Below, one piece after another: positions 1-64,000 of a stretch of 64,000 bases of DNA (positions are counted from its first letter, which is position 1; each line of letters opens with the position of its first letter). The DNA comes from Smithellaceae bacterium. GTDB lineage: Bacteria; Desulfobacterota; Syntrophia; Syntrophales; Smithellaceae. The notes below the pieces were generated by a model. That model had not been told where the DNA came from. It saw nothing but the letters and a program-made list of their open reading frames with translations, and did no database searches. Both the position numbers and the translations under genes were made by a program. Where the stretch lies: NCBI GenBank assembly GCA_963682105.1, contig OY821638.1, positions 570,801 through 634,800 on the forward strand, in the 5' to 3' direction.

Positions 1-56
1 TACCTGGTACAGCATCGAAGCGGAAAATTTCGAAAGCATCCACAACCACAGCGCTT

Positions 57-2159
57 ATGCCTACGTCGAAAAAGGATAGTCCGATGGCCACAAAAAAACG
101 AAATGAATTCTTTAATTTGTATTTTCAAGGCTTTATCCGCGCCGCCGTCTGCATCCCCGAAGTGAAAGTTTCCGATGTCACTTTTAATACCCGAAAGACA
201 ATAGAACTGGCCGGACAGGCGGCAAGGCAAAATGCCGTTGTGGCTGTTTTCCCCGAACTGGGTCTTTCCGCCTATACCAACGAAGATTTGTTCCACCAGC
301 ATGCTCTGCTGGAAAGTGTTGAAAAAGCACTTGCTGATATTGTTAAAGCATCTGTTAAACTGAATCTGGTTTTAGCGGTGGGGGCGCCGTTGCAGGTCGA
401 TTCCCGATTATTCAATTGCGCAGTTATCATTTACCGGGGAAAAATTCTGGGCGTCGCCGTCAAATCCTATCTTCCCAATTACCGCGAGTATTACGAAGGC
501 CGCCAATTCTCGCCTGCCCGCGAGGCCATTTCTTCAACCATTACTTTAGCAGGTCAAAAAAATATCCCCTTCGGGGCAACCCTGATTTTCAAAGCCGTCA
601 ACATTAAAAATTTTAATTTATTTTTTGAAATCTGCGAAGATCTCTGGGCGCCGATTCCGCCGTCAAGCTATGCCGCCATGGCCGGAGCAACGGTTATCGG
701 CAATCTCTCGGCATCAAATATAACCATTGGAAAATCGGAATACCGGCATCAACTGGCGGCCAACCAGTCGGCGCGGCTGATGTCCGCTTATCTTTACGCG
801 GCGGCGGGTTTTGGCGAATCGACCACTGATCTGGCCTGGGACGGCCACGCCATGATTTATGAAAACGGCAACCTCCTTTCCGAATCGGACCGCTTTGCTA
901 CCCACGCCCAGATCATTTGCGCCGACATTGACCTGGATCGTTTATCTCAGGACCGGATGCGCCTGACGACTTTCGGCCGGAATGCGGCTGACCATCATGC
1001 ACAACTGGCGGCCTTCAGCTCTATCGAATTTGAGATTGAACTCCCGAAAGGGCGCGTCTTACCGACACGCGAATTTCAGCGGTTTCCTTACATCCCGGCC
1101 GATCCGGCCAAACGAAACGAACGCTGTTACGAAGCTTATAATATTCAGGTGCAGGGCCTTGCGAAAAGGCTTTCATCTTCCGGCATACCCAATCTGGTCA
1201 TTGGTGTTTCCGGCGGTCTGGATTCGACCCATGCGCTCATCGTTGCCGCCCGGACCATGGATCTGCTGGGCAGGCCGCGTTCTCACGTCAAGGCCTACAC
1301 CATGCCGGCTTTTGCCACCACCAGCAAGACATACCGCAACGCCGTCAACCTGATGCGCGCTCTTGGTGTGGAAGACAATGAAATCGACATCAAACCCGCC
1401 TGCATGCAGATGCTCAGAGACATCGGGCATCCTTTTATCAAAGGCCAAAAGGTTTATGACATTACTTTTGAAAATGTTCAGGCGGGACAGCGCTCGGCGC
1501 ATCTCTTCCGTCTGGCGAACATGAGAAACGCCCTGGTTGTGGGGACGGGCGATTTAAGTGAACTGGCGCTGGGTTGGAGCACTTACGGGATCGGCGATCA
1601 CATGTCGCACTACAACGTCAATGCCAGCGTGCCGAAAACGCTCATACAGTATCTGATTCGCTGGGTGGCCCAGACAAACCAGTTTTCAAAAAAGGTTTCT
1701 GATATTCTTTTGAACATTCTGAACACGGAAATATCACCGGAACTGATTCCGGGGGAAGGCGATGACCAGCCGCCGCAGAAAACCGAGGACACTATCGGTC
1801 CCTATGAATTGCAGGACTTTAACAATTTCTATATTACCCGATTCGGTTACAGGCCGTCTAAAGTCGCTTTCATGGCCTGGCTGGCCTGGAGGGATAAAGC
1901 AAAAGGCTTATGGCCGGATGTGCCGTCGGAAAAGCGTCACAGTTACAGTCTCGAGGAAATTAAAAAATGGCTGTACGTTTATTTGCATCGATTCTTTAAA
2001 ACATCGCAGTATAAGCGTTCATGTGTTCCGAACAGCCCGAAGGTCGGCTCCGGCGGATCGCTTTCTCCCCGCGGCGACTGGCGCGCGCCCAGCGACGGTG
2101 AGCCCGCCGTGTGGATTGCCAACTGGGAAACCATACCGGAGAAAGAAAAAATTCGATGA
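57..2159 (+). CDS. nadE: Glutamine-dependent NAD+ synthetase, large two-domain form (CN-hydrolase glutaminase + NAD synthase)
   Basis: 700-aa ORF. The N-terminal half is nitrilase/CN-hydrolase-like ([17 protein letters not shown]). The C-terminal half has the PP-loop ATP pyrophosphatase motif GVSGGLDST. The start could also be the Met at 84. Confidence 0.9.
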
Positions 2160-2353
2160 GACCGAGCTACAAAGATTTTGACGCCACGGAACTTTACTGC
2201 CCGCAATGCCGGCGTTCCGTGCCGGTGCGCAAAAGACTGCTGCTGGTCCTGCCCGAAGGCGAAAAGTACGATTACAGTTGTGTCTATTGCGGCGCGTCCG
2301 TGGGCGACAAACTGGTCAAGGAAAATTCCGATACAAAAATTTTGATTCGTTGA
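2156..2353 (+). CDS. Small cysteine-rich protein with two CxxC pairs (zinc-ribbon-like)
   Basis: Internal ATG at 2156 of track ORF 2111-2353 overlaps the nadE stop (ATGA overlap). The 65-aa product [20 protein letters not shown]...[10 protein letters not shown] has CPQC and CVYC. Sequence resembles the dual-CXXC small proteins seen in Desulfobacterota. Confidence 0.55.
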
Positions 2354-2355
2354 CG

Positions 2356-2820
2356 TTATTTCTTTTTTTGAAGCGCCTGCATTAATTTCTGCGCCAGCAG
2401 TCCGCCGGATGCATCCGGCTCGGCGGACGGTGTCCCTCCATAAACCAGGCTTGTCTCCCGGCCGGATTTGCCCTCCGCCAGATGCTCCGCCAACACTTCA
2501 CGGCTGTGGACGTCTTCGTGACAATATACGCAGAGGTTCTCCCAGTTGCTGCCATCCTGGGGATTGTTGTGATGATTGCCGTCTTTGTGATGGACCGTCA
2601 GTAAATGCCGGTTGGGACCCGAAAAATCCCGCCCACAGCGCCCGCACACCAGCCCGTGCATTCGAAGAGATTTCTCCCGATAATCCTCGTCTCCCGGCGC
2701 CTTGGCTGCATTTTTCATCTCGCGCACAATATCCTCGGCTGATTTTTGCGTTCCCGCCGCCTGAGGTTTTTTGGCCACAGCCACGCGGCCCCACTTATTC
2801 GAAAAAGACATCTTCGACAT
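2356..2820 (-). CDS. HNH endonuclease family protein (YajD-like)
   Basis: 154 aa. The motif CGRCG...LTVHHKDGNHHNN...NLCVYCHEDVH is a typical HNH/YajD zinc-finger nuclease signature. Confidence 0.75.
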   Translation of the reverse strand: MSKMSFSNKWGRVAVAKKPQAAGTQKSAEDIVREMKNAAKAPGDEDYREKSLRMHGLVCGRCGRDFSGPNRHLLTVHHKDGNHHNNPQDGSNWENLCVYCHEDVHSREVLAEHLAEGKSGRETSLVYGGTPSAEPDASGGLLAQKLMQALQKKK

Positions 2821-2825
2821 GAGAC

Positions 2826-3215
2826 TTATTGTTTCCCTTTCAGGACATTCAAAAATACCCGCAATCCCCTCAGCATGGCAACTCCGTTCGTCATGATGCG
2901 GAGAACCGGCGACTTAACGGCAAAGGGCGACAGGATGGATATGCCGTTGACAACATGGTCCATAACGTTGTGAAAGCGCTCCGATGTCTCCTTATATTTT
3001 TGAACTTCTTCATTAATGGCTGTGGTGGAATTGTTTATATTCGTGGAGATGTCCTCCATGTTTTTCAATATCATCGGCAGCCGTTGATTTAAAGCCTGCA
3101 AACTGATCGTGACATCGCTTGCGGCGCGCCAGAGTTTCAAAAGAATCGGGATGCAAAACAATACCAACAAAAGCAGTGCAATCCCGAAAATCATAAGCCC
3201 GATTTCCAGATACAT
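2826..3215 (-). CDS. DUF948-type membrane-anchored protein
   Basis: 129 aa with an N-terminal TM helix followed by a coiled-coil-like segment. The adjacency to a YtxH gene is a commonly seen DUF948/YtxH pairing. Confidence 0.65.
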   Translation of the reverse strand: MYLEIGLMIFGIALLLLVLFCIPILLKLWRAASDVTISLQALNQRLPMILKNMEDISTNINNSTTAINEEVQKYKETSERFHNVMDHVVNGISILSPFAVKSPVLRIMTNGVAMLRGLRVFLNVLKGKQ

Positions 3216-3273
3216 AAAAATCTCCTGCTTAGTGCAACATGGTTTTCAAGAAAGATGGAAAAGATGCTGTCAA

Positions 3274-3660
3274 TCACGAACCCGGCGTTTTATTCTTTTC
3301 CGCCTGATACGCTTCCAGACCTGCTTCCAGGGCCTGTTTCAACCGGCCTGTTCCTTCAGCCAGTTTTCCGGCTCCGATTTTTGCAAGTTCACCGGCCTTC
3401 GCTTCAAGATCTTCAGCCTTCTGTATGGCGGCTCCTTCCGCGTCCTGAAGTTTTCGAACGGTCGCCTCGTATATGGCTTTGCTTTCTTCTCTGGCTTTAT
3501 CGTATTCCACTTTGGCTTTTGCCAGAAGGTCTTCGGTCTTTAAAGCGAGATCCTGACGGGTTTCTTTACCGCTTTTTGGTGCAAACAAAATTCCGACGGC
3601 CACGCCGATGATCCCACCGATCACCATGCCCCTTATTAAATCCCAATCACGTTCGGACAT
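3274..3660 (-). CDS. YtxH domain-containing protein
   Basis: Start taken at internal Met (MSERDWDLIRG...), which is preceded by GGAGG (reverse complement of 3667-3671). It has a Gly-rich TM helix (GGIIGVAVGILFAPKSGKETR) and then an Ala/Glu/Lys-rich helical region. Confidence 0.75.
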   Translation of the reverse strand: MSERDWDLIRGMVIGGIIGVAVGILFAPKSGKETRQDLALKTEDLLAKAKVEYDKAREESKAIYEATVRKLQDAEGAAIQKAEDLEAKAGELAKIGAGKLAEGTGRLKQALEAGLEAYQAEKNKTPGS

Positions 3661-3734
3661 TGATGTACCTCCTTTTTTTTCTAATTCTACCATATTTTCG
3701 AGAAATTGACTATCTTCATCATCCGGCTTAAGAC

Positions 3735-3777
3735 AAAAAAAACCGGGCAACCTGTATCAGTGTATAGGTTGCCCGGC
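3735..3777 (-). terminator. Rho-independent terminator downstream of the PA-rich lipoprotein gene
   Basis: On the minus strand the stem CCGGGCAACCT / AGGTTGCCCGG (3743-3753 pairing with 3766-3776) is followed by a U8 run (A-run at 3735-3742 on the plus strand). Confidence 0.65.
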
Positions 3778-3801
3778 TTCATAATCCTGCAATTGATTAT
3801 G

Positions 3802-4035
3802 TTATTTCTGGGCCGGTGCAGGGGCCGGAGCAGCGGGTGCCGCCGGAGCGTCAGCCGGAGCAGCGGGTGCCGCCGGAGCGTCAGCCGGAGCAGCAGGTGC
3901 CGCCGGAGCCGCCGGTGCTGCAGGAGCTTCAACTTTCGGAGCTTCCTGTTTGGGAGCTTCTTTACAGCCGATTGCCGCGATGGACAAAGAAGCCAACATA
4001 AGCACGCTAACAAAAATGGCTAATACCTTCTTCAT
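3802..4035 (-). CDS. Small Pro/Ala-repeat putative lipoprotein
   Basis: Start at MKKVLAIFVSVLMLASLSIAAIGC with GGAGG upstream. It has a signal peptide with a lipobox-like AIGC, and the mature part is almost entirely (A/P)-rich repeats (APAAPAAPAD). Confidence 0.65.
   Translation of the reverse strand: MKKVLAIFVSVLMLASLSIAAIGCKEAPKQEAPKVEAPAAPAAPAAPAAPADAPAAPAAPADAPAAPAAPAPAPAQK
3824..3910. repeat. 30-bp tandem repeat, about 2.9 units (GCCGGAGCAGCGGGTGCCGCCGGAGCGTCA)
   Basis: Units at 3824-3853 and 3854-3883 are identical, and a third partial unit at 3884-3910 has one visible substitution. The repeat lies inside the lipoprotein CDS and encodes the DAPAAPAAPA decapeptide repeats. Confidence 0.85.
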
Positions 4036-4173
4036 TAGAGCATCTCCTCCTTTCAAAAATTTAGTGTTTGAAAACACTGGTCTTCGATGGGGAACAATAC
4101 GCCTTTTTTTTACCTTGTCAAGAGATATTTAAACATATATAAGTGAGAAAAATGGTTATTCAAGGAAGCGCAA

Positions 4174-5835
4174 ATGATACTTGGCATCGACGTAGGCGGG
4201 ACCCATACGGACGCTGTTTTGGTTGAGAACCTCCAATTAATCAACAAAGCCAAGGTTCTGACGGATCAAAACAACATCATGGCATCGTTGCTGGAAGCGG
4301 CAACAGCACTGATTTCCGACGATAATATCGGCAAAATTGAAAGGATTGTTCTGAGCACGACGATCTCTACCAATGCCATTGTTCAGAACAAGATCAATCG
4401 CGTGGCAATGGTTTTATTTTGCGGGCCAGGGCTGTCTCCTTCCGCTCTGAATCCGGGCAGGGACGCTTTCTTTGCCCAGGGATACGTTAATCATCGCGGT
4501 ATCCCCATAAAAAACATTGACGCCCGCGAGATGGAATACATCAGCAACGAACTGTCTGAAAAATCCATCCACCATCTCGGCATTGTCGGAAAGTTTTCCA
4601 GCCGCAACCCCCAGCAGGAGCTGGATGCAGCCGGATTGCTGCAAAACGATTCCCGGAAAATTTCGATGGGGCATACCCTGTCCGGACAACTGAACTTTCC
4701 CCGCCGCGTGGCCACAACGTATCTCAACGCGGCTATTTCCGACATTTATTCCGGCTTCGCCAGAGACGTTGAAAATTTTGTAGCCCGCCTCGGCGCCAAG
4801 GTTCCCGTTTACATTCTTAAAGCGGACGGCGGCACCATTCTGATGGAAAAATCCATCGGATGTCCCGTTCAAACCATTCATTCCGGTCCCGCCGCCGGCA
4901 TCATGGGTGTTCTAGCCACGGCGCGCATTACGGAAGATGCTGTGGCGCTCGACATCGGCGGCACCACAACCGACATTTCCGTTTTTGCCGACGGCGTTCC
5001 GCTTCTGGACCCTTCCGGCGTAACCATCGACGGGAGAAAGACTCTGATCCGGGGCTTGCATACCAAATCCATCGGCGTGGGCGGCGACAGCGTCGTTAAA
5101 ATTGAAAACGGAAATCTTTGTGTCGGGCCGCAACGCGAAGGCGCGGCCGCAGCGCTCGGCGGGTCTTTTCCGACGCCTACCGACGCCATGATTGTATGCG
5201 GCATCGTCAATCTCGGCGATAAACAAAAGGCTAAAGATGCCATGGCGACGCTAGCCAAAAAACTGGACATGACTGTCGATGAAACCGCACTGGCCGTGGT
5301 TGAAAAAACTGCCTCGCTCATTGCCGGCAACGTCCGGCAGATGCTGACCGAAATCAACAACAAACCGGTTTACACCATCCATGAGCTTCTGGAGGGAAAA
5401 ATCATTGTGCCCAAAATGCTCTACGTGGTGGGCGGGCCTGCAGCTCTGGCGCCTTACATCGCCAAAGAGTTGGATTACCCTTGTACGATTCCCGAACATT
5501 CGGAAGTGTCCAATGCCCTCGGCGTTGCTTTGGCCAGAACAACCGCAGAAATTACGATTCACGCCGATACGGAGAAAAAAGAATTGATCCTTTCCGAAGA
5601 GGGACAGGTTCAATCCATTTCCGGACATTTCACTCTCAACGACGCCATCGAAGTCGGGAAGAGAGCGCTGAGGGATAAAGCGGTTCAAATGGGCGCACAG
5701 CCGGAAGATATTGTTATGGAAGTGACGGAATCACAGCAATTCAACATGATTCGAAACTTTTATACAACGGGGAAGAATATCCGCGTTAAAGTTCAAATCA
5801 AGCCCGGGTTAATTTCTTCCGGCACAATGAGGTAG
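4174..5835 (+). CDS. Hydantoinase/oxoprolinase family protein (hydantoinase A-like, ASKHA fold)
   Basis: 553 aa. It has the N-terminal ILGIDVGGTHTD phosphate-binding motif and a second ALDIGGTTTDIS motif, which are typical of Hydantoinase_A/HyuA-like proteins. Confidence 0.8.
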   Translation: MILGIDVGGTHTDAVLVENLQLINKAKVLTDQNNIMASLLEAATALISDDNIGKIERIVLSTTISTNAIVQNKINRVAMVLFCGPGLSPSALNPGRDAFFAQGYVNHRGIPIKNIDAREMEYISNELSEKSIHHLGIVGKFSSRNPQQELDAAGLLQNDSRKISMGHTLSGQLNFPRRVATTYLNAAISDIYSGFARDVENFVARLGAKVPVYILKADGGTILMEKSIGCPVQTIHSGPAAGIMGVLATARITEDAVALDIGGTTTDISVFADGVPLLDPSGVTIDGRKTLIRGLHTKSIGVGGDSVVKIENGNLCVGPQREGAAAALGGSFPTPTDAMIVCGIVNLGDKQKAKDAMATLAKKLDMTVDETALAVVEKTASLIAGNVRQMLTEINNKPVYTIHELLEGKIIVPKMLYVVGGPAALAPYIAKELDYPCTIPEHSEVSNALGVALARTTAEITIHADTEKKELILSEEGQVQSISGHFTLNDAIEVGKRALRDKAVQMGAQPEDIVMEVTESQQFNMIRNFYTTGKNIRVKVQIKPGLISSGTMR

Positions 5836-5843
5836 GAGAAGAA

Positions 5844-7154
5844 ATGTCTAAGAAAGAGAAGAAAACCGGATTGATTTTTTTCCCGGCATTTGACTGGGCG
5901 ATCACCGAAGACCACCCCGAACGGGAAGAGCGTCTGCTTTATACACAGGATCAGGTTTTTGAAGAAGGCCTTCTGGATTTTCCCAATATTGTGGAATACA
6001 AACCGGGAATAGCCACTTATGCCGACATCAACCGTTGCCACATTTGCGTTCCCAACGCCCAGCACCTGACGACGAATTCTCATTTGATTTCCGCCGGAGG
6101 CGCAATCACTGCCGCCCAGAAAGTTTTGACGGGCGAAGTGGACAACGCCTTTGCACTGGTGCGTCCGCCCGGTCACCATTCCATGCTGGTCGCCCACGGT
6201 GCGCGCGGTTTCTGCAATATCAATATTGAAGCCGTGATGATTGAATACATCCGCCATAAATTCGGCGTCAAACGCATTGCCGTTGTGGATACGGATTGCC
6301 ATCACGGAGACGGCACACAGGATATCTACTGGAATGATCCGGATGTTTTATGCATCTCCATCCATCAGGACGGCCGGACGCTTTATCCCGGCACGGGATT
6401 CATCGACGATTTCGGCGGCCCGAATGCACTGGGCGCAACGATCAACATTCCACTGCCGCCACGAACATCGGACGAAGGTTTCCTTTTTGCTCTGGATAAC
6501 GCCATTCTTCCGATCCTGGACGAATTCAAGCCCCAGATCATCATTAATTCGGCCGGACAGGACAATCATTACAGCGACCCGATTACCAATATGAATTTCA
6601 GCGCTCAGGGATACGCGCTTTTAAATGAAAAACTCGCGCCTCACATCGCCGTGCTGGAAGGAGGCTATTCGATTGAAAAGGCCCTCCCCTATGTGAATGT
6701 CGGCATTATTTTAGCCATGGCCGGCCTGGATTACAGCCAGGTGCAGGAGCCGGATTACGACGCCCGGCGCATCCGCCAGTCGCCGGAGATCACCCGTCTG
6801 GTTGAAAATGAAGTCAAAAACGTCATGACGCTGTGGAAGAAGAAAAAGAATTTGAAAAAGCAAATCACGGGATCTGCGTCGTTTATCCGCCGTGAAAAGG
6901 ACATTTACTACGACACGGATGAGATCATGGAAAAACAGATTGAAACGGTCCGCATCTGCGACGACTGCGGCGGTCTGGTGATGATTGATTCTGTGGCCGA
7001 CACCGGCAAAAAAATATTCGCCGTGATTCTGCCCAATACCTGCTGCCCGGAATGCCGGAAAAACGGCGAAGCTTATTTCGACCGCATCAACGGTTCGCAG
7101 TATAACAACGTTTATTTTCAGGACAGGGAACGGGACATCTTTATCGTCAAATAA
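5844..7154 (+). CDS. Histone deacetylase/acetoin-utilisation family protein (arginase-deacetylase fold) with Cys-rich C-terminal extension
   Basis: 436 aa with RPPGHH, DTDCHHGDGTQDIY and EGGY motifs. The C-terminal ~70 aa carries CDDCGG...CCPEC. Confidence 0.8.
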   Translation: MSKKEKKTGLIFFPAFDWAITEDHPEREERLLYTQDQVFEEGLLDFPNIVEYKPGIATYADINRCHICVPNAQHLTTNSHLISAGGAITAAQKVLTGEVDNAFALVRPPGHHSMLVAHGARGFCNINIEAVMIEYIRHKFGVKRIAVVDTDCHHGDGTQDIYWNDPDVLCISIHQDGRTLYPGTGFIDDFGGPNALGATINIPLPPRTSDEGFLFALDNAILPILDEFKPQIIINSAGQDNHYSDPITNMNFSAQGYALLNEKLAPHIAVLEGGYSIEKALPYVNVGIILAMAGLDYSQVQEPDYDARRIRQSPEITRLVENEVKNVMTLWKKKKNLKKQITGSASFIRREKDIYYDTDEIMEKQIETVRICDDCGGLVMIDSVADTGKKIFAVILPNTCCPECRKNGEAYFDRINGSQYNNVYFQDRERDIFIVK

Positions 7155-7159
7155 TGCCG

Positions 7160-8098
7160 TTAATCCACGCGCGCCTGCCCGCCCGGTTCAGGCTTTTGCA
7201 GCCAGGTCACGGCGACGATCGAAAGAAGAATCAGCAGTCCTCCTGAAGCGATGCGCAGGGTCAAATCTTCGCTGAAAATCAGCATCCCCAGCACAACGGC
7301 ATAAAGAATGCGGGACGTGGAAACCAGTCCGCCGGCCCGTGCTGAAATGTATTTGTAACCATATGTGATGCAGACCTGCCCCAGCACTCCCATGGCGGCC
7401 GACGCCCCGAGCAACAGCCATTGACCGCCTTCGGGCCAGACAAACACCGGCAGCATCGCCAGACCGTTGATCACCGTCCCGATCGACATTAAATAAAAAA
7501 GAATAACCGCCGTGGAATCGTTTTTACGCGCCATGTTCAGCGTGATGATGGCAAACGCCGCAACGATGCCGGACAACAATCCGAAAATATCTCCTTTGTT
7601 GATCGAACTCCACTGAGGATTAATCACCAGCCAGATGCCCAAAAGCGCACCGATCAGAACCAGGTACATCCGGAATGATATCTTCTCCGACCGGAAAAAA
7701 AGCGGCGAAAAGAGAAAAATGAAAAACGGATAGGTCATGTTGAGCATATGTGTGTTGGTAATCGTTGTATACTGAGAGGCCAGAAAAAAAAGAATGACGG
7801 CAATGGTATTGAGCACACCTCGCCAGATCAGCAGAGATACTTTATTCGGCACAAGGGATATGGAATTTTTATAAACCGTTATCGAGATCACGATCAGCCC
7901 CAGAAAAAAACGACCGAAGGTGACTTCCAGGGCCGATACGCCGGAGGTATTGGTCAACTGCTTGGAAAAAATAGTCGATATCGTAAAACAAAATTCCGAA
8001 AGGAGGATAAAAACAATGCCTCTGTATATGGGATTTACAATGGACATGGTCAAACTATAAGTAAAATCCGTCCGCTGTGTCAAGGACCTTATATACAA
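7160..8098 (-). CDS. DMT superfamily (EamA-like) transporter
   Basis: About 10 predicted TM helices arranged as two EamA-like halves. The start may instead be Met18 (8047). Confidence 0.72.
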   Translation of the reverse strand: MYIRSLTQRTDFTYSLTMSIVNPIYRGIVFILLSEFCFTISTIFSKQLTNTSGVSALEVTFGRFFLGLIVISITVYKNSISLVPNKVSLLIWRGVLNTIAVILFFLASQYTTITNTHMLNMTYPFFIFLFSPLFFRSEKISFRMYLVLIGALLGIWLVINPQWSSINKGDIFGLLSGIVAAFAIITLNMARKNDSTAVILFYLMSIGTVINGLAMLPVFVWPEGGQWLLLGASAAMGVLGQVCITYGYKYISARAGGLVSTSRILYAVVLGMLIFSEDLTLRIASGGLLILLSIVAVTWLQKPEPGGQARVD

Positions 8099-8183
8099 AC
8101 CTCAGTCGCCGTAAGACTTTCATTGTCAGCTTCGGGGGATTGTGCTAGTACCAGCGCGATTTGATGATAAAGGATAATTCATA

Positions 8184-8990
8184 ATGGAAGATCATTCCAT
8201 CAAGGCAGCACAGCAGGAATTACAGGAACTCATCGAACTGATCAGACGACTGCGCGCGCCTGACGGCTGCCCGTGGGACCGTAAACAATCCAAACAGGAT
8301 ATGGCCAAATATCTGCTGGATGAGGCCTATGAAGTGTACGACGCGCTGGCCGATAATGATCTGCCGCATATTCAGGAAGAACTCGGCGACCTGTTGTTTC
8401 TGATTCTGTTCGTCGCGGAAATAGCCGCTGAATCAGGGGAATTTTCGCTGGCCGACGCCATGAAATCCATCAAAGAAAAGATGATCCGCCGACATCCCCA
8501 TGTCTTCGGCGATGTAAAAGTCAATTCCGTCCAGGACATCAAAGACAACTGGCAGGAAATAAAAAAGATGGAGCGCGCCGGAGAGGAAGAAGAGAAAAAC
8601 ATTTTCAGCAATATTCCCCGCTCGCTGCCCGCGCTGAAAAGGGCCCAGAAAATTACCGACGCCGCATCCCGTTACGGCTTTGACTGGCAGGAGACAGACA
8701 ACGTTTTGGCAAAATTAAAAGAAGAAATGGATGAACTGACTCAGGCGCGACAACTCAACAACGCCAGCAAAATTGAAGAAGAAATGGGCGATATTTTATT
8801 CACCCTGGTGAATTTAAGCCGCTTCATCCATGTGGATGCCGAAACGGCGCTTTCCGGCACAATCGACAAGTTTTTGCGGCGTTTCTCCTACATCACCCGG
8901 AAGCTTTCAGGTCGCGGTCAAACACTGGAAGGCGCGTCACTTGATGAAATGGACGCGCTGTGGAATGAAGCAAAAGAAAAGAGGTTATAA
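8184..8990 (+). CDS. mazG: Nucleoside triphosphate pyrophosphohydrolase MazG
   Basis: 268 aa with two tandem MazG domains (CPWDRKQ..., EELGDLLF and EEMGDILF EExxD motifs). Confidence 0.87.
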   Translation: MEDHSIKAAQQELQELIELIRRLRAPDGCPWDRKQSKQDMAKYLLDEAYEVYDALADNDLPHIQEELGDLLFLILFVAEIAAESGEFSLADAMKSIKEKMIRRHPHVFGDVKVNSVQDIKDNWQEIKKMERAGEEEEKNIFSNIPRSLPALKRAQKITDAASRYGFDWQETDNVLAKLKEEMDELTQARQLNNASKIEEEMGDILFTLVNLSRFIHVDAETALSGTIDKFLRRFSYITRKLSGRGQTLEGASLDEMDALWNEAKEKRL

Positions 8991-8993
8991 CAC

Positions 8994-9185
8994 GTGGAAT
9001 ATTTTCTTTGCGTGATCGCGATGGTTTTTATTATTGAGGGCCTGCCCTATCTTGTTTTCCCGGAAAAATTAAAGATTTATCTTGCCAGAATAATAACCCT
9101 GCCGGATTCCACCCTCAGATGGATCGGCCTTTCCGCCGTTGTCACCGGACTGATCCTGCTTTATATCGGACGGCGTGTTATTTGA
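8994..9185 (+). CDS. DUF2065-like small membrane protein
   Basis: GTG start 4 nt after the mazG stop. 63 aa with two TM helices (IIEGLPYLVFPEKLK motif). Confidence 0.5.
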   Translation: MEYFLCVIAMVFIIEGLPYLVFPEKLKIYLARIITLPDSTLRWIGLSAVVTGLILLYIGRRVI

Positions 9186-9246
9186 TTGACAGACGCCTTT
9201 TATTCTGATTATTTGCCCCAGATTTTTCACTTTTAACAGGTATGGC

Positions 9247-10287
9247 ATGAAGTTAAAGGATTTTTCATATTCTCTGCCCGAAGAACTCATCGCGCAAAAC
9301 CCTCGTCCGCAAAGGGATGCCTCGCGCATGATGTTCCTGGACCGAAATCATCAGGCCATCCGGGACAGCCTTTTTTCCTCGCTTGCGGAATTTCTCCAAA
9401 AAGGCGACGTCTTGGTCATCAATGACTCACGGGTCATTCCGGCCCGCATTTACGGCCGGAAAGCAACCGGCGCCATTGTGGAGATTCTGCTTTTATCCCG
9501 CCGTGAGATTCAGGGAACGGCCGAAACATGGGAAGTCCTGGCCCGCCCCGGCAAAAGAATCAATGAAGGCGATGCCATCGATCTCGGGCATGGCTGCGCC
9601 GCAAACGTTTTAACCAGGCTCACCGACAAAAAATGGCTGATGACGTTTTCCGCAGCAGGAGGTTTTGACCGGTACCTGGAACAGTACGGGCGGGCTCCCC
9701 TGCCCCCTTACATTAAACGTAAAAAGAGTGTCGAACCGGATTCGACGGACGATCGTGAACGTTATCAGACGATTTACGCCAGAGCCGCCGGCTCCATTGC
9801 CGCTCCAACTGCCGGCCTGCATTTTTCACCAACCATCCTGGATGATCTTGAAGCCAGAGGAATCGTCATTGCGCCTATCACATTGCATGTCGGCATCGGC
9901 ACTTTTCTGCCGATAGAATCCGAAACCGTTGAAGATCATATGATGGAAACGGAGTATTTCGACATCAGCGCCGCGTCCGCAGAAAAAATCAACAACGCCC
10001 GCCGCGTCATTGCCGTAGGCACAACATCCACCCGGACACTCGAATCGGTTGCCGATAAAGACGGATATATCGCGCCTCAATCCGGTGAAACCCGTCTTTT
10101 TATTTATCCCGGCTATTCGTTTAGAAGAGTCAACGGGCTTCTGACCAACTTTCATCTGCCGGAGTCTTCGCTGTTTTTGCTGGTCTGCGCTTTTGCCGGA
10201 ACGGATTTCATCAAAAAGGCATATGCCCGCGCCGTAGACAACCGTTATTACTTTTACAGTTTCGGCGACTGCATGCTGATTTTATAG
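9247..10287 (+). CDS. queA: S-adenosylmethionine:tRNA ribosyltransferase-isomerase
   Basis: 346 aa starting MKLKDFSYSLPEELIAQNPR, with LPPYI and TNFHLPESSL motifs characteristic of QueA. Confidence 0.93.
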   Translation: MKLKDFSYSLPEELIAQNPRPQRDASRMMFLDRNHQAIRDSLFSSLAEFLQKGDVLVINDSRVIPARIYGRKATGAIVEILLLSRREIQGTAETWEVLARPGKRINEGDAIDLGHGCAANVLTRLTDKKWLMTFSAAGGFDRYLEQYGRAPLPPYIKRKKSVEPDSTDDRERYQTIYARAAGSIAAPTAGLHFSPTILDDLEARGIVIAPITLHVGIGTFLPIESETVEDHMMETEYFDISAASAEKINNARRVIAVGTTSTRTLESVADKDGYIAPQSGETRLFIYPGYSFRRVNGLLTNFHLPESSLFLLVCAFAGTDFIKKAYARAVDNRYYFYSFGDCMLIL

Positions 10288-11394
<1,107 letters not shown>

Positions 11395-11451
11395 TTTAGA
11401 TGAAATTATAGAAATTTCTGATAAAGAACAAAGGCAATATATAAGGAGGTA

Positions 11452-11814
11452 ATGAAATTGATTTCAACAGCATTTGCAATGGGCGGCAAACAGGGAGCGC
11501 CTGCGCAGGGGGCCGGCGGCTTCGGCGACTGGAGCTTCATCATCATGATGGTGGTCATCTTTGTTATTTTCTATTTCCTGATGATCCGTCCTCAACAAAA
11601 AAAGCAAAAAGAAGTCAAATCCATGCTGGATAACCTGGCTTATGGCGACACGGTTATGACATCCGGCGGAATTCACGGCAAAGTAACGGGCATCGCCGAC
11701 GCAGTCGTCACTCTGGAAATTGCCGACAAAGTCAGAATTAAAATCGCAAGGAGCGCGATTGCAGCCGTTATACAAAAATCAGGCGCGCCGGCTCCGTCAT
11801 CTGCGACGAAGTAA
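11452..11814 (+). CDS. yajC: Preprotein translocase subunit YajC
   Basis: 120 aa with a single TM helix followed by MIRPQQKKQKE and GGIHGKV motifs, in the conserved tgt-yajC-secDF order. The start may be the in-frame TTG at 11458. Confidence 0.85.
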   Translation: MKLISTAFAMGGKQGAPAQGAGGFGDWSFIIMMVVIFVIFYFLMIRPQQKKQKEVKSMLDNLAYGDTVMTSGGIHGKVTGIADAVVTLEIADKVRIKIARSAIAAVIQKSGAPAPSSATK

Positions 11815-11838
11815 CAAGTTTAAGGAAAGGGGCATTTC

Positions 11839-13440
11839 ATGTTCAAATCTCTTAAGCTCAGGGGAGCTATTACCGTTGTTGTTTGTCTTGTTGCTTTATA
11901 CTTTTTAGTGCCGACTTTTGTTGACAATATTCCATCCCCCTGGAATCAATATCTGGCCAAGGAAAAAATCCATCTGGGACTGGATTTGCAAGGCGGCATG
12001 CACCTTGTTCTTGAAATCGACACCGATAAAGCTTTGGAAACCATGATGGAACGGTCAGCCAATGATTTAAAAGAATCGCTGATGGACAGCAAAGTCCGTT
12101 TCCGGAATGTGGAAAAAGCTAAGGGCGCCACCATATCACTGGAATTAACGGATTCGGCGGGTAAAAGCGCTCTGGAAAAGGTTCTCAAGGACCATTTTCC
12201 CGATCTGGAAATCGCCTCTTCCAATCCCCGCGAAGGCGGACAACTTGTTTTACTGAAAGTGAATGATAAAAGAGCGGTTGATCTGAAAAAACTGACCGTC
12301 GAACACTCCCTGGAAACCATCCGGAATCGTGTTGATCAATTCGGTATTGCCGAACCCGAAATCATTCCGGAAGGAGATAACCGCATCATGGTTCAGCTCC
12401 CCGGCGTTAAAGATCCCGAAAGAGCCAAAAATCTGATCGGGAAAACGGCGCTTCTGGAATTCAAACTCGTCGATGAGGAAAATTCTACGGATGAAGCGCT
12501 GCGCGGTAAAGTGCCGGAAGGCTCCATCATTGCCTACGGTCTGCGTGAAGACCGCTCCAGCGGACAAAAAGGGCAGGTTCCTTATTTACTGAAGAACAAA
12601 ACCCTTTTAACCGGCGCGTCGCTTGAAACCGCCAAGGTTCAGATTTCCGACCGTTTCGGCGAACCCAACGTATCCATCAAATTTAACTCACAGGGTGCGG
12701 CGGATTTCGACCGCATCACCAATGAAAATGTCCGCAAACGTCTGGCCATCGTGCTCGACGGCGTGGTCCATTCCGCGCCGGTCATCCAGGAACGCATTTC
12801 CGGCGGTCAGGCACAGATCACCGGTAATTTCAGCATGGATGAAGCCCGCGATCTGGCGATTGTTCTGCGCGCCGGCGCTCTGCCCGCTCCGGTCAATATT
12901 CTGGAAGAAAGAACCGTCGGTCCTTCCCTGGGAAGCGACTCCATCCGCCAGGGCATTATGGCAACTCTCATCGGTTCGCTTCTGGTCATTGTTTTCATGC
13001 TTATTTATTACCGGCTTTCCGGCGCCGTTGCCGATCTGGCCTTGATCATCAACATCTTCCTGGTGCTGGGCATTCTGGCGGCGCTCCGGGCGACACTCAC
13101 CCTTCCCGGCATTGCGGGACTTCTGCTCACCGTCGGTGTGGCGGTCGACGCCAACATTCTGATCTTTGAAAGAATCCGGGAAGAACTGCGTACGGGAAAA
13201 ACCATCCGTCTGGCTCTGGACACGGGGTATAACCGCGCCTTTCTGACCATTATCGATACGCACATTACAGGTATTGTGGCTTCCGCTCTCCTGGTCATCT
13301 TCGGAACAGGCCCGATTAAAGGATTCGCGGTTACAACCATTATCGGATTGCTGGCCAGTCTGTTCACCGCCATATTCGTCACACGGGTCATTTTCGATTA
13401 TGTAACCTGGAACTACAATATTAAAAAATTGAGTATCTAA
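11839..13440 (+). CDS. secD: Protein translocase subunit SecD
   Basis: 533 aa with an LGLDLQGG motif, a large periplasmic domain and a C-terminal 6-TM bundle. Confidence 0.93.
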   Translation: MFKSLKLRGAITVVVCLVALYFLVPTFVDNIPSPWNQYLAKEKIHLGLDLQGGMHLVLEIDTDKALETMMERSANDLKESLMDSKVRFRNVEKAKGATISLELTDSAGKSALEKVLKDHFPDLEIASSNPREGGQLVLLKVNDKRAVDLKKLTVEHSLETIRNRVDQFGIAEPEIIPEGDNRIMVQLPGVKDPERAKNLIGKTALLEFKLVDEENSTDEALRGKVPEGSIIAYGLREDRSSGQKGQVPYLLKNKTLLTGASLETAKVQISDRFGEPNVSIKFNSQGAADFDRITNENVRKRLAIVLDGVVHSAPVIQERISGGQAQITGNFSMDEARDLAIVLRAGALPAPVNILEERTVGPSLGSDSIRQGIMATLIGSLLVIVFMLIYYRLSGAVADLALIINIFLVLGILAALRATLTLPGIAGLLLTVGVAVDANILIFERIREELRTGKTIRLALDTGYNRAFLTIIDTHITGIVASALLVIFGTGPIKGFAVTTIIGLLASLFTAIFVTRVIFDYVTWNYNIKKLSI

Positions 13441-13467
13441 AACACAGACGCATTCAGGAGACATCAT

Positions 13468-14376
13468 ATGGAGTTGATAAAACCAGGCATTAACTTGGAT
13501 TTCGTTGGAAAAATAAAATATGCGATTATATTTTCAGCCGCTCTGATCTTGATTGGAATCGGCTCGGTTATCTTTCATGGCGGGTTGAATCCCGGCATCG
13601 ATTTCGCGGGCGGTTCGGTCATCCAGGTCAAATTCACAAAAAATGTTACGGCCGATTCAATTCGGACGGCGCTGAAATCCACCAAGCTGGAAAACAGCAC
13701 GATTCAACAATTCGGAGCCAATGAATTTTTGATCCGAACGCATGAAACCTTTTCCGATCAAAAGATACTGGCCGCCAATGTGGGACAGCCTCTGTCGGCC
13801 ACTTTCAGCAAAGATTTTGAGATCCGTCGCGTTGAAGTCGTCGGTTCCAAAGTCGGCGCGGACTTTAAACGTAAAGCCGTCCTGGCCGTCATTCTTTCCT
13901 GGCTGGCGATGCTGATCTATGTCGGCTGGCGTTTTGAATTCCGGTATGCGTTAGGCGGCATTGTAGCCCTGGTGCACGACGTCACCATTACGATTGGAGT
14001 CGTTTCCATCATGAATATGGAATTTACGATTTCCATTCTCGCGGCGCTGATATTTATTATTGGTTTTTCCATCAACGACACCATCGTTGTGCTCGACCGC
14101 ATCCGTGAAAATGTCAAGCTCAACCCCAAACAGAAACTCGGCGACATTATCAATTTGAGCATTAACCAGACTTTAAGCAGAACCATTCTGACGTCTATGA
14201 CAGTCTTCCTGACGGTTCTGGCCCTGTACATATTCGGCGGAGCGGTCATTCGTGACTTTGCTTTTGCCCTGCTGGTCGGTGTCGTAATCGGCACCTATTC
14301 GTCCATCTACATCGCATGCACCATCGTGCTGCTTTTTGAAAATATCAGACTTTCAAAAATGAAGAAGGCGAAATAA
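13468..14376 (+). CDS. secF: Protein translocase subunit SecF
   Basis: 302 aa with a GIDFAGGS motif and a C-terminal RND-like TM bundle. It follows secD. Confidence 0.93.
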   Translation: MELIKPGINLDFVGKIKYAIIFSAALILIGIGSVIFHGGLNPGIDFAGGSVIQVKFTKNVTADSIRTALKSTKLENSTIQQFGANEFLIRTHETFSDQKILAANVGQPLSATFSKDFEIRRVEVVGSKVGADFKRKAVLAVILSWLAMLIYVGWRFEFRYALGGIVALVHDVTITIGVVSIMNMEFTISILAALIFIIGFSINDTIVVLDRIRENVKLNPKQKLGDIINLSINQTLSRTILTSMTVFLTVLALYIFGGAVIRDFAFALLVGVVIGTYSSIYIACTIVLLFENIRLSKMKKAK

Positions 14377-14378
14377 AA

Positions 14379-14891
14379 TTGTCATCCCTGGCGTCGGCTG
14401 GATTTTCCGTTTTTATCCTGATCATGTTTCTGGGTATCTACTTGAGCGTTTTAGGATTACCCGGAGCAATGCTCATCTTTTTCGACGTTCTGATTTACGC
14501 AACAGCGACCGGCTTTGTACAAGTCGGTTGGAAACTTCTTTTGTTTCTACTGATCTTTGCCATTCTTGCCGAAGCAATAGACGTCTTCTCAGGAATGACC
14601 CGGGCCTATAAACCATCCGTCATAAAAAAAACATTATGGGGCACTGCCCTGGGAGCTTTGGCGGGATCGCTGATCCTTACGCCGTTTTTATGGGGACTCG
14701 GTTCCTGGACGGGTTTTTTCCTGGGTGGTTTAGCGGGTTTCGCCGTGACGGAACTGATGCGTCTTTCCAAAATTAAAGGTCCCAGCCCTGCCGGCAATGC
14801 AACATTTATGGCGATGATCGGAACAAAAATGCTTAAAGGGTTACTGACGATCATCATGATCTTTGTTTCCTTATCCAATATCTACTCATAG
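14379..14891 (+). CDS. DUF456-like integral membrane protein
   Basis: TTG start 2 nt after the secF stop. 170 aa, hydrophobic with Gly-rich TM helices. Confidence 0.6.
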   Translation: MSSLASAGFSVFILIMFLGIYLSVLGLPGAMLIFFDVLIYATATGFVQVGWKLLLFLLIFAILAEAIDVFSGMTRAYKPSVIKKTLWGTALGALAGSLILTPFLWGLGSWTGFFLGGLAGFAVTELMRLSKIKGPSPAGNATFMAMIGTKMLKGLLTIIMIFVSLSNIYS

Positions 14892-14908
14892 GAGTTCATG
14901 AGAAAACC

Positions 14909-15595
14909 ATGAAAGAGGACAAGTCTAAGGACAAAGAAGATAAAAAAGAGAAATCGGAAACCGAGGAGGCTTCTGAGGCGAAATCAAAAGTTCAGGAATA
15001 CATTGAAGCGATTATCATCGCTATTTTAATCGCCGTCGTCGTCCGGACTTTTGTCATCCAGGCATATAAAATACCTTCCCGGTCGATGGCGCCCACGCTT
15101 CTGGTGGGTGATCATCTTCTGGTCAATAAATTCACCTACGGCGTTAAAATTCCGATTATTCGAAAAACGCTGATCTCTGTTTCTGAACCGAAGCGCGGAG
15201 ATATTGTTGTTTTTGAATACCCTCAGGACAGGTCCAAGGATTATATCAAACGCGTCATCGGAGTGGGCGGAGACAAGATAGAAATCAAAAATAAAGAAAT
15301 CTTCATCAACGACAAACCTTACAAAGACACCTTCGGTATATACAGCGACAGCACGGTTTATCCGGCCATTGTGCAACCCCGGGATAATCTGGCCCCGATT
15401 ACCGTTCCCAAAGGATCTCTTTTCGTTATGGGAGATAATCGCGATGAAAGCTATGACAGCCGTTTCTGGGGTTTTGTCGATCTCACTGACCTGGAAGGAA
15501 AAGCGCTGATTATTTACTGGTCATGGAATTCTGAACCGCAGGATAATCCTTTCAATAAAATCCGCTGGGAACGATTGGGTCATCTGCTTCGTTAA
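14909..15595 (+). CDS. lepB: Signal peptidase I
   Basis: 228 aa with the catalytic Ser box IPSRSMAPTL, the Lys box YIKRVIGVGGD, and the GDNRDESYDSRFWG box. Confidence 0.9.
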   Translation: MKEDKSKDKEDKKEKSETEEASEAKSKVQEYIEAIIIAILIAVVVRTFVIQAYKIPSRSMAPTLLVGDHLLVNKFTYGVKIPIIRKTLISVSEPKRGDIVVFEYPQDRSKDYIKRVIGVGGDKIEIKNKEIFINDKPYKDTFGIYSDSTVYPAIVQPRDNLAPITVPKGSLFVMGDNRDESYDSRFWGFVDLTDLEGKALIIYWSWNSEPQDNPFNKIRWERLGHLLR

Positions 15596-15603
15596 TCCTG
15601 GAA

Positions 15604-16866
15604 TTAATTGAAGAGAGCCGCCACGACCATAGCCAGGGATAACCCGATTAAAATTATGACGGTAGACCATGAAATGATATTCATCAACTTGCTGTTGACA
15701 TACTCTCCCATGATGCGCTTGTCATTGATTAAAAGCAACATGAAGATCAGGACAAAGGGCAGCAAAATTCCGTTGATTACCTGAGAATAATACATGATGG
15801 CGATTAGCGGCACATTGGGCAACAGGATAACGCCCGCCCCCAGGAAAATCATAAATGAATAAAGCCCGTAAAACTGCGGCGCTTCCAAAAATTTGGTATT
15901 CAAACTCGATTCCCATCCGAAAGCTTCGCAAATCGTGTAGGCCGTAGACAAAGGCAGTATCGAGGCGGCGAAAAGCGATGCGTTGAGTAAACCAAATGCA
16001 AAAAGCCACGATGCATAAGTTCCGGCCAGCGGCGCCAGAGCAATGGCCGCATCTTTAGCCGTTTCAATTTTTAAGCTGTTCTGAAACAACGTGACGGCGC
16101 AAAGCATAATAATGAAGAAGGCGACGATATTGACGGTAATGGACCCGAAAATGACATCCATCCGGGCGTATTTATAGCTTTCCGCTTTCAGACCTTTATC
16201 CACGATGGATGACTGCAGATAAAACTGCATCCATGGAGCAATCGTGGTTCCGATGATACCAATGGCCATCGTCAGCATGCCCGAATCAAATTTAAGCTCC
16301 GGTGTGATAACCGCTGTTTTAATCTCAGACCAGTTCGGATGAACCAGAAAACCTGAAATAATATAGGAAAAATAAAATACACAGGCTACCAGAAAGGCTT
16401 TCTCAACGGACTTGTAGTTTCCCTTCACAACAAGCCACCAGACAAAAAATGCGCCGGCAGGCACTGAAATATATTTACTGACCCCGAAAATCTCCATGCT
16501 GGCGGCGATGCCGGCAAATTCACACAGCGTATTTCCGATGTTGGCGATAAACAAAACAATCATCAGATAGAAAGTAATTTTCGCTCCGAACCGTTCACGG
16601 ATCAAATCGGAAAGGCCCTTGCCGGAAACAACCCCCATCCGGGCGCACATTTCCTGAATAAGGATCAGGGCTGCCGTAACCGGAATCAATATCCAGATCA
16701 GGCTCAGACCGTATTGGGCGCCGGCCAGGGAGTAAGTGGTAATGCCGCCCGCGTCATTGTCGACATTAGACGTGATAATCCCCGGACCGATAAAGGCAAA
16801 AAAGAGCCCCAGTTTCCACAAACCGGTCTGTAATGATTTTTTCCAAAGGAATTTAATTTTTTCCAT
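15604..16866 (-). CDS. NRAMP/SLC11-family transporter with non-canonical (NRMT-like, putative Mg2+) binding-site residues
   Basis: 420 aa with about 11 TM helices. TM1 reads DNDAGG (nt 16744-16755 encode DAGG) where canonical MntH has DPGN. TM6 reads GTTIAPW (16231-16251) where canonical proteins have GAxxMPH. Confidence 0.85.
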   Translation of the reverse strand: MEKIKFLWKKSLQTGLWKLGLFFAFIGPGIITSNVDNDAGGITTYSLAGAQYGLSLIWILIPVTAALILIQEMCARMGVVSGKGLSDLIRERFGAKITFYLMIVLFIANIGNTLCEFAGIAASMEIFGVSKYISVPAGAFFVWWLVVKGNYKSVEKAFLVACVFYFSYIISGFLVHPNWSEIKTAVITPELKFDSGMLTMAIGIIGTTIAPWMQFYLQSSIVDKGLKAESYKYARMDVIFGSITVNIVAFFIIMLCAVTLFQNSLKIETAKDAAIALAPLAGTYASWLFAFGLLNASLFAASILPLSTAYTICEAFGWESSLNTKFLEAPQFYGLYSFMIFLGAGVILLPNVPLIAIMYYSQVINGILLPFVLIFMLLLINDKRIMGEYVNSKLMNIISWSTVIILIGLSLAMVVAALFN

Positions 16867-16893
16867 AATTCCGTTTCCGGCTCAACAGGAACA

Positions 16894-18156
16894 TCATTTG
16901 CCCAATTGAGGCGCCACAATATCCAGCAGATTTTTGAAAATAATTGCGCCCTGGATATGATCCTGATCATCGACCACCGGCATGGCGGTTAAAGCATACT
17001 TGGCAAACTGATCGGCAATCGTGTCCGCCTTATCATCGAGTTTGACGGACACCACCCGCTCATCCATGATGTCTTCCATCCGTTTATCCGCATCAGCCAG
17101 GATCAAATCGCGCAGGCTGACAACCCCCAGCAGACGTTCTTCTTCGTCCGTTACATAAACATAATGAACCCAATCCACATCGGCAGCCTCCTGCCGGAAT
17201 TTTTCCAGCGCTTCCGAAACCTTCATCGACGGCCTGAAGCTTAAAAAAGACGTGGTCATCATACCGCCGGCTTCCTGCTCAGGGTGAGAAAGCAGTTCCT
17301 TCACATCGTCGGCGATGTCTTTTTCCATTTCTTTCAGAATGCCTTCAGCTTTGGCTTTGGGCAAATCCCCGATCAGGTCGGCGGCCTCCGACAGGGACAT
17401 CTCTTCGATAATATCCGAAGCTTTTTCCGAATTGAGATCGGTAATCAAACTGACCTGAACTTTCGGATCCGTTTCTTCAAGGGTTTCAGCAGCCGTTTCT
17501 ACATCGAGCGACTGGAATAAAGCCGAACGTTGTTTGATATCCAGATCTTCCAGAATATCGGCAAGGTCTGCCGGATGGAGTTGGCCGAGTCTGTTCTGCG
17601 CGATATTCAACCGAAGGAGATCCGGTGAACTTAAAGGCTGAGTACATTTCCACGAAATGAGCTGATTAGGCAGCGTATAGTCAAACAATCCCTGCACAAC
17701 GGCGTCAAATACGCGCGTCAGCCCAACGCGGCGGATCAGCCCTCTAAAACCGACATCCACATGAACCAGATGTAAACCGCGCCGTGTCTTTAAAAACTGC
17801 AGGTCGTTCACTCGGCGTATTTTAGCGCCGTGCGTGTCGACCACCTGTTTATCCATCAGCGCCTCCTTGAGAAGCAAATCCCCTTCTTTCAGACTTACTT
17901 CCGTCAGAGCGTCTCGCGACCGAATCCCAACGGTAACCTCGCCGTTTACGTAAATCACTTCACGCCACGGCAAGAAAGTCCGTTGATTCTTTTCGGCAGG
18001 TTTTAAAACAATTCCCGTAACAATCGGATAAGGCTCAACAATTTCAGCCGTTACATCACAGACGCGGCCGATGTTTTCACCCGTTTCACCGATAATTTTC
18101 TTCCCCAGGATTTCGCTTAAAAACAAAAAAACCTGAGGTTCGGGATTGATTGCCAT
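16894..18156 (-). CDS. Soluble PRC-barrel + MgtE N-domain + CBS-pair protein (MgtE cytoplasmic module without the membrane domain)
   Basis: 420 aa. It has an N-terminal PRC-barrel-like segment (ILGKKIIGETGENIGRVCDV), an MgtE_N-like acidic helical region (LHPADLADILEDLD...) and two CBS motifs. The protein ends where the MgtE TM domain would begin. A 27-nt gap separates it from the NRAMP gene. Confidence 0.8.
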   Translation of the reverse strand: MAINPEPQVFLFLSEILGKKIIGETGENIGRVCDVTAEIVEPYPIVTGIVLKPAEKNQRTFLPWREVIYVNGEVTVGIRSRDALTEVSLKEGDLLLKEALMDKQVVDTHGAKIRRVNDLQFLKTRRGLHLVHVDVGFRGLIRRVGLTRVFDAVVQGLFDYTLPNQLISWKCTQPLSSPDLLRLNIAQNRLGQLHPADLADILEDLDIKQRSALFQSLDVETAAETLEETDPKVQVSLITDLNSEKASDIIEEMSLSEAADLIGDLPKAKAEGILKEMEKDIADDVKELLSHPEQEAGGMMTTSFLSFRPSMKVSEALEKFRQEAADVDWVHYVYVTDEEERLLGVVSLRDLILADADKRMEDIMDERVVSVKLDDKADTIADQFAKYALTAMPVVDDQDHIQGAIIFKNLLDIVAPQLGK

Positions 18157-18229
18157 GATAACTGTCCTCCAGGTTGACTCTTTATATCAGTTATTTTTTT
18201 TAAACGAAAGTTTTTTTAACTTTTTTGTC

Positions 18230-18259
18230 TTGACAGGTTCGATAGCCACGTTGTAAGAA
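18230..18259 (+). promoter_or_regulatory. Candidate sigma-70 promoter of the pyr operon
   Basis: TTGACA at 18230-18235, a 17-18 nt spacer, then GTAAGA/TAAGAA at 18253-18259. Confidence 0.4.
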
Positions 18260-18271
18260 TCTCAAGATTAA

Positions 18272-18373
18272 CCCTTTTAATTTAATCCGGCGAGATTGAA
18301 AAAGGACAGCCCCATGAAAAACATCAGCATAAAGTTTATAAAGCCTTTCTCCGCAAGGGGAAAGGCTTTTTTT
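18272..18373 (+). promoter_or_regulatory. PyrR-binding leader RNA with intrinsic terminator (pyr attenuator)
   Basis: A stem-loop CCUUUU...AAUCCGGCGAGAUU...AAAAGG (18272-18304) resembles the PyrR binding-loop consensus (ARUCCAGAGAGGCU...AAGGA). It is followed by the terminator hairpin AAAGCCTTTC / GGAAAGGCTTT plus T7 at 18340-18373, directly upstream of pyrR. Confidence 0.6.
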
Positions 18374-18384
18374 ATGCCCGATGA

Positions 18385-19023
<639 letters not shown>

Positions 19024-19046
19024 TTTTATACCAATAAGGCAAACCT

Positions 19047-19976
19047 ATGATGAAACTTGGCAAAAAAGACATCCTCGGCATTCGCGACATGTCGGTGGAT
19101 GAAATCAACACGATTCTGGAAACCGCCGAATCCTTTCTGGAAATTTCAACGCGAGAAATTAAGAAGGTCCCGACGCTCCGCGGGAAAAGCGTGATCAATC
19201 TGTTTTACGAAGCCAGCACCCGCACGCGAACCTCCTTTGAAATCGCCGGTAAAAGACTCAGCGCCGACACGATCAATATTTCAGCATCGACCAGTTCCGT
19301 GGTTAAAGGCGAAACGCTGATCGACACGGCGCGCAACCTGGAAGCCATGAATCCGGACATCATCGTTATCCGGCACAGTGCGGCTGGGGCTCCGCACATC
19401 CTGGCCTCACTGCTTAAACAATCCATTATCAACGCAGGCGACGGCGCGCATGAACACCCTTCACAGGCGCTCCTGGACATGATGACCATTAGAGAAAAAA
19501 AGGGCCGCATCGCCGGTCTGAAAATCGCGCTGGTCGGCGATATTCTTCACAGCCGGGTGGCCCGATCCAATATTTACGGTCTCTCCAAGATGGGCGCCGA
19601 AGTGGTCGTAGCCGGGCCCGCCACCATGATGCCGCGAGACATTGAGCAAATGGGCGTTCGGGCCTACACAAAAATAGAAGAAGCCATTAAAGACGCCGAT
19701 GTCGTCATGATGCTGCGCATTCAGTTGGAAAGGCAGAAGCAAAACATTTTTCCCTCTCTTCGGGAATACGCCCAGCATTACTGCCTGAACAGCAGAAATC
19801 TGAAACTGGCCAAGGAAGATGCCATTGTCATGCATCCGGGCCCGACGAACCGAGGCGTTGAAATCTCACCGGATATCGCCGACGACCCGAACTGCTCGGT
19901 CATCCTGGACCAGGTGACCAACGGCGTCGCCGTCCGTATGGCGCTTTTATACCTGCTTACCGGAGGAAACGAATGA
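19047..19976 (+). CDS. pyrB: Aspartate carbamoyltransferase catalytic subunit
   Basis: 309 aa with STRTR, HPSQ and HPGP motifs. Confidence 0.93.
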
Positions 19977-21262
19977 AACAATTATTGAAAGGCGCGCGGG
20001 TCATTGATCCCTCACAAAACATAGATGCTCAAATGGATCTGCTGATTGAAGACGGGAAAATTTCTGCCTGTGAAAAAAGCATTCCCGCCCCACCGGATAT
20101 CAGCGTCAGGGATCTGACCGGCCTGATCATCGCGCCCGGCCTTATCGATATGCATACACATCTGCGGGAACCGGGATATGAATATAAGGAAACCATCGCG
20201 ACCGGATCCGCTGCCGCCGTGGCCGGAGGTTTCACCTCCATTGCCTGCATGCCGAACACCGCCCCCGTCAACGACAACCGCGGCATCGCTGAATTCATCC
20301 GCCGCAAGGCCGCTGAGGCGAATCTGGCCAACGTTTATCCCATCGGGGCTATCAGTATGGGCTCCGAAGGCAAGCAGATGACGGAATTCTGGGATCTCAG
20401 AGACGCGGGGGTGATTGCGCTCTCCGATGACGGAAAACCCGTTATGGATGCGGCTCTCATGCGCAGGGCGATGGAATACGCCTATTCACTGGACCTCCCG
20501 ATCATCCAGCACTGCGAAGACAAAAACCTTTCGGGCGCCGGACTTCTGAACGAGGGCTATTTTTCGACTATCCTCGGCATGCCGGGAATTCCAGCCATTG
20601 CCGAAGACGTTATGGTGGGACGTGACATTCTGATTGCCGAATATACGCGCACCCGCATCCACATCGCCCATGTCAGCACTGAAGGCTCTGTCCGCCTGAT
20701 TCGCGATGCCAAAAAGCGCGGCGTCCGGGTCACGGCGGAAACCGCTCCGCATTATTTCACCCTGACTGATGAAACGCTCCAGGGATATGACACGAACTAT
20801 AAAGTCAGTCCGCCGCTGAGAAGCGCAACCGATGTTGCCGCCATTAAAAAAGGGCTGGCGGACGGCACGCTTGACGCCATCGCCTGCGATCATGCGCCGC
20901 ACGGACGGACGGACAAAGAAGTGGAATTTGAGTATGCCTTAAACGGCATGACCGGCCTGGAAACATCTCTGGGATTAAGCCTGAATCTGGTTTCGGAAGG
21001 CATTCTAACGTGGCCGGAACTTGTCGCCAGAATGAGCCTCCATCCAGCGCGCATTCTGAATCTGCCCAAAGGCACGCTGGCCAGGGGCGCCGATGCCGAC
21101 ATCACGGTGATCGATCCCGGTCTGTCCTGGACCGTCGATGTGAAGTCTTTTGTTTCCCGCGGCAAAAATTCACCGTTTAACGGCCGGCAGATGAAGGGGC
21201 GGGCTGTTTTAACGATCGTCGGCGGCGAGATCAAATTCGACTTGCTTGCATCAAAGTCATGA
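19973..21262 (+). CDS. pyrC: Dihydroorotase
   Basis: 429 aa with the amidohydrolase metal motif DMHTHLR, plus HVST and DHAPH. It overlaps the pyrB stop by 4 nt. Confidence 0.9.
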
Positions 21263-22032
21263 CCGCCAGGGAAAGCTATAAGACCGAAGGCTTCGTGCTG
21301 AAAAGCTTAAGCTACGGAGAATCTGATTTAATCGTCACGTTTTTCTGCCGCGAATACGGAAAGCTCAAGGGCATTGCCAAAGGCGCCAAAAGAAGCAAAA
21401 AAAGGTTTGCCAACGTCTTTGAACCCTTTTCGCTTTCGCGCATTATTTTCACACGCAAAAACCGCGACATGCTGGCGCTTATTGAATCCTGCGAGATTAT
21501 CGATCACTACGCTCTCATCCGTCAGGACCTGGAAAAAACGCTCACCGCATCATATTTCATCGAACTGACCGATCATTTCAGCCCGGAAGGAAAAAGCAAT
21601 GAGCAACTTTTTACGCTTCTGACCGACTTTCTTTCGCTGATGACACGCGAAAATATTTCCGACGCCATCATCCGCTTTTTTGAAATGCGCCTCTTGAAGG
21701 TTGCCGGTTTTGAACCGGCGCTGACCGCCTGTGTCCGCTGCAAAGCGCCCGTGGCTAACGGCGCGTCGTATTATTTCTTCCCGCACGAAGGCGGTATAAC
21801 CTGCGCCGCCTGCGCCCGTCCCGAGCGCTATGATCAGACGGTTTCCGCAGGTACAATCCGCACGCTTCTTCTGGGCAGGGAAATGGACCTCGAAAAAATG
21901 AAAATGGTTTGCCTGCCGGCAAGCCTCGCCGTTGAATCCCGCAACATTCTTTGCAATTTTATTGTCCATGTACTGGGCCGGGAAGTTAAATCCCTGAAAG
22001 TTCTGGAACAGGTGCGCAGATATTGTCCATGA
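21259..22032 (+). CDS. recO: DNA repair protein RecO
   Basis: 257 aa with an N-terminal OB-fold region (GFVLKSLSYGESD) and a C-terminal Cys4 zinc motif (CVRC...CAAC). Confidence 0.85.
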   Translation: MTARESYKTEGFVLKSLSYGESDLIVTFFCREYGKLKGIAKGAKRSKKRFANVFEPFSLSRIIFTRKNRDMLALIESCEIIDHYALIRQDLEKTLTASYFIELTDHFSPEGKSNEQLFTLLTDFLSLMTRENISDAIIRFFEMRLLKVAGFEPALTACVRCKAPVANGASYYFFPHEGGITCAACARPERYDQTVSAGTIRTLLLGREMDLEKMKMVCLPASLAVESRNILCNFIVHVLGREVKSLKVLEQVRRYCP

Positions 22033-22040
22033 GGTTTTTT

Positions 22041-23258
22041 ATGCAACGACCGGAATTGCTCATTCCCGCCGGTAATCTGGAAAAATTGCGAACCGCCCTG
22101 CTTTACGGCGCGGATGCAATCTATGTCGGCATTCCGGGCTTAAGCCTGCGCGCCGAGTCGGCGGAGATGACGCTTGACGATCTGGCTACAGGTGTAACTG
22201 AAGCCCATGAGACAAATAGAAAAGTCTATGCCGCGGTCAACACATTCGCCCGCAACACTGATCTGGATGCAGTCCGCAAAATTCTTCCCCCGCTCATGGA
22301 AACAAACATTGATGCGATCATTGTCAGCGATCCCGGATTGATCCGCTTGATCCGTTCCCTTGCACCGCAAATTGCGCTGCATTTAAGCACGCAGGCCAAC
22401 ACCACCAACATCGAGGCCGTCCGCTTCTGGCGCGATCAGGGGGTGAAGCGAATTATTCTGGCGCGTGAATTGTCTCTGGCAGAAGTCGGAGATATTGCCG
22501 CCTCGGTTCCTGAAATGGAGCTGGAAATATTTGTTCACGGCGCCATGTGCATGGCCTTTTCCGGACGCTGCTATCTTTCCGCCCTGCGCAACCGCCGCAG
22601 CGCCAATGAAGGCGACTGCACCCAGCCCTGCCGTTGGGAATATGTTTTACACGAATCCACCAGACCTGATGAACCGCTTATTCTGGAAGAAGACGAACGT
22701 TTTTCCTATCTCCTCAGCTCAAAAGATTTATGCCTCATCGACCATTTGCCGGAAGTGGCAGCCTCAGGCGTGACAAGCATTAAAATTGAAGGCAGGATGA
22801 AATCCTCCTACTATGTGGCCGTTGTAACCAGAACATACCGCCAGGCCATCGATGCCTTCCTGCGAAACGGTCAGCAAAACCGATTCAATCCGGCATGGTT
22901 GGAAGAATTGCAGAAAGTCTCTCACCGCGGTTACACAACAGGCTTTGCCTTCAGCAGCGAAAAAATTACAGAGACCAGTCCCGACGTTAAAAGCATCCAG
23001 ACACACGAACCGGCGGGAATGGTTTTAAGCTATGATAACAATCGTAAGCTTATGCTTATAGAAGTCCGCAATCACTTAAAAGCGGGTGATGATGTGGAGC
23101 TGCTCTTACCTGAAGATATTGTTCAGGTGGATGCAAGTTTAATCTTCGATGAAAGCAAAACGGAGATCCATCAGGCCCATGCCGGAAACCGCATTCTTCT
23201 TCCTTTGCCCTTCCCTGCCCCGAAGGGGGCGATACTAAGGAAAAAAGCAGCTAGATAG
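22041..23258 (+). CDS. Peptidase U32 family protein
   Basis: Starts MQRPELLIPAGNLEKL and contains the E-x-F-x-H-G-A-x-C-x-A-x-S-G-R-C U32 signature (EIFVHGAMCMAFSGRCYLS). The start at 22041 follows GAGG; the track ORF begins at 22023. Confidence 0.82.
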   Translation: MQRPELLIPAGNLEKLRTALLYGADAIYVGIPGLSLRAESAEMTLDDLATGVTEAHETNRKVYAAVNTFARNTDLDAVRKILPPLMETNIDAIIVSDPGLIRLIRSLAPQIALHLSTQANTTNIEAVRFWRDQGVKRIILARELSLAEVGDIAASVPEMELEIFVHGAMCMAFSGRCYLSALRNRRSANEGDCTQPCRWEYVLHESTRPDEPLILEEDERFSYLLSSKDLCLIDHLPEVAASGVTSIKIEGRMKSSYYVAVVTRTYRQAIDAFLRNGQQNRFNPAWLEELQKVSHRGYTTGFAFSSEKITETSPDVKSIQTHEPAGMVLSYDNNRKLMLIEVRNHLKAGDDVELLLPEDIVQVDASLIFDESKTEIHQAHAGNRILLPLPFPAPKGAILRKKAAR

Positions 23259-23287
23259 ACTGTAGACTTTTATGCTGTTAGCAAAAA

Positions 23288-23326
23288 CGAAAGCCCCCGC
23301 GGCATCACCGCGGGGGCTTCATTTTA
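23288..23326. terminator. Bidirectional rho-independent terminator between the convergent U32 and ompA-like genes
   Basis: GC-rich stem GAAAGCCCCCGCGG / CCGCGGGGGCTTC (23289-23320), flanked by an A-run on the left and a T-run on the right. Confidence 0.75.
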
Positions 23327-23363
23327 AACCTACAGCCTATAGACTAACAGCCTACAGCCTTTT

Positions 23364-24557
23364 TTACTTCTTAATCACATAATCAACCGCTGCTTCGACA
23401 CGGCGGTTCTTTGCCTTTCCGGCCTTTGTTGCATTGTCAGCAACAGGTTTTTCCAGGCCGAATCCCTCAGCCGTAATGCGATTAGCGTCAATGCCTTTTT
23501 TAACCATGTATTTCTTTACGGCGTCAGCGCGCTTCTGGGACAGTTTCTTGTTGTATGCGGCGCTGCCCACATTGTCGGTATGACCTTCGATAACAACATT
23601 CAGGTCCGGATACTGTTTCATGACACCGACCAGATTGTCGACATCCTTGAAAGAGTTCTTTTTAATGATGTCTTTGTTGGTATCAAACAAGACTCTTAAG
23701 GTGGTTCTGCCCTTTTCGATAATTTCCGGAGCGGCGGCAGCCTTGGGTTTTATTTGCTGAACAACAGGCGGAGGACAACCATCTTTATCCACCTTCACAC
23801 CCTCCGGTGTGCCGGGGCATTTATCCAGATAATCAGGTACTCCGTCTTTGTCGGAATCCAGTGGGCAACCGTCTTTGTCAACGGCTACGCCGGCGGGGGT
23901 GCCGGGGCATTTATCCAGATCGTCTGTAACACCATCTTTATCGGAATCAAGCGGTTCGGGCTTCGCTACGGGTTCCGGAGCGGGAGCGGCGGCCACGGCG
24001 GGAGCGGGTTTTGCACCGCCGAATGCCAGGGTCAAACCAATCGTTGCCAGAAGATTATTGTGCATGCTGTCGAAAGGAATGACATGCCTGACATCAGCGC
24101 GAAGCGCCACGTTATCCGAAAGGAAATATTTGAAACCGGCGCCGTAATCGGCCGTTATCTTATTGCTTTTGTTTTCCGTCGTTAATTCATATGTTGCCGT
24201 ATAATGAATGCCGCCTACACCGACTGCCACAAAAGGAACAAAAGCGCCGTTGGGCAGAATATGGAAGATTCCTTCAATTCCATAACCGTAAGTGTTGATC
24301 TCCTGTGTCTGTTCCTGGTCATTACGGATTTTGGTGGGCATCCAGAGGCCGTAACCTTCAACACCGATGTATTTTGTAAAATTATAACCGGCCCGTAAAC
24401 CCAGGACTATCGCGTTGTCCATGTTCTCGTTGCCTTCAAACTTATACATTCCAACGGTAGGGGTAATATTGACCGACCCGGCGTTAATTTGTGCGTACGC
24501 GGTCGCTACTGTCAACGTCAGCATAAGCATCGTTATAAACACAATTGCTTTTTTCAT
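23364..24557 (-). CDS. OmpA-family outer membrane protein with thrombospondin type-3-like Ca-binding repeats
   Basis: 397 aa. It has a signal peptide (ATAYA), an N-terminal beta-barrel region, two repeats of DSDKDGVxDxLDKCPGTPxGVxVDKDGCP, and a C-terminal OmpA peptidoglycan-binding domain (GHTDNVGSAAYNKKLSQKRA). Confidence 0.87.
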   Translation of the reverse strand: MKKAIVFITMLMLTLTVATAYAQINAGSVNITPTVGMYKFEGNENMDNAIVLGLRAGYNFTKYIGVEGYGLWMPTKIRNDQEQTQEINTYGYGIEGIFHILPNGAFVPFVAVGVGGIHYTATYELTTENKSNKITADYGAGFKYFLSDNVALRADVRHVIPFDSMHNNLLATIGLTLAFGGAKPAPAVAAAPAPEPVAKPEPLDSDKDGVTDDLDKCPGTPAGVAVDKDGCPLDSDKDGVPDYLDKCPGTPEGVKVDKDGCPPPVVQQIKPKAAAAPEIIEKGRTTLRVLFDTNKDIIKKNSFKDVDNLVGVMKQYPDLNVVIEGHTDNVGSAAYNKKLSQKRADAVKKYMVKKGIDANRITAEGFGLEKPVADNATKAGKAKNRRVEAAVDYVIKK

Positions 24558-24669
24558 TTTTCTCTCCTTTTTTAATCTTAATAATTTTAACCGGCCTTTC
24601 GGGCCGCTTCATTTATGTAAACTCTACTCTTCTTTTATTAAACGTCTTATCTTATGAATCCGTTACTAA

Positions 24670-24698
24670 TATATAGAGTTTCATTTGCTCAATGTCAA
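24670..24698 (-). promoter_or_regulatory. Candidate sigma-70 promoter for the ompA-like gene
   Basis: On the minus strand: TTGACA (24698-24693), a 17-nt spacer, then TATATA (24675-24670). Confidence 0.45.
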
Positions 24699-24745
24699 CT
24701 TTTTTCCTCTTTTTTAAATTTCGTTTTTTTAATGCAGTCTTTTAT

Positions 24746-25909
24746 TCAGAGACAGAGATTCAGTATTTTTCGCATGACATCTAAAGTGACGTCCTGATTT
24801 TCTCCGAGATTGACCATGCCGTGCATCTCAAGCAGGCGAATAACCTTATCGATGTCAATATTGGCAAGGCCGTAATCGCTCAAACGCGTCGGCACCCCCA
24901 TTTTTTCAAAAAACAGCCGCGTATGCTCAATAGCGCCGCTTATGCGGTCCGTATCACTGCCGGATGTAATACCCCAGATACGTTCGGCGTATTGCACAAG
25001 CTTTTGACGCTTGCCGTCCGCCCGGACATAAAGCATGGACGGCACCAGAACAGCCAGCGTTTGAGCATGATCAAGACCATACAACATGGTGAGCTCATAA
25101 CCCAGGCGATGCGCCGCCCAGTCCTGTGGGACACCCACGCCGATTAGTCCGTTGAGCCCCAGCGTTGCGCACCACATCAGATTTGCGCGGACATCATAAT
25201 CGTCAGGATTGGCAAGCGCCTTCGGTCCTTCTTCAAGAAGCAGCAAAAACAGCCCTTCCGCCAGACGATCCTGAACCCTGCCGCCGACAGGATACGTCAT
25301 GTACTGTTCAATCACATGCACAAACGTGTCGACAACGCCGTTTCCGACCTGACGGGGCGGCAACGTCAGGGTCTTCGTCGGATCCAGTACGGCAAAGCGG
25401 GGAAACAAATTGGAATTCATGATGGCCTGTTTGAACATCAGGGCTTTTCTTGAAATAATGGCGCGGCTGTTTGTTTCGGACCCGCTTGCAGGAAGTGTCA
25501 CAACACAGCCAACCGGAAGCGCCTGACGAATCGCTGCGCCTTTATTTTCCAGTAATAAAGAGGAATCTCCATCAAAAGGAATGGCAGCGGCCATGAATTT
25601 GGTTCCGTCGATCACTGACCCGCCGCCGATAGCCAGCAGAAATTCAATTTCTTTCTCCCTGGCCAGCGCTATGCCCTTTAAAAGCATTTCATATTCCGGA
25701 TTCGGTTCGATACCGCTGAATTCGGTCATGTCGAACCCTGCAAGAGCCGCCCTGACTTCATCGAGCACGCCATATTTTTTGGCGCTCTCGGCTCCATAAG
25801 TGATCATCACACGGGCGTTTGGCGGCACTTCGCGGCCGATCTGTTCAATCATATTTTTTCCAAAAAGAACTTTTGTGGGATTTTGAAACGTAAAATTGAG
25901 CATTTTCAT
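24746..25909 (-). CDS. Iron-containing (group III) alcohol dehydrogenase, YqhD/butanol dehydrogenase-like
   Basis: 387 aa with a GGGSVIDGTK NAD(P)-binding motif and conserved His-rich metal-binding regions (VDTFVHVIEQY, AAHRLGYELT). Confidence 0.85.
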   Translation of the reverse strand: MKMLNFTFQNPTKVLFGKNMIEQIGREVPPNARVMITYGAESAKKYGVLDEVRAALAGFDMTEFSGIEPNPEYEMLLKGIALAREKEIEFLLAIGGGSVIDGTKFMAAAIPFDGDSSLLLENKGAAIRQALPVGCVVTLPASGSETNSRAIISRKALMFKQAIMNSNLFPRFAVLDPTKTLTLPPRQVGNGVVDTFVHVIEQYMTYPVGGRVQDRLAEGLFLLLLEEGPKALANPDDYDVRANLMWCATLGLNGLIGVGVPQDWAAHRLGYELTMLYGLDHAQTLAVLVPSMLYVRADGKRQKLVQYAERIWGITSGSDTDRISGAIEHTRLFFEKMGVPTRLSDYGLANIDIDKVIRLLEMHGMVNLGENQDVTLDVMRKILNLCL

Positions 25910-26023
25910 CTCCGGCAGATCATGAAAGACTTAAAAAAGTTTACGATCATCAGTTGATATTTATAAATAAGCCCCCCAGCCGTGTCAACATAAAAATCTC
26001 CTTCCCCCGCCTTCAGCCTTTTT

Positions 26024-26100
26024 CCTTGAACCTTGAACCTTGAACCTTGAACCTTGAACCTTGAACCTTGAACCTTGTACCTTGTCCCTCGCCCCTCGCC
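26024..26100. repeat. Heptanucleotide tandem repeat: (CCTTGAA)x7, CCTTGTA, CCTTGTC, (CCTCGCC)x2
   Basis: Read directly from the sequence: 11 contiguous 7-nt units in the divergent intergenic region between adh (minus) and glyQ (plus). Confidence 0.95.
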
Positions 26101-26212
26101 TATTCGCTTATCTTGACCCCATCGCCCTTTCGTGCTAGTTAGCGCAGGTTATTTTGCAGTTACGGATTCTTATGCAGGACCCGTAATTCCGGCAACCATT
26201 AAGGAGGACATT

Positions 26213-27085
26213 GTGACTTTTCAGGAATTAATTTTTGCTCTCGAAAAATACTGGGACTCTCAGGGATGCGTCATCCAGCAGCCTTATGATCTTGAAGTCG
26301 GCGCGGGCACGTTCCATCCCGCCACTTGTCTGCGCGCACTCGGACCGGAACCATGGAACGTCGCCTATGTTCAACCGTCCCGCCGTCCCACAGACGGCCG
26401 CTACGGCGAAAATCCCAACCGGTTGCAACACTACTACCAGTATCAGGTCATCATGAAACCGTCGCCGGTTAATATACAGGAACTCTATCTCAACTCGCTT
26501 CGAAGTTTCGGCATTGATCCTCTCGAACACGACATCCGCTTTGTTGAGGACGACTGGGAATCTCCGACGCTGGGCGCCTGGGGACTGGGCTGGGAAGTCT
26601 GGCTCGACGGTATGGAAATTTCGCAATTCACTTACTTTCAGCAGGTCGGCGGTTTCGACTGCAATCCCGTCTGCGCGGAACTGACCTACGGCACCGAACG
26701 CATCGCCATGTACATCCAGGGCGTCAACAATGTTTACGACCTGCAGTGGACGGATAAAATCAAATACGGGGACGTCCATCACCGCGGCGAGGTGGAGTTT
26801 TCAACGTATAATTTTGAAGTGGCGGATATTCCCATGCTGCGCAAACTCTTTGACATGTACGAAGAAGAAGCCCTGCGCATTGCCGAGAAGAAACTGCCGC
26901 TGCCGGCCTACGATTACTGTCTGAAATGTTCCCATACATTTAACCTGCTCAACGCGCGCGGCGCCATCAGCGTGGCGGAACGCACAAGCTACATCGGCCG
27001 GGTGAGAAATCTGGCGCGCATCAGCGCGGAGCTTTACTTGAAACAGCGCGAAGAACTGGGATACCCCCTCTTAAAAACGACATAG
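26213..27085 (+). CDS. glyQ: Glycine--tRNA ligase alpha subunit
   Basis: GTG start at 26213 preceded by AAGGAGG; the track ORF begins at 26132. The sequence (V)[18 protein letters not shown]...[19 protein letters not shown] is highly typical of GlyQ. Confidence 0.9.
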
Positions 27086-27124
27086 TTTGATAAGCCAATT
27101 TTGGGAGATCATTCGGGAGATAAA

Positions 27125-29203
27125 ATGAATAACGAACTGCTTTTTGAAATCGGAACAGAAGAAATACCCGCCGGATTTTTATCCAAAGCGGTGGTTGATA
27201 TGGAAGAAATTATCAGCAAGTCGCTTGCGGAAAAACGCATCGCGGCGAGTGGTATCCGGTGTCTGGCCACGCCGCGTCGTCTGCTGCTCACCATTGCGGA
27301 TCTGGCTCCGAAACAGGAAGATCAGACCATCGAAAAACTGGGACCGGCAAAAAGAGCAGCTTTCGATGAAAACGGCCAGCCGACCAAAGCCGCTCAGGGT
27401 TTTGCCCGGGGACAGGGCCTGGAAGTGTCGCAGCTCGAAACCATCGTTACGGAAAAAGGAGAATATCTGGGCGCCCGCAAAACCATCGCCGGACAGCCCA
27501 CGGCCGAACTGCTTCCCGATATCCTCAAAAGCTTCATGCTCGCCATCCCCTTTCGCAAATCCATGCGCTGGGCCGCTTATGATTTAAGATTCGCGCGGCC
27601 GATTCACTGGCTTCTGGCGCTCTACGGCGGCAAGGTCGTCCCGCTTAAAATTGAAGACATTGAAAGCGGCAACACCTCCTGCGGCCATCGTTTTATGAGC
27701 CCCGACGCTTTTGCCGTCACCGGTTTTGAAGATTATCTGGCTAAAGCCAGAGAAAATTTCGTCATCGCCGATCCGGACGAAAGAAGAAAACTGATTCAGG
27801 AAGAAGCTCAAAAATCGGCGGCCGAAGTAGGCGGCAAACTCTTCTATTCGGAAGACCTTCTGGAAACCATCAGTTTCATCGTTGAATACCCGGTCATCGT
27901 TCGCGGACACTTTGACGAGAGCTATCTGCAACTCCCCAAAGAAGTGCTCACAACCACCATGATCTCTCATCAGAAATATTTCCCGGTCGTGGATCATGAC
28001 GGAAAACTTCTGCCTTATTTCATCGCGGTCAGCAACACGAAATCCCGCGATCTGTCCGTTGTAGCCAGCGGCAACGAGCGTGTGCTTCGGGCGCGTCTGG
28101 CGGATGCATCGTTCTTCTTTGAAGAAGACAAGAAAGTGCCTCTGGAAGACCGTGTGGAATCCCTCAAAAAAGTCGTTTTCCATACACTTCTGGGAACATC
28201 GCATAAGAAGGTGCTCCGCTTCCGTAAACTGGCTGTAAAAATCGCCGCCGCATTGAAAGTCAAACCGTCTGTCAAGAAAAATGTCGACCGCGCGGCGCAT
28301 CTGGCCAAAGCCGACCTGGAATCACTCATGGTGGGCGAATTTTCAGAACTTCAGGGTATTATGGGGCGTGAATATGCGCTTCTGGCCGGAGAAGATCCTG
28401 CCGTCGCCGGCGCCATTTATGAGCATTATCTGCCAATTGTCGCAGGCGGCGATCTGCCCAAATCCGATGAAGGCGCCATCGTCGGCATAGCCGATAAAGT
28501 TGATACGATCGTCGGCTTCTTCAGCGTCGGCATGCCTCCCACAGGAACGGCAGACCCCTACGCATTGCGTCGTCAGGCTCTTGGAATCATTAATATTATT
28601 TTAGCCCGTCACTACAGCCTCAGCCTGAATTTCCTCATTGATGAAAGTCTGGCCCTCCTGAAAGACGTTTTGAAAAAACCGGCGGCGGACATCAAAAAAG
28701 ACGTTCTCGATTTCTTCAAGGGTCGTCTTCAGAACCAGTTGATTTCCCAGGGATTCGCCTATGACACGGTGGATGCCGTTGTGGCCACCGACATTGATGA
28801 TCTGGTTGTCATTATTGAAAAAATCCAGGCCCTTCAGGATTTCCGGCAAAATCCGGAATTTGAACCTATTTCTGTTGCGTTCAAACGCGTGGACAATATT
28901 CTCAAAGATTTCAAAGAAGGTCAGATTGATGTGAATCTGCTGGTCGCAGACGCGGAAATAAAACTGTTTTCATCCTTTGAGACGATCAAACTGCGTGTGG
29001 AAAAAGGCATCGCCGAAAAGGATTTCAACGCCGCCCTCAATAAACTGGCTGCCCTGCGCCCCCCCGTGGATGCTTTCTTTGATAATGTCATGGTGATGGA
29101 CAAAGATGAAAAAATCCGCTTCAACCGTTTGTCTTTGCTGGCGGACATTTCATATTTATTCCATAAAATCGCTGACTTTTCAAAAATAGTCACAGCCGGT
29201 TGA
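27125..29203 (+). CDS. glyS: Glycine--tRNA ligase beta subunit
   Basis: Start at MNNELLFEIGTEEIP (ATG at 27125). About 692 aa, with typical GlyS N-terminal and anticodon-binding regions. It follows glyQ. Confidence 0.9.
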   Translation: MNNELLFEIGTEEIPAGFLSKAVVDMEEIISKSLAEKRIAASGIRCLATPRRLLLTIADLAPKQEDQTIEKLGPAKRAAFDENGQPTKAAQGFARGQGLEVSQLETIVTEKGEYLGARKTIAGQPTAELLPDILKSFMLAIPFRKSMRWAAYDLRFARPIHWLLALYGGKVVPLKIEDIESGNTSCGHRFMSPDAFAVTGFEDYLAKARENFVIADPDERRKLIQEEAQKSAAEVGGKLFYSEDLLETISFIVEYPVIVRGHFDESYLQLPKEVLTTTMISHQKYFPVVDHDGKLLPYFIAVSNTKSRDLSVVASGNERVLRARLADASFFFEEDKKVPLEDRVESLKKVVFHTLLGTSHKKVLRFRKLAVKIAAALKVKPSVKKNVDRAAHLAKADLESLMVGEFSELQGIMGREYALLAGEDPAVAGAIYEHYLPIVAGGDLPKSDEGAIVGIADKVDTIVGFFSVGMPPTGTADPYALRRQALGIINIILARHYSLSLNFLIDESLALLKDVLKKPAADIKKDVLDFFKGRLQNQLISQGFAYDTVDAVVATDIDDLVVIIEKIQALQDFRQNPEFEPISVAFKRVDNILKDFKEGQIDVNLLVADAEIKLFSSFETIKLRVEKGIAEKDFNAALNKLAALRPPVDAFFDNVMVMDKDEKIRFNRLSLLADISYLFHKIADFSKIVTAG

Positions 29204-29350
29204 TGAACGGAAGTTCCCTTTCCGTACCCAAGGACACTTTTTAAAGAGAAATTTCATTTTTTTTCTCTTCCGGACAGAATTTTTTATCAAATTTGACCGA
29301 TAACAATTTGGTAGTAATAATTCAACGATCAAACCGGGAGAAATACCTGA

Positions 29351-31651
29351 ATGAGCTTTCAGTTTAAACCTGATTCCCTGAACTCCAGCATGGACGAAAG
29401 GCTGAGGATTCGGAAAAATCTTCAGGAAATAACGAACCGCATCCATGCAGCTCAGAACATTGCTCATATTCTTGTTGAAATAAAAGACGGAATTCTCAAT
29501 CTTTTCAACGCTTCTTCCATTACCATCTATGTCGTCGACAAACATCACGATGAAATCTATTCGATGTTTCTGGCCGGCACGCAAATCAAGGAAATTCGCG
29601 TCCCGATAAGCAGCCAGAGTATCGCCGGTTATGTCGCCAATACCTACAATATCGTAAATATCGGAGATGCTTACAACCAGGCTGAACTCAAAGCCATCGA
29701 TTTCGAACTGACCTTCGACTCGAGTTGGGATAAAAAATCAGGATTCCGAACCAGACAAATTCTTGCGGCGCCAATCTTTTATGAAGATCAACTCATGGGC
29801 GTCATACAGATTCTGAACAAAAAATTCGGCGAAGGCAAATTTTCCGAAGACGAAGTCGGCCTGGCCATGGAAATTGCCGAAGTGTTAGGCGTTGCTTTTT
29901 ATAACCAGCAGCGTTTTTCTCGCCGCCGTAAAACCCGCTTCGATTTTCTGATCACCCGCGGTCTGATCAAAGAAGAAGAAATGGAAGCGGCCTGGGATGA
30001 GGCCAGGGAGCAAAAAGAGTCCATCGAACATTTTTTAATGCGTAAGCATCGAATTTCCAAGGATGACATCGGCCATTCCTTTGAAGAATTCTATCGCTGC
30101 CGCTTTATTGAATACAATGAAAAAGCGGTCATTCCCGGCGATTTAATAAAAAATTTACGAAAAGACTACCTTCGCCGGGAAGTTTGGGTCCCATTGGAAA
30201 AAATTGATAATTATATCCATGTTATTGTTGATGATCCCAACAATATCCTGAAAAGAGACGCCATCGAGAACCTGCTGAAAACAAAAAAAGTAAAATACGA
30301 CATCGCTCTGACGGATGATATTCAGAAATTTATCAATCTCTTTTTCCAAACGGGAGACACTGAAAGCTCTTTCACTGATCTACTGGGAAAACTTGACGAT
30401 GAAGACAGGCCTGCCGATGACGAGGAAGGAACAGAGGACGTCACCGAATCCGACAGCGTGATCATGCAGCTTGTCAATAAAATCATCAATGACGCTTACG
30501 CCCGCCGGGCTTCCGATATCCACATTGAACCGAATGTCGGAAAGAAAAACGTGGAAATCCGCTTCCGTGTCGACGGTGATTGCGCTGTTTATCAGACAGT
30601 GCCTTATAGTTACAAAGCCGCCATGATTTCGCGCATTAAAATCATGTCGAACCTGGACATCACCGTTAAAAGACTGCCGCAGGACGGCAAGATCAAATTC
30701 CGACGGGCTTCAGGCGATGAGATTGAGCTTCGTGTGGCGTCAATTCCCACCCAGGGCGGCGTTGAAGACGTCGTCATGCGTATTCTGGCCAAAGGTGAAA
30801 CCATGCCCCTGGAAGACATGGGCCTTTCAAAACGCAATTATAACGAACTCACCAAGACCATTACCAAACCGTACGGTATGATTCTGGTTGTGGGCCCGAC
30901 CGGTTCCGGTAAAACGACCACTCTGCATGCGGCGCTGCATCACATCAATCGTCCGGACCGGAAGATCTGGACCGCCGAAGACCCTGTGGAAATCACTCAG
31001 TATGGTTTGCGCCAGGTGCAGGTTCAGCCTAAAATCGGTTTTGATTTTGCGGCGGCCATGCGATCCTTTTTGCGCGCCGATCCGGACGTCATCATGGTCG
31101 GTGAAATGCGTGACTTTGAAACCGCTAAAACAGGTGTAGAAGCTTCTTTGACCGGCCATCTGGTCTTCAGCACCCTGCATACCAACAGCGCCCCGGAAAC
31201 CATCGTGCGCCTTCTGGATATGGGCATCGATCCTCTTAACTTCGCCGATGCATTGCTGGCCATCCTGGCTCAGCGTCTGGTTCGCACTCTTTGCAAAACC
31301 TGCAAGGAACAGTATCATCCGACCAAAGAAGAATACGATGAAATCGCGGAGAGCTACGGTGCGGAAGAATTTGCAAAACTTGGCATTCCCTATAATGACG
31401 ACTTCAAATTACATCGCCCCAAGGGATGTGATATTTGCGATAAAACCGGCTATAAAGGCAGAATGGGCATTCACGAGCTGCTGGTGGCATCGGACAATAT
31501 CAAAAGACTCATTCAGAAACATGAAGCCGTTGAGGGCCTCAGAAACCAGTCCATGTCGGAAGGCATGACCACGCTTCTCCAGGACGGTATACACAAATCC
31601 CTCGCCGGATTTACCGATTTTACGCAGGTTCGCAGAGTCTGCATCAAATAA
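29351..31651 (+). CDS. GAF domain + T2SSE_N domain + GspE/PilB-family secretion-type ATPase (catalytic motifs intact)
   Basis: 766 aa. GAF-like region at about aa 30-185 and a GspE N-terminal-type domain at about aa 195-335, then an acidic linker. Motifs present: Walker A GPTGSGKTT (30893-30919), Asp box TAEDPVE, Walker B DPDVIMVGEMRD, His box TGHLVFSTLHTN, and tetracysteine CKTC...CDIC. Confidence 0.87.
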   Translation: MSFQFKPDSLNSSMDERLRIRKNLQEITNRIHAAQNIAHILVEIKDGILNLFNASSITIYVVDKHHDEIYSMFLAGTQIKEIRVPISSQSIAGYVANTYNIVNIGDAYNQAELKAIDFELTFDSSWDKKSGFRTRQILAAPIFYEDQLMGVIQILNKKFGEGKFSEDEVGLAMEIAEVLGVAFYNQQRFSRRRKTRFDFLITRGLIKEEEMEAAWDEAREQKESIEHFLMRKHRISKDDIGHSFEEFYRCRFIEYNEKAVIPGDLIKNLRKDYLRREVWVPLEKIDNYIHVIVDDPNNILKRDAIENLLKTKKVKYDIALTDDIQKFINLFFQTGDTESSFTDLLGKLDDEDRPADDEEGTEDVTESDSVIMQLVNKIINDAYARRASDIHIEPNVGKKNVEIRFRVDGDCAVYQTVPYSYKAAMISRIKIMSNLDITVKRLPQDGKIKFRRASGDEIELRVASIPTQGGVEDVVMRILAKGETMPLEDMGLSKRNYNELTKTITKPYGMILVVGPTGSGKTTTLHAALHHINRPDRKIWTAEDPVEITQYGLRQVQVQPKIGFDFAAAMRSFLRADPDVIMVGEMRDFETAKTGVEASLTGHLVFSTLHTNSAPETIVRLLDMGIDPLNFADALLAILAQRLVRTLCKTCKEQYHPTKEEYDEIAESYGAEEFAKLGIPYNDDFKLHRPKGCDICDKTGYKGRMGIHELLVASDNIKRLIQKHEAVEGLRNQSMSEGMTTLLQDGIHKSLAGFTDFTQVRRVCIK

Positions 31652-31890
31652 TCCGCTGTCTTTTCATTTCAAATTACGTCATCGATGTTCATTGTATCTT
31701 TCTCTCGTTTGATCTTCCGCCTGAAAGATCAAACGCTGTTATCTTCTTTACATTTTGTTCAATGCTTTAAACGTTTCATTGAAAGAAAAGAGAGAAAAAG
31801 TCTTCCTTCTCACAGCACAGCATCAAGACCAACCATTATTTCCAATAACAATTCATATGCTTACAAATATCTTTTCAAGATATTCATTTC

Positions 31891-31906
31891 TGGCACGCTC
31901 TTTTCA
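31891..31906 (+). promoter_or_regulatory. Sigma-54-like promoter (TGGCAC-N5-TTTCA), copy 1
   Basis: TGGCACgctctTTTCA has one mismatch to TGGCAC-N5-TTGCA, at the -12 G. It is identical in the second repeat copy, and a conserved 47-bp block lies about 120 bp upstream. Confidence 0.5.
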
Positions 31907-31979
31907 TTAGTATAAAGGCAAATAACACGGCCATGAGGCCTTAAAAAATAAAGCAATTACCCTGAGGAGGTAACAGATC

Positions 31980-32255
31980 ATGAAAAAGACATTAGGAACC
32001 ATCGTAACGGCAGCGGCAGTGATTCTTTTAACGGCAACCTTCGGATTCGCGGAATACGCGGCGGCGGGCGCTTCCGCTTTCCCGTATTTTCAACTGGGAT
32101 GCCTGATTGTGGGCGGCCTGATCCTGGTCAGCCTGAAGAGAAAATTCAATAAAATGTACACGGCCGAAGTGGTCGGCGCTTTCGCACTCTACACGGTTTT
32201 GATGGCGCTCTTCACCAACCCCGTGATCGAAGTTGTCAAGAACATCGTAAGCTGA
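31980..32255 (+). CDS. Small membrane protein, 91 aa (signal peptide + 2 TM), unknown function, copy 1
   Basis: GAGGAGG RBS upstream. MKKTLGTIVTAAAVILLTATFGFA is signal-like. The protein is 100% identical to the product of 38977-39252, with only 2 synonymous nucleotide differences. Confidence 0.65.
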   Translation: MKKTLGTIVTAAAVILLTATFGFAEYAAAGASAFPYFQLGCLIVGGLILVSLKRKFNKMYTAEVVGAFALYTVLMALFTNPVIEVVKNIVS

Positions 32256-32307
32256 ACGGACGTTTCTTTAAAGACGCAGACAGACTTCTCGAAAGGAGGA
32301 CAGGACC

Positions 32308-32547
32308 ATGATCGCAACACATAAAATACAACCCAAGCAGTACCAAACCTTTAACGGGATACTGATGATGTCGGCCTGGAGCTTCGCCATGGTGATTGCA
32401 TCCTTTCTGTTCCTCTGGATCGGATACAAGCTCGACCAGTTCCTGGGCACCGGACCGAATTTCATGATCGGATTATTCATGCTGGCCATCTTCATCTGCG
32501 TGATGAGAATTTATCAGGAAGCGAAAAGACGAATGAAGGAACTTTAA
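32308..32547 (+). CDS. AtpZ/AtpI-family-like small membrane protein, 79 aa, copy 1
   Basis: AGGAGG RBS upstream. Two TM helices joined by a GYKLDQFLGTGPNFMI loop resemble the putative F0F1-ATPase-associated AtpZ family. There are 6 nucleotide differences from copy 2, 5 of them synonymous. Confidence 0.6.
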   Translation: MIATHKIQPKQYQTFNGILMMSAWSFAMVIASFLFLWIGYKLDQFLGTGPNFMIGLFMLAIFICVMRIYQEAKRRMKEL

Positions 32548-32578
32548 CCGCCGCACAGAAAACATGATCTGGAAAATA

Positions 32579-32618
32579 CCCCCCCTCAGGCGGCACCATG
32601 CTTGAGGGGGGATTTTTA
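32579..32618 (+). terminator. Rho-independent terminator of repeat copy 1
   Basis: Stem CCCCCCCTCA / TGAGGGGGG followed by ATTTTT. Confidence 0.7.
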
Positions 32619-32740
32619 TCAGATGTTACCATTTCAGTAAAAAAGAATACGCGCAACCTTTATGGCTTCTGTAACATTAAATTTCAAGAATAAAGGTTTG
32701 TTTCCCTTTCAAGCCGGGGGAAATTCGGTTGAAATTATTT

Positions 32741-34300
32741 TCACGACGGATAGCCCGTGATTTTTGCAATTCTTCGATAAATGGCATCCAGCGCGCCCGA
32801 GGATTTCTTATAAACATCGTTGAACAGGTTCGTATAGATCCGGTAGTGTTTTTGATCGGGCTGAAATGTTTTTCCTTTGCGCACCATCAACGCTACGGCA
32901 TCTTCTATTGAAGCATGCATTCCCGTACCCACGGCGGCATCGATGGCTGCGCCCAGAGCCGAAATTTCTGACGTTTCCATGCGCGACACAGGTAAATTAA
33001 ACATGTCGGCGGCAATCTGCACAACAACATCGCTTCGCGATCCGCCGCCGCCCACGCGGATTTCTTTAATGGGTATCCCCGTTTTTTTCTGGACGATCTC
33101 CTGCATGCGGCGCAGTTCAAAACACAACCCTTCAAATATCGCTCTGTAAATATGAGCCCGGGTATGAATGTCGCCAAACCCGATGATCGCCCCCTTGGCA
33201 TATTTGTTGTTCACCATCGGCGACCAGTACGGTTGCAGCATAAGGCCCATGGAACCTGGAGGTATGTCACGAATCACTTCATCCAACACAACCTCAGGGG
33301 CAACTCCGCGTTTTTCCGCTTCAATGGCTTCCCGGTGGCCAAATTCCTGTTTAAACCAGGTGACCATCCAGAACCCCCGGCTGATAAACATTTCTATATC
33401 CCATGCGTTGGGAACGGCCGCAGGCCATGTAAAAAAACGCAGTTGCGAATCACTGATATATTTGCGCGTGATGACTTCCATGGCCGTACCCGTTCCAAAA
33501 CTGATCACAGCTACGGAGGGATCAATGGCGCCGGCGCCGAGCAATTCACATTGTTTATCGCCGGCTCCCACCACAACGGGCAGTCCCTTCGGCAGTCCCG
33601 TTTCACGGGAAGCTTCTTCCGTAATACGGCCCAGGATTTTATCAGGAGAATAAAGCTCGACACAATGCTCGGGTCTGATGCCAAATGCGTCATATATAAA
33701 CCCGAATATCCCGCCGTACCAGTTCAAAGCCTTATAATCGAACGGCCAGATGCCCGCCATCATCCCGTAGGAATCGTGAAATTCTCCCGTAAGCTTCCGG
33801 ACAAAAAATCCGGAAGCCTGAACAAATTTGTGAGTCTTACGATATATTTCCGGTTCGTGCTTTTTGATCCAGAGAAATTTTGAATGCTTCTGCGAATAAC
33901 GGATTGCTTCATTGAGACCAATGAGATTTGTAACAAGAGTGATGGCTTTGTTCAGAGGCGGAACATCGTCTACAGTGCGTTGATCGAGCCATATGATCCC
34001 CGGTCGCAATGGCTTGCCATCCTTATCCATCGGAATGATGGTGCTGCGCTGACTGGTCAGACCGATGCCTGCAATTTCCCGCCGTTCAATATCAATCTTT
34101 GACATCAACCTGCGGCATACAATGCAAAGCTTGCTCCAGTAGTCTTCCGTATTCTGTTCAGCCCAGCCCGGCTGCAGAGAAAAATACGGCTCGTAATCCG
34201 CCTGTTCGATGGCGAGCACGGTTCCGCTACGGTCGAAAAGCACGGCTCGAACGCTCTGCGTGCCGGAGTCTATGGCAATGATATACTTTTTATCGTTCAC
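32741..34300 (-). CDS. FGGY-family carbohydrate/polyol kinase
   Basis: 519 aa. N-terminal YIIAIDSGTQSVRAVLFD and C-terminal GGGSRSD motifs match the glycerol/xylulose kinase superfamily. Confidence 0.85.
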   Translation of the reverse strand: MNDKKYIIAIDSGTQSVRAVLFDRSGTVLAIEQADYEPYFSLQPGWAEQNTEDYWSKLCIVCRRLMSKIDIERREIAGIGLTSQRSTIIPMDKDGKPLRPGIIWLDQRTVDDVPPLNKAITLVTNLIGLNEAIRYSQKHSKFLWIKKHEPEIYRKTHKFVQASGFFVRKLTGEFHDSYGMMAGIWPFDYKALNWYGGIFGFIYDAFGIRPEHCVELYSPDKILGRITEEASRETGLPKGLPVVVGAGDKQCELLGAGAIDPSVAVISFGTGTAMEVITRKYISDSQLRFFTWPAAVPNAWDIEMFISRGFWMVTWFKQEFGHREAIEAEKRGVAPEVVLDEVIRDIPPGSMGLMLQPYWSPMVNNKYAKGAIIGFGDIHTRAHIYRAIFEGLCFELRRMQEIVQKKTGIPIKEIRVGGGGSRSDVVVQIAADMFNLPVSRMETSEISALGAAIDAAVGTGMHASIEDAVALMVRKGKTFQPDQKHYRIYTNLFNDVYKKSSGALDAIYRRIAKITGYPS

Positions 34301-34437
34301 CTGCCTTCTCCAAATCTTTGCGTAAAATTAACCACAAGGGCTTCAGGACGTTTTGAATCCGGAGCGCATGAATTAACATACTAATGCGTGGTGACTTATT
34401 GATTCATGTCCGGCGGGTCGGACTTTCATCCGTCTTT

Positions 34438-36141
34438 CTACCTGCGAGTTGGAATCTCATCCAGCCCAAGCTGGCCACCCGGATTCATGATGCCGTGCGG
34501 ATCGAAGTGGCATTTTAAAGCCCTCAGTACCGCCATCTGTTCCGGTCCCAGGTGTTTTTCCATCCATGGCGCAAGCAAACGCCCCACTCCGTGATGATGG
34601 CTCAGGGTCCCGCCGTATTTCAAAATGTTGTCAATCACATCTTTCTGGAACGAGACGTATTCGCCCAGATCCATGCGGGCCAGAAAGATAAAATAAAGAT
34701 TGGCACCCTGCGGATAGAAATGAGAGGCATGCGTCATGCAGACGGTTCCCGGCCGCTGTTTAACGAATGCCCGGACTCCCTGGTGCACCCGATGGATGTT
34801 GTCCCACGTCACCGACGCTTCCAGAGTGTCGGTAAATATCCCGAAGTCATTCAGATCCTCGCGCATGTACGGCTCCGTATATCGGGTTTGCTCCCACTTG
34901 CGCGCCGCATAACCGGTCAGCGACATCGCACCATGTTCGCGTGCGATTTTTTTGATTCTCTTCGCAACAAGGCTTGCATAATCCCCATCCCCCTCAACAT
35001 TGCCCAGGCTGAGACATCGTTCCATGGGCCTGAAGCCCCGTCGCCTCAGAAATGCATCAACAAAGCCCGGCACGCCGTACAGTTTCAGTCCTCTTTCCGT
35101 CTCCTCCGGGTCTGAAATACGATAGATAGCGGGCAGGCCGAATTCACCCTGCATGATTTCACGGCTTGCATTCACCGCCGCCTCCCAGTTCGGATACATA
35201 AATCCGAATCGTCTTGTGTTTTCCGGCATATGCCGGAAAATCCTCATCGTCACTTCGACCAGAATGCCAAAAACGCCTTCCGACCCTTTCATAATATCGT
35301 TGACTTTGGGTCCCGTAGCCGCAGCCGGATATTCAAGCGTTTTGAAAGTTCCGACCGGCGTGACGTATTCCTGACTGAAAACGATATCGCTGGCATCGCC
35401 ATAATAAGTGGATGCCTGTCCCGAACCCAGGGTCAGAACCCAGCCGCCGACTGTTGAATATTCGAATGATTGAGGGAAATGACCGCATGTATAGCGGCGC
35501 TTGCAACCAAAGAGTTCCGGAGCACGGTTGAGCGCATCTTCATAAGCGGGTCCGAACATGCCCGGTTGGACTCTTGCGGTCTGGTTGAGCTCATTTATCT
35601 CCAGAAGCTTGTTCATATGCGTGCTCATGACCAGCGTCACACCGCCTTTATAAGGCCGGCAGCCAAAGTTGACCGAAGATCCTCCGCTGAAAACGGTAAC
35701 GGGAATTTTTTCCTTGTTGCAATAATTCACCACCCTCTGCAGATCCCGCTTGTCACGGGGATGAAGGACTATGTCGCATACTTCGCGGATGATGCCCTTT
35801 CGCAGCTCCAGGATTTCCTCCGACGTTTTTGCGGATGAGTATTTCACACGGGAATAGTCATCAAGGGCCGAGTTTTCTTCGCCCACCATTGCGGTAAGCG
35901 CCGCGATCTGTTCCATTTTGAGAGTTGAGGGGCGGCTGAGAACAACCTTCTCGTTGCCTTCAGATTGTTTCTGCGAAAAATCGGCTTCAGACATGCCGAA
36001 TTCTTCCTGCATCATTTTGACCCAGGCATCGCTGGGGTGTTTAAACCGGTCAGGGTTGCCATACTTGACAATGGAACGATATGTTCCGGGCGCCGGAGCC
36101 TGATGCGACCAGTTTGGCCGGAAACTTCTTGATTTCGGCAT
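34438..36141 (-). CDS. FAD-linked oxidase, alkyl-dihydroxyacetonephosphate synthase (AGPS)-like
   Basis: 567 aa with an FAD_binding_4 region (PVTVFSGGSSVNFG), then HFPQSFEYSTVGGWVLTLGSGQASTYYG, which resembles the AGPS signature. The C-terminus is an FAD-oxidase domain (SHHHGVG). Confidence 0.78.
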   Translation of the reverse strand: MPKSRSFRPNWSHQAPAPGTYRSIVKYGNPDRFKHPSDAWVKMMQEEFGMSEADFSQKQSEGNEKVVLSRPSTLKMEQIAALTAMVGEENSALDDYSRVKYSSAKTSEEILELRKGIIREVCDIVLHPRDKRDLQRVVNYCNKEKIPVTVFSGGSSVNFGCRPYKGGVTLVMSTHMNKLLEINELNQTARVQPGMFGPAYEDALNRAPELFGCKRRYTCGHFPQSFEYSTVGGWVLTLGSGQASTYYGDASDIVFSQEYVTPVGTFKTLEYPAAATGPKVNDIMKGSEGVFGILVEVTMRIFRHMPENTRRFGFMYPNWEAAVNASREIMQGEFGLPAIYRISDPEETERGLKLYGVPGFVDAFLRRRGFRPMERCLSLGNVEGDGDYASLVAKRIKKIAREHGAMSLTGYAARKWEQTRYTEPYMREDLNDFGIFTDTLEASVTWDNIHRVHQGVRAFVKQRPGTVCMTHASHFYPQGANLYFIFLARMDLGEYVSFQKDVIDNILKYGGTLSHHHGVGRLLAPWMEKHLGPEQMAVLRALKCHFDPHGIMNPGGQLGLDEIPTRR

Positions 36142-36177
36142 TTGCGATTCCCCTCGTTTTTTGTCTTCGATTTTTTC

Positions 36178-37824
36178 TCACTGCACCGGGATCTTTAACA
36201 GATCGTTTGTCTGCCCGATTTCTTTCTCCATTCTTTCACGGCTCCATCCCAACATGTCAGCAAGCTTTGCGGCCACCTTTCTCAATACGCCTTCACCGGG
36301 ATTTCCCAACGTGCCGATGCCCGTCCTGCGCATGATGACGTCCGGCAATGTGCGCGCCATTTCAAAGCGTACGGCGTAGACCACTTGCGCCATGATCTCT
36401 CCGTCGTCGTTCAACCGTTCGGCGAGCGTTCGATCCTGAAGCGCCAGTTTCAGAATATCTTTGTATTCAGTCCCGTAATTGCGTGCAAGATATTCCAGTG
36501 TGGACGGGCTGAACCCGTCGTTATACCTGCTCGCTTCAAGCAGAAAAGATTTCATGTCCTTTATCTCACAGCCACAGAGGTAATGTTTCTTTGTAATGCT
36601 TTTGCCGGGCTTGCGTCCCATTTTTTTCTCAATCAGCGTCACACAAGTCTCGGCAAGATTGCGGCTGGTTGTGTATTTTCCTCCTTCCACGGTCAGAAGG
36701 CCGTCCAGTCCATCAGTTGCATTGTCGTAGATCTCGTACTTACGTGAACAGGTGTAAGTTTCTTCAGTCTGTTCTTCCAGAAGGGGCCGGAGCCCGCCGT
36801 AGGTATGCTTTACATCCGAGTAATTCAGGGTTCCATCGCCGAATGACGCATTGATGTCGGCGATCAGTTCCAGAATGCTCTGCTTTGTAACCCTGTATTC
36901 GTCCGGATCACCTGTATACGGCTTATCCGTGGTCCCGATGAGGGTATGCCTGCGCCAGGGAATGAGAAAAAAATGCCTGCCGGTCGAAGTCATGGATCCA
37001 ACCACATAGTGACCGGATATCAACTTTTTGTCCGTGATGATATGAATGCCTTCCGATCTTCTCAATGCGCCGCATGCATTGACCGTTGATTCGGTCATCC
37101 CCAGAATAATATCCGCCCAGGGCCCGCCGCAGTTGACCGTTATTTTGGCGTCTATAGTACCGTTTTTCCCCGAAAGCAGATCTTTGACCGTTACCCCCTT
37201 AACCTTGTTTCGGCCGTCGATATTAAATCCTTCCACTTTCGTATAGTTTGCTACTTTTGCTCCATGAGACACAGCGGATTTGATAAATGCAAGCGTCAGT
37301 CTTTCGGGGAAAATACTGAGACAATCATAATAAATCGATCCCCCGGTTAGCCCCAGGGACCTGACATTCGGCTCGCATGCCAGAACATCCTCTCTCGATA
37401 TCGTCCGGTGCGAAGGAATTTTCTTGCTTTTGTCCCATGTCCGGTTCTTGTCATAGGACAATGCGTCATACATCAGCATGCCCATTTTGACCGCCCACTT
37501 GTTATTCTTTAACGGAGTCCCCGTGTGCATAATCAAAATCGGCTGCGGGTAAACATAATTCGGGGCAATGTTTTCCAGAATGCGGCGCTCTCTGAGCGAT
37601 TCGCGAACGAGCCCGATTTCTCCGTTGGCGAGATAACGCAGTCCGCCGTGAATGAGCTTGGACGTTACGGCGGATGTCGCCCAGGAAAAATCCCGCTTTT
37701 CCACCAGCGCCACTTTCAATCCGCGGGATGCCGCTTCATAGGCTGTCGAAACTCCGGTGATACCACCGCCAATGACAAGAACATCGAAATGTTCGCCCGC
37801 GTACTGCTCGATAAAACGCTGCAT
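36178..37824 (-). CDS. FAD-dependent glycerol-3-phosphate dehydrogenase/oxidase family protein (GlpD-like)
   Basis: 548 aa with the N-terminal dinucleotide fold DVLVIGGGITGVSTAYEAASRG, a GGKYTTSR motif and a C-terminal helical extension. Confidence 0.85.
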   Translation of the reverse strand: MQRFIEQYAGEHFDVLVIGGGITGVSTAYEAASRGLKVALVEKRDFSWATSAVTSKLIHGGLRYLANGEIGLVRESLRERRILENIAPNYVYPQPILIMHTGTPLKNNKWAVKMGMLMYDALSYDKNRTWDKSKKIPSHRTISREDVLACEPNVRSLGLTGGSIYYDCLSIFPERLTLAFIKSAVSHGAKVANYTKVEGFNIDGRNKVKGVTVKDLLSGKNGTIDAKITVNCGGPWADIILGMTESTVNACGALRRSEGIHIITDKKLISGHYVVGSMTSTGRHFFLIPWRRHTLIGTTDKPYTGDPDEYRVTKQSILELIADINASFGDGTLNYSDVKHTYGGLRPLLEEQTEETYTCSRKYEIYDNATDGLDGLLTVEGGKYTTSRNLAETCVTLIEKKMGRKPGKSITKKHYLCGCEIKDMKSFLLEASRYNDGFSPSTLEYLARNYGTEYKDILKLALQDRTLAERLNDDGEIMAQVVYAVRFEMARTLPDVIMRRTGIGTLGNPGEGVLRKVAAKLADMLGWSRERMEKEIGQTNDLLKIPVQ

Positions 37825-37832
37825 AACGGCCT

Positions 37833-38543
37833 CTATTTCTTTCTTTTGGCCAGATCTTTTTTTACCGCCTCTTCTGCGTAATTAAGCACATCCAGCATAA
37901 TCCGCCGTGCGACTTCAGGTTTTTTACGTTTTATGGCATCGAGAATATCCCGGTGGAATTTTCTTGACCGATCGAGATTCCGTTCATCTTCAAAATAAAG
38001 GTAACTGTATTCCTGGTTAAAATGATTAAAGAAATTAAGCATAATGATGTAAACGATATTGCCGCCGGCATGAGCAATGACCTCATGAACCTTCATGTCT
38101 TTTTCCGGCCAGTTCAGACGCTTATCCGCAATCACCTGCTCCAGCCGTGAAATGTCATCGGAAGATGCTCTCTGAGCCGCCAGATAAGCCATTTCCGGCA
38201 CAATGATCCGTCGAACTTCGAGAATATCGCAGATGGATTTACCGCCCTCTTCAATCCTGCAGGCCGTTTTGATAAGGTCGAAATTGCTGCTTTCAAGATA
38301 ATTCTTTACATATAAACCGTCGCCGTGGCGCACATCAATCAATTCCAGGTGTTCCAGTTTCCTCAATGCCTCCCGAACCGTGGTCCGATTGACCTTGAAC
38401 GATTCTGCAAGATCCCGTTCGGTGGGCAGTTTGCCGCCGGGCGCAATACTTCCGGACAAAATCTGTCTTTGAATGATGTCTACTATTTCTTCGCTGAGAC
38501 GCGATCGGGTTACTGACTGGGCAAATACGACGGTGGCAGGCAT
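37833..38543 (-). CDS. GntR-family (FadR/FCD subfamily) transcriptional regulator
   Basis: Start at MPATVVF, preceded by AAGGAG. It has a winged HTH (KLPTERDLAESFKVNRTTVREALRKLE) followed by an FCD-like helical domain. The track ORF extends to 38558. Confidence 0.82.
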   Translation of the reverse strand: MPATVVFAQSVTRSRLSEEIVDIIQRQILSGSIAPGGKLPTERDLAESFKVNRTTVREALRKLEHLELIDVRHGDGLYVKNYLESSNFDLIKTACRIEEGGKSICDILEVRRIIVPEMAYLAAQRASSDDISRLEQVIADKRLNWPEKDMKVHEVIAHAGGNIVYIIMLNFFNHFNQEYSYLYFEDERNLDRSRKFHRDILDAIKRKKPEVARRIMLDVLNYAEEAVKKDLAKRKK

Positions 38544-38572
38544 GTTGTTCTCCTTCATGCGTATTGCAAATT

Positions 38573-38603
38573 ATTGGTTCAGTGAACCAGTGGTTCAACC
38601 AAT
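38573..38603. promoter_or_regulatory. Nested palindromes, candidate GntR operator
   Basis: ATTGGTTCAGTGAACCAGTGGTTCAACCAAT contains TGGTTCAgTGAACCA (38575-38589), ACCAgTGGT and TGGTTcAACCA. It lies 30-60 bp upstream of the regulator start. Confidence 0.5.
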
Positions 38604-38887
38604 ATTCCTTTTTTGAACATTTGTCAAGGGGGGGGGATTGGAATCGAATCGAAACAACATGAATGCATTTGACGAGAATTTAAGATGAAAGAAAACCAAA
38701 TAGGATCCCCGCCTGTTCAACACCTTTTTTATTTTTATGAATTTTCACATTTCGTTTAATGCTTAAACGTTTCATTGAAAGAAAAGAGAGAATAAGACAT
38801 TCCCGCGGTTTGCCCCACACTGTCATTAATCGTTATTTGTATCGTTATATCTTATATTTACAACTATCTTCCAAACGTCTGCATTTC

Positions 38888-38903
38888 TGGCACGCTCTTT
38901 TCA
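38888..38903 (+). promoter_or_regulatory. Sigma-54-like promoter (TGGCAC-N5-TTTCA), copy 2
   Basis: Identical to the 31891-31906 element. Confidence 0.5.
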
Positions 38904-38976
38904 TTAGTATAAAGGCAAATAACACGGCCATGAGGCCCTAAAAAATAAAACAATTACCCCGAGGAGGTAACAGATC

Positions 38977-39252
38977 ATGAAAAAGACATTAGGAACCATC
39001 GTAACGGCAGCGGCAGTGATTCTTTTAACGGCAACCTTCGGATTCGCGGAATACGCGGCGGCGGGCGCTTCCGCTTTCCCGTATTTTCAACTGGGATGCC
39101 TGATTGTGGGCGGCCTGATCCTGGTCAGCCTGAAGAGAAAATTCAATAAAATGTACACGGCCGAAGTGGTCGGCGCTTTCGCTCTCTACACGGTTTTGAT
39201 GGCGCTCTTCACCAACCCCGTGATCGAAGTTGTCAAAAACATCGTAAGCTGA
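38977..39252 (+). CDS. Small membrane protein, 91 aa, copy 2
   Basis: Protein identical to the product of 31980-32255. Confidence 0.65.
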   Translation: MKKTLGTIVTAAAVILLTATFGFAEYAAAGASAFPYFQLGCLIVGGLILVSLKRKFNKMYTAEVVGAFALYTVLMALFTNPVIEVVKNIVS

Positions 39253-39304
39253 ACGGACGTTTCTTTAAAGACGCAGACAAACTTCTCGAAAGGAGGACAG
39301 GACC

Positions 39305-39544
39305 ATGATCGCAACACATATAATACAACCCAAGCAGTACCAAACCTTTAACGGGATACTGATGATGTCGGCCTGGAGCTTCGCCATGGTGATTGCTTCG
39401 TTCCTGTTCCTCTGGATCGGATACAAGCTCGACCAATTCCTGGGCACCGGACCGAATTTCATGATCGGATTGTTCATGCTGGCCATCTTCATCTGCGTGA
39501 TGAGAATTTATCAGGAAGCGAAAAGACGAATGAAGGAACTTTAA
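39305..39544 (+). CDS. AtpZ/AtpI-family-like small membrane protein, 79 aa, copy 2
   Basis: One amino-acid difference (K6I) from the product of 32308-32547. Confidence 0.6.
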   Translation: MIATHIIQPKQYQTFNGILMMSAWSFAMVIASFLFLWIGYKLDQFLGTGPNFMIGLFMLAIFICVMRIYQEAKRRMKEL

Positions 39545-39574
39545 CCGCCGCACAGCAAACATGATCTGGAAAAT

Positions 39575-39615
39575 CCCCCCCCTCAAGCGTCACCATGTTT
39601 GAGGGGGGTTTCTTG
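39575..39615 (+). terminator. Rho-independent terminator of repeat copy 2
   Basis: Stem CCCCCCCCTCAA / TTGAGGGGGG followed by a T-rich tract. It abuts the stop of the convergent DUF218 gene. Confidence 0.65.
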
Positions 39616-39620
39616 TTTTA

Positions 39621-40217
39621 TCAAGCCCAGAGCGAATAAAGCATAAACCAGGATATCTTCAAATATTCACGCCAGACTTTTTTCCAGTCGGTCGGCTTTA
39701 ACTGCCATATATTCCGAGGAGCCGCTTCGTAAGGAGTCGGCGAGAAATAATGTTTTCCGTCAATGCCGAATACTCTGGTCACAATCATTTGAATGCGGCG
39801 CATATGATAGGGGGAGCTTACAAAGATTGCCGTTTTTTTCCCGTAAAGATCCATGGTCTTTTTAGCATCCAGCAATTCCAGATGGGTGTCTTCAAAGTAA
39901 TAAGGAGCATAAGAGTTGTTTTTCCTGTAAATGTTGTTGGGGTCCGTTTTATTTTGCAGGTTTTTGATGACGCCCTGATCGATAAAATAAATTTTATGGT
40001 AAGCAGGGATAATAAGATAATCCGATAGCCCCATTTGCATCAGGTCCTGAGCATGGCGGTGGCGGGCGCTAAAATCGGGACCCAGCAAAAGAACAATCGC
40101 ATCCGATTTTTCACATGGCGTTTTATAAAGCAAAAATCCGGGCGCGGCAAATACTCCGACTGCAATAATAAGAACCGGAACAATCAGAATCCGCGCGATT
40201 TTTTTAATAATCTTCAC
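39621..40217 (-). CDS. YdcF/DUF218 (ElyC-like) family protein
   Basis: 198 aa with an N-terminal TM anchor. The IVLLLG and FVSSPYHMRR motifs are typical of DUF218. Confidence 0.7.
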   Translation of the reverse strand: MKIIKKIARILIVPVLIIAVGVFAAPGFLLYKTPCEKSDAIVLLLGPDFSARHRHAQDLMQMGLSDYLIIPAYHKIYFIDQGVIKNLQNKTDPNNIYRKNNSYAPYYFEDTHLELLDAKKTMDLYGKKTAIFVSSPYHMRRIQMIVTRVFGIDGKHYFSPTPYEAAPRNIWQLKPTDWKKVWREYLKISWFMLYSLWA

Positions 40218-40227
40218 TAAAATGTCC

Positions 40228-40256
40228 TTGACAATACAACTAATTATTTATATCAA
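40228..40256 (+). promoter_or_regulatory. Candidate sigma-70 promoter for the kinase/NtrC pair
   Basis: TTGACA (40228-40233), a 17-nt spacer, then TATCAA (40251-40256). Confidence 0.4.
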
Positions 40257-40431
40257 AACGACGATATCGCTAAAGATTTAACCCATGTTGAAGAGGTACC
40301 TGTGTTTAATGCCCGGATAAAGCAAATACGCCGTCGTCAGAAATGACTTTTACTAAAAATATTTTAGACAGCTTTCCTTCGTAAATTCAATATAAATTAT
40401 TTATTTTATTTGCAAAGGTTTTGTAACAACC

Positions 40432-41508
40432 ATGTATGATGCCACAACAGAAAGACGCCGCAATTCCGATCACGATAAAAGCATGGATATTTCGCTTTAT
40501 AAAAGCATTATGGAAACGATTGATCTGGGCATTGTCATTCTCGGCATTAAAAGAAGAGACCTCATCTTCAAGAACCGGTTTGCTTCCGAAATTTTCCAGC
40601 ACAATCCGAATCTTCTGGAATACCGAAATCTTCTGTCCTTGCTGTTGACGGACTATGGCAGCAAGCCTGAAGAAGAAATTTTTGGGAAAAATTACACACT
40701 CCGCTTTAAAAATCGTCTTCTGGGCTACACGCCATACATGATTTCCGAAAGCTTCATCATGATTATCATCCGCGACATTACGGAAAGAAGTCGTCTGGAA
40801 TCCATCGCGGAAGCCGTAAATTCAATGGATAACATCGGTTATGTTTTCTCCGGCATCCGGCACGAACTGGGCAATCCCATCAATTCCATAAAAATGACGT
40901 TGAGCGTGCTTAAACGAAACTTAAGCGAATATTCTCCGGCCGCCGTTGAAAAATTTGTCGACCGCGCTATGACGGAAATTTCGCGTGTTGAATTCCTGCT
41001 TCAGGCGCTGAAAAGCTTCAGCATCTTCGAAAATCCGGAAATTCAAACCGTTCAGATCGATGATTTTCTGACGCGTTTCATCGCCCTGATCAGCAATGAC
41101 TTACAGCAGTCCGGGATAAAGATCGGTAAAACGGTTGAATCAAACGTCAAGACCGTCAGTGCTGATCCCCGCCTGCTGCATCAGGTGATGATGAATCTGA
41201 TCACCAACGCCTCAGACGCTCTTACCGGTAAGGAAAACAGAAAGATCAACATCCGGGCGCTCAAACACGACGGTTTAGTCGCCATCGTTGTTGATGACAA
41301 CGGATGTGGAATGTCCAAAGAGGCTCAGGCCAACCTGTTTAAACCTTTTTTCACAACAAAGAATCGGGGAACAGGCCTGGGATTGATGATCACCCTGAAG
41401 ATGGTGACGCTCATGAAGGGCAACATGGAAATTAAAAGCATCAAAGACAAGGGAACGCGAGTAGCCGTCATTTTGCCCCTGGGAGCCAGGCCCAATGCTA
41501 AAAGTTAA
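40432..41508 (+). CDS. Cytoplasmic sensor histidine kinase (PAS-like + HisKA + HATPase_c)
   Basis: H box FSGIRHELGNPIN, N box MMNLITNASDA, G1 DDNGCGM and G2 GTGLGL are present, with no TM helices. The start is uncertain (alternative Met at 40483). Confidence 0.82.
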   Translation: MYDATTERRRNSDHDKSMDISLYKSIMETIDLGIVILGIKRRDLIFKNRFASEIFQHNPNLLEYRNLLSLLLTDYGSKPEEEIFGKNYTLRFKNRLLGYTPYMISESFIMIIIRDITERSRLESIAEAVNSMDNIGYVFSGIRHELGNPINSIKMTLSVLKRNLSEYSPAAVEKFVDRAMTEISRVEFLLQALKSFSIFENPEIQTVQIDDFLTRFIALISNDLQQSGIKIGKTVESNVKTVSADPRLLHQVMMNLITNASDALTGKENRKINIRALKHDGLVAIVVDDNGCGMSKEAQANLFKPFFTTKNRGTGLGLMITLKMVTLMKGNMEIKSIKDKGTRVAVILPLGARPNAKS

Positions 41509-42844
41509 AAGAAAAATTCTGATTATCGACGACAATGACATTTTTTGCGAATCCGTCAAAGACCTGCTTACTGATCAAAACACGGACATCCTAACCGCCA
41601 ACACGGGTAAAGACGGCCTGCAACTGTGCACTGAAAACAAAATTGACGTTGTTATTCTGGACCAGAAGCTTCCCGACACACAGGGTGTGACGTTGTGTCC
41701 TTCCATCCTGAAACAAAACGAACAGACCAAAATCATTTTTGTCACCGCTTACCCGAGCTTCGCCAATGCCATAGACGCCATCAAAGTCGGGGCGCACGAT
41801 TATCTTTCCAAACCTTTCGAAATGGCGGAACTGGAATTGACCATCAAGCAGGCTTTCCGCACGCAGGAACTGGAAAAAACCGAGCAGATTCAGAATTACC
41901 AGAATATCCGGGAAAGCGAGGAGAATGATCTGATAGCCGGCGAAGGCGCATTTGATGAGATCAAACGCATGATTAATCTGGCGGCTGACAGCGATGCGCC
42001 TGTTCTCATTACCGGAGAAACCGGAACAGGCAAGAACGTTGTGGCGCGTGCCATTCACTATAAAAGCTCGCTTCCGGCCAGGCTTTTCCTGACAGCCAAT
42101 TGCGCCGCCTTTCCGGAAAACCTCATCGAGGCGGAATTGTTCGGATCGGAAAAGGGAGCCTTCACCGGCGCCAGCGCGACCCGCAAAGGCATATTCGAAC
42201 TGGCTGAGGGAGGAACGCTGTTACTCGATGAAATCGGCTCAATGCCCATTCATCTGCAGTCCAAGCTTTTAGGCGTCCTGGAAGAAAAAAAAATCCGGCG
42301 CATCGGCAGTGAAACCGTTAAACCCATCAATGTTCGTGTCATTGCCGCGGCCAATAACGACCTGGAAGAAGCCACTAAGGACAAAACATTTCGAAACGAT
42401 CTCTATTACCGCCTCAGCGTGATTCGCATTCATCTCCCGCCGTTGCGCGAAAGAAAAGAAGACATCCCCAAACTGTGCGAATATTTCATAGCAAAAATGT
42501 CCCGCGATGTGAATGTTCACCTCTCCGATGCGGAGGTGTCCCGGCTTATGGACTATGAGTGGCCCGGAAACGTCCGTGAATTGAAAAACGTCATTGAGCG
42601 TTCGCTGATCATTCAGCGAGGTCAACCTCTTCGACCTTCCCTGCTTTTGCGAACCGGCGTCACGCCTGCGGCAAACGCTTCCGCCGGACAGGACGATGAT
42701 GAAATCGTACCTCTTGAAGACACGGAAAAAAAATGCATCAGCCAGGCTCTGAAAAAATATAACGGCAACTACTCCCAATCCGCCAGGGCGCTGGGTATTT
42801 CCCTTTCCACACTCAAAAGAAAAGTAAAATCCTATCATCTTTAA
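41495..42844 (+). CDS. Sigma-54-dependent response regulator (NtrC family: REC + AAA+ + Fis-type HTH)
   Basis: 449 aa. REC domain (ILIIDDN, VVILDQKLPD), Walker A GETGTGKN, sigma-54 contact loop GAFTGA, Walker B LLLDEIG, and a C-terminal HTH SQSARALGISLSTLKRK. It overlaps the kinase gene by 14 nt. Confidence 0.92.
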   Translation: MLKVKRKILIIDDNDIFCESVKDLLTDQNTDILTANTGKDGLQLCTENKIDVVILDQKLPDTQGVTLCPSILKQNEQTKIIFVTAYPSFANAIDAIKVGAHDYLSKPFEMAELELTIKQAFRTQELEKTEQIQNYQNIRESEENDLIAGEGAFDEIKRMINLAADSDAPVLITGETGTGKNVVARAIHYKSSLPARLFLTANCAAFPENLIEAELFGSEKGAFTGASATRKGIFELAEGGTLLLDEIGSMPIHLQSKLLGVLEEKKIRRIGSETVKPINVRVIAAANNDLEEATKDKTFRNDLYYRLSVIRIHLPPLRERKEDIPKLCEYFIAKMSRDVNVHLSDAEVSRLMDYEWPGNVRELKNVIERSLIIQRGQPLRPSLLLRTGVTPAANASAGQDDDEIVPLEDTEKKCISQALKKYNGNYSQSARALGISLSTLKRKVKSYHL

Positions 42845-42978
42845 AAAGCTGTTGTGATACAAATCGCCTTTTCGATCAAAATGAATCATTCAGCTTGAAC
42901 GTAAACCAGGGAAATTGTTTCCAGATATCCAACACAAGTAATTGATATAACTCATTTACACAAAATACATTATTATTT

Positions 42979-42994
42979 GGGCACACCCTTTGCT
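42979..42994 (+). promoter_or_regulatory. Sigma-54 promoter (GGGCAC-N5-TTGCT)
   Basis: tGGGCACaccctTTGCTt has the GG and GC dinucleotides at canonical spacing. It lies 135 bp downstream of the NtrC-type gene and about 95 bp upstream of the REC gene ATG. Confidence 0.65.
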
Positions 42995-43089
42995 TGGTTG
43001 TCTTAGAATCGTCTATTCATTAAGACTTAAGCGATTTGGGGATTTCCTTAAAAAAGACTGAAGTTCTAAAAGAAGATAAGTTGAATGAG

Positions 43090-43542
43090 ATGGCACAGGA
43101 AAAAAACGATGTATTAACAACCGAAACCGTGAAAAGCCCGAAATACCATCGAAAAGATTCTGGTATTCTGGAAGTTTTAATTGTCGATGATGAAGAAACG
43201 CTTCTTTTAAGTATAGACGACGGTTTAAGCATTTATAAGCAATATTTCACACTCCTGACGGCCACAAACGGCGTTGATGCAGTGAATCTGCTGAAATCAA
43301 AAATGTCGATTGACCTGGTCATTACAGATCTTAAGATGCCCAGAATGGATGGTTTTGAACTTCTAACGTACATACAAAGAAACTTTCCCCATATTCCCGT
43401 TATTCTCATGACGGCTTACGGTACGCCTAAAATTGAGGAAATTGTCAAAACGATGGGGATTTACGGTTACCTGGAAAAACCACTGGACATCAATACGATT
43501 GCAGAAACTATTTTTGAGGCATTGAAGATAAAAATTCATTGA
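43090..43542 (+). CDS. Single-domain response regulator (receiver only)
   Basis: Start at MAQEKND; the track ORF starts at TTG 43036. The receiver has the acidic pocket VDDEE, phospho-acceptor VITDLKMP, plus MTAYG and EKP, and there is no output domain. Confidence 0.8.
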   Translation: MAQEKNDVLTTETVKSPKYHRKDSGILEVLIVDDEETLLLSIDDGLSIYKQYFTLLTATNGVDAVNLLKSKMSIDLVITDLKMPRMDGFELLTYIQRNFPHIPVILMTAYGTPKIEEIVKTMGIYGYLEKPLDINTIAETIFEALKIKIH

Positions 43543-43573
43543 TATCAGGCCCCAAAAATAAAAGGGATATTTC

Positions 43574-46174
43574 ATGGCGAAGATTGGTCATTTTAATAAA
43601 AACACTCAAAAAGAGGAACTTTCAGAAGCGCCTCAGGTCGAGGAACTCTTAAAGAATCTTGAGTTTCACAAAGCCATTCAGAGCATTACCAGCCGCATCA
43701 GCACCGCACCAACCCTTCGCGATATTTTAGTCGATATCAAAGAAGACATCCGCAATCTGTTCAATATCCACATCCTGACCATCTACCTGATTGATAAAAG
43801 CAGGAAGGAAATTTTTACAATCCGGAATGACGGCAGCGAAATCCGCTTCCCTGTCAACAATTCAACGCTGGCCGGTTATGTCACCCAAAAGAAACGGATG
43901 CTTCATATTGCCGATGCCTATAATGAACGGGAAATTCGAAAAATTCACGATCTTCTCGCCATAGACCGGACTCTGGATAAAAAGACGGGCATCCTGACGG
44001 GTCAGGTCATCGCCAGTCCCATCATGCGCGACAATCTTATCCTCGGCGTCATGGAAATTATGAACAAAAAGGGCGGCGATAACATCGATGATTATAATCA
44101 GATTTTTCTCGACGAAATTACAGGCGCTCTGGCCAAAGCCTTTTTCATGCACCTGAACTTGACCGAAGCCAAACAAATGTACGGCGCAAAATATGACTGG
44201 CTGATCAAGAACGGCGTGATCACCGCTGATCAGATGGACAACGTTATCAGAGAAATCAGCGAAAACGCAGAAGATATCTCATCTGTTCTTTTAGACAGTT
44301 ATCATGTCTCAAAAACCGACATCGGCAGGGCTCTGGCATCCTACTACTCCTGCCAGTTCGTACCATACAGCGACGACATGCCCATCCCACGCGACCTGCT
44401 GATCGGCATTGAGAAATACACGCTGATCAACATGCTGTGGGTCCCGATTAAAGTCGTCAAGGGAAAAATCCATGTGGCAATGGATGACCCTTCCGATCAG
44501 ATCCGGAAAAACAAAATAGAAGATATTCTGGAGACTAAATCCATTCAGTATGATGTGGCCATCGCCTCCGACATTTTGCGTTATATCAACCGTTTTTATT
44601 ATTCAGACGAAGAGGACGTCCCACCGCGTCAGAAATTTGAAATCCCGGCTCCGCAAAAACAGTTCACTTTGAGTCCTGTTTCTCTCAAACCCGATGAGAA
44701 CAAAGAAATCGTCTGCAGTGAAGAATTAACAGCTCCGCAACGATTAAAACCGGTTGTACTGGAGCCGTCAGGCGAGTTATCCGAGGAAGTTGCCACCCGG
44801 GGAATGAAAACAAGACAAGCCTCCTTATCATCAGGGGATGCGGTGAAACTTCTTGTTACACACACACATGAATTACCCAACCAACCCGAAAAACGAAAAT
44901 TTCCGGATATTGACTCTCTGTCTGAAATCAAAAACCATGCTCTGCCAAAACCATCCAATGTCGTCAGTCTGCCGGAAGGCCAGATGCCTCAGCCTCTGAC
45001 CAGCATCATTAACAATGCCTGCAGCCGTCGAGCCTCCGATATACACCTGGAACCGGATTCGGCCACGGGCCGGGTAACACTGCGCGTGCGAATCGACGGA
45101 CAGTTTTCAATTCTTCAGACGCTGTCTCCTTCTGAATACGAAACCTTGACCACGCAAGTAAAAACCCTGGCCAATCTCGACAACCAGAACACCTCTATCA
45201 TTCAAAACGGCCAACTGAGCCTGAAAAGACCTTCAGGAGATGAACTCCACATGAGGGTTTCTTTTATTCCAACCCGCTCCGGTATGGAAGACACGGTTAT
45301 CCATCTTTCAACCAGACTGAAAAAAATACCGCTGGAGCTTTTGGGTTTGTCGGAAAATAGTTATACGGACATGGTGAATATTCTGCGTCAGCCCAGAGGG
45401 TTGATCCTGATTACAGGCCCCGCTGATTCAGGTATAACCACAACGCTTCATGCGTGTCTTGATAACATCAACACACCTGAGATTAAAATCTGGACGGCGG
45501 AGGAACCGATAGAGATTGTACAGACCGGATTGCGGCAGGTTCAGATCGCCCCGCACAAAGGATTTGACTTTACAACGGTCCTGAATTCATTCCTGATGGC
45601 AGATCCGGACGTCATCATGGCCAGCCGGATCGATAACCAAACCACGGCCAAGCTCTGCATGAAGGCGGCCGTCAAAGGATGTCTCGTTCTGGGATCACTG
45701 TGGACGGAAAACATTCAGGATACCATCGACCGATGTCTGGACATGGAAACAGGCCATCTTTTATTTGCCGACGCCATGCTGGCTGTGGTTCAGCAAAGAC
45801 TGATCAAAACCCTCTGTCCGAAATGCAAGGAAAAATACCGTCCCAGCCCTGAAGAATATGAGGAGCTTGCTCAGATTTACGGGCAAGAAGATTTCGAAAA
45901 ACTCAACCTGCCCTATTCCAACGCCTTCAGTCTTTTCCGTCCCAAAGGTTGCCCTGATTGCGGACAGACGGGATATATGGGCAGGATGAGCGTTTCCGAA
46001 ACCCTGATTTTCACGTCTCAGATTAAACGAATGATCCGACGGAAAGAATCCTCCCTGCTGGTCTATCAGGCGGCGGTTACGTCGGGAATGACCACCCTGA
46101 TGCAGGACGGCATTAATAAAGTTATACAGGGATACAGCGACAGCAGGCATGTGAGACTGACTTGCCTGAGATAG
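43574..46174 (+). CDS. GAF + T2SSE_N + GspE/PilB-like protein with degenerate ATPase motifs (predicted pseudo-ATPase)
   Basis: 866 aa with the same architecture as the 29351-31651 product. The Walker A equivalent is GPADSGITT (45416-45442, Lys to Ile), Walker B is DPDVIMASRIDN (Glu lost) and the His box is KGCLVLGSLWTEN (both His lost). The tetracysteine CPKC...CPDC is retained, and the linker is about 130 aa of low-complexity sequence. Confidence 0.82.
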   Translation: MAKIGHFNKNTQKEELSEAPQVEELLKNLEFHKAIQSITSRISTAPTLRDILVDIKEDIRNLFNIHILTIYLIDKSRKEIFTIRNDGSEIRFPVNNSTLAGYVTQKKRMLHIADAYNEREIRKIHDLLAIDRTLDKKTGILTGQVIASPIMRDNLILGVMEIMNKKGGDNIDDYNQIFLDEITGALAKAFFMHLNLTEAKQMYGAKYDWLIKNGVITADQMDNVIREISENAEDISSVLLDSYHVSKTDIGRALASYYSCQFVPYSDDMPIPRDLLIGIEKYTLINMLWVPIKVVKGKIHVAMDDPSDQIRKNKIEDILETKSIQYDVAIASDILRYINRFYYSDEEDVPPRQKFEIPAPQKQFTLSPVSLKPDENKEIVCSEELTAPQRLKPVVLEPSGELSEEVATRGMKTRQASLSSGDAVKLLVTHTHELPNQPEKRKFPDIDSLSEIKNHALPKPSNVVSLPEGQMPQPLTSIINNACSRRASDIHLEPDSATGRVTLRVRIDGQFSILQTLSPSEYETLTTQVKTLANLDNQNTSIIQNGQLSLKRPSGDELHMRVSFIPTRSGMEDTVIHLSTRLKKIPLELLGLSENSYTDMVNILRQPRGLILITGPADSGITTTLHACLDNINTPEIKIWTAEEPIEIVQTGLRQVQIAPHKGFDFTTVLNSFLMADPDVIMASRIDNQTTAKLCMKAAVKGCLVLGSLWTENIQDTIDRCLDMETGHLLFADAMLAVVQQRLIKTLCPKCKEKYRPSPEEYEELAQIYGQEDFEKLNLPYSNAFSLFRPKGCPDCGQTGYMGRMSVSETLIFTSQIKRMIRRKESSLLVYQAAVTSGMTTLMQDGINKVIQGYSDSRHVRLTCLR

Positions 46175-46177
46175 GAA

Positions 46178-48805
46178 TCAGGACAACTTATCTTTCAGCT
46201 CGCTCAGTTTGTTGAGCGCGGTAAGCGGCGTCATGGATGAAATATCCAGTGCACGCAGTTCATCAAGAACGGCGTCGTCGCTTTCGACAAAGAGGCTGAG
46301 TTGAGAATTGCCCTTCGGGGACGCTGTTTTTCCACGGGCAATGCGCGGCATGCCGATCTCGTCGAACTCGCCTTTTTCCAGATTACGCAGAATTTCTTTG
46401 GCCCGGCCAATCACGCCTTCCGGAACGCCGGCTATGCGCGCCACTTCGATGCCATAACTGCGGCTGGCTCCGCCTTCCATGATTTTTCTAAGGAATATAA
46501 TTTTTTCGCCCCATTCCTTCACCGCGATGTTGTAATTTTTAACCCCTTCTTTTGCCGCAGCCAGATCCGTCAGTTGATGGTAGTGAGTCGCAAAAAGGCT
46601 TCTGACGCCTTTACCCTGCAGATCATGAAGATACTCCGCCACCGCCCAGGCAATGCTCAACCCGTCAAAAGTGGAGGTTCCCCGGCCCACTTCATCCAGA
46701 ATCACAAGGCTTTGCGACGTCGCTTCAGAAAGGATTTGCGCCGTTTCCATCATTTCCACCATGAACGTGCTCTGGCCTTTCACCAGGCTGTCCGATGCGC
46801 CGATGCGGGTGAAGATTTTATCGACGACACCGATGCGGGCATGCGCCGCCGGAACAAAACCGCCCATCTGCGCCATCAGGACAATCAGGGCAATCTGCCG
46901 GATATAGGTTGATTTCCCGGCCATGTTCGGTCCGGTGATCACCAGCAGTCGATTGCCCTGTAAATCCAGCAGGCAATCGTTGGGAACAAAACCTTCTTTT
47001 TTCAGCGCCGCCTCCACGACGGGATGGCGGCCGTCCTGAATGGAAATAACATCTTCCTCATCGATTTCCGGGCAGGTGAAGGAATATTTCTCGGCAACCT
47101 CCGCCAGCGCACAGAAGGCGTCCAGTTCGGCCACCAGAAAAGCATTGCGTTGAATATCCGGGATGTAGGGAAGCAGGTCATCGCGCAGTTTATTAAATAG
47201 TTCGTTCTCCCTGATGCCGATCTTTTCTTCAGCTCCTAAAACCGTCTGTTCAAACTCTTTCAATTCCTGATTGATGTAACGTTCTGCGTTGACCAGGGTC
47301 TGCTTGCGCACATAGGAATCCGGAACGGCGGCGGCATTGGCTTTGGTCACTTCAATGTAGTATCCGAAGACATTGTTGAAACCGACTTTCAACGAACTGA
47401 TGCCTGTGGCCTGTCTTTCTTTGGCCTCCAGTGACGCGATCCATTTTTTCCCGTCACGGCTGATCGAACGCAATCGATCGAGTTCTTCATCAAATCCAGC
47501 GGCGATAAATCCTCCGTCCAGCATTCTGGCGGGCGGATCGGCCACAATGGCGCGGGTAAGCAAATCCGCCAGTTGCGCCATGTCAACAATATCGCGGCGG
47601 ATCAACCCAAGAGACGGCGCCGTAAAATCCGTCAGCATGGACTGCAACTGAGGCAATACCTCCAGGGATACCTTGAGCGCAATCAAATCACGGGGTGAGG
47701 CAATTTTCAGCGCCACACGTCCGGCCAGTCTTTCCAAATCGTAAATGCGCGCAAGCGTTTTGCGCAGATGAGACCGGACAGAGTGATTGTCTTTAATCTC
47801 TGCAACGGCCGCCAGACGGGCTCTTATCTTTTCAGGCGAGATCAGCGGATATCCCATCCACCAGTGCAGGCGTCTGGCCCCCATCGGCGTCAGCGTCTCA
47901 TTCATCAGATGAAACAGAGAACCGGCGCGGGCTCCGTCCGAAATCGTGGCAAATATTTCCAGGTTACGCCGGGCGGTATCGTCCAGAATCAGATAATTGC
48001 GGGGCGAGTACCACTTGATTTCAGAAATATGAGAGGCTTTCACCATCTGAGTGGAATTGACATATCCGAGTATGACGGCGGCGGCGGTTTGAGCCGCCTG
48101 AAAATTTCCGATCTTCGATTTTACCAGCACATCGGCGGCGAGTTCACGGCGCAGTATTTCATCCGCCCGTTCGGATTCAAATGCGGCGTCGTCAATGTAA
48201 TTTATGCGCCCCGCCTGCATGTTTGCCTCCAGCATTTTGAGAAGCAAGGGATCAGAAAATGTTTTTTTGATCAGCAGTTCCTTGAAATCCAGCCCGCTTA
48301 CGGCGGCCAGCAGCGCTTCACGGCTCGGAAATTCTCCGACCTGAAACTCTCCGGTGGATATGTCTAAAAAAGCCAGCCCCAGCATGTCACGTCCGCCGTG
48401 AATAGCGGCCAGATAATTATTTTCACCGGCTTTGAGATTTTCCTCATCCGTCACCAGGCCGGGCGTAATGACGCGGATGACATCGCGCTTCACGATGCCT
48501 TTGGCGCTTTTGGGGTCTTCCACCTGCTCGCAGATCGCTACTTTGAACCCCTTTTCCACAAGCTTTGTGACATAGCCCGCGGCTGCATGGTATGGAAAAC
48601 CGCACAGCGGCACGGCATCTTCTTTGGATTTGTTGCGTGATGTAAGTGTGATTTCCAGAATAGGCGCAGCCGTCAGGGCGTCTTCAAAAAACATCTCATA
48701 GAAATCGCCCATACGGTAAAACAGGATACAGTCGGGATATTTTTCCTTGATCTCAACATACTGCTTCATGGCAGGGGTGAGATTCAGCGTCGCATCTACC
48801 GCCAT
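46178..48805 (-). CDS. mutS: DNA mismatch repair protein MutS
   Basis: 875 aa with the N-terminal mismatch-binding motif (TPAMKQY...GDFYEMFFEDA), Walker A GPNMAGKST, and DEVGRGTSTFDG. Confidence 0.94.
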   Translation of the reverse strand: MAVDATLNLTPAMKQYVEIKEKYPDCILFYRMGDFYEMFFEDALTAAPILEITLTSRNKSKEDAVPLCGFPYHAAAGYVTKLVEKGFKVAICEQVEDPKSAKGIVKRDVIRVITPGLVTDEENLKAGENNYLAAIHGGRDMLGLAFLDISTGEFQVGEFPSREALLAAVSGLDFKELLIKKTFSDPLLLKMLEANMQAGRINYIDDAAFESERADEILRRELAADVLVKSKIGNFQAAQTAAAVILGYVNSTQMVKASHISEIKWYSPRNYLILDDTARRNLEIFATISDGARAGSLFHLMNETLTPMGARRLHWWMGYPLISPEKIRARLAAVAEIKDNHSVRSHLRKTLARIYDLERLAGRVALKIASPRDLIALKVSLEVLPQLQSMLTDFTAPSLGLIRRDIVDMAQLADLLTRAIVADPPARMLDGGFIAAGFDEELDRLRSISRDGKKWIASLEAKERQATGISSLKVGFNNVFGYYIEVTKANAAAVPDSYVRKQTLVNAERYINQELKEFEQTVLGAEEKIGIRENELFNKLRDDLLPYIPDIQRNAFLVAELDAFCALAEVAEKYSFTCPEIDEEDVISIQDGRHPVVEAALKKEGFVPNDCLLDLQGNRLLVITGPNMAGKSTYIRQIALIVLMAQMGGFVPAAHARIGVVDKIFTRIGASDSLVKGQSTFMVEMMETAQILSEATSQSLVILDEVGRGTSTFDGLSIAWAVAEYLHDLQGKGVRSLFATHYHQLTDLAAAKEGVKNYNIAVKEWGEKIIFLRKIMEGGASRSYGIEVARIAGVPEGVIGRAKEILRNLEKGEFDEIGMPRIARGKTASPKGNSQLSLFVESDDAVLDELRALDISSMTPLTALNKLSELKDKLS

Positions 48806-49239
48806 TTCCCGTCATCTCCCCGCTCCAGATCGATGACATCCGGTTTCTTTTTCGGACGTTGTTCATCATTGGGCACATTGATGAACCGATTGGCAATCCA
48901 ACTGACAATGCTGATGATCAGGGCGCCTGAAAACGCCCAGAAGAATCCGTCCACATCAAACCCCGGAACGAAATAAGCCACCAGAAGCAACAACATAGCA
49001 TTGAGAATAAACGCAAAAATCCCCAGTGTCAGAATGGTCAGAGGCAAGGTCAGAATCAGGAGCACGGGACGCAGAAACACATTGAACAGTCCCAGAATGG
49101 CTGCGGCCATAATCGCCGTCTTCAGGGAATCCACGTGGATGCCGCTCAAAACGCTTGAAGCTACCAGGATGGCGACGGTAATCACCAGCCAGCGGGTTAA
49201 AAGAAGAATAATATACCTTCCTTTGAAAATCGATTTCAT
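48796..49239 (-). CDS. DUF360 / phage-holin-4-like membrane protein
   Basis: 147 aa with 4 TM helices in a typical YvlD-like pattern. It overlaps the mutS start by 10 nt. Confidence 0.65.
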   Translation of the reverse strand: MKSIFKGRYIILLLTRWLVITVAILVASSVLSGIHVDSLKTAIMAAAILGLFNVFLRPVLLILTLPLTILTLGIFAFILNAMLLLLVAYFVPGFDVDGFFWAFSGALIISIVSWIANRFINVPNDEQRPKKKPDVIDLERGDDGKWR

Positions 49240-49243
49240 AAAC

Positions 49244-50092
49244 TTAGTAGGTTTTATCGCCGGCTATGGTTTTTTGAGACTTCAGGAATATCCAGGTCAC
49301 GCTGAAGCCCCCCATCCATGATGTGTTTGTTTTCACCAGAGGACTGTCTTCAAATACGGCGCCCTGCAAAAAATCCGCGCTGACAAATGTATTAAAAATG
49401 AATTGTTTATAGGCTTTAGTTAAGCCTGCCGTGAGCGTTGTTCCACTGTAACCGGCGCCCGGTGTATAAGCGGGACGGTTCATCGCGGCATACTCGTTTG
49501 CAACTTCATAGTAATAGTTATGGTAACCGCGGTCGGCAAACATGGGTCCGGCTGAAACGCCCAGATGCAGTCCTGTGCCGGGGATCACGTCACTTTTTTC
49601 GAAATTTACGCGGGGACTGAAAACAAAACCCTCGTAGCGGACCGAGCGGAAATCCGTTGAAAAAACGGCCCGCACGGGCAAAGCCACGCCCAGTTTATAC
49701 TTATAATCTGTTGAATCCAATATTTTAATACGCAGCGCAGGACCTAATTCGAAGGTCGGGTCCAAATCCGGCATGCCACGGCGCGCATCATTGTCATCAC
49801 TGCGCACCGGCACGGCCCCATACCCGCTGGCGTCGAGCAGTACACGATCCGTTGAAAACAACCTTGCGGATATTCTCTTATCTTCCATTCTGAAGATGTT
49901 GCCGCGATATACCGCATAAGGATAAGGCAGAGCATAGAAACGGGTCTTATCCGAACCTCGATAATCAGGCATCGCAAGAAAGCCCGCGCCCACACCAATC
50001 TCCCACAGAGGCTTTTCTTCACAAAAAGCTTTCAGCGGAAGCAGGAGCATCACGGCCGCAAGCAGCAAAATAATGGTGCGTTTAATCATCAT
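49244..50092 (-). CDS. MipA/OmpV-family outer membrane protein
   Basis: 282 aa with a signal peptide, a PLWEIGVGAG...PDYRGSD motif, an alternating beta-strand pattern and a C-terminal aromatic residue. Confidence 0.72.
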   Translation of the reverse strand: MMIKRTIILLLAAVMLLLPLKAFCEEKPLWEIGVGAGFLAMPDYRGSDKTRFYALPYPYAVYRGNIFRMEDKRISARLFSTDRVLLDASGYGAVPVRSDDNDARRGMPDLDPTFELGPALRIKILDSTDYKYKLGVALPVRAVFSTDFRSVRYEGFVFSPRVNFEKSDVIPGTGLHLGVSAGPMFADRGYHNYYYEVANEYAAMNRPAYTPGAGYSGTTLTAGLTKAYKQFIFNTFVSADFLQGAVFEDSPLVKTNTSWMGGFSVTWIFLKSQKTIAGDKTY

Positions 50093-50130
50093 AACCTCTT
50101 CCGATCCGGTGTGACTGACAACAAACGGGT

Positions 50131-50631
50131 TTATTGATCGAACGTCTCAAACTGTTCTTTTTTCGCTCCGCATATCGGACATTCATCCGGCAAAACGCTG
50201 TCAGAGACATATCCGCAGACTTTGCAGACATGATAAACCGTCTCGCGCTCTTCCATAAAATGGTTCATCGCCTGCTTGTAGAGATTGGCGTGCGTTTCTT
50301 CAACGTCCCGGCTCTGGCTGAAATGCAAAAGCGCCGCCTTATCCCCGGCCGCTTCAGCCATCTTGACGAAACTGTCATAAGCAACTTCCGCCACGGCTTT
50401 TTCCGATTCAAAACTGGCGGCAAGATTTTCTTCGGTCGTTTTAACTTCCTTGAGCACTCTCAGCGCCCGCTTGCCGTGAATTTCTTCCGAAAAAGCAATC
50501 ACGCGAAACAGACGCGCAATCTGCTTGTAGCCTTCAGTATCCGCCTTGTCGGCATAAAGTTTAAGGCGCAGGGCGGCCTTTGCTTCACCGGTATAGGCCT
50601 GCTGCAAAACTTCACGAATTTTATCGTCCAT
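50131..50631 (-). CDS. rbr: Rubrerythrin
   Basis: 166 aa with a four-helix diiron domain (ExxH motifs: EEIH, EETH) and a C-terminal rubredoxin-like CKVCGY...CPICG. Confidence 0.88.
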   Translation of the reverse strand: MDDKIREVLQQAYTGEAKAALRLKLYADKADTEGYKQIARLFRVIAFSEEIHGKRALRVLKEVKTTEENLAASFESEKAVAEVAYDSFVKMAEAAGDKAALLHFSQSRDVEETHANLYKQAMNHFMEERETVYHVCKVCGYVSDSVLPDECPICGAKKEQFETFDQ

Positions 50632-50653
50632 GCTTCATCTCCTGTGTTCAATG

Positions 50654-50812
50654 TCAGGCTGGGGAAAACTCACTTTTATCCGCACCGCAAACCGGGCAAG
50701 TCCAGTCTTCGGGCAAATCCCGGAATTCCGTTCCTTTAGGCACGCCGTTTTCCGGATCTCCATTCGCCGGATCATATTCATAACCGCATACACCGCATAC
50801 ATACTTTTTCAT
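50654..50812 (-). CDS. Rubredoxin (52 aa; below the ORF-track size cutoff)
   Basis: Manual translation of the minus strand gives [52 protein letters not shown] followed by a stop. This is the canonical rubredoxin CxxCG...CPxCG pattern, and the gene lies between roo and rbr. Confidence 0.87.
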
Positions 50813-50842
50813 TGTCCAACCTCCTTGAAGATATTTTTTTGA

Positions 50843-52051
50843 TTAATTGGATAGTCTCTTTTGAAGTTCGGCCGCAACCGTTCGGCCCAGTTCATGACAT
50901 TTTGCCAGAATATCTTCGTCCGGCGCATGCTTGACGGAAACCGTCTCTGCAACGATGTCCACTTTCATCTCTTTGAGGATTGCATCGAGGTCTTTCACCG
51001 ATTCACCGCTCCAACCGAAGGAACCGAAAACTGCGCCGATAAGATTAGCCGGCTTGAGTCCTTTAATATACGTCATCACATCCGCCATCTGCGGCAGTAT
51101 ATTGTTATTGAGTGTGGGCGATCCGACAATCAGCGCCCCTGCTTCCAGCAGTTCGTAAATGACTTCACTGCGATGAACATCGTTCATGGAAAGAATCTTC
51201 ACCGGCACACCGGCTCGCGCCGTGGACTCGGCAATGGCTTTGGCCATCTTTTCCGTAGAATGCCACATGGTCGCATAAACAACGACAGCCTTGTTGACCG
51301 GTTTCTGCAAAGCCCATTTTTTGTAGAGATCAAGAATGAACCCCAGATCCTTACGCCAGACCGGACCATGATCAGGCGCAAATATTTTGATATCCCAGCC
51401 TGTGGCGGCAACTTTATCCAGCGCTTTGAGGACGATCGCGGAATACGGCAAAATGATATTTGCATAATAGGTGGCCGCTTCGTAGCGAATCATATCGATG
51501 GGCAACTCATCTATAAAGCGTTCAAAGGTAGCCAGATGCATCCCGAATGCATCCTGCGAGAACAACAGGTTGTCCTTCTCCAGATACGAGAACATGGAAT
51601 CCGGCCAGTGAATCATTCGGGTCTCCATGAATTTCAAATCCATGTTGCCCAGAGACAGTGTCTCTCCGTCTTTTACCGCCTGGATATTGTAATCAGAATG
51701 GAAAATGTCCTTCAGATTTTTTACACCCATGACGGATGCAAACACTTTTTCCGGCTTGACCCGGGCTGCCACGTCCAGAAGGCATCCCGAATGATCCATC
51801 TCGGAGTGATTGGAAATGATATAGTCGATCTTTGACGGATCCACCACAGATGCAATGCGCGCCATCATTTCATCTTTGAACGGCGCCTTGACTGTATCAA
51901 TCAGTGTGATTTTATCCGCCATAATCAAATAGGCGTTATAGGTGCTGCCGTGAGGCGTCGTATAACCATGAAAATCGCGGATGGACCAATCAATGGCGCC
52001 CACCCAGTATACGTGTTCGCTTACTTTAATCGCGGAGTAAATATCTGCCAT
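50843..52051 (-). CDS. Flavodiiron protein (FprA / rubredoxin:oxygen oxidoreductase type)
   Basis: 402 aa with a metallo-beta-lactamase-like diiron domain (HSEMDHSG) and a C-terminal flavodoxin domain (VVYATMWHSTEKMA). Confidence 0.88.
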   Translation of the reverse strand: MADIYSAIKVSEHVYWVGAIDWSIRDFHGYTTPHGSTYNAYLIMADKITLIDTVKAPFKDEMMARIASVVDPSKIDYIISNHSEMDHSGCLLDVAARVKPEKVFASVMGVKNLKDIFHSDYNIQAVKDGETLSLGNMDLKFMETRMIHWPDSMFSYLEKDNLLFSQDAFGMHLATFERFIDELPIDMIRYEAATYYANIILPYSAIVLKALDKVAATGWDIKIFAPDHGPVWRKDLGFILDLYKKWALQKPVNKAVVVYATMWHSTEKMAKAIAESTARAGVPVKILSMNDVHRSEVIYELLEAGALIVGSPTLNNNILPQMADVMTYIKGLKPANLIGAVFGSFGWSGESVKDLDAILKEMKVDIVAETVSVKHAPDEDILAKCHELGRTVAAELQKRLSN

Positions 52052-52115
52052 GAAAATTCACCTCAGAGAATGATTTGGAGTTGTAATATAAGCCTCACTG
52101 TGAAGTCGTCAACCA

Positions 52116-52736
52116 TTATTTAGCATTCAGCATTACGGCGCCCTCATCATAAGCCTTCAAATTAACGTCGCATTTATCTTTGGAAAGTGTTTTTCTAATT
52201 TCTTTTTCAAACATCTGCCGGTCAACCGGCAAAAGACCGGTGCCGGCCAGCGCCCCGATCATGATGATATTACTCAGAACCGGATTGCCCATTTCCAGAG
52301 CAACCGAAGTGGCGTCAATCAGCCAGGATTTCGCGGACAATTTCCGGAAAGCCTCCTGAATCTTTTCATCGGACGGATATGCAAGCTCGCCTGTAATCAC
52401 ACCGATGGGATAAACCGGACGGGAATTGGACAGTACGCAAACACGGGGATTGCCGTAAACTGTTAAGACACGCAGCGCTTCCAGCGGTTCCAGTCCTACG
52501 ATAATATCCGCCGCGCCTTTCGGAATCTGGGGACTTTTCACTTCGTCGGGAGAAATTCGCAGATGGCTCATGACCGATCCTCCGCGTTGAGACATGCCGA
52601 ATGTTTCGCCGATGGTCACAACATATCCCGCATCCACCAGCATGCCCGCCAGCACGCGCGAAGCCATGACATTGCCCTGGCCTCCCACACCGGTCAAAAT
52701 CACATTTTTCGTTTCGGAAAGGAGTTGATTTTTCAT
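52116..52736 (-). CDS. iorB: Indolepyruvate:ferredoxin oxidoreductase beta subunit
   Basis: Start at MKNQLLSETKNVILTGVGGQGNV (52736), placed 1 nt after the iorA stop. Pyruvate/ketoisovalerate oxidoreductase gamma-type fold. Confidence 0.8.
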   Translation of the reverse strand: MKNQLLSETKNVILTGVGGQGNVMASRVLAGMLVDAGYVVTIGETFGMSQRGGSVMSHLRISPDEVKSPQIPKGAADIIVGLEPLEALRVLTVYGNPRVCVLSNSRPVYPIGVITGELAYPSDEKIQEAFRKLSAKSWLIDATSVALEMGNPVLSNIIMIGALAGTGLLPVDRQMFEKEIRKTLSKDKCDVNLKAYDEGAVMLNAK

Positions 52737-52737
52737 C

Positions 52738-54678
52738 TCAGCCTGCAACCTCCCTTTTCGAAATGGCCTGCTGCGGACAGATCGACGCACAAACACCGCA
52801 ACCCGCGCAGATCACTTCATCCACCACTGCTTTCTTTTTATCCCGGTTCCAGGTCAGCGCCGGACAGCGGAAGATTCTTGTGCACAAACGATTGCAGCCA
52901 CAGGCATCGCCCAGACATAAGGTTTCATCGACTTTAACATCGAATTGCTTCTTTCCTTTCTTTTGCGGACTTAGTGCGCAAGCCTGACGCAAAATGAGCA
53001 CCTTGAGAGAGCCTTTTTCAGCAAGGAAACTTGTCAGAATCCTGCTTGTCGCGGAAAGATCAAACGGGTCGGCAATGGCCACCTTTGCTCCGATCGCCTG
53101 ACAGATGGCTGCAATGTCCACAGCGGGAACGGTTTCCCTGATGGCGCTGACGGCAAGCCCCGGATGAGGCTGAAATCCTGTCATAGCCGTTCCGGCGTTA
53201 TCCAGCACAATGAACGTTATATCCGCACGATTGTGCTGGGCATTGATGAGAGCCGGAATGACGGCATGATAAAACGTTGAATCGCCGCACACGGTTAAAA
53301 TGGGTTTATCCAGGCCAAACTGGGCAAGTTTGGCAAAACCACTGGCCAGTCCCGTCCCCGAACCCATGGAATGCAATGTTGGCATGGTGTGATACCCTGT
53401 CGCCGGCGACAAGGCCGCCATCGAATAACAGCCGATATCGCCGCATACAAAACCTTTGCGGCCGTCCAGCGCAATGGCGTTGTGGATATTCCAAAATGAT
53501 GCGCGATGCGGACAGCCGGCGCAAAATGTCTGCTCGCGGACAGGAATGAGCGCCGCCGCTTGCCGGACTTCACGCATATAAGCGGCAGGCATTGTTTTTT
53601 GTTTGACCTTCAGAAGACGGCTTAACGCTCCGGCAACGATATCCGGATTCAGTTCTCCGGCGGCAGGCAGCGTTCCGTCATATTTTCCATGAAATATTTT
53701 GCCTGCCATTTCTTTGATCATACCGGCGGCCAGAACCTTGACGTTTTCCTCCATGAACGGCAAGACCTCTTCCACAATCAAAATCTTTTTGGCCGCGAGC
53801 AAATGCTTCTTTATTAATTTGGGCGGCAAAGGCCAGGTGGTCGCCAGTTTCAGAATTCCGACTTTCTTTTGCATCCCCATCATCTGAACCGCTTCGCGCG
53901 AATACAGAAAACAGGCGCTGCCGGTGATGATCAACAATTCAGGTTTTGCCGGACCGGTGTAATAATTGAACGGGCTTTTTTCAAATAGAGCCGCCACCTC
54001 TTTGATCTTTTTCTGATGGATGGCATGCTTTGCCACCACAGGTGTGCTGATCATCGGACCGGTTTTTGAATCCATGACCGGTCCGCCGAACTCAAACTTT
54101 GCCCGTGGTATTTTTACAGGCAGTTTCCCGCAAATGACATTGCCGCTCGCATGCGACATGCGTGTTACGGACCGGAGCATCACGACATTGCCGATGGTTT
54201 CGGAAAGTTCAAACGCCCATTTCGTCAGGTCCTTGGCTTCCTGAAAGTCAGCCGGTTCCAGAAGCGGCATTTCCAGCATACTGGCGAAGTAGCGTGATTC
54301 TCCTTCATTGACACTGGAGAGGGCTCCGGGGTCTTCACAGGAGACGAGTACCAGCCCTCCGCGCGTCCCGGACGCGGTCAGATGCAAAAGGAAATCCGAT
54401 GCCACGTTGACGCCGTTTTGTTTCATAACCGCCATCGAGCGCAGGCCGGCAAAAGATGCAGCCGCCGCTACTTCAACGGCCACCTTCTCGTTTACCGACC
54501 ATTCCACATACAGATTTCGCTCACGCGCCACACCGGCCAGCGATTCAATAACTTCCGAAGAAGGCGTGCCGGGATAGGCGCATGCCACAGACACACCCGC
54601 TTCCAGGGCGCCGCGCGCGATGGCTTCGTTGCCCAGAAATAAAACTTTTGATTTGGCCGGCGATAATAATTTATTCAT
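52738..54678 (-). CDS. iorA: Indolepyruvate:ferredoxin oxidoreductase alpha subunit
   Basis: Start likely at MNKLLSPAK (54678). It has TPP-binding GDIGCY and GDSTFYH motifs and C-terminal 4Fe-4S Cys clusters (CAGCGVCASICP). Confidence 0.85.
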   Translation of the reverse strand: MNKLLSPAKSKVLFLGNEAIARGALEAGVSVACAYPGTPSSEVIESLAGVARERNLYVEWSVNEKVAVEVAAAASFAGLRSMAVMKQNGVNVASDFLLHLTASGTRGGLVLVSCEDPGALSSVNEGESRYFASMLEMPLLEPADFQEAKDLTKWAFELSETIGNVVMLRSVTRMSHASGNVICGKLPVKIPRAKFEFGGPVMDSKTGPMISTPVVAKHAIHQKKIKEVAALFEKSPFNYYTGPAKPELLIITGSACFLYSREAVQMMGMQKKVGILKLATTWPLPPKLIKKHLLAAKKILIVEEVLPFMEENVKVLAAGMIKEMAGKIFHGKYDGTLPAAGELNPDIVAGALSRLLKVKQKTMPAAYMREVRQAAALIPVREQTFCAGCPHRASFWNIHNAIALDGRKGFVCGDIGCYSMAALSPATGYHTMPTLHSMGSGTGLASGFAKLAQFGLDKPILTVCGDSTFYHAVIPALINAQHNRADITFIVLDNAGTAMTGFQPHPGLAVSAIRETVPAVDIAAICQAIGAKVAIADPFDLSATSRILTSFLAEKGSLKVLILRQACALSPQKKGKKQFDVKVDETLCLGDACGCNRLCTRIFRCPALTWNRDKKKAVVDEVICAGCGVCASICPQQAISKREVAG

Positions 54679-54778
54679 ATTCCTACATTCAAGTCCATTT
54701 CCCCCTTTCTTAAAGGGGGACAAAAGGGGGATTTTTACGCTTATAAATCTCCCCTGCCCCTCTTTGGAAAAGAGGGGT

Positions 54779-55924
54779 TTATTTTTTCTTTGCTGTGCTC
54801 AAATATGCCTTCACTACAGGATCATCATTTTTTAAATATAGAAGGTTTTTAGCAGTCCCGCTTTTATCCACAATATTCTTTAGAGCTTTCTTCTTTTTTT
54901 CTACAGCGGCGTTTTTCAGTTCCTGCAGAGCCTGTACAGGCGCTTCCCGGATTTCCAGCACACCTTTCCGCCGTGCCAGATTCAGTAAGTTCTCACCTGC
55001 CCTGCTGCGAACAATTATCTGATTCCAGCCGCGCATCTCATCGCAATCGCCGCCATATCGCGCCGCCCCTACCGATAAATCGGCAAATTCCGCCGTGTTG
55101 TCCACACAGTAACGGCAGGCCGTCCGGACACAGGCGTCCACTTCTGCAAGCGGCACGCCTGTTACTTCCTGAGAGGTTCTAAGTTCCAGAATATTCCTGC
55201 CCGCCGGGATGTCAACACCCAGCAGATCCGCCAGTGATACCTTATACTGCTGGAGAAGTTTTTGAAACCTCTCCAGGGAAAGCGTCCAGCCGCAGAACAG
55301 TCCAATGACGATCCCAATGGATTCGGCCGCGGTATACCCATCAATTTTTGCCGTTTTTATTTTAGCCAATGCCGTCGCCTGACAGGGCGTTGCGACAATG
55401 CCGATTCTTTTGGCGCCGTTCTGCTGTTGTCGATGAAATGCCGCAACCGTCGGCGAAACCGTAAATTTGCTTTTTGAATATTTACGAAGGTCGCTTTTAT
55501 TTTCGATTATCCGGCCTTCCTGTTCCAGATCATCGTTTTGCGCCGACACTATAGCGGCGTTGATCACCCCCTCATCCATCGCAAGTTCCAGCAGAGCTGT
55601 TACAGTACCGCCGTGCTGGGCGAGATTGCGCAAAGCGGGATCGACGGCACGGGTCAGGAAAAATCCTTTCACCGCCCCGATTTCCGGTGTTATATCGTTT
55701 ATATTATAAAGTTTCTTTCGGATTTCATCATAATCGGCACTCGTTCGGGGACAAAATGCTTGGCATTTGCCATCCTGCAGATCACAATCGAAAAGCTGAA
55801 CCGTCCGGTCCCTGTATACAACCTGATACGGGCAAAGACCGACACACGCACCGCAACCGGTGCAAAGGCTTTGTTCCAACACGTTTTTCTTAAGTTTTGC
55901 CTGAGAGCCTGACTTATTTCCCAT
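54779..55924 (-). CDS. FrhB/FdhB-like (coenzyme F420 hydrogenase/dehydrogenase beta family) iron-sulfur flavoprotein
   Basis: 381 aa with an N-terminal ferredoxin-type CTGCGACVGLCP...C..FCP. The central and C-terminal regions resemble the FrhB family. Confidence 0.62.
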   Translation of the reverse strand: MGNKSGSQAKLKKNVLEQSLCTGCGACVGLCPYQVVYRDRTVQLFDCDLQDGKCQAFCPRTSADYDEIRKKLYNINDITPEIGAVKGFFLTRAVDPALRNLAQHGGTVTALLELAMDEGVINAAIVSAQNDDLEQEGRIIENKSDLRKYSKSKFTVSPTVAAFHRQQQNGAKRIGIVATPCQATALAKIKTAKIDGYTAAESIGIVIGLFCGWTLSLERFQKLLQQYKVSLADLLGVDIPAGRNILELRTSQEVTGVPLAEVDACVRTACRYCVDNTAEFADLSVGAARYGGDCDEMRGWNQIIVRSRAGENLLNLARRKGVLEIREAPVQALQELKNAAVEKKKKALKNIVDKSGTAKNLLYLKNDDPVVKAYLSTAKKK

Positions 55925-56088
55925 CGGCCACCTGAAAGTTAAGATTCTGTGCTTATATCTTATCCCGTATTTTGAGGCAAGATAATGATTATATTCAAAT
56001 TAAATGATTGTTTTCAATACTATTTTATGAAATCATCATTACCATATTTACCAGAATCAAAATAATTACCGATATTCAATTGAATTTG

Positions 56089-56117
56089 TTGACAACCGCT
56101 TCGACTTGTATTATTAA
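56089..56117 (+). promoter_or_regulatory. Candidate sigma-70 promoter for tRNA-Asn
   Basis: TTGACA (56089-56094), a 17-nt spacer, then TATTAA (56112-56117). Confidence 0.45.
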
Positions 56118-56173
56118 GCCGCTGAATTTTTCCCGATGATATCGGGTTGTAAAGTTTAAAGAGTTAATGTTGC

Positions 56174-56249
56174 TCCCCAGTAGCTCAGTCGGTAGAGCGG
56201 CTGGCTGTTAACCAGCATGTCCGTGGTTCGAGTCCGCGCTGGGGAGCCA
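56174..56249 (+). tRNA. tRNA-Asn (anticodon GTT), CCA encoded
   Basis: Manual cloverleaf: acceptor TCCCCAG/CTGGGGA, D arm GCTC-AGTCGGTA-GAGC, anticodon arm GCTGG-CTGTTAA-CCAGC, variable loop ATGTC, T arm CGTGG-TTCGAGT-CCGCG, discriminator G, then CCA. Confidence 0.93.
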
Positions 56250-56255
56250 GTACAA

Positions 56256-56288
56256 GAAGCCCGTTTGATTCAAACGGGCTTTCTTTTT
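56256..56288 (+). terminator. Rho-independent terminator after tRNA-Asn
   Basis: Stem GAAGCCCGTTTGA / TCAAACGGGCTTC followed by a TTTTT run. Confidence 0.78.
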
Positions 56289-56807
56289 GGTGCACCATGT
56301 CGCTTGGGGCATAGGTCCAATAACTTCTTCTTTCGATAAGAAATAAATTGTTATCATTGTCGTATAAGCAAGACTTTAATTCGTAATAGCAAATTAACAC
56401 CCGATTGAATACATCGGCACGGTTCTCTGTATTTTGCAGCCGTAATGCCTGCGCCCATGATGCCTTGACATTGGCGATTAGCGTCACCATACTATTAACA
56501 CGAAACGAGATACTGCGATGTTCGTATTGAGTCTGTTCTACTGGATGTTAACAACAAGAGAATCATAGGGTCTTTGTGGTGATGATCACCCTTAATAGAC
56601 CGGATATTAAATGATAGACTCCAGTAAAAGACAACACGGCATAGGCGGATCTCGTTTTTTTATATGATAAAACAGGCAACATTCGGCAGGGAGATTGGAG
56701 CAGCGTTGTAACGAACATCATTGTTATTACATGTTCACTTCCATAATGCCCCGCCTTTCAATTACTAATCATCATCTCAAAGCCGACGCCCCCCCCACAA
56801 AAATATC

Positions 56808-56823
56808 CCTCAATATATTGAGG
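56808..56823. promoter_or_regulatory. Perfect 16-bp palindrome CCTCAATATATTGAGG (copy A), candidate enhancer-binding-protein site
   Basis: It is the core of a ~50-bp repeat that recurs at 61231-61280. It lies exactly 133 bp upstream of the sigma-54 element at 56941. Confidence 0.5.
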
Positions 56824-56940
56824 CTCCGCCGGATATGGAGGCCAGACGAATCATTTTAGTTTTTGGCGCTGTTCTCATCCATCGATCCAACAGCTCGTTA
56901 TCATGCATTAATTCGAATTTTCTCCTTCACCGTCGGTTCT

Positions 56941-56956
56941 TGGCAGACTCCTTGCT
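56941..56956 (+). promoter_or_regulatory. Sigma-54 promoter (TGGCAG-N5-TTGCT)
   Basis: TGGCAGactccTTGCT has canonical GG/GC spacing. It lies about 90 bp upstream of the first gene of the KaiC-like operon. Confidence 0.62.
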
Positions 56957-57046
56957 ATTACACTTTCATGATCATTTTTTCATGCAGCAGACATTTGCGT
57001 CGGGGACACGCATGGTTTTAAGCTAACGTTAAACAGGGAGGGTTTT

Positions 57047-57247
57047 ATGAAATGGACCGGGTTCTATCTTATTGGTTATTTTGTCCTGATTAGCGGTCTT
57101 CTTGCCGCGCTCTGGAAGATGGGAGTTCTGTCCAGTATCGGCGCTGCATGGAGTGTAATCGGTGTTGTGATCGCGATCGGTATCGGCATCATGCTCGCCG
57201 TCTCCTCCAGCGGCAAAAAAGAAAATATTGAAATCAGCAGGAAGTGA
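57047..57247 (+). CDS. Small membrane protein, 66 aa, two TM helices
   Basis: GGGAGGG RBS 5 nt upstream. Hydrophobic sequence with a Lys/Glu-rich tail. Confidence 0.55.
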   Translation: MKWTGFYLIGYFVLISGLLAALWKMGVLSSIGAAWSVIGVVIAIGIGIMLAVSSSGKKENIEISRK

Positions 57248-57387
57248 AAGCTGCCGGAGATCTATCGCATAGTTACCTGAGAGCGAGTTTGCAAAATCGG
57301 GAATCCCGGCACAAAACCGGAATAACGTGAGTGCAAGGTGTTACGCCTGAATCATCTGAGTGCAATTTTAGAAAGGAGGCAATTGTC

Positions 57388-57522
57388 ATGCAAATCGCCA
57401 TATCACCACAACCGATCATTTCCCTCATCGCCGGCATACTGATTTTCATTTTCCCGAAATTATTGAATTACATTGTTGCCGTTTATCTCATCATTATCGG
57501 TATATTCGGATTGATCCGTTAA
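57388..57522 (+). CDS. DUF3096-like small membrane protein, 44 aa
   Basis: Internal ATG preceded by AAAGGAGG. The pattern LIAGILIFIFPKLLNYIVAVYLIIIGIFGL resembles DUF3096. Confidence 0.5.
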   Translation: MQIAISPQPIISLIAGILIFIFPKLLNYIVAVYLIIIGIFGLIR

Positions 57523-57537
57523 AAGGCATGACCCAGC

Positions 57538-58050
57538 ATGATGCCTCTGGGATATACAGATCGCCTCCCCAAAAGTACCAGAATCCGGCAACGATTTACA
57601 GGAGACGTTTTGATACCAACAACAGACAGCAACCTGCATCAGGAAGCAATACGAAGAACGCTGGCCCTTCGGGCCGGGGATGCCCCTGATGCGAACGCGG
57701 TTGCCGAAGCCACCTTGAGCACCTGGCGCCAGGTGGAAGTCCGGCTCACACCGGTGATCGGCGAGCGGGGTGTTGATGTTCTCCTGGACCGCACACTGCA
57801 CTTGACAAGCGCTGTTTTCCCCTGGCTGGCATTTACCGGCAATCAAGAGGACAGGACCGCTGCGCTTTCATATGTCAGGATATGCCTGGCAGGCAACCAG
57901 ACCAATATTGCCATAGAAGCAAGCTATACGCTTCTTACGAACTTCGTTAATCTTTTGGCGACCTTAATTGGAGAATCATTAACTGAGCGTTTGTTGAGTC
58001 CGGTCTGGGTGCCCCCGTTACCGGCATCTGAACAGGAGACGCCATCATGA
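57538..58050 (+). CDS. Hypothetical protein, no family recognised, upstream of and coupled to the KaiC-like gene
   Basis: 170-aa ORF whose stop overlaps the KaiC-like start (ATGA). An alternative TTG start at 57610 is preceded by GGAG. No family motif was recognised. Confidence 0.6.
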   Translation: MMPLGYTDRLPKSTRIRQRFTGDVLIPTTDSNLHQEAIRRTLALRAGDAPDANAVAEATLSTWRQVEVRLTPVIGERGVDVLLDRTLHLTSAVFPWLAFTGNQEDRTAALSYVRICLAGNQTNIAIEASYTLLTNFVNLLATLIGESLTERLLSPVWVPPLPASEQETPS

Positions 58051-59537
58051 ACAACAAAGTGACCATTCGTCGACTCGCCACCGGTGTACCTGGGCTGGAT
58101 GCCATCCTGGGTGGCGGTCTGCCGGAGTTCTCATTCAACATCATTGTGGGGCCTCCGGGTTCCGGCAAGACGACACTGGCACACCAAATCATGTTCGCCC
58201 TGGCAACTCGCGAAAATCCGGCGCTGTTTTTCACCGTGCTCGGCGAGCCGCCCTTGAAGATGCTGCGTTACCAGCAGCAGTTCTCGTTTTTCGAACCGGT
58301 CATGATCAATGAATCCATTCGCTTCATCGATTTACATCATGAGGTCTCGACGGGCAATTTCGGCCAGGTGCTGGCGCGCATCACACAGGATGTTAAGGCA
58401 TCCTCTCCCGGGCTGGTTTTTGTCGATTCATTCCGCTCGCTCATGCTGGAGGCGCGACACCATGCAAAAGGCGAGATCAGCCTGCAACAGTTTATTTCGC
58501 AACTCGGGATACTTCTCGGCGGCTGGCAGGCCACCACCTTCCTGATCGGGGAATATTTGTCGGAGAGCGAACCCCATCCGGTCTTTACGGTGGCCGACGG
58601 CTTGCTGTCTCTGGAGCAAAGCGTCTACCGCAATTCGATGGTGCGCAGGCTGCAGGTTCTGAAAATGCGTGGACAGGCGACCCGCCCGGGGATGCATACA
58701 TTCCGCATCACCGGTGACGGGATCGAAGTCTTTCCGGCGGCTATTATTCGTGACGATGCCGGAGCAAGGCAGGAGGCCTCCGGATCGCTCACCGGCAAAA
58801 CAAGGCTCGCCATGGGCGTGCCGGGACTGGACGATATGCTGGGCGGCGGCTTGCCTTCGGGTTATTCACTCCTGGTCGCAGGGCCGTCCGGATCGGGCAA
58901 GACCATTCTTGCCACGGCCTTTCTGGCCGAAGGTGTACGCCGTGGCGAGCCGGGCGTCATCGTTGCGTTTGAGCAAACGCCAAGTCAGTCGCGGACCCGT
59001 ACACTCGACCACATGGTCCGTGCAGGACAAATCGGATTAATCAATACCCGCTCGCTGGATCTTTCGATCGATGAGATCGTTTCGCATTTAATTGCCCTCA
59101 TTCATCAGATGAAAGCCACCCGGGTGGTCATCGATTCACTTTCCGGATTCGAACTGGCGGTGGCGCCGAGCTTTCGCGAGGACTTTCGCGAGTCTCTGTT
59201 CCGGATGGTCGCCGTGCTGTCCAACATCGGTGTCACGGTGCTGATGACGTCGGAACTTGAAGACCGCTATACCGATTTGCGGTTCAGTCCTTACGGATCC
59301 GCATTTCTCACCGACGCGATCATCGTCCAGCGTTACATCGAGATCGGAAGCCGCCTGAAGCGCGTTCTGGCAATCGTCAAAGTGCGGGGCAGCACCCACA
59401 GCAATGAGCTCCGACAGTTTGAAATCACCGATGAAGGCATCATCATTGGCAAGCCGGTGCTTGATTATGATGGGCTCCTGGGCGGACGGCCGACGCGGGC
59501 GCCTGCATCTGATATCTTCCAGCAAGGTAACCCGTAA
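58047..59537 (+). CDS. KaiC-like double RecA-domain ATPase
   Basis: 496 aa with two tandem domains, each containing GVPGLDxxLGGGLP plus a Walker A (GPPGSGKTT; GPSGSGKTI) and a Walker B (LVFVDSF; RVVIDSL). The C-terminal KVRGSTHSNELRQFEITDEGI matches the KaiC/RadA-like pattern. Confidence 0.88.
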   Translation: MNNKVTIRRLATGVPGLDAILGGGLPEFSFNIIVGPPGSGKTTLAHQIMFALATRENPALFFTVLGEPPLKMLRYQQQFSFFEPVMINESIRFIDLHHEVSTGNFGQVLARITQDVKASSPGLVFVDSFRSLMLEARHHAKGEISLQQFISQLGILLGGWQATTFLIGEYLSESEPHPVFTVADGLLSLEQSVYRNSMVRRLQVLKMRGQATRPGMHTFRITGDGIEVFPAAIIRDDAGARQEASGSLTGKTRLAMGVPGLDDMLGGGLPSGYSLLVAGPSGSGKTILATAFLAEGVRRGEPGVIVAFEQTPSQSRTRTLDHMVRAGQIGLINTRSLDLSIDEIVSHLIALIHQMKATRVVIDSLSGFELAVAPSFREDFRESLFRMVAVLSNIGVTVLMTSELEDRYTDLRFSPYGSAFLTDAIIVQRYIEIGSRLKRVLAIVKVRGSTHSNELRQFEITDEGIIIGKPVLDYDGLLGGRPTRAPASDIFQQGNP

Positions 59538-61204
59538 TGAAAAAGAAGAAAGAAACTCCGGGGAAAGCCATGAACGGGCGGTCACTTGAGGGAAACGAAA
59601 ATACTCTGTTTCCCGCCTCTGCGTCCAGTTCCTTCATCGCCTCACGTGAGTCGACCGTCCTTATTCGTGAAGAGTCTGACAGCTTGCGCAGGGATATTGC
59701 GGACCTGCGGAAAGAAGCGGCAAACCTTCGCCGGGAAACCGCCGACCTGCGGAAGAAATTACTTCACACCAGGAGAAAGACTGCCGGGGCCAAAGCCGAG
59801 CTGGGCGCGCGCACCGAGGCATTGTTGCGTGAAGCGAATGAGCAGCTTGTCGTTGCGGCTATTCACGCCCAGACGATGAACGAGACCGCACAGCAGACCG
59901 CCCTTCAGATGACCCACATGGCCAAACACGACTTTCTTACAGGTTTACCAAACCGTATGCTGCTCAACGACCGCCTGGAGCGGTCCATTGCGCTGGCTAA
60001 ACGTCAGGGCAAGAAGGTCGCACTGATGTATATGGACGTCGATCACTTCAAGCACATCAATGATTCGCTCGGGCATATGATCGGCGACCAGCTTTTACAG
60101 TGCATTGCCAAGCGCCTGTATGCCTGCGTTCGCCTCTCGGATACCGTCAGCCGCCTGGGGGGCGACGAATTCGTGGTGCTTCTGGCCGATGTTGAGGATG
60201 CGCATGGCGCCGCTCTCACCGCTCAAAAGCTGATCGAAGCCATGGCCGAACCCCATCTCATCGGCATCCACAGGCTCCACGTCACCCTCAGTATCGGCAT
60301 CAGCCTCTACCCGGACAACGGCAAGGACATTGAATCGGTGATTCGCAACGCCGACACCGCGATGTATCATGCCAAGAAAAAAGGACGAAACAACTACCAG
60401 GTATTCACACCGGACATGAAAGTCCGCGCGGTGAAAAGGCAATTCGTTAAGCAGGCGCTGCACCGCGCACTCGAACAAAATAAATTTGTATTGCATTACC
60501 AGCCAAAGGTAAATCTCGCAACCGGCGCGATTACCGGCGCCGAAGCGCTGCTGCGCTGGCAGCGATCCAATCAGCGGATCGCCTACCCGGCGCAGTTTTT
60601 GAGCGTCGCCGAAGAGAGCGGCCTCATTGGGCCGATTGGCCAGTGGGCGCTCGGCGAAGCCTGCCGTCAGGCGCAAGTCTGGCTGCAATCCGGCCTTGAT
60701 TTCGGTCAGATGGCCGTCAACATCTCGGCGATGGAGTTCCAGGGAAAGGATTTTTTTGCCGGCGTGCAGAACATCCTCAAGAACACCGGTCTGGATCCCC
60801 ATCACCTCACCTTAGAGCTGACCGAAACGGGAATGATGCAGGACACACAACAAACGATGGATATCTTGCAAACACTGAAAGATCTTGGCGTAAAGATTGC
60901 CATCGATGACTTCGGCACTGGCTATTCCAGCCTGAGCTATTTGCGCAGTTTCCCGATCGACGAACTCAAGATTGACCAGTCTTTCGTGCAGGCTATCGAC
61001 AGTGATGAAGGCGATGCCATCGTCAGCGCCGTCATTGCAATCGGCAAGAGCCTCAAGCAGCAAGTCGTGGCCGAGGGCATCGAAACAAATAAACAGCTTG
61101 CCTTCCTCCAATCCCGGCATTGTGCTGAGGGACAAGGTTATTACTTCGGCTGCCCCGTACCTGCCGAAGGATTCACCGCATTGCTGGCAGGCGTCAGGCA
61201 TTAA
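59537..61204 (+). CDS. Coiled-coil + GGDEF + EAL domain protein (c-di-GMP turnover)
   Basis: 555 aa. The N-terminus is Arg/Leu-rich coiled coil with repeated DLRKEAANLRRETADLRKK. An intact GGDEF motif (RLGGDEFVV) with an upstream RxxD-like region is present, along with EAL motifs (EALLRW, DDFGTGYSSLSYL, KIDQSF, EGIE). The ATG overlaps the KaiC-like stop by 1 nt. Confidence 0.88.
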   Translation: MKKKKETPGKAMNGRSLEGNENTLFPASASSSFIASRESTVLIREESDSLRRDIADLRKEAANLRRETADLRKKLLHTRRKTAGAKAELGARTEALLREANEQLVVAAIHAQTMNETAQQTALQMTHMAKHDFLTGLPNRMLLNDRLERSIALAKRQGKKVALMYMDVDHFKHINDSLGHMIGDQLLQCIAKRLYACVRLSDTVSRLGGDEFVVLLADVEDAHGAALTAQKLIEAMAEPHLIGIHRLHVTLSIGISLYPDNGKDIESVIRNADTAMYHAKKKGRNNYQVFTPDMKVRAVKRQFVKQALHRALEQNKFVLHYQPKVNLATGAITGAEALLRWQRSNQRIAYPAQFLSVAEESGLIGPIGQWALGEACRQAQVWLQSGLDFGQMAVNISAMEFQGKDFFAGVQNILKNTGLDPHHLTLELTETGMMQDTQQTMDILQTLKDLGVKIAIDDFGTGYSSLSYLRSFPIDELKIDQSFVQAIDSDEGDAIVSAVIAIGKSLKQQVVAEGIETNKQLAFLQSRHCAEGQGYYFGCPVPAEGFTALLAGVRH

Positions 61205-61232
61205 CCGCGCGATCGTTTCCCGCGAACGTGTC

Positions 61233-61248
61233 CCTCAATATATTGAGG
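61233..61248. promoter_or_regulatory. Perfect 16-bp palindrome CCTCAATATATTGAGG (copy B)
   Basis: Identical palindrome to copy A, again exactly 133 bp upstream of a sigma-54 element (61366). Confidence 0.5.
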
Positions 61249-61365
61249 CCCCGCTAAATATGGAGGTCAAATCAATGATTGCACGCTGCTTTATGACTCT
61301 CTGCCCCTCAACCTAAGATTATGTATTTAATACATTATTGTAACTATTTATTATTTTTTACTTGT

Positions 61366-61381
61366 TGGCAGGCCCTTTGCA
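61366..61381 (+). promoter_or_regulatory. Sigma-54 promoter (TGGCAG-N5-TTGCA)
   Basis: TGGCAGgccctTTGCA is a near-perfect match to the -24/-12 consensus. Confidence 0.65.
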
Positions 61382-61505
61382 GCAATGATTTCAGAAACGA
61401 CCATGAGTGAGGATAACCAAGAAATACTTTTCTTAAAACCCAACCCGGCTCAAAACACACTCATCCAGCATGGAGATGAACATATTAATAAGGAGGAAAC
61501 ATTGC

Positions 61506-61847
61506 ATGAATATTATAAAACATTTATTTTTTCAGAGTCTGGTCCTGACATTTCTATTATCGGGATTTAATGTTTTTGCCGCCGACCAATCCATTTGCCA
61601 TTCCGGAGCAAAAATCCTGCTTTATAACAACGGGTCCCTGCAAACGTGCCAACTCAAAGATGATTACGATACAAACAGCATCCAGTGTAAAGGAAATGCT
61701 CAAATTAATTATTATAACAACGGCAATCTGGAATCTTGTGTGCTCGCCAGATCGGCCAGCATCGGTATGATTAAATGCCGGGGAAATGGGATCATTACTT
61801 TCTTCATAGACGGCAATTTGAAATCATGCACGAAACCGGACAACTAA
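61506..61847 (+). CDS. Secreted Cys-containing repeat protein (three NGxLxxC repeats)
   Basis: Start at MNIIKHLFF, preceded by AAGGAGG. It has a signal peptide (FNVFA/ADQ) and three repeats of roughly 30 aa: LLYNNGSLQTCQL, INYYNNGNLESCVL and ITFFIDGNLKSCT. These are loosely like MORN-variant/YwqK repeats. Confidence 0.6.
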   Translation: MNIIKHLFFQSLVLTFLLSGFNVFAADQSICHSGAKILLYNNGSLQTCQLKDDYDTNSIQCKGNAQINYYNNGNLESCVLARSASIGMIKCRGNGIITFFIDGNLKSCTKPDN

Positions 61848-61869
61848 GAATAGCAGAAAGGAGATATTT

Positions 61870-62208
61870 ATGATGACAGAGCAGGAAAAACACATGGATC
61901 ATTTATTCGTCGGATTACTAATCGGCGGCGCTTTAGGCGCATTGGCAGGCATTCTCTTCGCACCAAAACCGGGAAAACAATTGAGGTCTGAAATCAAAGA
62001 GAAGGGAAACTCGATTTTGAAGGATGCCATGGATATTTATGACGAGGCCAACATGAAAGCAAAAGAGATCATTGAAGAAGCAAGGCATCAAGCGGCGGAG
62101 TTGAAAAAGGACGCCAATCGACATCTCTCGGAGACGAGCCTGAAAACCAAAGCAATCTTGGCCCGGCATGAAAATAAGCAGACGGAGGCCGGCGCCGAGG
62201 AACATTGA
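61870..62208 (+). CDS. YtxH domain-containing protein
   Basis: 112 aa with the TM helix LLIGGALGALAGILFAPKPGKQLR followed by a charged helical region. AAAGGAG RBS upstream. Confidence 0.72.
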   Translation: MMTEQEKHMDHLFVGLLIGGALGALAGILFAPKPGKQLRSEIKEKGNSILKDAMDIYDEANMKAKEIIEEARHQAAELKKDANRHLSETSLKTKAILARHENKQTEAGAEEH

Positions 62209-62224
62209 ACCATCGGGGGAAAAA

Positions 62225-64000
62225 ATGCGCGGCTGGAATTATTCACCCGCCGACAGTAACGCTATTGGCCTTGCGCGTAACTGCCGGCGGGATTTCCTGA
62301 ATGCTTTGCGGAAATACCGGCGTATCCGCAAAGTTCCGGGCCGTTTGCACTGGTTGCGCGGCGTTGTTTACGTTCTTGCGTGTACATCGGTTGTTACGCT
62401 TACGCTGGTTGCCATCGGATTACATCACATCTATCTGGACCGAACCAACCTGCCTGTCATAGAATCATTGACGCGTTTTGAGTTTCCCACCATAGGACAC
62501 GTTTACGACGCCGATGGTCAGCCGCTTCTGGAGCTGGCCAGAGAATACCGGTTGAACATCAAATATCAGGACATCCCACCGATTGTCCGTGATGCGATTC
62601 TTGCCGCAGAAGACAAGAACTTCTTCACGCACAGCGGCATTGATTATTCCGTCATTCCTCGCGTCCTTAGCAAAATCAGGATGGGGACTCTGACGGCAAG
62701 ACTTATAACATTCGGTAAGAAAGATGAGCTGAAAAGCGAACCGATTTTCCCGCATGGAGGATCAACCATTACGCAGCAACTCGTACGCGGTCATTTTCTT
62801 AAAGACCTGACCGCCTTCGAAAACATGACCACTCAGGAAAACAGAGATCAGCTCAGCCAGGGAATGTTTCCGGTCCGCGCACTGTCTTATATAATCAGCT
62901 CCAGGAGCATCAACATGATGGTTCGGAAGCTGGAGGAAATTCGTCTGTCTTTATGGGTCGAAAACGAGATGCAGGCGCATTTCGGATCGAAACGCCGCGC
63001 CAAAGAAGAAATTTTAGCCCGATACGCCAGTTTAATTTATATGGGAAACGGTCAATATGGCTTTGAAGCGGCGGCGCAATATTATTTCGGCCGGCCGCTT
63101 GCCACCTTCACCACCGATGATGCTGACAAGGCGGCGCTACTGGCCTCCATCGCCAAGTCACCCCACAACTACGCGCCCGGGGCAAAAAATACCGGTAGAA
63201 TCCTGCAACGGAGAAATCAAAGTCTTGCGCTCATGGCAGCCAATGGTTTTATTTCTCCAGACAGGTTGCAGGAAGCAAGACAGCGCCCGATTGATCCTCC
63301 CGTACGGCACAAGAACAAAACGTTCCCGGGGCCGGCGGTCGTTGGAAATACTCTGGATGAACTCAAAGGCTTTGCCGCCGGATTCGGCATTGAGGATCTT
63401 CGAAATGGGCGCATCCAGGTCTACACAACGGTGGACTCACGTGTACAGCAAATTGTGGATGCTGCACTGGAGTACGGTCTTGCACGTTACGAAAAGCGTC
63501 ACCCGGCTGCCAGGGGGCTCATCCAGGGCTCCGTCGTTGTGCTGAAGAACCGCGATGCGAGGATCCTTGCCGAAACGGGCGGCCGTCAATTTTACCAGGA
63601 CCGTTCGAACTCTTACAATGACTTTAACCGCGTCACAAAGTCTTTGCGGCAACCGGGGTCCGCCATGAAACCGATTGTTTATCTCGCTGCTTTTCAGCAG
63701 GGAATATTTCATCTGGATTCGCTGATTCCCGACGATCCCATCAGCGTGCTCGACGGCGGAAACATGAAAGAAAAATGGATATCAAACTACGATGGTCAAT
63801 TCAAAGGCCTGATTCCGCTTCGGGAGGCGCTTGCGGAATCCAGAAACGCGGCCACCATTTGGATTACCCGGCAGATTGGTATTGAAAGCGTTATCTGGAC
63901 AGCGCAGGGTTTGGGAATACAAACGCCGCTTAAGCCCTACGTCACAACCGCTCTGGGAGCGTCCGAAGTGAATCTCCTGGAACTGGCCAATGCCTACCGC
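62225..64000 (+). CDS. Class A penicillin-binding protein (PBP1A-type transglycosylase/transpeptidase), 3' end outside the window
   Basis: Not in the ORF track because it runs off the window. Manual translation from ATG 62225 stays open to 64000 (592 codons). GT51 motifs AEDKNFFTHSGID, GGSTITQQL and RKLEE are present, along with the transpeptidase SxxK motif (GSAMKP). Confidence 0.88.
   Translation, partial: MRGWNYSPADSNAIGLARNCRRDFLNALRKYRRIRKVPGRLHWLRGVVYVLACTSVVTLTLVAIGLHHIYLDRTNLPVIESLTRFEFPTIGHVYDADGQPLLELAREYRLNIKYQDIPPIVRDAILAAEDKNFFTHSGIDYSVIPRVLSKIRMGTLTARLITFGKKDELKSEPIFPHGGSTITQQLVRGHFLKDLTAFENMTTQENRDQLSQGMFPVRALSYIISSRSINMMVRKLEEIRLSLWVENEMQAHFGSKRRAKEEILARYASLIYMGNGQYGFEAAAQYYFGRPLATFTTDDADKAALLASIAKSPHNYAPGAKNTGRILQRRNQSLALMAANGFISPDRLQEARQRPIDPPVRHKNKTFPGPAVVGNTLDELKGFAAGFGIEDLRNGRIQVYTTVDSRVQQIVDAALEYGLARYEKRHPAARGLIQGSVVVLKNRDARILAETGGRQFYQDRSNSYNDFNRVTKSLRQPGSAMKPIVYLAAFQQGIFHLDSLIPDDPISVLDGGNMKEKWISNYDGQFKGLIPLREALAESRNAATIWITRQIGIESVIWTAQGLGIQTPLKPYVTTALGASEVNLLELANAYR

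Follow-up and report, generated by a model that had tools for sequence, protein, structure and literature searches.

A multi-copy cassette family of Smithellaceae and related Syntrophales with sigma-54-type promoters and a small predicted membrane protein as core product

Known systems and the two small proteins

In the enterobacterial psp regulon, pspG is a stand-alone gene for a small inner-membrane protein, with a sigma-54 promoter and two upstream activator sites. The region between these sites and the promoter is A+T-rich, and the product is thought to serve membrane homeostasis. The qrr small-RNA genes of Vibrio are activated by LuxO and sigma-54. The 3'UTR of the Staphylococcus aureus icaR mRNA pairs with its 5' translation-initiation region; hok mRNA is under fold-back control, and the hok, ldr, and ibs loci are multi-copy. 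The amoCAB/pmoCAB operons, psbA, and tuf are multi-copy units kept uniform by gene conversion. In Geobacter, the pilB...pilS-pilR-pilA layout has a sigma-54 pilA promoter. Location in or beside an F-type or N-type ATPase operon is typical of PF09527 proteins but not obligatory: AtpQ also occurs outside N-ATPase operons, where it is partnered with the three-helix AtpR (PMC2881411). Another member, AtpZ, improves Mg2+ acquisition in Bacillus pseudofirmus (PMC4453477).

We analysed a 64-kb stretch of Smithellaceae DNA (the window), in which two copies, A and B, of a pair of small plus-strand genes occur at an offset of 6,997 nt. The core gene, g1 (31980..32255 in copy A, 38977..39252 in copy B), encodes a predicted three-helix membrane protein of 91 aa, identical in the two copies. 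The optional second gene, g2 (32308..32547 and 39305..39544), encodes a two-helix hairpin of 79 aa. Both ORF pairs exist just as the original prediction described, and direct comparison reproduces the differences it had counted: eight in 516 coding nt, seven of them synonymous and one, K6I in g2, non-synonymous. g1 differs at codons 69 (GCA/GCT) and 87 (AAG/AAA); g2 differs at K6I (AAA/ATA), A31 (GCA/GCT), S32 (TCC/TCG), F33 (TTT/TTC), Q44 (CAG/CAA), and L56 (TTA/TTG), so that three of the eight changes sit in neighbouring codons. With 115.8 synonymous and 394.2 non-synonymous sites, pS is 0.060 and pN 0.0025 (ratio 0.04), and the binomial probability of at least seven synonymous changes among eight under neutrality is 2e-4. 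Family-wide dN/dS, over thousands of pairs, is 0.09 for g1 and 0.18 for g2. The proposal that both copies are real plus-strand genes under purifying selection is backed by the window pattern and the family alike.

The repeated tract exceeds the genes themselves. In copy A, it starts at 31886, shortly before the promoter, and ends with the terminator at 32617. From promoter to terminator the copies are 97% identical, and non-coding positions within the tract differ at 11 of 216 (5.1%), close to pS. A separate conserved block, the activator site, lies outside the tract (31750-31783 in A, 38747-38779 in B), giving the two cassettes full extents of 31750-32617 and 38747-39614. Between this site and the promoter, copies A and B have unrelated DNA.

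The resemblance of the 79-aa protein to AtpZ, noted in the original prediction, holds in an HMM search. Against PF09527, g2 of copy A scores 36.7 bits and that of copy B 36.8 bits, above the gathering threshold of 26.6 and across profile positions 2-53 of 54, and the domain is present in all 80 close g2 homologues. An AlphaFold2 model of low confidence (mean pLDDT 67) places helices at residues 9-46 and 51-78. In size, in its two-helix hairpin, and in passing the PF09527 threshold, g2 is like AtpZ of B. pseudofirmus OF4 and AtpQ, 'gene 1' of N-ATPase operons. Like AtpQ beside AtpR, it adjoins a second small protein for which three helices are predicted, again at low confidence (g1, pLDDT 60). 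Unlike AtpZ and AtpQ, however, g2 has no ATP-synthase genes nearby, stands in reversed gene order, is dispensable in most cassette copies, has a private sigma-54-type promoter, and is paired with a protein that is not AtpR or AtpI by sequence.

No family was recognised for the 91-aa protein in the original prediction, and none was found here: g1 has no significant match among Pfam, NCBIfam, PHROGs, PADLOC, or PDB sequence profiles (best PHROG, phrog_31055, E=0.025, not significant). An Rfam search of the cassette region gave nothing significant, and literature searches on the cassette family found nothing. The protein begins MKKTLGTIVTAAAVILLTATFGFAEY, and its N-terminal helix may be a cleaved signal peptide or a retained helix. 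One idea is a similarity to VirB2/TraA-type conjugative pilins, which would lie in a leader followed by a two-helix hairpin with a basic loop. Assignment to Bax1-I/YccA (PF01027, a seven-helix domain) was rejected at 17.1 bits against a threshold of 34.1, the match covering only profile positions 6-93 of 207. JGI names some g1 homologues 'FtsH-binding integral membrane protein'.

Could g1 and g2 be a free-standing AtpZ/AtpI- or AtpQ/AtpR-like pair, serving ATP-synthase c-ring assembly or forming a small Mg2+/Ca2+ channel away from the atp operon? The PF09527 match and the three helices predicted for g1 suggest it, as do the precedents of AtpQ with AtpR outside N-ATPase operons (PMC2881411) and of AtpZ in Mg2+ acquisition (PMC4453477). 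However, the AtpR (PF12966) and AtpI (PF03899) models give no Pfam match to g1 even at E<=1, and NCBIfam gives none. The two intramembrane Arg of AtpR are missing: no invariant residue of g1 is an intramembrane Arg, and K53-R54-K55 lies in the loop. The lack of ATP synthase context remarked on earlier also stands, with no ATP-synthase genes among the larger ORFs scanned across the window and no atp genes near the cassette copies examined in other genomes. Moreover, it is g1 that is conserved and amplified, and the AtpZ-like g2 that copies lose; the family is also limited to one lineage, unlike a general ATP-synthase factor. We consider such a pair unlikely, if the least unlikely of the alternatives.

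Distribution, gene conversion, and genomic context

We are nearly certain that the g1/g2 pair is one self-contained cassette of a multi-copy family of the Smithellaceae group. The g1 family comprises 1,797 protein clusters and 372 genomic places, with all top matches in Smithella, Smithellaceae, or Syntrophales; at 50% identity it makes up only 56 clusters among 1.84 billion representatives. From this sequence survey, the cassette is almost certainly restricted to Smithellaceae and related Syntrophales. Genomes carry several copies, at conserved sites with unrelated neighbours.

g2 is present at 28 of 79 distinct places and absent from the other 51 (~65%). Its loss is a clean deletion of ~270 nt, also seen between copies within one genome, and we hold it near certain that g2 has been deleted repeatedly. 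The pair is thus not the fixed two-gene module first envisaged; g1 is its core. The genomes with loci L039/L040/L048 and L060/L065/L074 have only g2-less copies in our sample, which counts against an essential helper role for g2 unless the gene is elsewhere in those genomes.

Within a genome, g1 copies at the two main site types are 96-100% identical (L039/L040, 96%; L060/L065, 100%; L075/L067, 100%; L077/L062, 99%), whereas orthologues between genomes are 81-91% identical. Orthology of the flanks at the compared sites was confirmed, and within-genome pS is bimodal. Because paralogues in one genome are closer than orthologues between genomes, the sequences point, with near certainty, to homogenisation of copies at different orthologous sites by gene conversion. 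The cassettes resemble amoCAB/pmoCAB, psbA, and tuf in this pattern but differ in that the unit, ~0.45-0.9 kb, includes its own regulatory DNA.

These data bear on how the window came to hold two copies. A plain recent segmental duplication, too young for changes and with its synonymous excess due to chance, would fit a total of only eight coding differences, three in adjacent codons. The binomial probability speaks against it, as does the strong constraint on the same genes over thousands of pairs, and in other genomes as well the copies at orthologous sites are uniform within the genome. A simple duplication would not leave unrelated DNA between activator site and promoter beside a 97% identical tract. 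The sequence comparisons already contradict this explanation, and we find it scarcely credible. The two copies originally described as a duplicated pair are real, but their low divergence almost certainly reflects gene conversion among dispersed family members rather than a simple recent duplication.

An origin of the cassette in a mobile element or phage was considered and rejected. Plasmid and phage records gave no cassette match, and the only two IMG/VR matches fall on very large AT-rich contigs of cellular look. Clustering of flanking ORFs returned orthologous synteny groups only, with no family common to different site types.

At what we call the type 1 site, the conserved upstream neighbour is a GAF-MshEN-T2SSE ATPase gene (GspE1; 29351..31651, plus strand), which counts as genomic context rather than as a demonstrated cassette component. 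Downstream, the conserved neighbour is a convergent gene for a DUF218 protein (39621..40217, minus strand). Between the two cassettes of the window lies a minus-strand catabolic island (32741..38558) encoding an FGGY sugar kinase (32741-34300), a FAD-linked oxidase (34438-36141), a GlpD-like dehydrogenase (36178-37824), and a GntR/FCD regulator (37833-38558). The island is absent at the orthologous site in other genomes, and its base composition shows no foreign signature. From synteny, flank homology, and gene order, we infer that the window pair descends from a single cassette at the glyQS-GspE1/DUF218 site; recombination between cassette repeats would have set a 6.3-kb sugar-alcohol/glycerol-type catabolic island between two copies. 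Further along the plus strand, 43036-43542 encodes a single-domain receiver protein, and 43574-46174 encodes a second MshEN-T2SSE ATPase, 866 aa long.

The original prediction speculated that the small genes encode membrane partners of the adjacent secretion-type ATPase. g1 and g2 might then form a platform or anchor for the GAF-MshEN-GspE ATPase, or g1 might be its non-canonical filament subunit, under a PilS/PilR-like kinase/regulator. The glyQ-glyS-GspE1-g1 order is conserved at one orthologous site in eight genomes. The window, L046, and L077 also have a second MshEN-T2SSE ATPase close by, together with a kinase and a sigma-54 regulator, a layout like the pilB...pilS-pilR-pilA region of Geobacter. 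In one other genome, a different cassette copy is found beside a PilT-like T2SSE gene and an MshEN-receiver gene. However, no GspE-family gene occurs within 6-10 kb at ~70 of the 79 distinct places, and at the commonest conserved site, in 16-18 genomes, the cassette is divergent from an Mla operon with no GspE. Gene order shared by genomes with flanks 75-93% identical is weak functional evidence, and the cassette has its own promoter and terminator. The g1 N-terminus has no prepilin leader (G/FTLIEL), and Pfam and NCBIfam reveal no GspF/PilC, GspL, or GspM domain in the protein. Co-occurrence with GspE, proposed as a check, therefore exists at one orthologous site, but most copies have no GspE neighbour. 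Because the adjacency is confined to one of several conserved sites, the partnership idea is weak, and in our judgement it is decidedly improbable.

Promoter, activator sites, and predicted mRNA closure

Each cassette in the window has a sigma-54-type promoter on the plus strand (copy A, 31891..31906; copy B, 38888..38903). In copy A it reads TGGCACG-N4-TTTCA, with a canonical -24 element and TC for GC at -12. The pattern TGGCA[CT]G-N4-YYNCA recurs with identical spacing in every one of 80 upstream regions. The -12 element carries TC or CC in most copies (TTTCA, TTCCA) and is the canonical CCGCA in L070, L072, and L073; other sigma-54-like promoters within the window use TTGC there. The cassette promoters are likely to depend on sigma-54.

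The activator site of copy A (31750..31783, plus strand) consists of two direct half-sites, ACRTTTCRTTSAA, 21 nt apart start to start, alternatively readable as a palindrome, GTTCAA-N-TTRAAC. In copy B (38747..38779, plus strand) the half-sites are 20 nt apart. The block is conserved ~110-150 nt 5' of the promoter in almost every one of 77 distinct upstream regions, and the window holds seven half-site matches against 1.06 expected. A third half-site, inside g1 (32145-32157, minus strand), is treated as chance because the DNA is not conserved in other loci.

Downstream of copy B, the plus strand encodes a cytoplasmic histidine kinase (40432-41508) and an NtrC-type response regulator with REC, Sigma54_activat (AAA+), and HTH_8 domains (41495-42844). 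We guess that this pair (40432..42844) may be the activator of the cassette promoters. It adjoins a cassette only in the window, L046, L077, and L084; at the same site in L039, L060, and L075 it does not occur within 10 kb, which makes the assignment weak.

The cassette resembles pspG as a small membrane-protein gene with a sigma-54-type promoter, two activator sites, and A+T-rich DNA between them. There is no sequence similarity, however, and the cassette differs from pspG in having several near-identical copies per genome, a candidate activator with a receiver domain, and an mRNA predicted to close 5' to 3'. As with the Vibrio qrr genes, dispersed and near-identical short units each carry a promoter of this type, activator sites, and a terminator, and one NtrC-type switch is proposed for them all. 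Unlike qrr, the cassettes encode proteins under purifying selection.

The predicted 5' leader of copy A (31915..31979, plus strand) is short, with a strong SD. It contains a hairpin specific to the window, GGCCATGAGGCC (31929-31940), and an anti-SD/SD hairpin, TTACCCTGAGGAGGTAA (31957-31973), followed by the translation-initiation box ACAGATCATG (31973-31982). At the other end, a plus-strand 3' box (copy A, 32561..32572; copy B, 39558..39569), which reads AACATGATCTGG in copy A, is the reverse complement of the g1 start-codon region. An intrinsic terminator follows (copy A, 32579..32617; copy B, 39575..39614, both plus strand), a G+C-rich hairpin and then a T run, and its stem shows covariation. 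The box is predicted to pair with the start-codon region, so that the finished mRNA would close 5' to 3' and hide the AUG.

Pairing probability between the box and the start region is 0.93-1.00 in eight of eight predicted transcripts. The closure is found in the MFE, centroid, and RNAalifold consensus structures, and mutation of the box abolishes it in the prediction. A core of 8-9 bp is complementary in 26-30 of 30 distinct combinations, among which G.U-preserving variants occur. Within Smithellaceae the closing helix is nearly invariant, with one-sided G.U-preserving changes and few breaks, and therefore offers no compensatory covariation. Closure is weaker in the AT-rich relative L088. The distant lineage L085/L086 closes by another pair, 3' GUCCUCC with the SD GGAGGAC, at a probability of ~1.0. 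On this modelling, closure of the mRNA is likely. The arrangement is like icaR in that a conserved element just 5' of the terminator is complementary to the SD/start-codon region of the same mRNA, and in L085/L086 the 3' element is a literal anti-SD. The Smithellaceae target differs from that of icaR, comprising the AUG and the 5-7 nt before it rather than the SD, and the pairing is predicted. Because all cassette copies share the 3' element, action in trans is possible as well.

The start box and the 3' box together make an inverted repeat, which was also considered as the boundary of an invertible segment. This was rejected: promoter-to-g1 orientation is kept in all 80 loci, and the two copies in the window do not share the antisense ORF that would begin at the box.

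A start codon sequestered by the mRNA's own 3' end, as predicted here, recalls the fold-back of hok. Together with small hydrophobic products and multiple dispersed copies, it could mean that the cassettes are genes for membrane-damaging peptides (type I toxin- or holin-like), silenced by RNA and multi-copy like hok, ldr, and ibs. Yet g1, with 91 aa and three helices, would be an unusually large type I toxin, has an enhancer-dependent sigma-54-type promoter, and is very strongly conserved in amino-acid sequence across the family. No significant PHROG, PADLOC, plasmid, or phage match was obtained, and no antisense gene is conserved, the antisense ORF of copy B being broken in A by a synonymous change. 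A toxin function therefore seems to us very improbable.

Proposed role and significance

The anatomy, distribution, selection, and gene conversion of the cassette are near certain; the identity of its activator and its physiological role are guesses. We propose a sigma-54 mini-operon in which two activator half-sites, ~110-140 nt 5' of a -24/-12 promoter, are followed by that promoter, a leader, g1, an optional g2, the 3' box, and finally the terminator. An NtrC-type activator, which might be the adjacent kinase/regulator pair, would turn on all copies together, and simultaneous induction would yield a large, dosage-amplified burst of the small inner-membrane protein g1. The 5'-3' closure would limit translation or stabilise the message. 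On the model of AtpZ/AtpI-type proteins, g2 would act as a helper in assembly or ion handling; being needed in smaller amounts would account for its loss from most copies. The most likely physiological role, again by analogy, lies in ion handling or in homeostasis of the membrane or envelope, and not in partnership with a secretion ATPase. This whole account, in which a gene-converted family with closed mRNAs supplies a co-induced membrane protein and its helper, we put slightly above an even chance.

A more specific version, which we rate as a long shot, makes g1 the unit of a hitherto unrecognised, abundant oligomeric membrane structure of syntrophic Smithellaceae, g2 a catalytic chaperone, and the 3'UTR a throttle on output. 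Dispersed cassettes under one sigma-54 activator would supply g1 in bulk, the AtpZ-like g2 would assist its assembly as AtpI does for the c-ring, and the shared 3'UTR element would mask each start codon, in cis or as a trans-acting small RNA derived from the 3'UTR.

The cassette offers a probable sigma-54 regulon that is compact and has a clear activator motif, and the family provides a natural set of predicted 5'-3' UTR pairings, in two sequence solutions, for the study of translation control. Its members, dispersed repeats of 0.7 kb, break up assemblies and can give rise to rearrangements, of which the island capture inferred in the window would be one. Its core protein is lineage-specific and at present without annotation. 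Smithella and its relatives, which have hardly been cultured, play a key part in the syntrophic degradation of alkanes and fatty acids in methanogenic systems. A small membrane protein that is multi-copy and gene-converted, with a probably enhancer-dependent promoter and an mRNA predicted to mask itself, is likely to matter for the membrane physiology of the Smithella group.

Two near-identical copies of a small membrane-protein cassette

Both ORF pairs of the original prediction are present. g1, encoding a predicted 91-aa membrane protein, lies at 31980-32255 and 38977-39252, and g2, encoding a 79-aa AtpZ-like protein, at 32308-32547 and 39305-39544; the pairs are joined by a direct repeat with an offset of 6,997 nt. 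Position-by-position comparison finds two differences between the g1 copies and six between the g2 copies, seven synonymous and one non-synonymous (K6I), exactly the count made earlier. At least seven synonymous changes out of eight has P = 2e-4 under neutrality (115.8 synonymous and 394.2 non-synonymous sites). Between copy A (31750-32617) and copy B (38747-39614), coding pS is 0.060 and pN 0.0025, and non-coding differences within the repeated tract amount to 5.1%, in line with pS. With a family-wide dN/dS of 0.09 for g1 and 0.18 for g2, the purifying selection proposed from this pair holds. The near-identical tract, 31886-32617 in copy A, comprises promoter, leader, g1 and g2, 3'UTR and terminator. 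The copies are unrelated 5' of it except for a 34-nt block (31750-31783 and 38747-38779). An antisense 117-aa ORF over g2 in copy B (39233-39586, minus strand) was compared with 32268-32656 in copy A. It passes through an ATG within the 3' box; the start listed for it is a TTG ~20 nt upstream. As a conserved gene it is ruled out, the synonymous L56 TTA/TTG difference giving a stop codon in copy A.

The AtpZ-like call for g2 is borne out by PF09527 (ATPase_gene1, the AtpZ/AtpQ family), which scores 36.7 bits versus a Pfam threshold of 26.6, and the predicted structure is a two-helix hairpin. As had been noted, ATP-synthase genes are lacking: a scan of the window's larger ORFs over all 64 kb found none. 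AtpQ-type genes occur outside ATPase operons (PMC2881411), and g2 is a new PF09527 member outside any ATPase operon. g1, for which no family had been recognised, has no relative in Pfam, NCBIfam, PHROG, PADLOC or PDB searches and is an undescribed family. The JGI name 'FtsH-binding' on some homologues is not supported by the weak Bax1-I score of g1 (17 bits versus 34). A low-confidence AlphaFold2 model of g1 has three helices. The N-terminal hydrophobic segment and motif TATFGFAEYAAAG are conserved to the same degree as the remainder, so the segment may be either a cleaved signal peptide or a retained helix. Adjacent minus-strand genes for divalent-cation transport, an Nramp transporter and an MgtE-N/CBS/PRC-barrel protein (15604-18156), lie ~14 kb from the AtpZ-like genes. 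An OmpA/OprF-type outer-membrane protein gene (23364-24557, minus strand) contains two tandem 90-nt units, 74% identical (23773-23952), which are thrombospondin type 3 repeats.

Promoter, 3' end and predicted closure of the mRNA

All 80 upstream regions contain TGGCA[CT]G-N4-YYNCA, 55-70 nt and occasionally ~125 nt from the ATG, a predicted sigma-54 -24/-12 promoter. Most -12 elements read TTTCA or TTCCA; the members that diverge most have the canonical CCGCA. Nearly all loci have a putative activator site, TTTCACATTTCGTTCAA-N-TTGAACATTTCATTGAAA, ~110-140 nt upstream of the promoter, composed of two direct half-sites ACRTTTCRTTSAA spaced by 20-21 nt. A one-mismatch half-site copy lies within g1 at codons K-F-N-K-M-Y (32145-32157 and 39142-39154, minus strand); it shows no DNA-level conservation in other loci and is probably due to chance. 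A second repeated element, 77% identical (56794-56855 and 61219-61280), holds the palindrome CCCTCAATATATTGAGG ~130 nt upstream of canonical sigma-54-like promoters TGGCAG-N5-TTGCT/TTGCA, near 56941 and 61366. A KaiC-like gene and a GGDEF-EAL gene lie between the two elements, which look like a further enhancer-dependent regulon that has a separate activator site.

Downstream sequence was sufficient at 79 distinct places, of which 28 have g2 and 51 lack it. Comparison of copies within one genome shows that g2 was lost by a clean ~270-nt deletion from the g2 SD to just before the g2 stop codon, and one locus (L011) retains a frameshifted g2 remnant. Because the canonical g1+g2 pair, together with this promoter and activator site, also occurs in a deeper Syntrophales lineage, the two-gene form is probably ancestral. 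At the 3' end, both forms have a conserved box, AACATGATCTGT, followed after 6-15 nt by a G+C-rich terminator with a covarying stem. In a complete Smithellaceae chromosome, two copies (L001 and L002, about 7790-7960; the same places as L009 and L006) have an identical ~170-nt insertion between g1 and g2, with internal inverted repeats (GTAAAAAG...CTTTTTAC); a third copy in that genome is without it. The insertion resembles a miniature mobile element.

The g1 initiation region ACAGATCATG and the 3' box are reverse complements of each other. Partition-function folding of eight predicted transcripts at full length, two of them the window's g1+g2 mRNAs of 700 nt and six of them g1-only mRNAs of ~400 nt, gives the closing helix a probability of 0.93-1.00. 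Mutating the 3' box in silico lowers AUG pairing to 0.1-0.5. The helix is also found in MFE and centroid structures and in an RNAalifold consensus of 17 transcripts. Of 30 distinct sequence combinations, 26-30 show complementarity over the core 8-9 bp; some variants keep the pairing via G.U and one breaks it. Compensatory covariation of the helix is absent within Smithellaceae, because the start region and 3' box are both nearly invariant. What we take as the best comparative support comes from two loci of a distant lineage, L085 and L086, where 3'UTR GUCCUCC pairs with SD GGAGGAC at a probability of ~1.0 and 5'-3' closure is thus achieved with other sequences. Closure is weaker in an AT-rich relative, and in most loci the SD is partly held in a weak local hairpin. 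The predicted closure may repress translation, stabilise the message or mark a 3'UTR-derived RNA acting on all copies.

Distribution, gene conversion and origin of the window's pair

g1 has 1,797 close protein clusters, with 79-97% identity among those listed, and the named ones all come from Smithella, Smithellaceae, Syntrophaceae or 'Deltaproteobacteria' MAGs. Searched exhaustively, a set of 1.84 billion representatives returned only 56 clusters, many of them fragments. Among GTDB species representatives g1 is encoded at 372 places; counting the best 80 of these, several genomes have at least four each. A complete 4.78-Mb chromosome has at least four, with different neighbours at each. The window itself matches a 5.17-Mb contig from the same sample. 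A typical Smithella-type cassette on a 5.7-kb contig labelled Candidatus Moraniibacteriota (UBA11098, CPR; L036), with a masked N run upstream, most likely reflects a binning error. Two A+T-rich IMG/VR contigs classed as viral (L088 and L089, 189 and 127 kb), probably cellular, encode a g1 homologue of 56% identity with a g2-like gene after it, showing the pair outside Smithellaceae; the TGGCAC promoter was not found at these homologues. In L085 (8001-10316) and L086 (8001-10363), of a distant Syntrophales lineage, the canonical cassette ends a run of small genes: a divergent 93-aa g1 paralogue without a sigma-54 promoter, a Lys/Ala-rich 96-aa secreted-looking protein and a 148-aa protein.

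Neighbour clustering yields orthologous synteny groups only. In the largest the cassette and an Mla operon are divergently oriented (16-18 genomes); the second is glyQ-glyS-GspE1-cassette-DUF218 (eight genomes including the window), GspE1 being the GAF-MshEN-T2SSE ATPase gene upstream of copy A. The original prediction had raised the idea that g1 and g2 are membrane partners of this ATPase. One conserved site with GspE1 and one independent PilT/MshEN neighbourhood agree with it, but the association fails for most cassette copies and the protein features give no support, so we consider the idea improbable. A second orphan MshEN-T2SSE ATPase of 866 aa, without a Pfam match to GAF (43574-46174), follows a single-domain receiver protein (43036-43542); with GspE1 it makes two MshEN (c-di-GMP-binding) ATPases within 17 kb. 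The window ORFs scanned included no genes for a pilus or secretion platform.

Within-genome synonymous divergence is bimodal, at 0-0.18 or 0.5-0.7. Flanking DNA at each of the two main site types is orthologous across genomes, at 70-93% identity; g1, however, is 96-100% identical between two sites of one genome versus 81-91% between orthologues. Because same-genome copies are more alike than orthologues despite orthologous flanks, these sequence comparisons demonstrate gene conversion among dispersed copies. The two cassettes of the window conform to this pattern: they are 97% identical over the stretch that runs from the promoter to the terminator, and the spacers that separate promoter and activator site are unrelated.

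Other genomes have a single cassette at the GspE1 site, and there the upstream flank matches that of copy A and the downstream flank (DUF218) that of copy B. The window therefore carries a 6,997-nt insertion, which by this comparison is one extra cassette plus ~6.3 kb of other DNA. This island encodes an FGGY kinase, an FAD-linked oxidase, a GlpD-like dehydrogenase and a GntR regulator, all on the minus strand, and is flanked by the cassette copies as direct repeats. The simplest route would be recombination through these repeats. The island's composition is unremarkable, and it was not found beside the cassette at the loci of other genomes compared. In a related assembly the sequence breaks off 95 nt before g1, as a repeat would be expected to cause.

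Possible role of the cassettes

In L046 and L077, the flank that matches the one downstream of copy B continues after DUF218 with a kinase, a sigma-54 regulator, a receiver and a second MshEN-T2SSE ATPase. The kinase/regulator pair adjoins the cassette in four loci and is missing from the same site in others; it is only a candidate for the activator. We found no description of this combination of features in the literature searched. The closest functional analogies are several. pspG is a small membrane protein driven by sigma-54, as is predicted here, and the qrr genes are several dispersed sigma-54 units under one regulator, as the cassettes may be. The predicted 5'-3' UTR pairing resembles the icaR type, and the cassettes are comparable to multi-copy operons kept uniform by gene conversion. 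One NtrC-type activator would switch on all copies together and give a large amount of g1, with g2 perhaps a helper required in lower amounts. Mla and DUF218 are among the neighbours at conserved sites, and the role of the cassette may be in membrane/envelope homeostasis or ion handling.

Follow-up and report, generated by a model that had tools for sequence, protein, structure and literature searches.

We consider it likely that the locus described here encodes a classical two-component, sigma-54-dependent switch with an unusual output. The locus lies within a 64-kb stretch of Smithellaceae DNA, the whole of which is called the window below, and all of the elements that an earlier note had listed for it were found in place by sequence reading, Pfam searches and motif positions. 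In the proposed circuit, a sigma-70-like promoter would express a soluble PAS kinase together with an NtrC-family activator. The PAS domain, which hardly varies, would detect a cytoplasmic cue, upon which the kinase would phosphorylate the receiver domain of the activator. The activator is predicted to assemble on a palindrome at 42876-42898 and to contact the sigma-54 polymerase at 42979-42994 over an AT-rich spacer of ~90 bp, whereupon the promoter would open. The transcript, whose start is predicted near 43005, would encode a stand-alone receiver, seemingly an optional add-on that has been repeatedly lost in relatives, and then a dead GspE/PilB-like protein.

The comparison set is composed of the window and 16 syntenic loci (17 in total) from Smithella, Smithellaceae and Syntrophaceae, in which the gene order is DUF218, kinase, activator, optional receiver, pseudo-ATPase and mutS. 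The kinase gene (40432-41508, + strand, 358 aa) encodes HisKA and HATPase_c domains according to Pfam; the H-box histidine lies within IRHELGNP (from residue 142), and N, G1 and G2 boxes were also identified. As the earlier note had described for a cytoplasmic PAS-like kinase, the gene overlaps that of the activator, by 14 nt. The PAS fold is apparent from structure prediction: neither Pfam nor PDB sequence searches gave a PAS match for the kinase, and the AlphaFold model of residues 1-135 (pLDDT 75) has PAS topology, with the cytoplasmic PAS of WalK, LOV histidine kinases and other kinase PAS domains as its best Foldseek matches in the PDB (E 4e-6). Residues 21-133 hardly differ between 12 orthologues, and no hydrophobic or transmembrane segment was seen on reading the kinase sequence. 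The best NCBIfam models are AtoS for the kinase (174.5 bits vs a cut-off of 646) and AtoC for the activator (388 vs 714). Since both scores are far below the curated equivalog cut-offs, AtoS/AtoC identity was rejected and no NCBIfam equivalog is assigned.

Upstream of the kinase gene, a sigma-70-like element (40224-40259, + strand) contains TTGACA at 40228-40233 and TATATC/TATCAA at 40249-40256. It is nearly invariant in 17/17 loci, the most distant included, within intergenic DNA that is otherwise diverged or deleted. Its -10 hexamer is non-canonical, and the consensus promoter scan did not list the element. This conservation makes it a probable promoter for the kinase-activator operon, or else an operator that also serves the divergent DUF218 gene.

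The activator (41495-42844, + strand, 449 aa) has the composition of a receiver-type NtrC-family enhancer-binding protein, i.e. REC, AAA+ and a Fis-type HTH for which DNA binding is predicted, as indicated by the Pfam domains Response_reg (3.8e-27), Sigma54_activat (1e-64), AAA_lid_14 and HTH_8 (1.1e-11). The acceptor Asp lies within ILDQKLPD, Walker A (GETGTGKN) is at 174 and Walker B (LLLDEIG) at 242. The GAFTGA loop, which had been called intact, is so and begins at residue 221, and LGISLSTLKRK, the recognition helix of the HTH, shows no variation across 17 loci. Because rpoN was not found among the 37 window ORFs scanned by Pfam, a scan that covers all but seven ORFs at 15.6-23.3 kb and some gaps, the presence of sigma-54 in the organism is deduced only from this intact GAFTGA activator.

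The -24/-12 element, GGGCAC-ACCCT-TTGCT at 42979-42994 (+ strand), lies 135 bp past the activator stop at 42844, exactly as had been proposed, with GG and GC at the canonical spacing (TGGCAC-N5-TTGCW). A lone match to the core GGCAC-N5-TTGC in 64 kb is not significant, because 0.75 matches are expected by chance and 49 of 100 shuffles give at least one. The match becomes significant through its position, its strand and its conservation in relatives: GGCAY-N5-TTGCT is kept in 14/16 related loci; 9 of its 15 columns do not vary, and the mean identity is 0.90.

Comparative footprinting also revealed a candidate enhancer (UAS) at 42876-42898, a 23-bp palindrome without strand orientation. It reads TCAAAATGA-ATCAT-TCAGCTTGA, an imperfect inverted repeat with the core TGAAT-C-ATTCA, and its centre at 42887 is 93 bp upstream of the -24 GG. 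Sixteen of the 23 columns are invariant, and the mean identity is 0.93 vs 0.44-0.56 in the flanks. The motif has a single occurrence in the window; across the comparison each locus has one copy, at a distance of 88-94 bp upstream of the -24 GG in every case. Together, the -24/-12 element and the palindrome form conserved islands within diverged DNA in 15/17 loci (window included), so that the kinase and activator genes do adjoin a genuine-looking sigma-54 promoter heading the receiver and pseudo-ATPase genes. We infer that this promoter depends on sigma-54 and on the activator. Only one palindrome is visible at the locus, whereas two or more sites are common among NtrC-type activators. Within the spacer (72% A+T), the minus strand carries a possible IHF site by consensus match, TATCAATTACTTG at 42935-42947, and an exact WATCAANNNNTTR match is present only in the window and in loci L001 and L014. 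We regard this putative site as a weak candidate and do not claim that it is functional.

It could be argued instead that the -24/-12 match does not work, that the sigma-70-like element drives all four genes as one operon with the receiver and pseudo-ATPase genes at its distal end, and that the activator acts elsewhere. The scan predicts no terminator between the activator and receiver genes, and none on the + strand from the promoter to the end of the pseudo-ATPase gene; therefore, read-through from the upstream promoter may contribute. The arrangement without a local promoter does occur, in L011, L012, L085 and L086, which lack both the promoter and the enhancer and thereby show the local wiring to be clade-specific, and the chance expectation of about one core match per window also agrees with this explanation. 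However, the fixed spacing of the two conserved islands argues against it, as does the recurrence of the enhancer-promoter pair before a second operon, and we consider it highly improbable.

This second operon, which bears directly on the sigma-54-dependent switch that we prefer, is unlinked and is known from related genomes only. It contains genes for a receiver paralogue, a PATAN (PatA_N) protein, and MglB-like and MglA-like proteins. The receiver paralogue is 74% identical to the window receiver and is directly followed by the PatA_N gene, and the operon lies near an intact ATPase paralogue. In four lineages it is preceded by a matching palindrome, a spacing of 89-91 bp and GGCAT-N5-TTGCT (or GGTAC-N5-TTGCA); one of these lineages, L089, is the MAG that also contains L011, a kinase locus with no local promoter. 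By these sequence matches, one activator very probably drives the second operon as well in the related genomes. The circuit had been called self-contained, and it is probably not, because enhancer, spacing and promoter recur before an unlinked operon. Given the probably shared activator and the intact ATPase neighbour, the circuit most likely tunes a PilB-type motor/polarity module rather than acting in isolation. The 23-bp enhancer provides a concrete handle for regulon definition in metagenomes and for biochemistry.

The stand-alone receiver (REC-A; 43090-43542, + strand) is the receiver-only regulator that had been reported. Response_reg is its only Pfam domain (6.6e-25), and the residues DD, D, T, Y and K are all present in IVDDEE, VITDLKMP, LMTAYG and YLEKP. 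Its best PDB sequence matches are Spo0F and the receivers of FleR and NtrC. In every locus that has the gene, the pseudo-ATPase gene follows it directly, and the orthologues share 64-89% identity with non-conserved tails. Ten of the 17 loci lack the gene; they are dispersed across the tree, apparently as the result of some five separate loss events, and in them the promoter would drive the pseudo-ATPase directly. Since promoter and pseudo-ATPase remain in these loci, the receiver seems to be an accessory and not the core of the design. Neither a PATAN domain nor a PATAN neighbour was found for the window receiver, and with no PATAN fused or adjacent, a PatA-type PATAN-REC regulator was rejected.

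The earlier note had further suggested a two-tier phosphorelay, which does not hold. No Hpt domain is present in the four locus proteins or in the other scanned window ORFs, so that a multi-step (His-Asp-His-Asp) relay was rejected, and the receiver that would form its second tier is the gene so often missing. A related possibility is a coherent feed-forward loop, in which the activator and the stand-alone receiver are both substrates of the kinase, and the receiver, once phosphorylated, binds and controls the GAF/ATPase-like protein. The complete acceptor and switch residues of the stand-alone receiver make it plausible that the kinase transfers phosphate to it, and the position of its gene directly 5' of the pseudo-ATPase gene speaks for the loop too. 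In the most distant relatives (L012, L085 and L086), moreover, the receiver gene is translationally coupled, its start overlapping the activator stop, which marks it as a member of the two-component operon. No other kinase gene was found linked to either receiver paralogue at the loci compared, and in Omnitrophota (L022) stand-alone receiver genes are likewise found directly upstream of a PilB-type ATPase gene. Against the loop, the pseudo-ATPase persists without the receiver in the ten loci above, the conservation profile shows no pseudo-ATPase region conserved only in receiver-containing genomes, and the lack of Hpt leaves no strict phosphorelay. The receiver domain of the activator and the stand-alone receiver are also only 30% identical, and by our reading 2/5 alpha-1 partner-specificity positions are the same in both. 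Overall, the feed-forward loop is possible and somewhat doubtful.

The receiver could otherwise act as a phosphate sink, which, once induced, would drain phosphoryl groups from the kinase as negative feedback, with no direct link to the pseudo-ATPase. Such a role would suit a single-domain receiver with no output domain, with Spo0F among its closest solved sequence relatives, and with a promoter position that places its expression under the pathway it would damp. Dispensability in many genomes also fits a tuning element. However, conservation of the 120-aa core extends far outside the phosphorylation pocket, and the encoding of the 74%-identical paralogue beside a PATAN protein suggests protein targets for the receiver family; a pure sink is thus rather unlikely. 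We infer that the receiver may contact the pseudo-ATPase or the PATAN protein.

In the switch as we favor it, the constant and main output would be the pseudo-ATPase (43574-46174, + strand), whose gene begins 31 nt after the receiver gene. Pfam, NCBIfam and orthologue alignment indicate a GAF-like N-terminus, an MshEN fold, a poorly conserved linker (341-480) and T2SSE (2.5e-72). The gene had been described as degenerate and GspE-like, and this description is accurate: the T2SSE fold and the tetracysteine Zn motif (CPKC...CPDC, conserved) are kept, whereas the catalytic residues of GspE/PilB ATPases are gone. Walker A reads GPADSGIT with no Lys, ASR replaces GE in Walker B, and the His box SLWTEN has no His. 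The same three losses are found in 15/15 aligned orthologues and in L078, L083 and L085. Judged by these motifs, the protein is catalytically dead.

A paralogue with the GAF-MshEN-T2SSE build (29351-31651, + strand, 766 aa; tblastn and Pfam) sits 12 kb upstream and shows 36-46% identity to the pseudo-ATPase by tblastn. Its orthologues in L001 and L012, which are 91% and 85% identical to it, retain intact catalytic motifs, and in these two loci the intact ATPase gene adjoins the DUF218 and kinase genes. From the motifs read in these orthologues, the paralogue is the probable functional counterpart of the pseudo-ATPase. No pilin, pilus-platform or secretion machinery genes were detected among the window ORFs scanned by Pfam.

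The coexistence of live and dead copies invites a more speculative reading, in which the sigma-54 operon is an inducible look-alike pair, i.e. a phosphorylatable receiver copy and a dead PilB-like copy, that belongs to a PATAN/MglA/MglB/PilB-like polarity or motor module and gates or reshapes the output of the motor. When the PAS kinase fires, one activator would induce both the real module (receiver-B, PATAN, MglB and MglA) and the look-alikes, and the latter would then be competitors for phosphate, PATAN protein or subunit positions in the ATPase hexamer. We consider this unlikely to hold; if true, syntrophic Desulfobacterota would regulate a type IV filament-like ATPase through a layer based on pseudo-enzymes.

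The wiring of kinase, activator, enhancer and promoter is textbook, and the circuit itself therefore adds little. In Pseudomonas, Myxococcus and Geobacter, the two-component system PilS-PilR, in which PilS is a membrane sensor, activates a sigma-54 pilin promoter. As in that system, a kinase and an NtrC-family activator are co-encoded here, and an enhancer and a -24/-12 promoter act on an adjacent T4P/T2SS-type gene. However, the present kinase is soluble with a single PAS, and the target is a receiver and a dead PilB/GspE-like protein instead of a pilin. PilS-PilR identity was rejected because no transmembrane segment was seen in the kinase, whose sensor region is modelled as a soluble PAS fold, and the downstream genes are not pilin. 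In another two-component sigma-54 system, ZraS-ZraR of E. coli and Salmonella, the adjacent target zraP encodes a small periplasmic chaperone that is thought to feed back. The adjacent target here also encodes a small protein, for which feedback is hypothetical, and this accessory product is a cytoplasmic receiver domain rather than a periplasmic chaperone.

The value of the locus lies in its output, a PilB/GspE-family pseudo-ATPase that is selectively maintained clade-wide. We found no published description of a pseudo-ATPase-type sigma-54 target. In Myxococcus xanthus, PilB has a signalling role in exopolysaccharide production (PMC5544727), which provides a precedent for signal transduction by a PilB-type protein in addition to motor function; that protein is an active motor ATPase, whereas here the whole orthologous clade has lost the catalytic residues. 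The passages of the regulome paper that were searched give 22 receiver-type sigma-54 activators for Desulfovibrio vulgaris Hildenborough and place the activators of Desulfobacterota, as a rule, beside the operons they control, which carry a sigma-54 promoter and a palindrome further upstream (PMC4641369), much as the activator here stands beside its predicted target. Those passages make no mention of such a target, and the term 'GspE' is absent from them (PMC4641369).

The second operon has its nearest parallel in cyanobacteria, where the PatA-type (PATAN-REC) proteins PixG and PixE bind PilB1 and PilC, PATAN being the output domain that binds PilB1 (bioRxiv 10.1101/2021.06.11.447907). MglA and MglB genes near PATAN genes have been noted previously (PMC4316618). 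The likeness is that the receiver paralogue is encoded directly 5' of a PATAN gene, near an intact PilB-like ATPase. In contrast to the PatA-type proteins, REC and PATAN are separate genes, the window receiver is paired with a pseudo-ATPase and has no PATAN neighbour, and the operons appear to be under sigma-54/activator control and not under a chemosensory kinase. The second operon would thus combine a split PatA-like regulator with an MglA/MglB-like GTPase switch, probably under control of the circuit, an arrangement that is undescribed. If true, a PilB-like motor in Smithella-type syntrophs would be subject to signal-inducible control by a layer assembled from paralogous components, some dead and some live.

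A minor observation concerns the start of the receiver gene. Translation from the ATG at 43090 gives 150 aa, and from the in-frame TTG at 43036 it gives 168 aa, the N-terminal tail being variable. Several close database homologues have 150 aa; the closest, which is 99% identical, has 168 aa.

The arrangement of kinase, activator, promoter element, receiver and GspE-like gene described in the earlier note is confirmed by sequence reading, Pfam and NCBIfam. The gene of a 358-aa histidine kinase (40432-41508, plus strand; HisKA, HATPase_c) overlaps by 14 nt that of a 449-aa NtrC-family activator (41495-42844, plus strand; Response_reg, Sigma54_activat, AAA_lid_14, HTH_8). After a 245-bp intergenic region, these are followed by a receiver-only gene (43090-43542, plus strand) and, starting 31 nt after it, by the gene of an 866-aa GspE/PilB-like pseudo-ATPase (43574-46174, plus strand), with 3 nt between its end and the convergent mutS. 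Upstream of the kinase, the minus strand carries a divergent DUF218 gene (39621-40217). The phospho-acceptor and catalytic motifs are intact in kinase, activator and receiver, with GAFTGA at residue 221 of the activator. AtoS and AtoC are the best NCBIfam models, far below their cut-offs, and membership in AtoSC was rejected on this ground; PilSR was rejected from the NCBIfam result and the gene content.

The GGGCAC-ACCCT-TTGCT element at 42979-42994 lies 135 bp past the activator stop. Within the window alone, a match to the core GGCAC-N5-TTGC is no more than chance: one was found against 0.75 expected, and 49 of 100 shuffles contained at least one match. The chance of such a match on the right strand of the 245-bp gap is about 0.001 by our own arithmetic. 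It is the comparison among relatives that is decisive for the putative promoter. Taking one genome per species, the scan yielded 16 loci with a common gene order (DUF218, kinase, activator, optional receiver, GspE-like gene, mutS), every one of them in a MAG of Smithella, Smithellaceae or Syntrophaceae, which places the window in that group. Of these loci, 14 have GGCAY-N5-TTGCT about 130 bp past the activator stop. An alignment of 13 sequences of the intergenic region shows that 9 of the 15 columns of the -24/-12 element are invariant (mean identity 0.90), as are 16 of the 23 columns at 42876-42898 (0.93); the flanking intergenic DNA has at most one invariant column and mean identities of 0.44-0.56.

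The 23-bp block at 42876-42898, TCAAAATGA-ATCAT-TCAGCTTGA, is an imperfect inverted repeat with the core TGAAT-C-ATTCA. It occurs once per locus, its centre in every case 88-94 bp before the -24 GG, and a search of the window for further copies found none, nor any other local regulon member. This anatomy is what would be expected of an enhancer bound by a dimeric Fis-type HTH, and the recognition helix of the activator, LGISLSTLKRK, is invariant in 17/17 loci (the window and its 16 relatives). An IHF site in the spacer is not claimed since its consensus is exact in just 3 of 15 loci, and no terminator was predicted after the activator gene. Taken together, we consider it quite probable that the NtrC-type regulator is activated by the PAS kinase, binds the palindrome at 42876-42898 and in turn activates sigma-54 RNA polymerase at 42979-42994. 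Transcription is predicted to start near 43005, and the transcript would cover the receiver and pseudo-ATPase genes.

The sensor of the kinase had been called PAS-like, and the AlphaFold model of residues 1-135 (pLDDT 75) agrees, with a topology of two strands, helices and three strands; Foldseek matches it best to the WalK cytoplasmic PAS, to LOV histidine kinases and to PAS domains of other kinases (E to 4e-6). Pfam found no PAS match in the kinase, and a PDB sequence search with a sensor-domain profile returned only chance-level matches. When the sensor domain was searched against a protein database, four matches were returned; the collection demonstrably holds more orthologues, and the number is therefore uninformative on rarity. 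The sensor (40492-40830; residues 21-133) is almost invariant, though the pseudo-ATPases of the same orthologues are only 44-66% identical, which would imply a very specific ligand or partner. Nearly invariant in 17/17 loci, too, is a block at 40224-40259 upstream of the kinase gene that contains TTGACA and TTATTTATATCAAA; the first base of TTGACA is 40228, where the earlier note had set the start of the circuit. The block adjoins the start of the divergent DUF218 gene and its -10 hexamer is non-canonical; it is likely to serve the kinase-activator operon as a sigma-70-type promoter or as an operator.

The receiver gene is optional. By tblastn it is present only in the window, L002, L004, L011, L012, L014 and L018, while in L001, L003, L005-L010, L015 and L016 no gene intervenes between the promoter and the GspE-like gene. 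Where present, its 120-aa core shows 64-89% identity and its N-terminal tail is variable. The receiver-bearing loci are scattered over a neighbour-joining tree of kinase and activator (without bootstrap), the deepest branches included; on the simplest reading the receiver would be ancestral, with about five independent losses. In L012 and in L085 and L086, two loci from gene-context look-ups, the receiver ATG overlaps the activator stop, and there the receiver behaves as the third gene of the two-component operon, which is the best indirect argument for the kinase as its phosphodonor. We tentatively suggest that the kinase may also phosphorylate the stand-alone receiver or receivers. The proposed phosphorelay is not borne out: Pfam and NCBIfam reveal no Hpt domain in the locus, so the term is wrong, and the pathway is at most a branched one of one kinase and two receivers. 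That the receiver would act on the pseudo-ATPase is rather doubtful; a pseudo-ATPase surface conserved solely in receiver-bearing genomes was looked for and none was found. The alternative that the receiver serves as a phosphate sink, instead of acting on the pseudo-ATPase, seems distinctly unlikely.

A database search with the receiver core found 592 stand-alone receivers, and gene-context look-ups of receivers revealed two locus types. Class A receivers (131-170 aa) lie in the locus of kinase, activator, receiver, pseudo-ATPase and mutS. Class B receivers (188-195 aa), with a short C-terminal extension and 74% identity to the window receiver over about 125 residues, head a conserved operon of receiver, PatA_N (PATAN), two small proteins, Roadblock/LC7 (MglB-like), Arf/Ras-like GTPase (MglA-like) and further genes. 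In the four class B loci L079, L080, L087 and L089, the receiver is about 190 aa and the small proteins 123 and 60 aa, in the same order; the distal genes encode a 400-490-aa protein, in some loci a Zn-ribbon protein, and DUF3426. The operon has an intact GAF-MshEN-T2SSE ATPase gene about 2-3 kb away, and divergent Peripla_BP_6 and 4HB_MCP_1 genes adjoin it. Both classes occur on one 4.78-Mb contig. A receiver tree, meant to polarise the two classes, has branches too short for that purpose.

Upstream of the class B receiver, L079 and L080 carry the enhancer-like sequence TCAAAATGAACAGGTCATCTTG and L087 carries TCAAAATGAATTGTTCAACTTG, followed 89-91 bp on by GGCAT-N5-TTGCT and, after 53-82 bp, by the ATG. 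L089 has TCAAAACGG-GTTGG-TCAAAATGA, then 89 bp on GGTAC-GCTTA-TTGCA; it belongs to the same MAG as L011. L011 and L012, the two most distant loci, as well as L085 and L086, have no local enhancer or sigma-54 promoter. Since the class B operon of relatives shares the enhancer and promoter architecture of the window, the activator regulon is most likely small, consisting of two operons, and the window promoter would most likely be a Smithella-clade addition to it. The circuit, called self-contained in the earlier note, is thus probably not so, and the interpretation given in that note is partly supported.

In the window pseudo-ATPase the Walker A Lys is gone (GPADSGIT), as are the Walker B Glu and the His-box His, while both CxxC zinc motifs are kept. 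The Walker A Lys is missing in every kinase-linked GspE-like protein checked (15 aligned orthologues and L078, L083 and L085), and the other two residues are lost in 15/15 aligned orthologues. L016 and L083 encode shorter intermediate forms (about 790 aa) that keep GPTGSG but have the Walker A Lys replaced by Ile. Purifying selection acts on the pseudo-ATPases, most strongly on the GAF-like N-terminus. Residues 341-480 (44594-45013), which separate the MshEN-like region from the ATPase core, are a poorly conserved linker of about 140 residues that is probably disordered and is largely missing from the 766-aa GAF-MshEN-T2SSE paralogue. The latter, encoded at 29351-31651 (plus strand) after glyQ and glyS, is 36-46% identical to the pseudo-ATPase and is probably the intact, live copy. 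In L001, L012 and L085 it is found just past the DUF218 gene, adjoining the kinase genes, so that in the ancestral layout the two-component genes would lie between a dead and a live copy. Both copies lack the strict c-di-GMP-binding MshEN motif, and c-di-GMP control is therefore not proposed. No pilus or secretion machinery genes were found among the window ORFs scanned against Pfam or near the intact paralogue, and an exact-sequence look-up of the pseudo-ATPase returned no record.

Cyanobacterial PatA-type receivers have PATAN as their output domain, which binds PilB1 and PilC (bioRxiv 10.1101/2021.06.11.447907); mglA/mglB close to PATAN genes have been noted earlier (PMC4316618), and PilB of M. 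xanthus is able to act as a signalling protein (PMC5544727). The class B operon looks like a split PatA-type regulator with an MglA/MglB switch in Smithellaceae. That the induced receiver and pseudo-ATPase would be look-alike competitors of the PATAN/MglAB/PilB-like module is an improbable proposal. Desulfobacterota commonly have receiver-type sigma-54 activators adjacent to their targets; D. vulgaris has 22 activators of this type (PMC4641369). The literature that we searched on this system, on PilB/GspE pseudo-ATPases and on sigma-54 in Syntrophus/Smithella had nothing specific to offer, and no account of the system came to light; a recent review of PilB cofactors contains neither "GAF" nor "catalytically inactive", and no passage about dead PilB paralogues. 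The circuit is classical in kind; its output is undescribed and it probably has a second target.

Direct repeats of about 390 bp (31767-32152 and 38763-39149; 95-97% identity) duplicate an identical gene for a 91-aa small membrane protein (31980-32255, 38977-39252) without Pfam match. The 7-kb minus-strand block between them, encoding an FGGY sugar kinase, an FAD-linked oxidase, a glycerol-3-phosphate-dehydrogenase-like DAO and a GntR/FCD regulator, is missing from L012 and resembles an inserted island for glycerol catabolism. Upstream of the 91-aa gene, CTGGCACG-N4-TTTCATT, then TATAAAGGCAAAT (31889-31925, 38886-38922; about 1560-1600 in L012), is found; the window and the distant L012 have both kept this sequence, whereas its flanks have diverged. 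It is probably a second promoter of the sigma-54 type, its -12 being unusual (TTTC versus TTGC), and would require another activator because no copy of the 23-bp enhancer lies nearby. Across the whole window, Rfam found only a tRNA (the single gene at 56174-56246) and a PyrR site, with nothing in the receiver 5' leader; 100 nt separate the PyrR-binding leader (18270-18375; RF00515, 56 bits) from a downstream ORF at 18475-19023. In an Omnitrophota locus (L022, 4663-8568), two stand-alone receiver genes directly precede canonical MshEN-T2SSE ATPase and T2SSF (PilC-like) genes. At 58047-61204 of the window, a GGDEF-EAL gene comes immediately after the gene of a KaiC-like double-domain ATPase.

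Follow-up and report, generated by a model that had tools for sequence, protein, structure and literature searches.

Why does the window, a stretch of 64,000 nucleotides from a Smithellaceae bacterium, hold the same perfect 16-bp palindrome twice, each time at an identical distance from a sigma-54 promoter? The palindrome, CCTCAATATATTGAGG, occupies 56808–56823 and 61233–61248 and, being symmetric, is assigned to neither strand; these are its only two matches in the window, with no third even when up to three mismatches are allowed. The 64 kb contain just two TGGCA-N6-TTGC elements, at 56941 and 61366, and from the first base of the palindrome to this sigma-54 core there are 133 nt at both copies. 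A sequence-only reading of this DNA had pointed out the two exact palindromes and the 133 bp to TGGCAG, both of which our scans reproduce, and had proposed an enhancer for a common bEBP. That proposal is supported by the fixed spacing, the dyad symmetry, a second site in tandem, conservation and linkage to an activator gene. We hold it highly probable that the palindromes (predicted activator site A, copies 1 and 2) are enhancer sites of co-regulated sigma-54 promoters that answer to one bEBP.

A repeated 16-mer is by itself unremarkable, as about 0.5 pairs of identical 16-mers are expected in 64 kb. For the palindrome in particular, shuffled controls gave a mean of 0.26 matches, with two or more in 3 of 100 shuffles. 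Chance is excluded because several features are combined: a perfect palindrome, similarity that extends beyond it, the same offset to the only two cores and conservation elsewhere. The surrounding repeat had been estimated at about 50 bp and about 80% identity; it is real (62 nt, 77% identity, gap-free between copies 1 and 2), but the true unit is a whole promoter module of about 165 nt. Part by part, the two copies agree at 16 of 16 positions in site A, 13 of 16 in site B, 12 of 16 in the promoter and 37 of 99 in the spacer. The spacers are indeed dissimilar when compared pairwise, as had been noticed, but each of them aligns to the family consensus.

To delimit the modules, we used an nhmmer profile of 166 positions that was derived from 38 modules in other genomes, the window copies being left out. 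On the plus strand, copy 1 has its envelope at 56796–56963 (aligned 56800–56961, E = 2e-32) and copy 2 at 61221–61388 (aligned 61224–61385, E = 2.8e-25); across the window, the profile returned nothing beyond these two. Each module consists of activator sites, a spacer and a −24/−12 element, in the order 16-bp palindrome, 2 nt, an imperfect second 16-mer, spacer and promoter. The second 16-mer, predicted activator site B, reads CCGCCGGATATGGAGG in copy 1 (56826–56841, plus strand) and CCGCTAAATATGGAGG in copy 2 (61251–61266, plus strand). It begins 18 nt after the start of site A, and its family consensus, CCACCAAATATTGAGG, matches site A at 13 of 16 positions. As read from the sequence, the half-sites CCTCA and TGAGG have their centres 11 bp apart, a distance that would suit a dimeric Fis-type HTH. 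The predicted sigma-54 promoters are TGGCAGACTCCTTGCT for operon 1 (56941–56956, plus strand) and TGGCAGGCCCTTTGCA for operon 2 (61366–61381, plus strand), and in both of them GG and GC are exactly 10 nt apart, as in the sigma-54 consensus TGGCAC-N5-TTGCW. Transcription starts, predicted at the usual 12 nt past the C of the −12 GC, fall near 56967 and 61392, with the start codons 80 nt (operon 1) and 114 nt (operon 2) further on. Relative to these starts, sites A and B are centred near −151 and −133; their centre-to-centre distance of 18 bp is a non-integral number of helical turns, a point against the enhancer reading. At both copies a dyad-symmetric site is found in the range expected of a bEBP enhancer, about 80–200 bp upstream of −24/−12.

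The spacer could also house a bending protein. Many modules match the IHF consensus WATCARNNNNTTR (at most one mismatch) at two fixed positions, 53 and 26 nt ahead of TGGCA, and a bending protein is plausible for the module family. The same consensus had no match within either window copy, and an IHF site as a required part is unsupported for both.

To what extent is this arrangement a family trait? A scan of one genome per species, seeded with the exact 16-mer, gave at least 120 loci, and 43 of the 120 listed have a match to the module profile. Among the matches listed, module loci belong nearly all to MAGs labelled Deltaproteobacteria, Thermodesulfobacteriota, Syntrophaceae, Smithella, Syntrophus or Syntrophorhabdus. 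The distance from palindrome start to TGGCA, taken over 47 modules, is 130 nt in 1, 131 in 6, 132 in 14, 133 in 23, 134 in 2 and 135 in 1, and a −24/−12 match stands at the same place in 51 of the 53 modules among the matches listed. A strict sigma-54 core lies at 125–140 nt for 35 of the 44 exact palindromes in the 43 module loci, against 0 of 79 palindromes in the other 77 loci, mostly from unrelated genomes (both counts among the matches listed). The nine palindromes of module loci that lack such a core include contig-end truncations, variant cores and copies of the activator site only; examples of the nine are L076 at 7453, L107 and L114. Several loci carry 2–4 modules within 8 kb (four in L097, three in L060), and the MAG DeMMO6_17 has at least five. 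The sequence-only reading had named a dispersed repeat found without sigma-54 promoters as one observation that would defeat it. The palindrome is dispersed, yet the objection does not apply, because in module-bearing genomes a promoter almost always accompanies it.

Written out at length, the family pattern is ...CCTCAATATATTGAGG-TT-CCACCAAATATTGAGG-CCAAACGAATCATTTC...TCTCTCC..TTAATCTAAC...TGTTATTAAAGGATGA...TGGCAGGCCATTTGCA. Copies found by the profile also show the site A variants CCTCAATATGCTGAGG, CCTCAGGATATTGAGG and CATCAACATATTGATG, which reduce to CCTCA-N6-TGAGG; the window's site A equals the family consensus, even in copies not chosen by their palindrome. In a sample seeded with the activator and not selected on DNA, 42 distinct activator-site 34-mers gave the consensus CCTCAATATATTGAGGTTCCACCAAATATTGAGG, with conservation of at least 80–90% at most positions and a minimum of about 50%.

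Two loci depart from this arrangement. In Desulfococcaceae bacterium HSG9 (L085), CCTCAATATATTGAGG occurs three times, at 3296, 7532 and 7667, in a different architecture: a sigma-54 core is 91 nt off, an imperfect site lies on the opposite side, secreted-protein genes follow downstream, and no bEBP is found within the 8-kb block. In L114, the activator-site part of the module stands alone at 7231–7277, and what comes after it looks, by eye, like a TPP riboswitch (CTGAGA...ACCCTTTGAACCTGA).

Related loci also suggest which protein might bind. Upstream of the palindrome and on the same strand, they carry the gene of a PAS-PAS-Sigma54_activat-HTH_8 (AAA+) protein of about 650 aa, whose stop codon precedes the palindrome by 27–62 nt in at least eight genomes (L016, L056, L067, L090, L097, L102, L103, L110). 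Its HTH includes ...GAAAILGLHPSTLRARMHKLGI... and, as a second excerpt of the signature, ...LGLHPSTLRARMHKLGI..., and its C-terminus, ...RWRIEGKDGAAAILGLHPSTLRARMHKLGI.RPETKEPD, is nearly invariant. For an independent sample of the linkage, the C-terminal 134 residues of this PAS-bEBP served as the query against metagenome contigs; the best 80 of 538 relatives were taken, and the count was limited to the 61 loci with at least 200 nt past the activator stop. A module starts no more than 150 nt past that stop in 57 of these 61; of the remaining four, two have a module at 170–230 nt and two are without one. In 38 of the 57, the palindrome begins 25 nt past the stop. Such adjacency is strong genetic linkage of an invariant HTH to an invariant site, as is typical where a bEBP is encoded beside its enhancer, and binding itself is predicted from it. 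On these grounds, the PAS-bEBP family is likely to be the activator of the modules.

No such protein is encoded nearby. A tblastn search of the window with the PAS-bEBP HTH gave no match, and no RpoN box was found in the window; the ortholog must lie outside the window because none is present within it. The earlier remark that no cognate activator is encoded beside either site holds: the only bEBP of the window (41495–42844) has a different HTH.

The best-surviving alternative, which we nonetheless consider very unlikely, is that the palindrome binds some other factor (a repressor, an anti-activator or a nucleoid protein), with the true bEBP site elsewhere or absent. The further conserved blocks of the spacer, TCTCTCC, TTAATCTAAC and TGTTATTAAAGGATGA, could be protein sites and lend it some support. 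However, sigma-54 promoters require a bEBP, and within the module only −24/−12 rivals the tandem 16-mers in conservation. The 16-mers are also spaced from the promoter as enhancers usually are and adjoin a bEBP gene with a nearly invariant HTH, and the module contains no second conserved dyad-symmetric element. Alternatively, the module could be the mere promoter of the operon that follows the PAS-bEBP gene and be served by another bEBP; the adjacency of the genes would then stand for linkage rather than binding.

Still less probable, and in our estimate quite improbable, is activation of both promoters by the window's own bEBP. This protein, of the response-regulator type, is encoded at 41495–42844 beside a histidine kinase (40432–41508), and in its favor it is the sole bEBP in the window (Sigma54_activat, 1e-64, with an HTH_8) and lies 14 kb from site 1. 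Its HTH, NYSQSARALGISLSTLKRKV, nevertheless differs from the module-associated one, its gene adjoins no module, its neighbors (a receiver protein and a T2SSE/MshEN ATPase) suggest a pilus or secretion role, and modules are linked to the PAS-type bEBP in the 57 of 61 loci counted above from the best 80 of 538 relatives. HTH and gene context speak against it as the activator. The cluster at 40432–46174, which comprises the histidine kinase, the response-regulator-type bEBP, a single receiver protein and a T2SSE ATPase of 866 aa with MshEN, probably forms a sigma-54 circuit of its own that serves a pilus or secretion system.

We return to the PAS-bEBP and its modules, whose family history can be read from what the copies carry along. 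Secondary copies have no intact activator or ABM gene attached, and they align to the canonical bEBP–ABM junction past the edges of the module. Their relics amount to 15–180 nt of the 3′ end of the activator gene and 15–150 nt of the 5′ end of the ABM gene, and were found in L003, L021/L045, L022, L028, L055, L082, L094, L099 and L097. The second copy in L003, for example, has a 32-residue ABM stump ahead of CsbD, and L055 retains only the final ~150 nt of the bEBP gene. In window copy 1, nothing but ATGATCATT is left, at the position of the ABM start (56968–56976). These alignments point to growth of the regulon by segmental duplication of the whole promoter junction, and not by transposition, because the secondary copies bear relics of both genes.

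That the palindrome is a REP- or MITE-like dispersed element or a terminator hairpin, with no enhancer role, is barely credible: several module copies do occur per genome (L097, L060, DeMMO6_17), and the palindrome can form a 6-bp hairpin with a weak terminator-like site on the minus strand (56823–56808), but the core sits at 125–140 nt in 35 of 44 exact palindromes with few promoterless partial copies (among the matches listed), the module is directional with no obvious terminal inverted repeats, the relics of bEBP and ABM genes speak for segmental duplication rather than transposition, no plus-strand T-run follows the hairpin, whose 6-bp stem has an AT-rich centre, site 2 is listed as a terminator on neither strand, and Rfam gives no match (covariance models over 56400–61700, E up to 1). 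Both the MITE and the terminator readings were rejected on anatomy, promoter linkage and gene relics.

Behind copy 1 lies operon 1 (57047–61204, plus strand), whose five genes were delimited from ORFs, Pfam and NCBIfam. All on the plus strand, they encode a 66-aa membrane protein (57047–57247), a DUF3096 protein (ORF 57331–57522, probable start 57388), a 170-aa protein without family (57538–58050), a KaiC-like double-domain ATPase (58047–59537) and a GGDEF-EAL protein (59537–61204). Module copy 2 begins 17 nt past the GGDEF-EAL stop codon and is followed by operon 2 (61506–64000, plus strand; Pfam), which encodes a secreted 113-aa repeat protein (61506–61847), YtxH (61870–62208) and PBP1A, all on the plus strand as well. 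The ATG of the last, at 62225, is 16 nt past the YtxH stop and has a Shine-Dalgarno sequence upstream; the gene continues past the window end, and no terminator was found between YtxH and PBP1A. The 113-aa secreted repeat protein is also found behind modules in L008, L030 and L060. NCBIfam has no name for the 66-aa, 170-aa and 113-aa proteins, nor for the ABM and Zn-ribbon proteins of the related loci.

The window from 56.4 to 62.2 kb is syntenic with L060, a contig of an uncultured Smithella sp., at 77–80% nucleotide identity, which places the window in a Smithella-like member of the Syntrophales. After YtxH, L060 has a third module and an ABM gene (7232–7389), and at the corresponding place (~62210) the window has PBP1A directly. 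Upstream of copy 1 there is a tRNA-Asn (GTT) at 56174–56249, followed by a strong hairpin with a T-run (56256–56282). A 101-aa ORF on the minus strand (56185–56490) is probably spurious, because it overlaps the tRNA-Asn and the hairpin and has no family match. Between these and the module lies a candidate small RNA (56465–56666, plus strand), with a sigma-70-like promoter, TTGACA-17-CATACT (10/12; 56465–56493), and, after it, a rod-like fold of about 168 nt (−47.3 kcal/mol, z = −3.1), which is closed by a long stem and ends in a T-run. This region is 83–84% conserved with L060 and L114, and Rfam gave no meaningful match over 56440–56720.

The reading of one enhancer common to two operons is supported, but the regulon appears far wider than these two. 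The module of the canonical locus stands ahead of genes for an ABM-domain protein of 101 aa and a Zn-ribbon protein of 65 aa; next comes either an RpoH-family sigma factor (NF005143; 300 bits, cut-off 241) or a series of small proteins. The RpoH-family sigma (316 aa) is the third gene past the module in L162, with partial copies in L036 and L044, and its presence in a module operon suggests a cascade from sigma-54 to sigma-32. Elsewhere, modules precede genes for CsbD, YtxH, a triple-BON (OsmY-like) protein, Usp and Band_7, for the membrane proteins DUF3309, DUF5670, DUF3096 and DUF3185-like, and for trehalose-type alpha-amylase and DUF932; the window adds the KaiC-like/GGDEF-EAL operon and PBP1A. 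CsbD, YtxH, BON, Usp, small membrane proteins and the like are the repertoire of general stress regulons. The families found behind modules correspond to those of a general stress regulon by functional analogy, and by that analogy it is more probable than not that the modules serve a stress response.

The canonical ABM gene (e.g., in L090, L036, L056 and L162) has a peculiar start. In 42 of 49 loci, the A of its ATG stands 14 nt past the C of the −12 GC, i.e., at about +3 from the predicted transcription start, with no room for a ribosome-binding site. Since the position of the ATG leaves no such room, this implies an ABM mRNA that would be leaderless and sigma-54-dependent. Gene callers often predict a longer product, of 121 aa.

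The neighborhood of the activator gene raises a further possibility. In L201 (5957–9813), kaiC, kaiB and kaiB are immediately upstream of the PAS-bEBP gene and on the same strand. Of the 26 metagenome loci that extend far enough upstream, 14 have kaiB, mostly with kaiC, directly ahead of that gene and on its strand. Kai genes occupy the same place in L125, L130, L138, L157, L158, L160, L170 and L174, as well as in L177–L179, L186, L189, L200, L016, L047, L056 and L110. The KaiC-like protein of the window (58047–59537) is 29% identical to the activator-adjacent KaiC, a distant paralog. Control of the PAS-bEBP by KaiBC is speculation on our part, and rather doubtful.

How would the module work? 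We hypothesize that the palindrome and the imperfect 16-mer 2 nt downstream constitute the upstream activating sequence of the sigma-54 promoter, and that dimers of one bEBP would bind the two adjacent 16-bp sites and assemble into an active AAA+ ring. By looping of the ~100-bp spacer, the ring would reach the closed complex of RNA polymerase and sigma-54 at −24/−12 and drive open-complex formation, which presumes that the promoters depend on RpoN. With one bEBP at both promoters, the two operons would be induced jointly. As activator, the ortholog of the PAS-PAS-AAA+-HTH_8 protein, encoded outside the window, is the most likely candidate, and the window copies would be diverged members of a module family that wires general-stress-like genes to a PAS-bEBP.

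A broader picture can be drawn, and we offer it tentatively. Syntrophic Thermodesulfobacteriota (Smithella, Syntrophaceae and relatives) may run general stress through sigma-54 instead of a stress sigma factor of the sigma-70 family. A PAS-bEBP, often encoded beside kaiC-kaiB-kaiB, whose products possibly gate it, would activate near-identical cassettes spread by segmental duplication of the bEBP–ABM intergenic region. Its targets would comprise CsbD, YtxH, BON, Usp, small membrane proteins, an RpoH-family sigma, the leaderless ABM and the two operons of the window.

If confirmed, the system would equip a large and so far uncharacterised sigma-54 regulon with a definite activator, a site of 34 bp and a promoter model that genomes can be searched with. 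The carriers are key to methanogenic degradation and mostly uncultured, so that their regulons must be read from sequence. Confirmation would also provide a common regulatory context for DUF3096, DUF3309, DUF5670, YtxH and CsbD, tie c-di-GMP signalling and a class A penicillin-binding protein to the module response, and make the frequent kaiC-kaiB-kaiB neighborhood a route, open to testing, by which KaiBC systems of other bacteria than cyanobacteria could act. The copies that bear relics clearly illustrate how a regulon grows through the copying of whole promoter cassettes.

As for precedents, a full-text literature search with the 16-mer CCTCAATATATTGAGG gave no match, and the literature found for sigma-54 together with CsbD, regulome or KaiBC contains no description of the module regulon. 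The available portions of the Desulfovibrio sigma-54 regulome paper (PMC4641369) describe no CsbD or YtxH regulon and no comparable motif. We regard the system as new because the 16-mer and such a regulon are absent from the literature searched.

In design, the module resembles NtrC at glnAp2 and NorR at norVW, where tandem dyad sites for a dimeric Fis-type HTH also lie more than 100 bp upstream of TGGCA-N6-TTGC. In NtrC and NorR enhancers, the AAA+ ring is believed to nucleate on several neighboring sites. In contrast to both, the site is CCTCA-N6-TGAGG, its two instances are only 18 bp apart centre to centre, the linked activator has PAS sensor domains instead of a receiver (NtrC) or GAF (NorR), and the whole is a stereotyped 165-nt unit repeated across many promoters and genomes. 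FhlA is the closest named relative of the PAS-bEBP, whose linker, AAA+ and HTH align to positions 315–688 of the 692 of the FhlA model. The protein is not FhlA, because it scores 391.6 bits and thus falls well short of the 830 that the family requires; its N-terminus is moreover PAS-PAS rather than GAF, and its targets are unrelated to formate metabolism.

In gene content, the module targets overlap with the regulons of sigma-B (Bacillus), sigma-S (E. coli) and EcfG/PhyR (Alphaproteobacteria). CsbD, YtxH, BON/OsmY-like proteins, Usp, DUF3309/5670/3096, trehalose-type amylase and Band_7 belong to sigma-B, sigma-S or EcfG regulons. The wiring is different, as the modules appear to use sigma-54 and an enhancer-binding ATPase, not an alternative factor of the sigma-70 family, and an RpoH-family sigma is itself a module target in some genomes. 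There is also a likeness to non-photosynthetic KaiBC systems: about half of the sampled loci have kaiB(C) directly ahead of the activator gene, and a KaiC-like protein is among the targets in the window. A preprint on Pseudomonas KaiC-like proteins ties such proteins to stress resistance in non-photosynthetic bacteria and describes the partners of non-cyanobacterial KaiC-like proteins as largely unknown (bioRxiv 10.1101/2022.01.26.477890); a sigma-54 activator as a neighbor of KaiC or KaiB was not found in the literature searched. Taken together, these comparisons suggest that the module system would be a classical bEBP enhancer with its sigma-54 promoter in architecture and, by its site, sensor, uniformity and targets, a new and uncharacterised member of that class.
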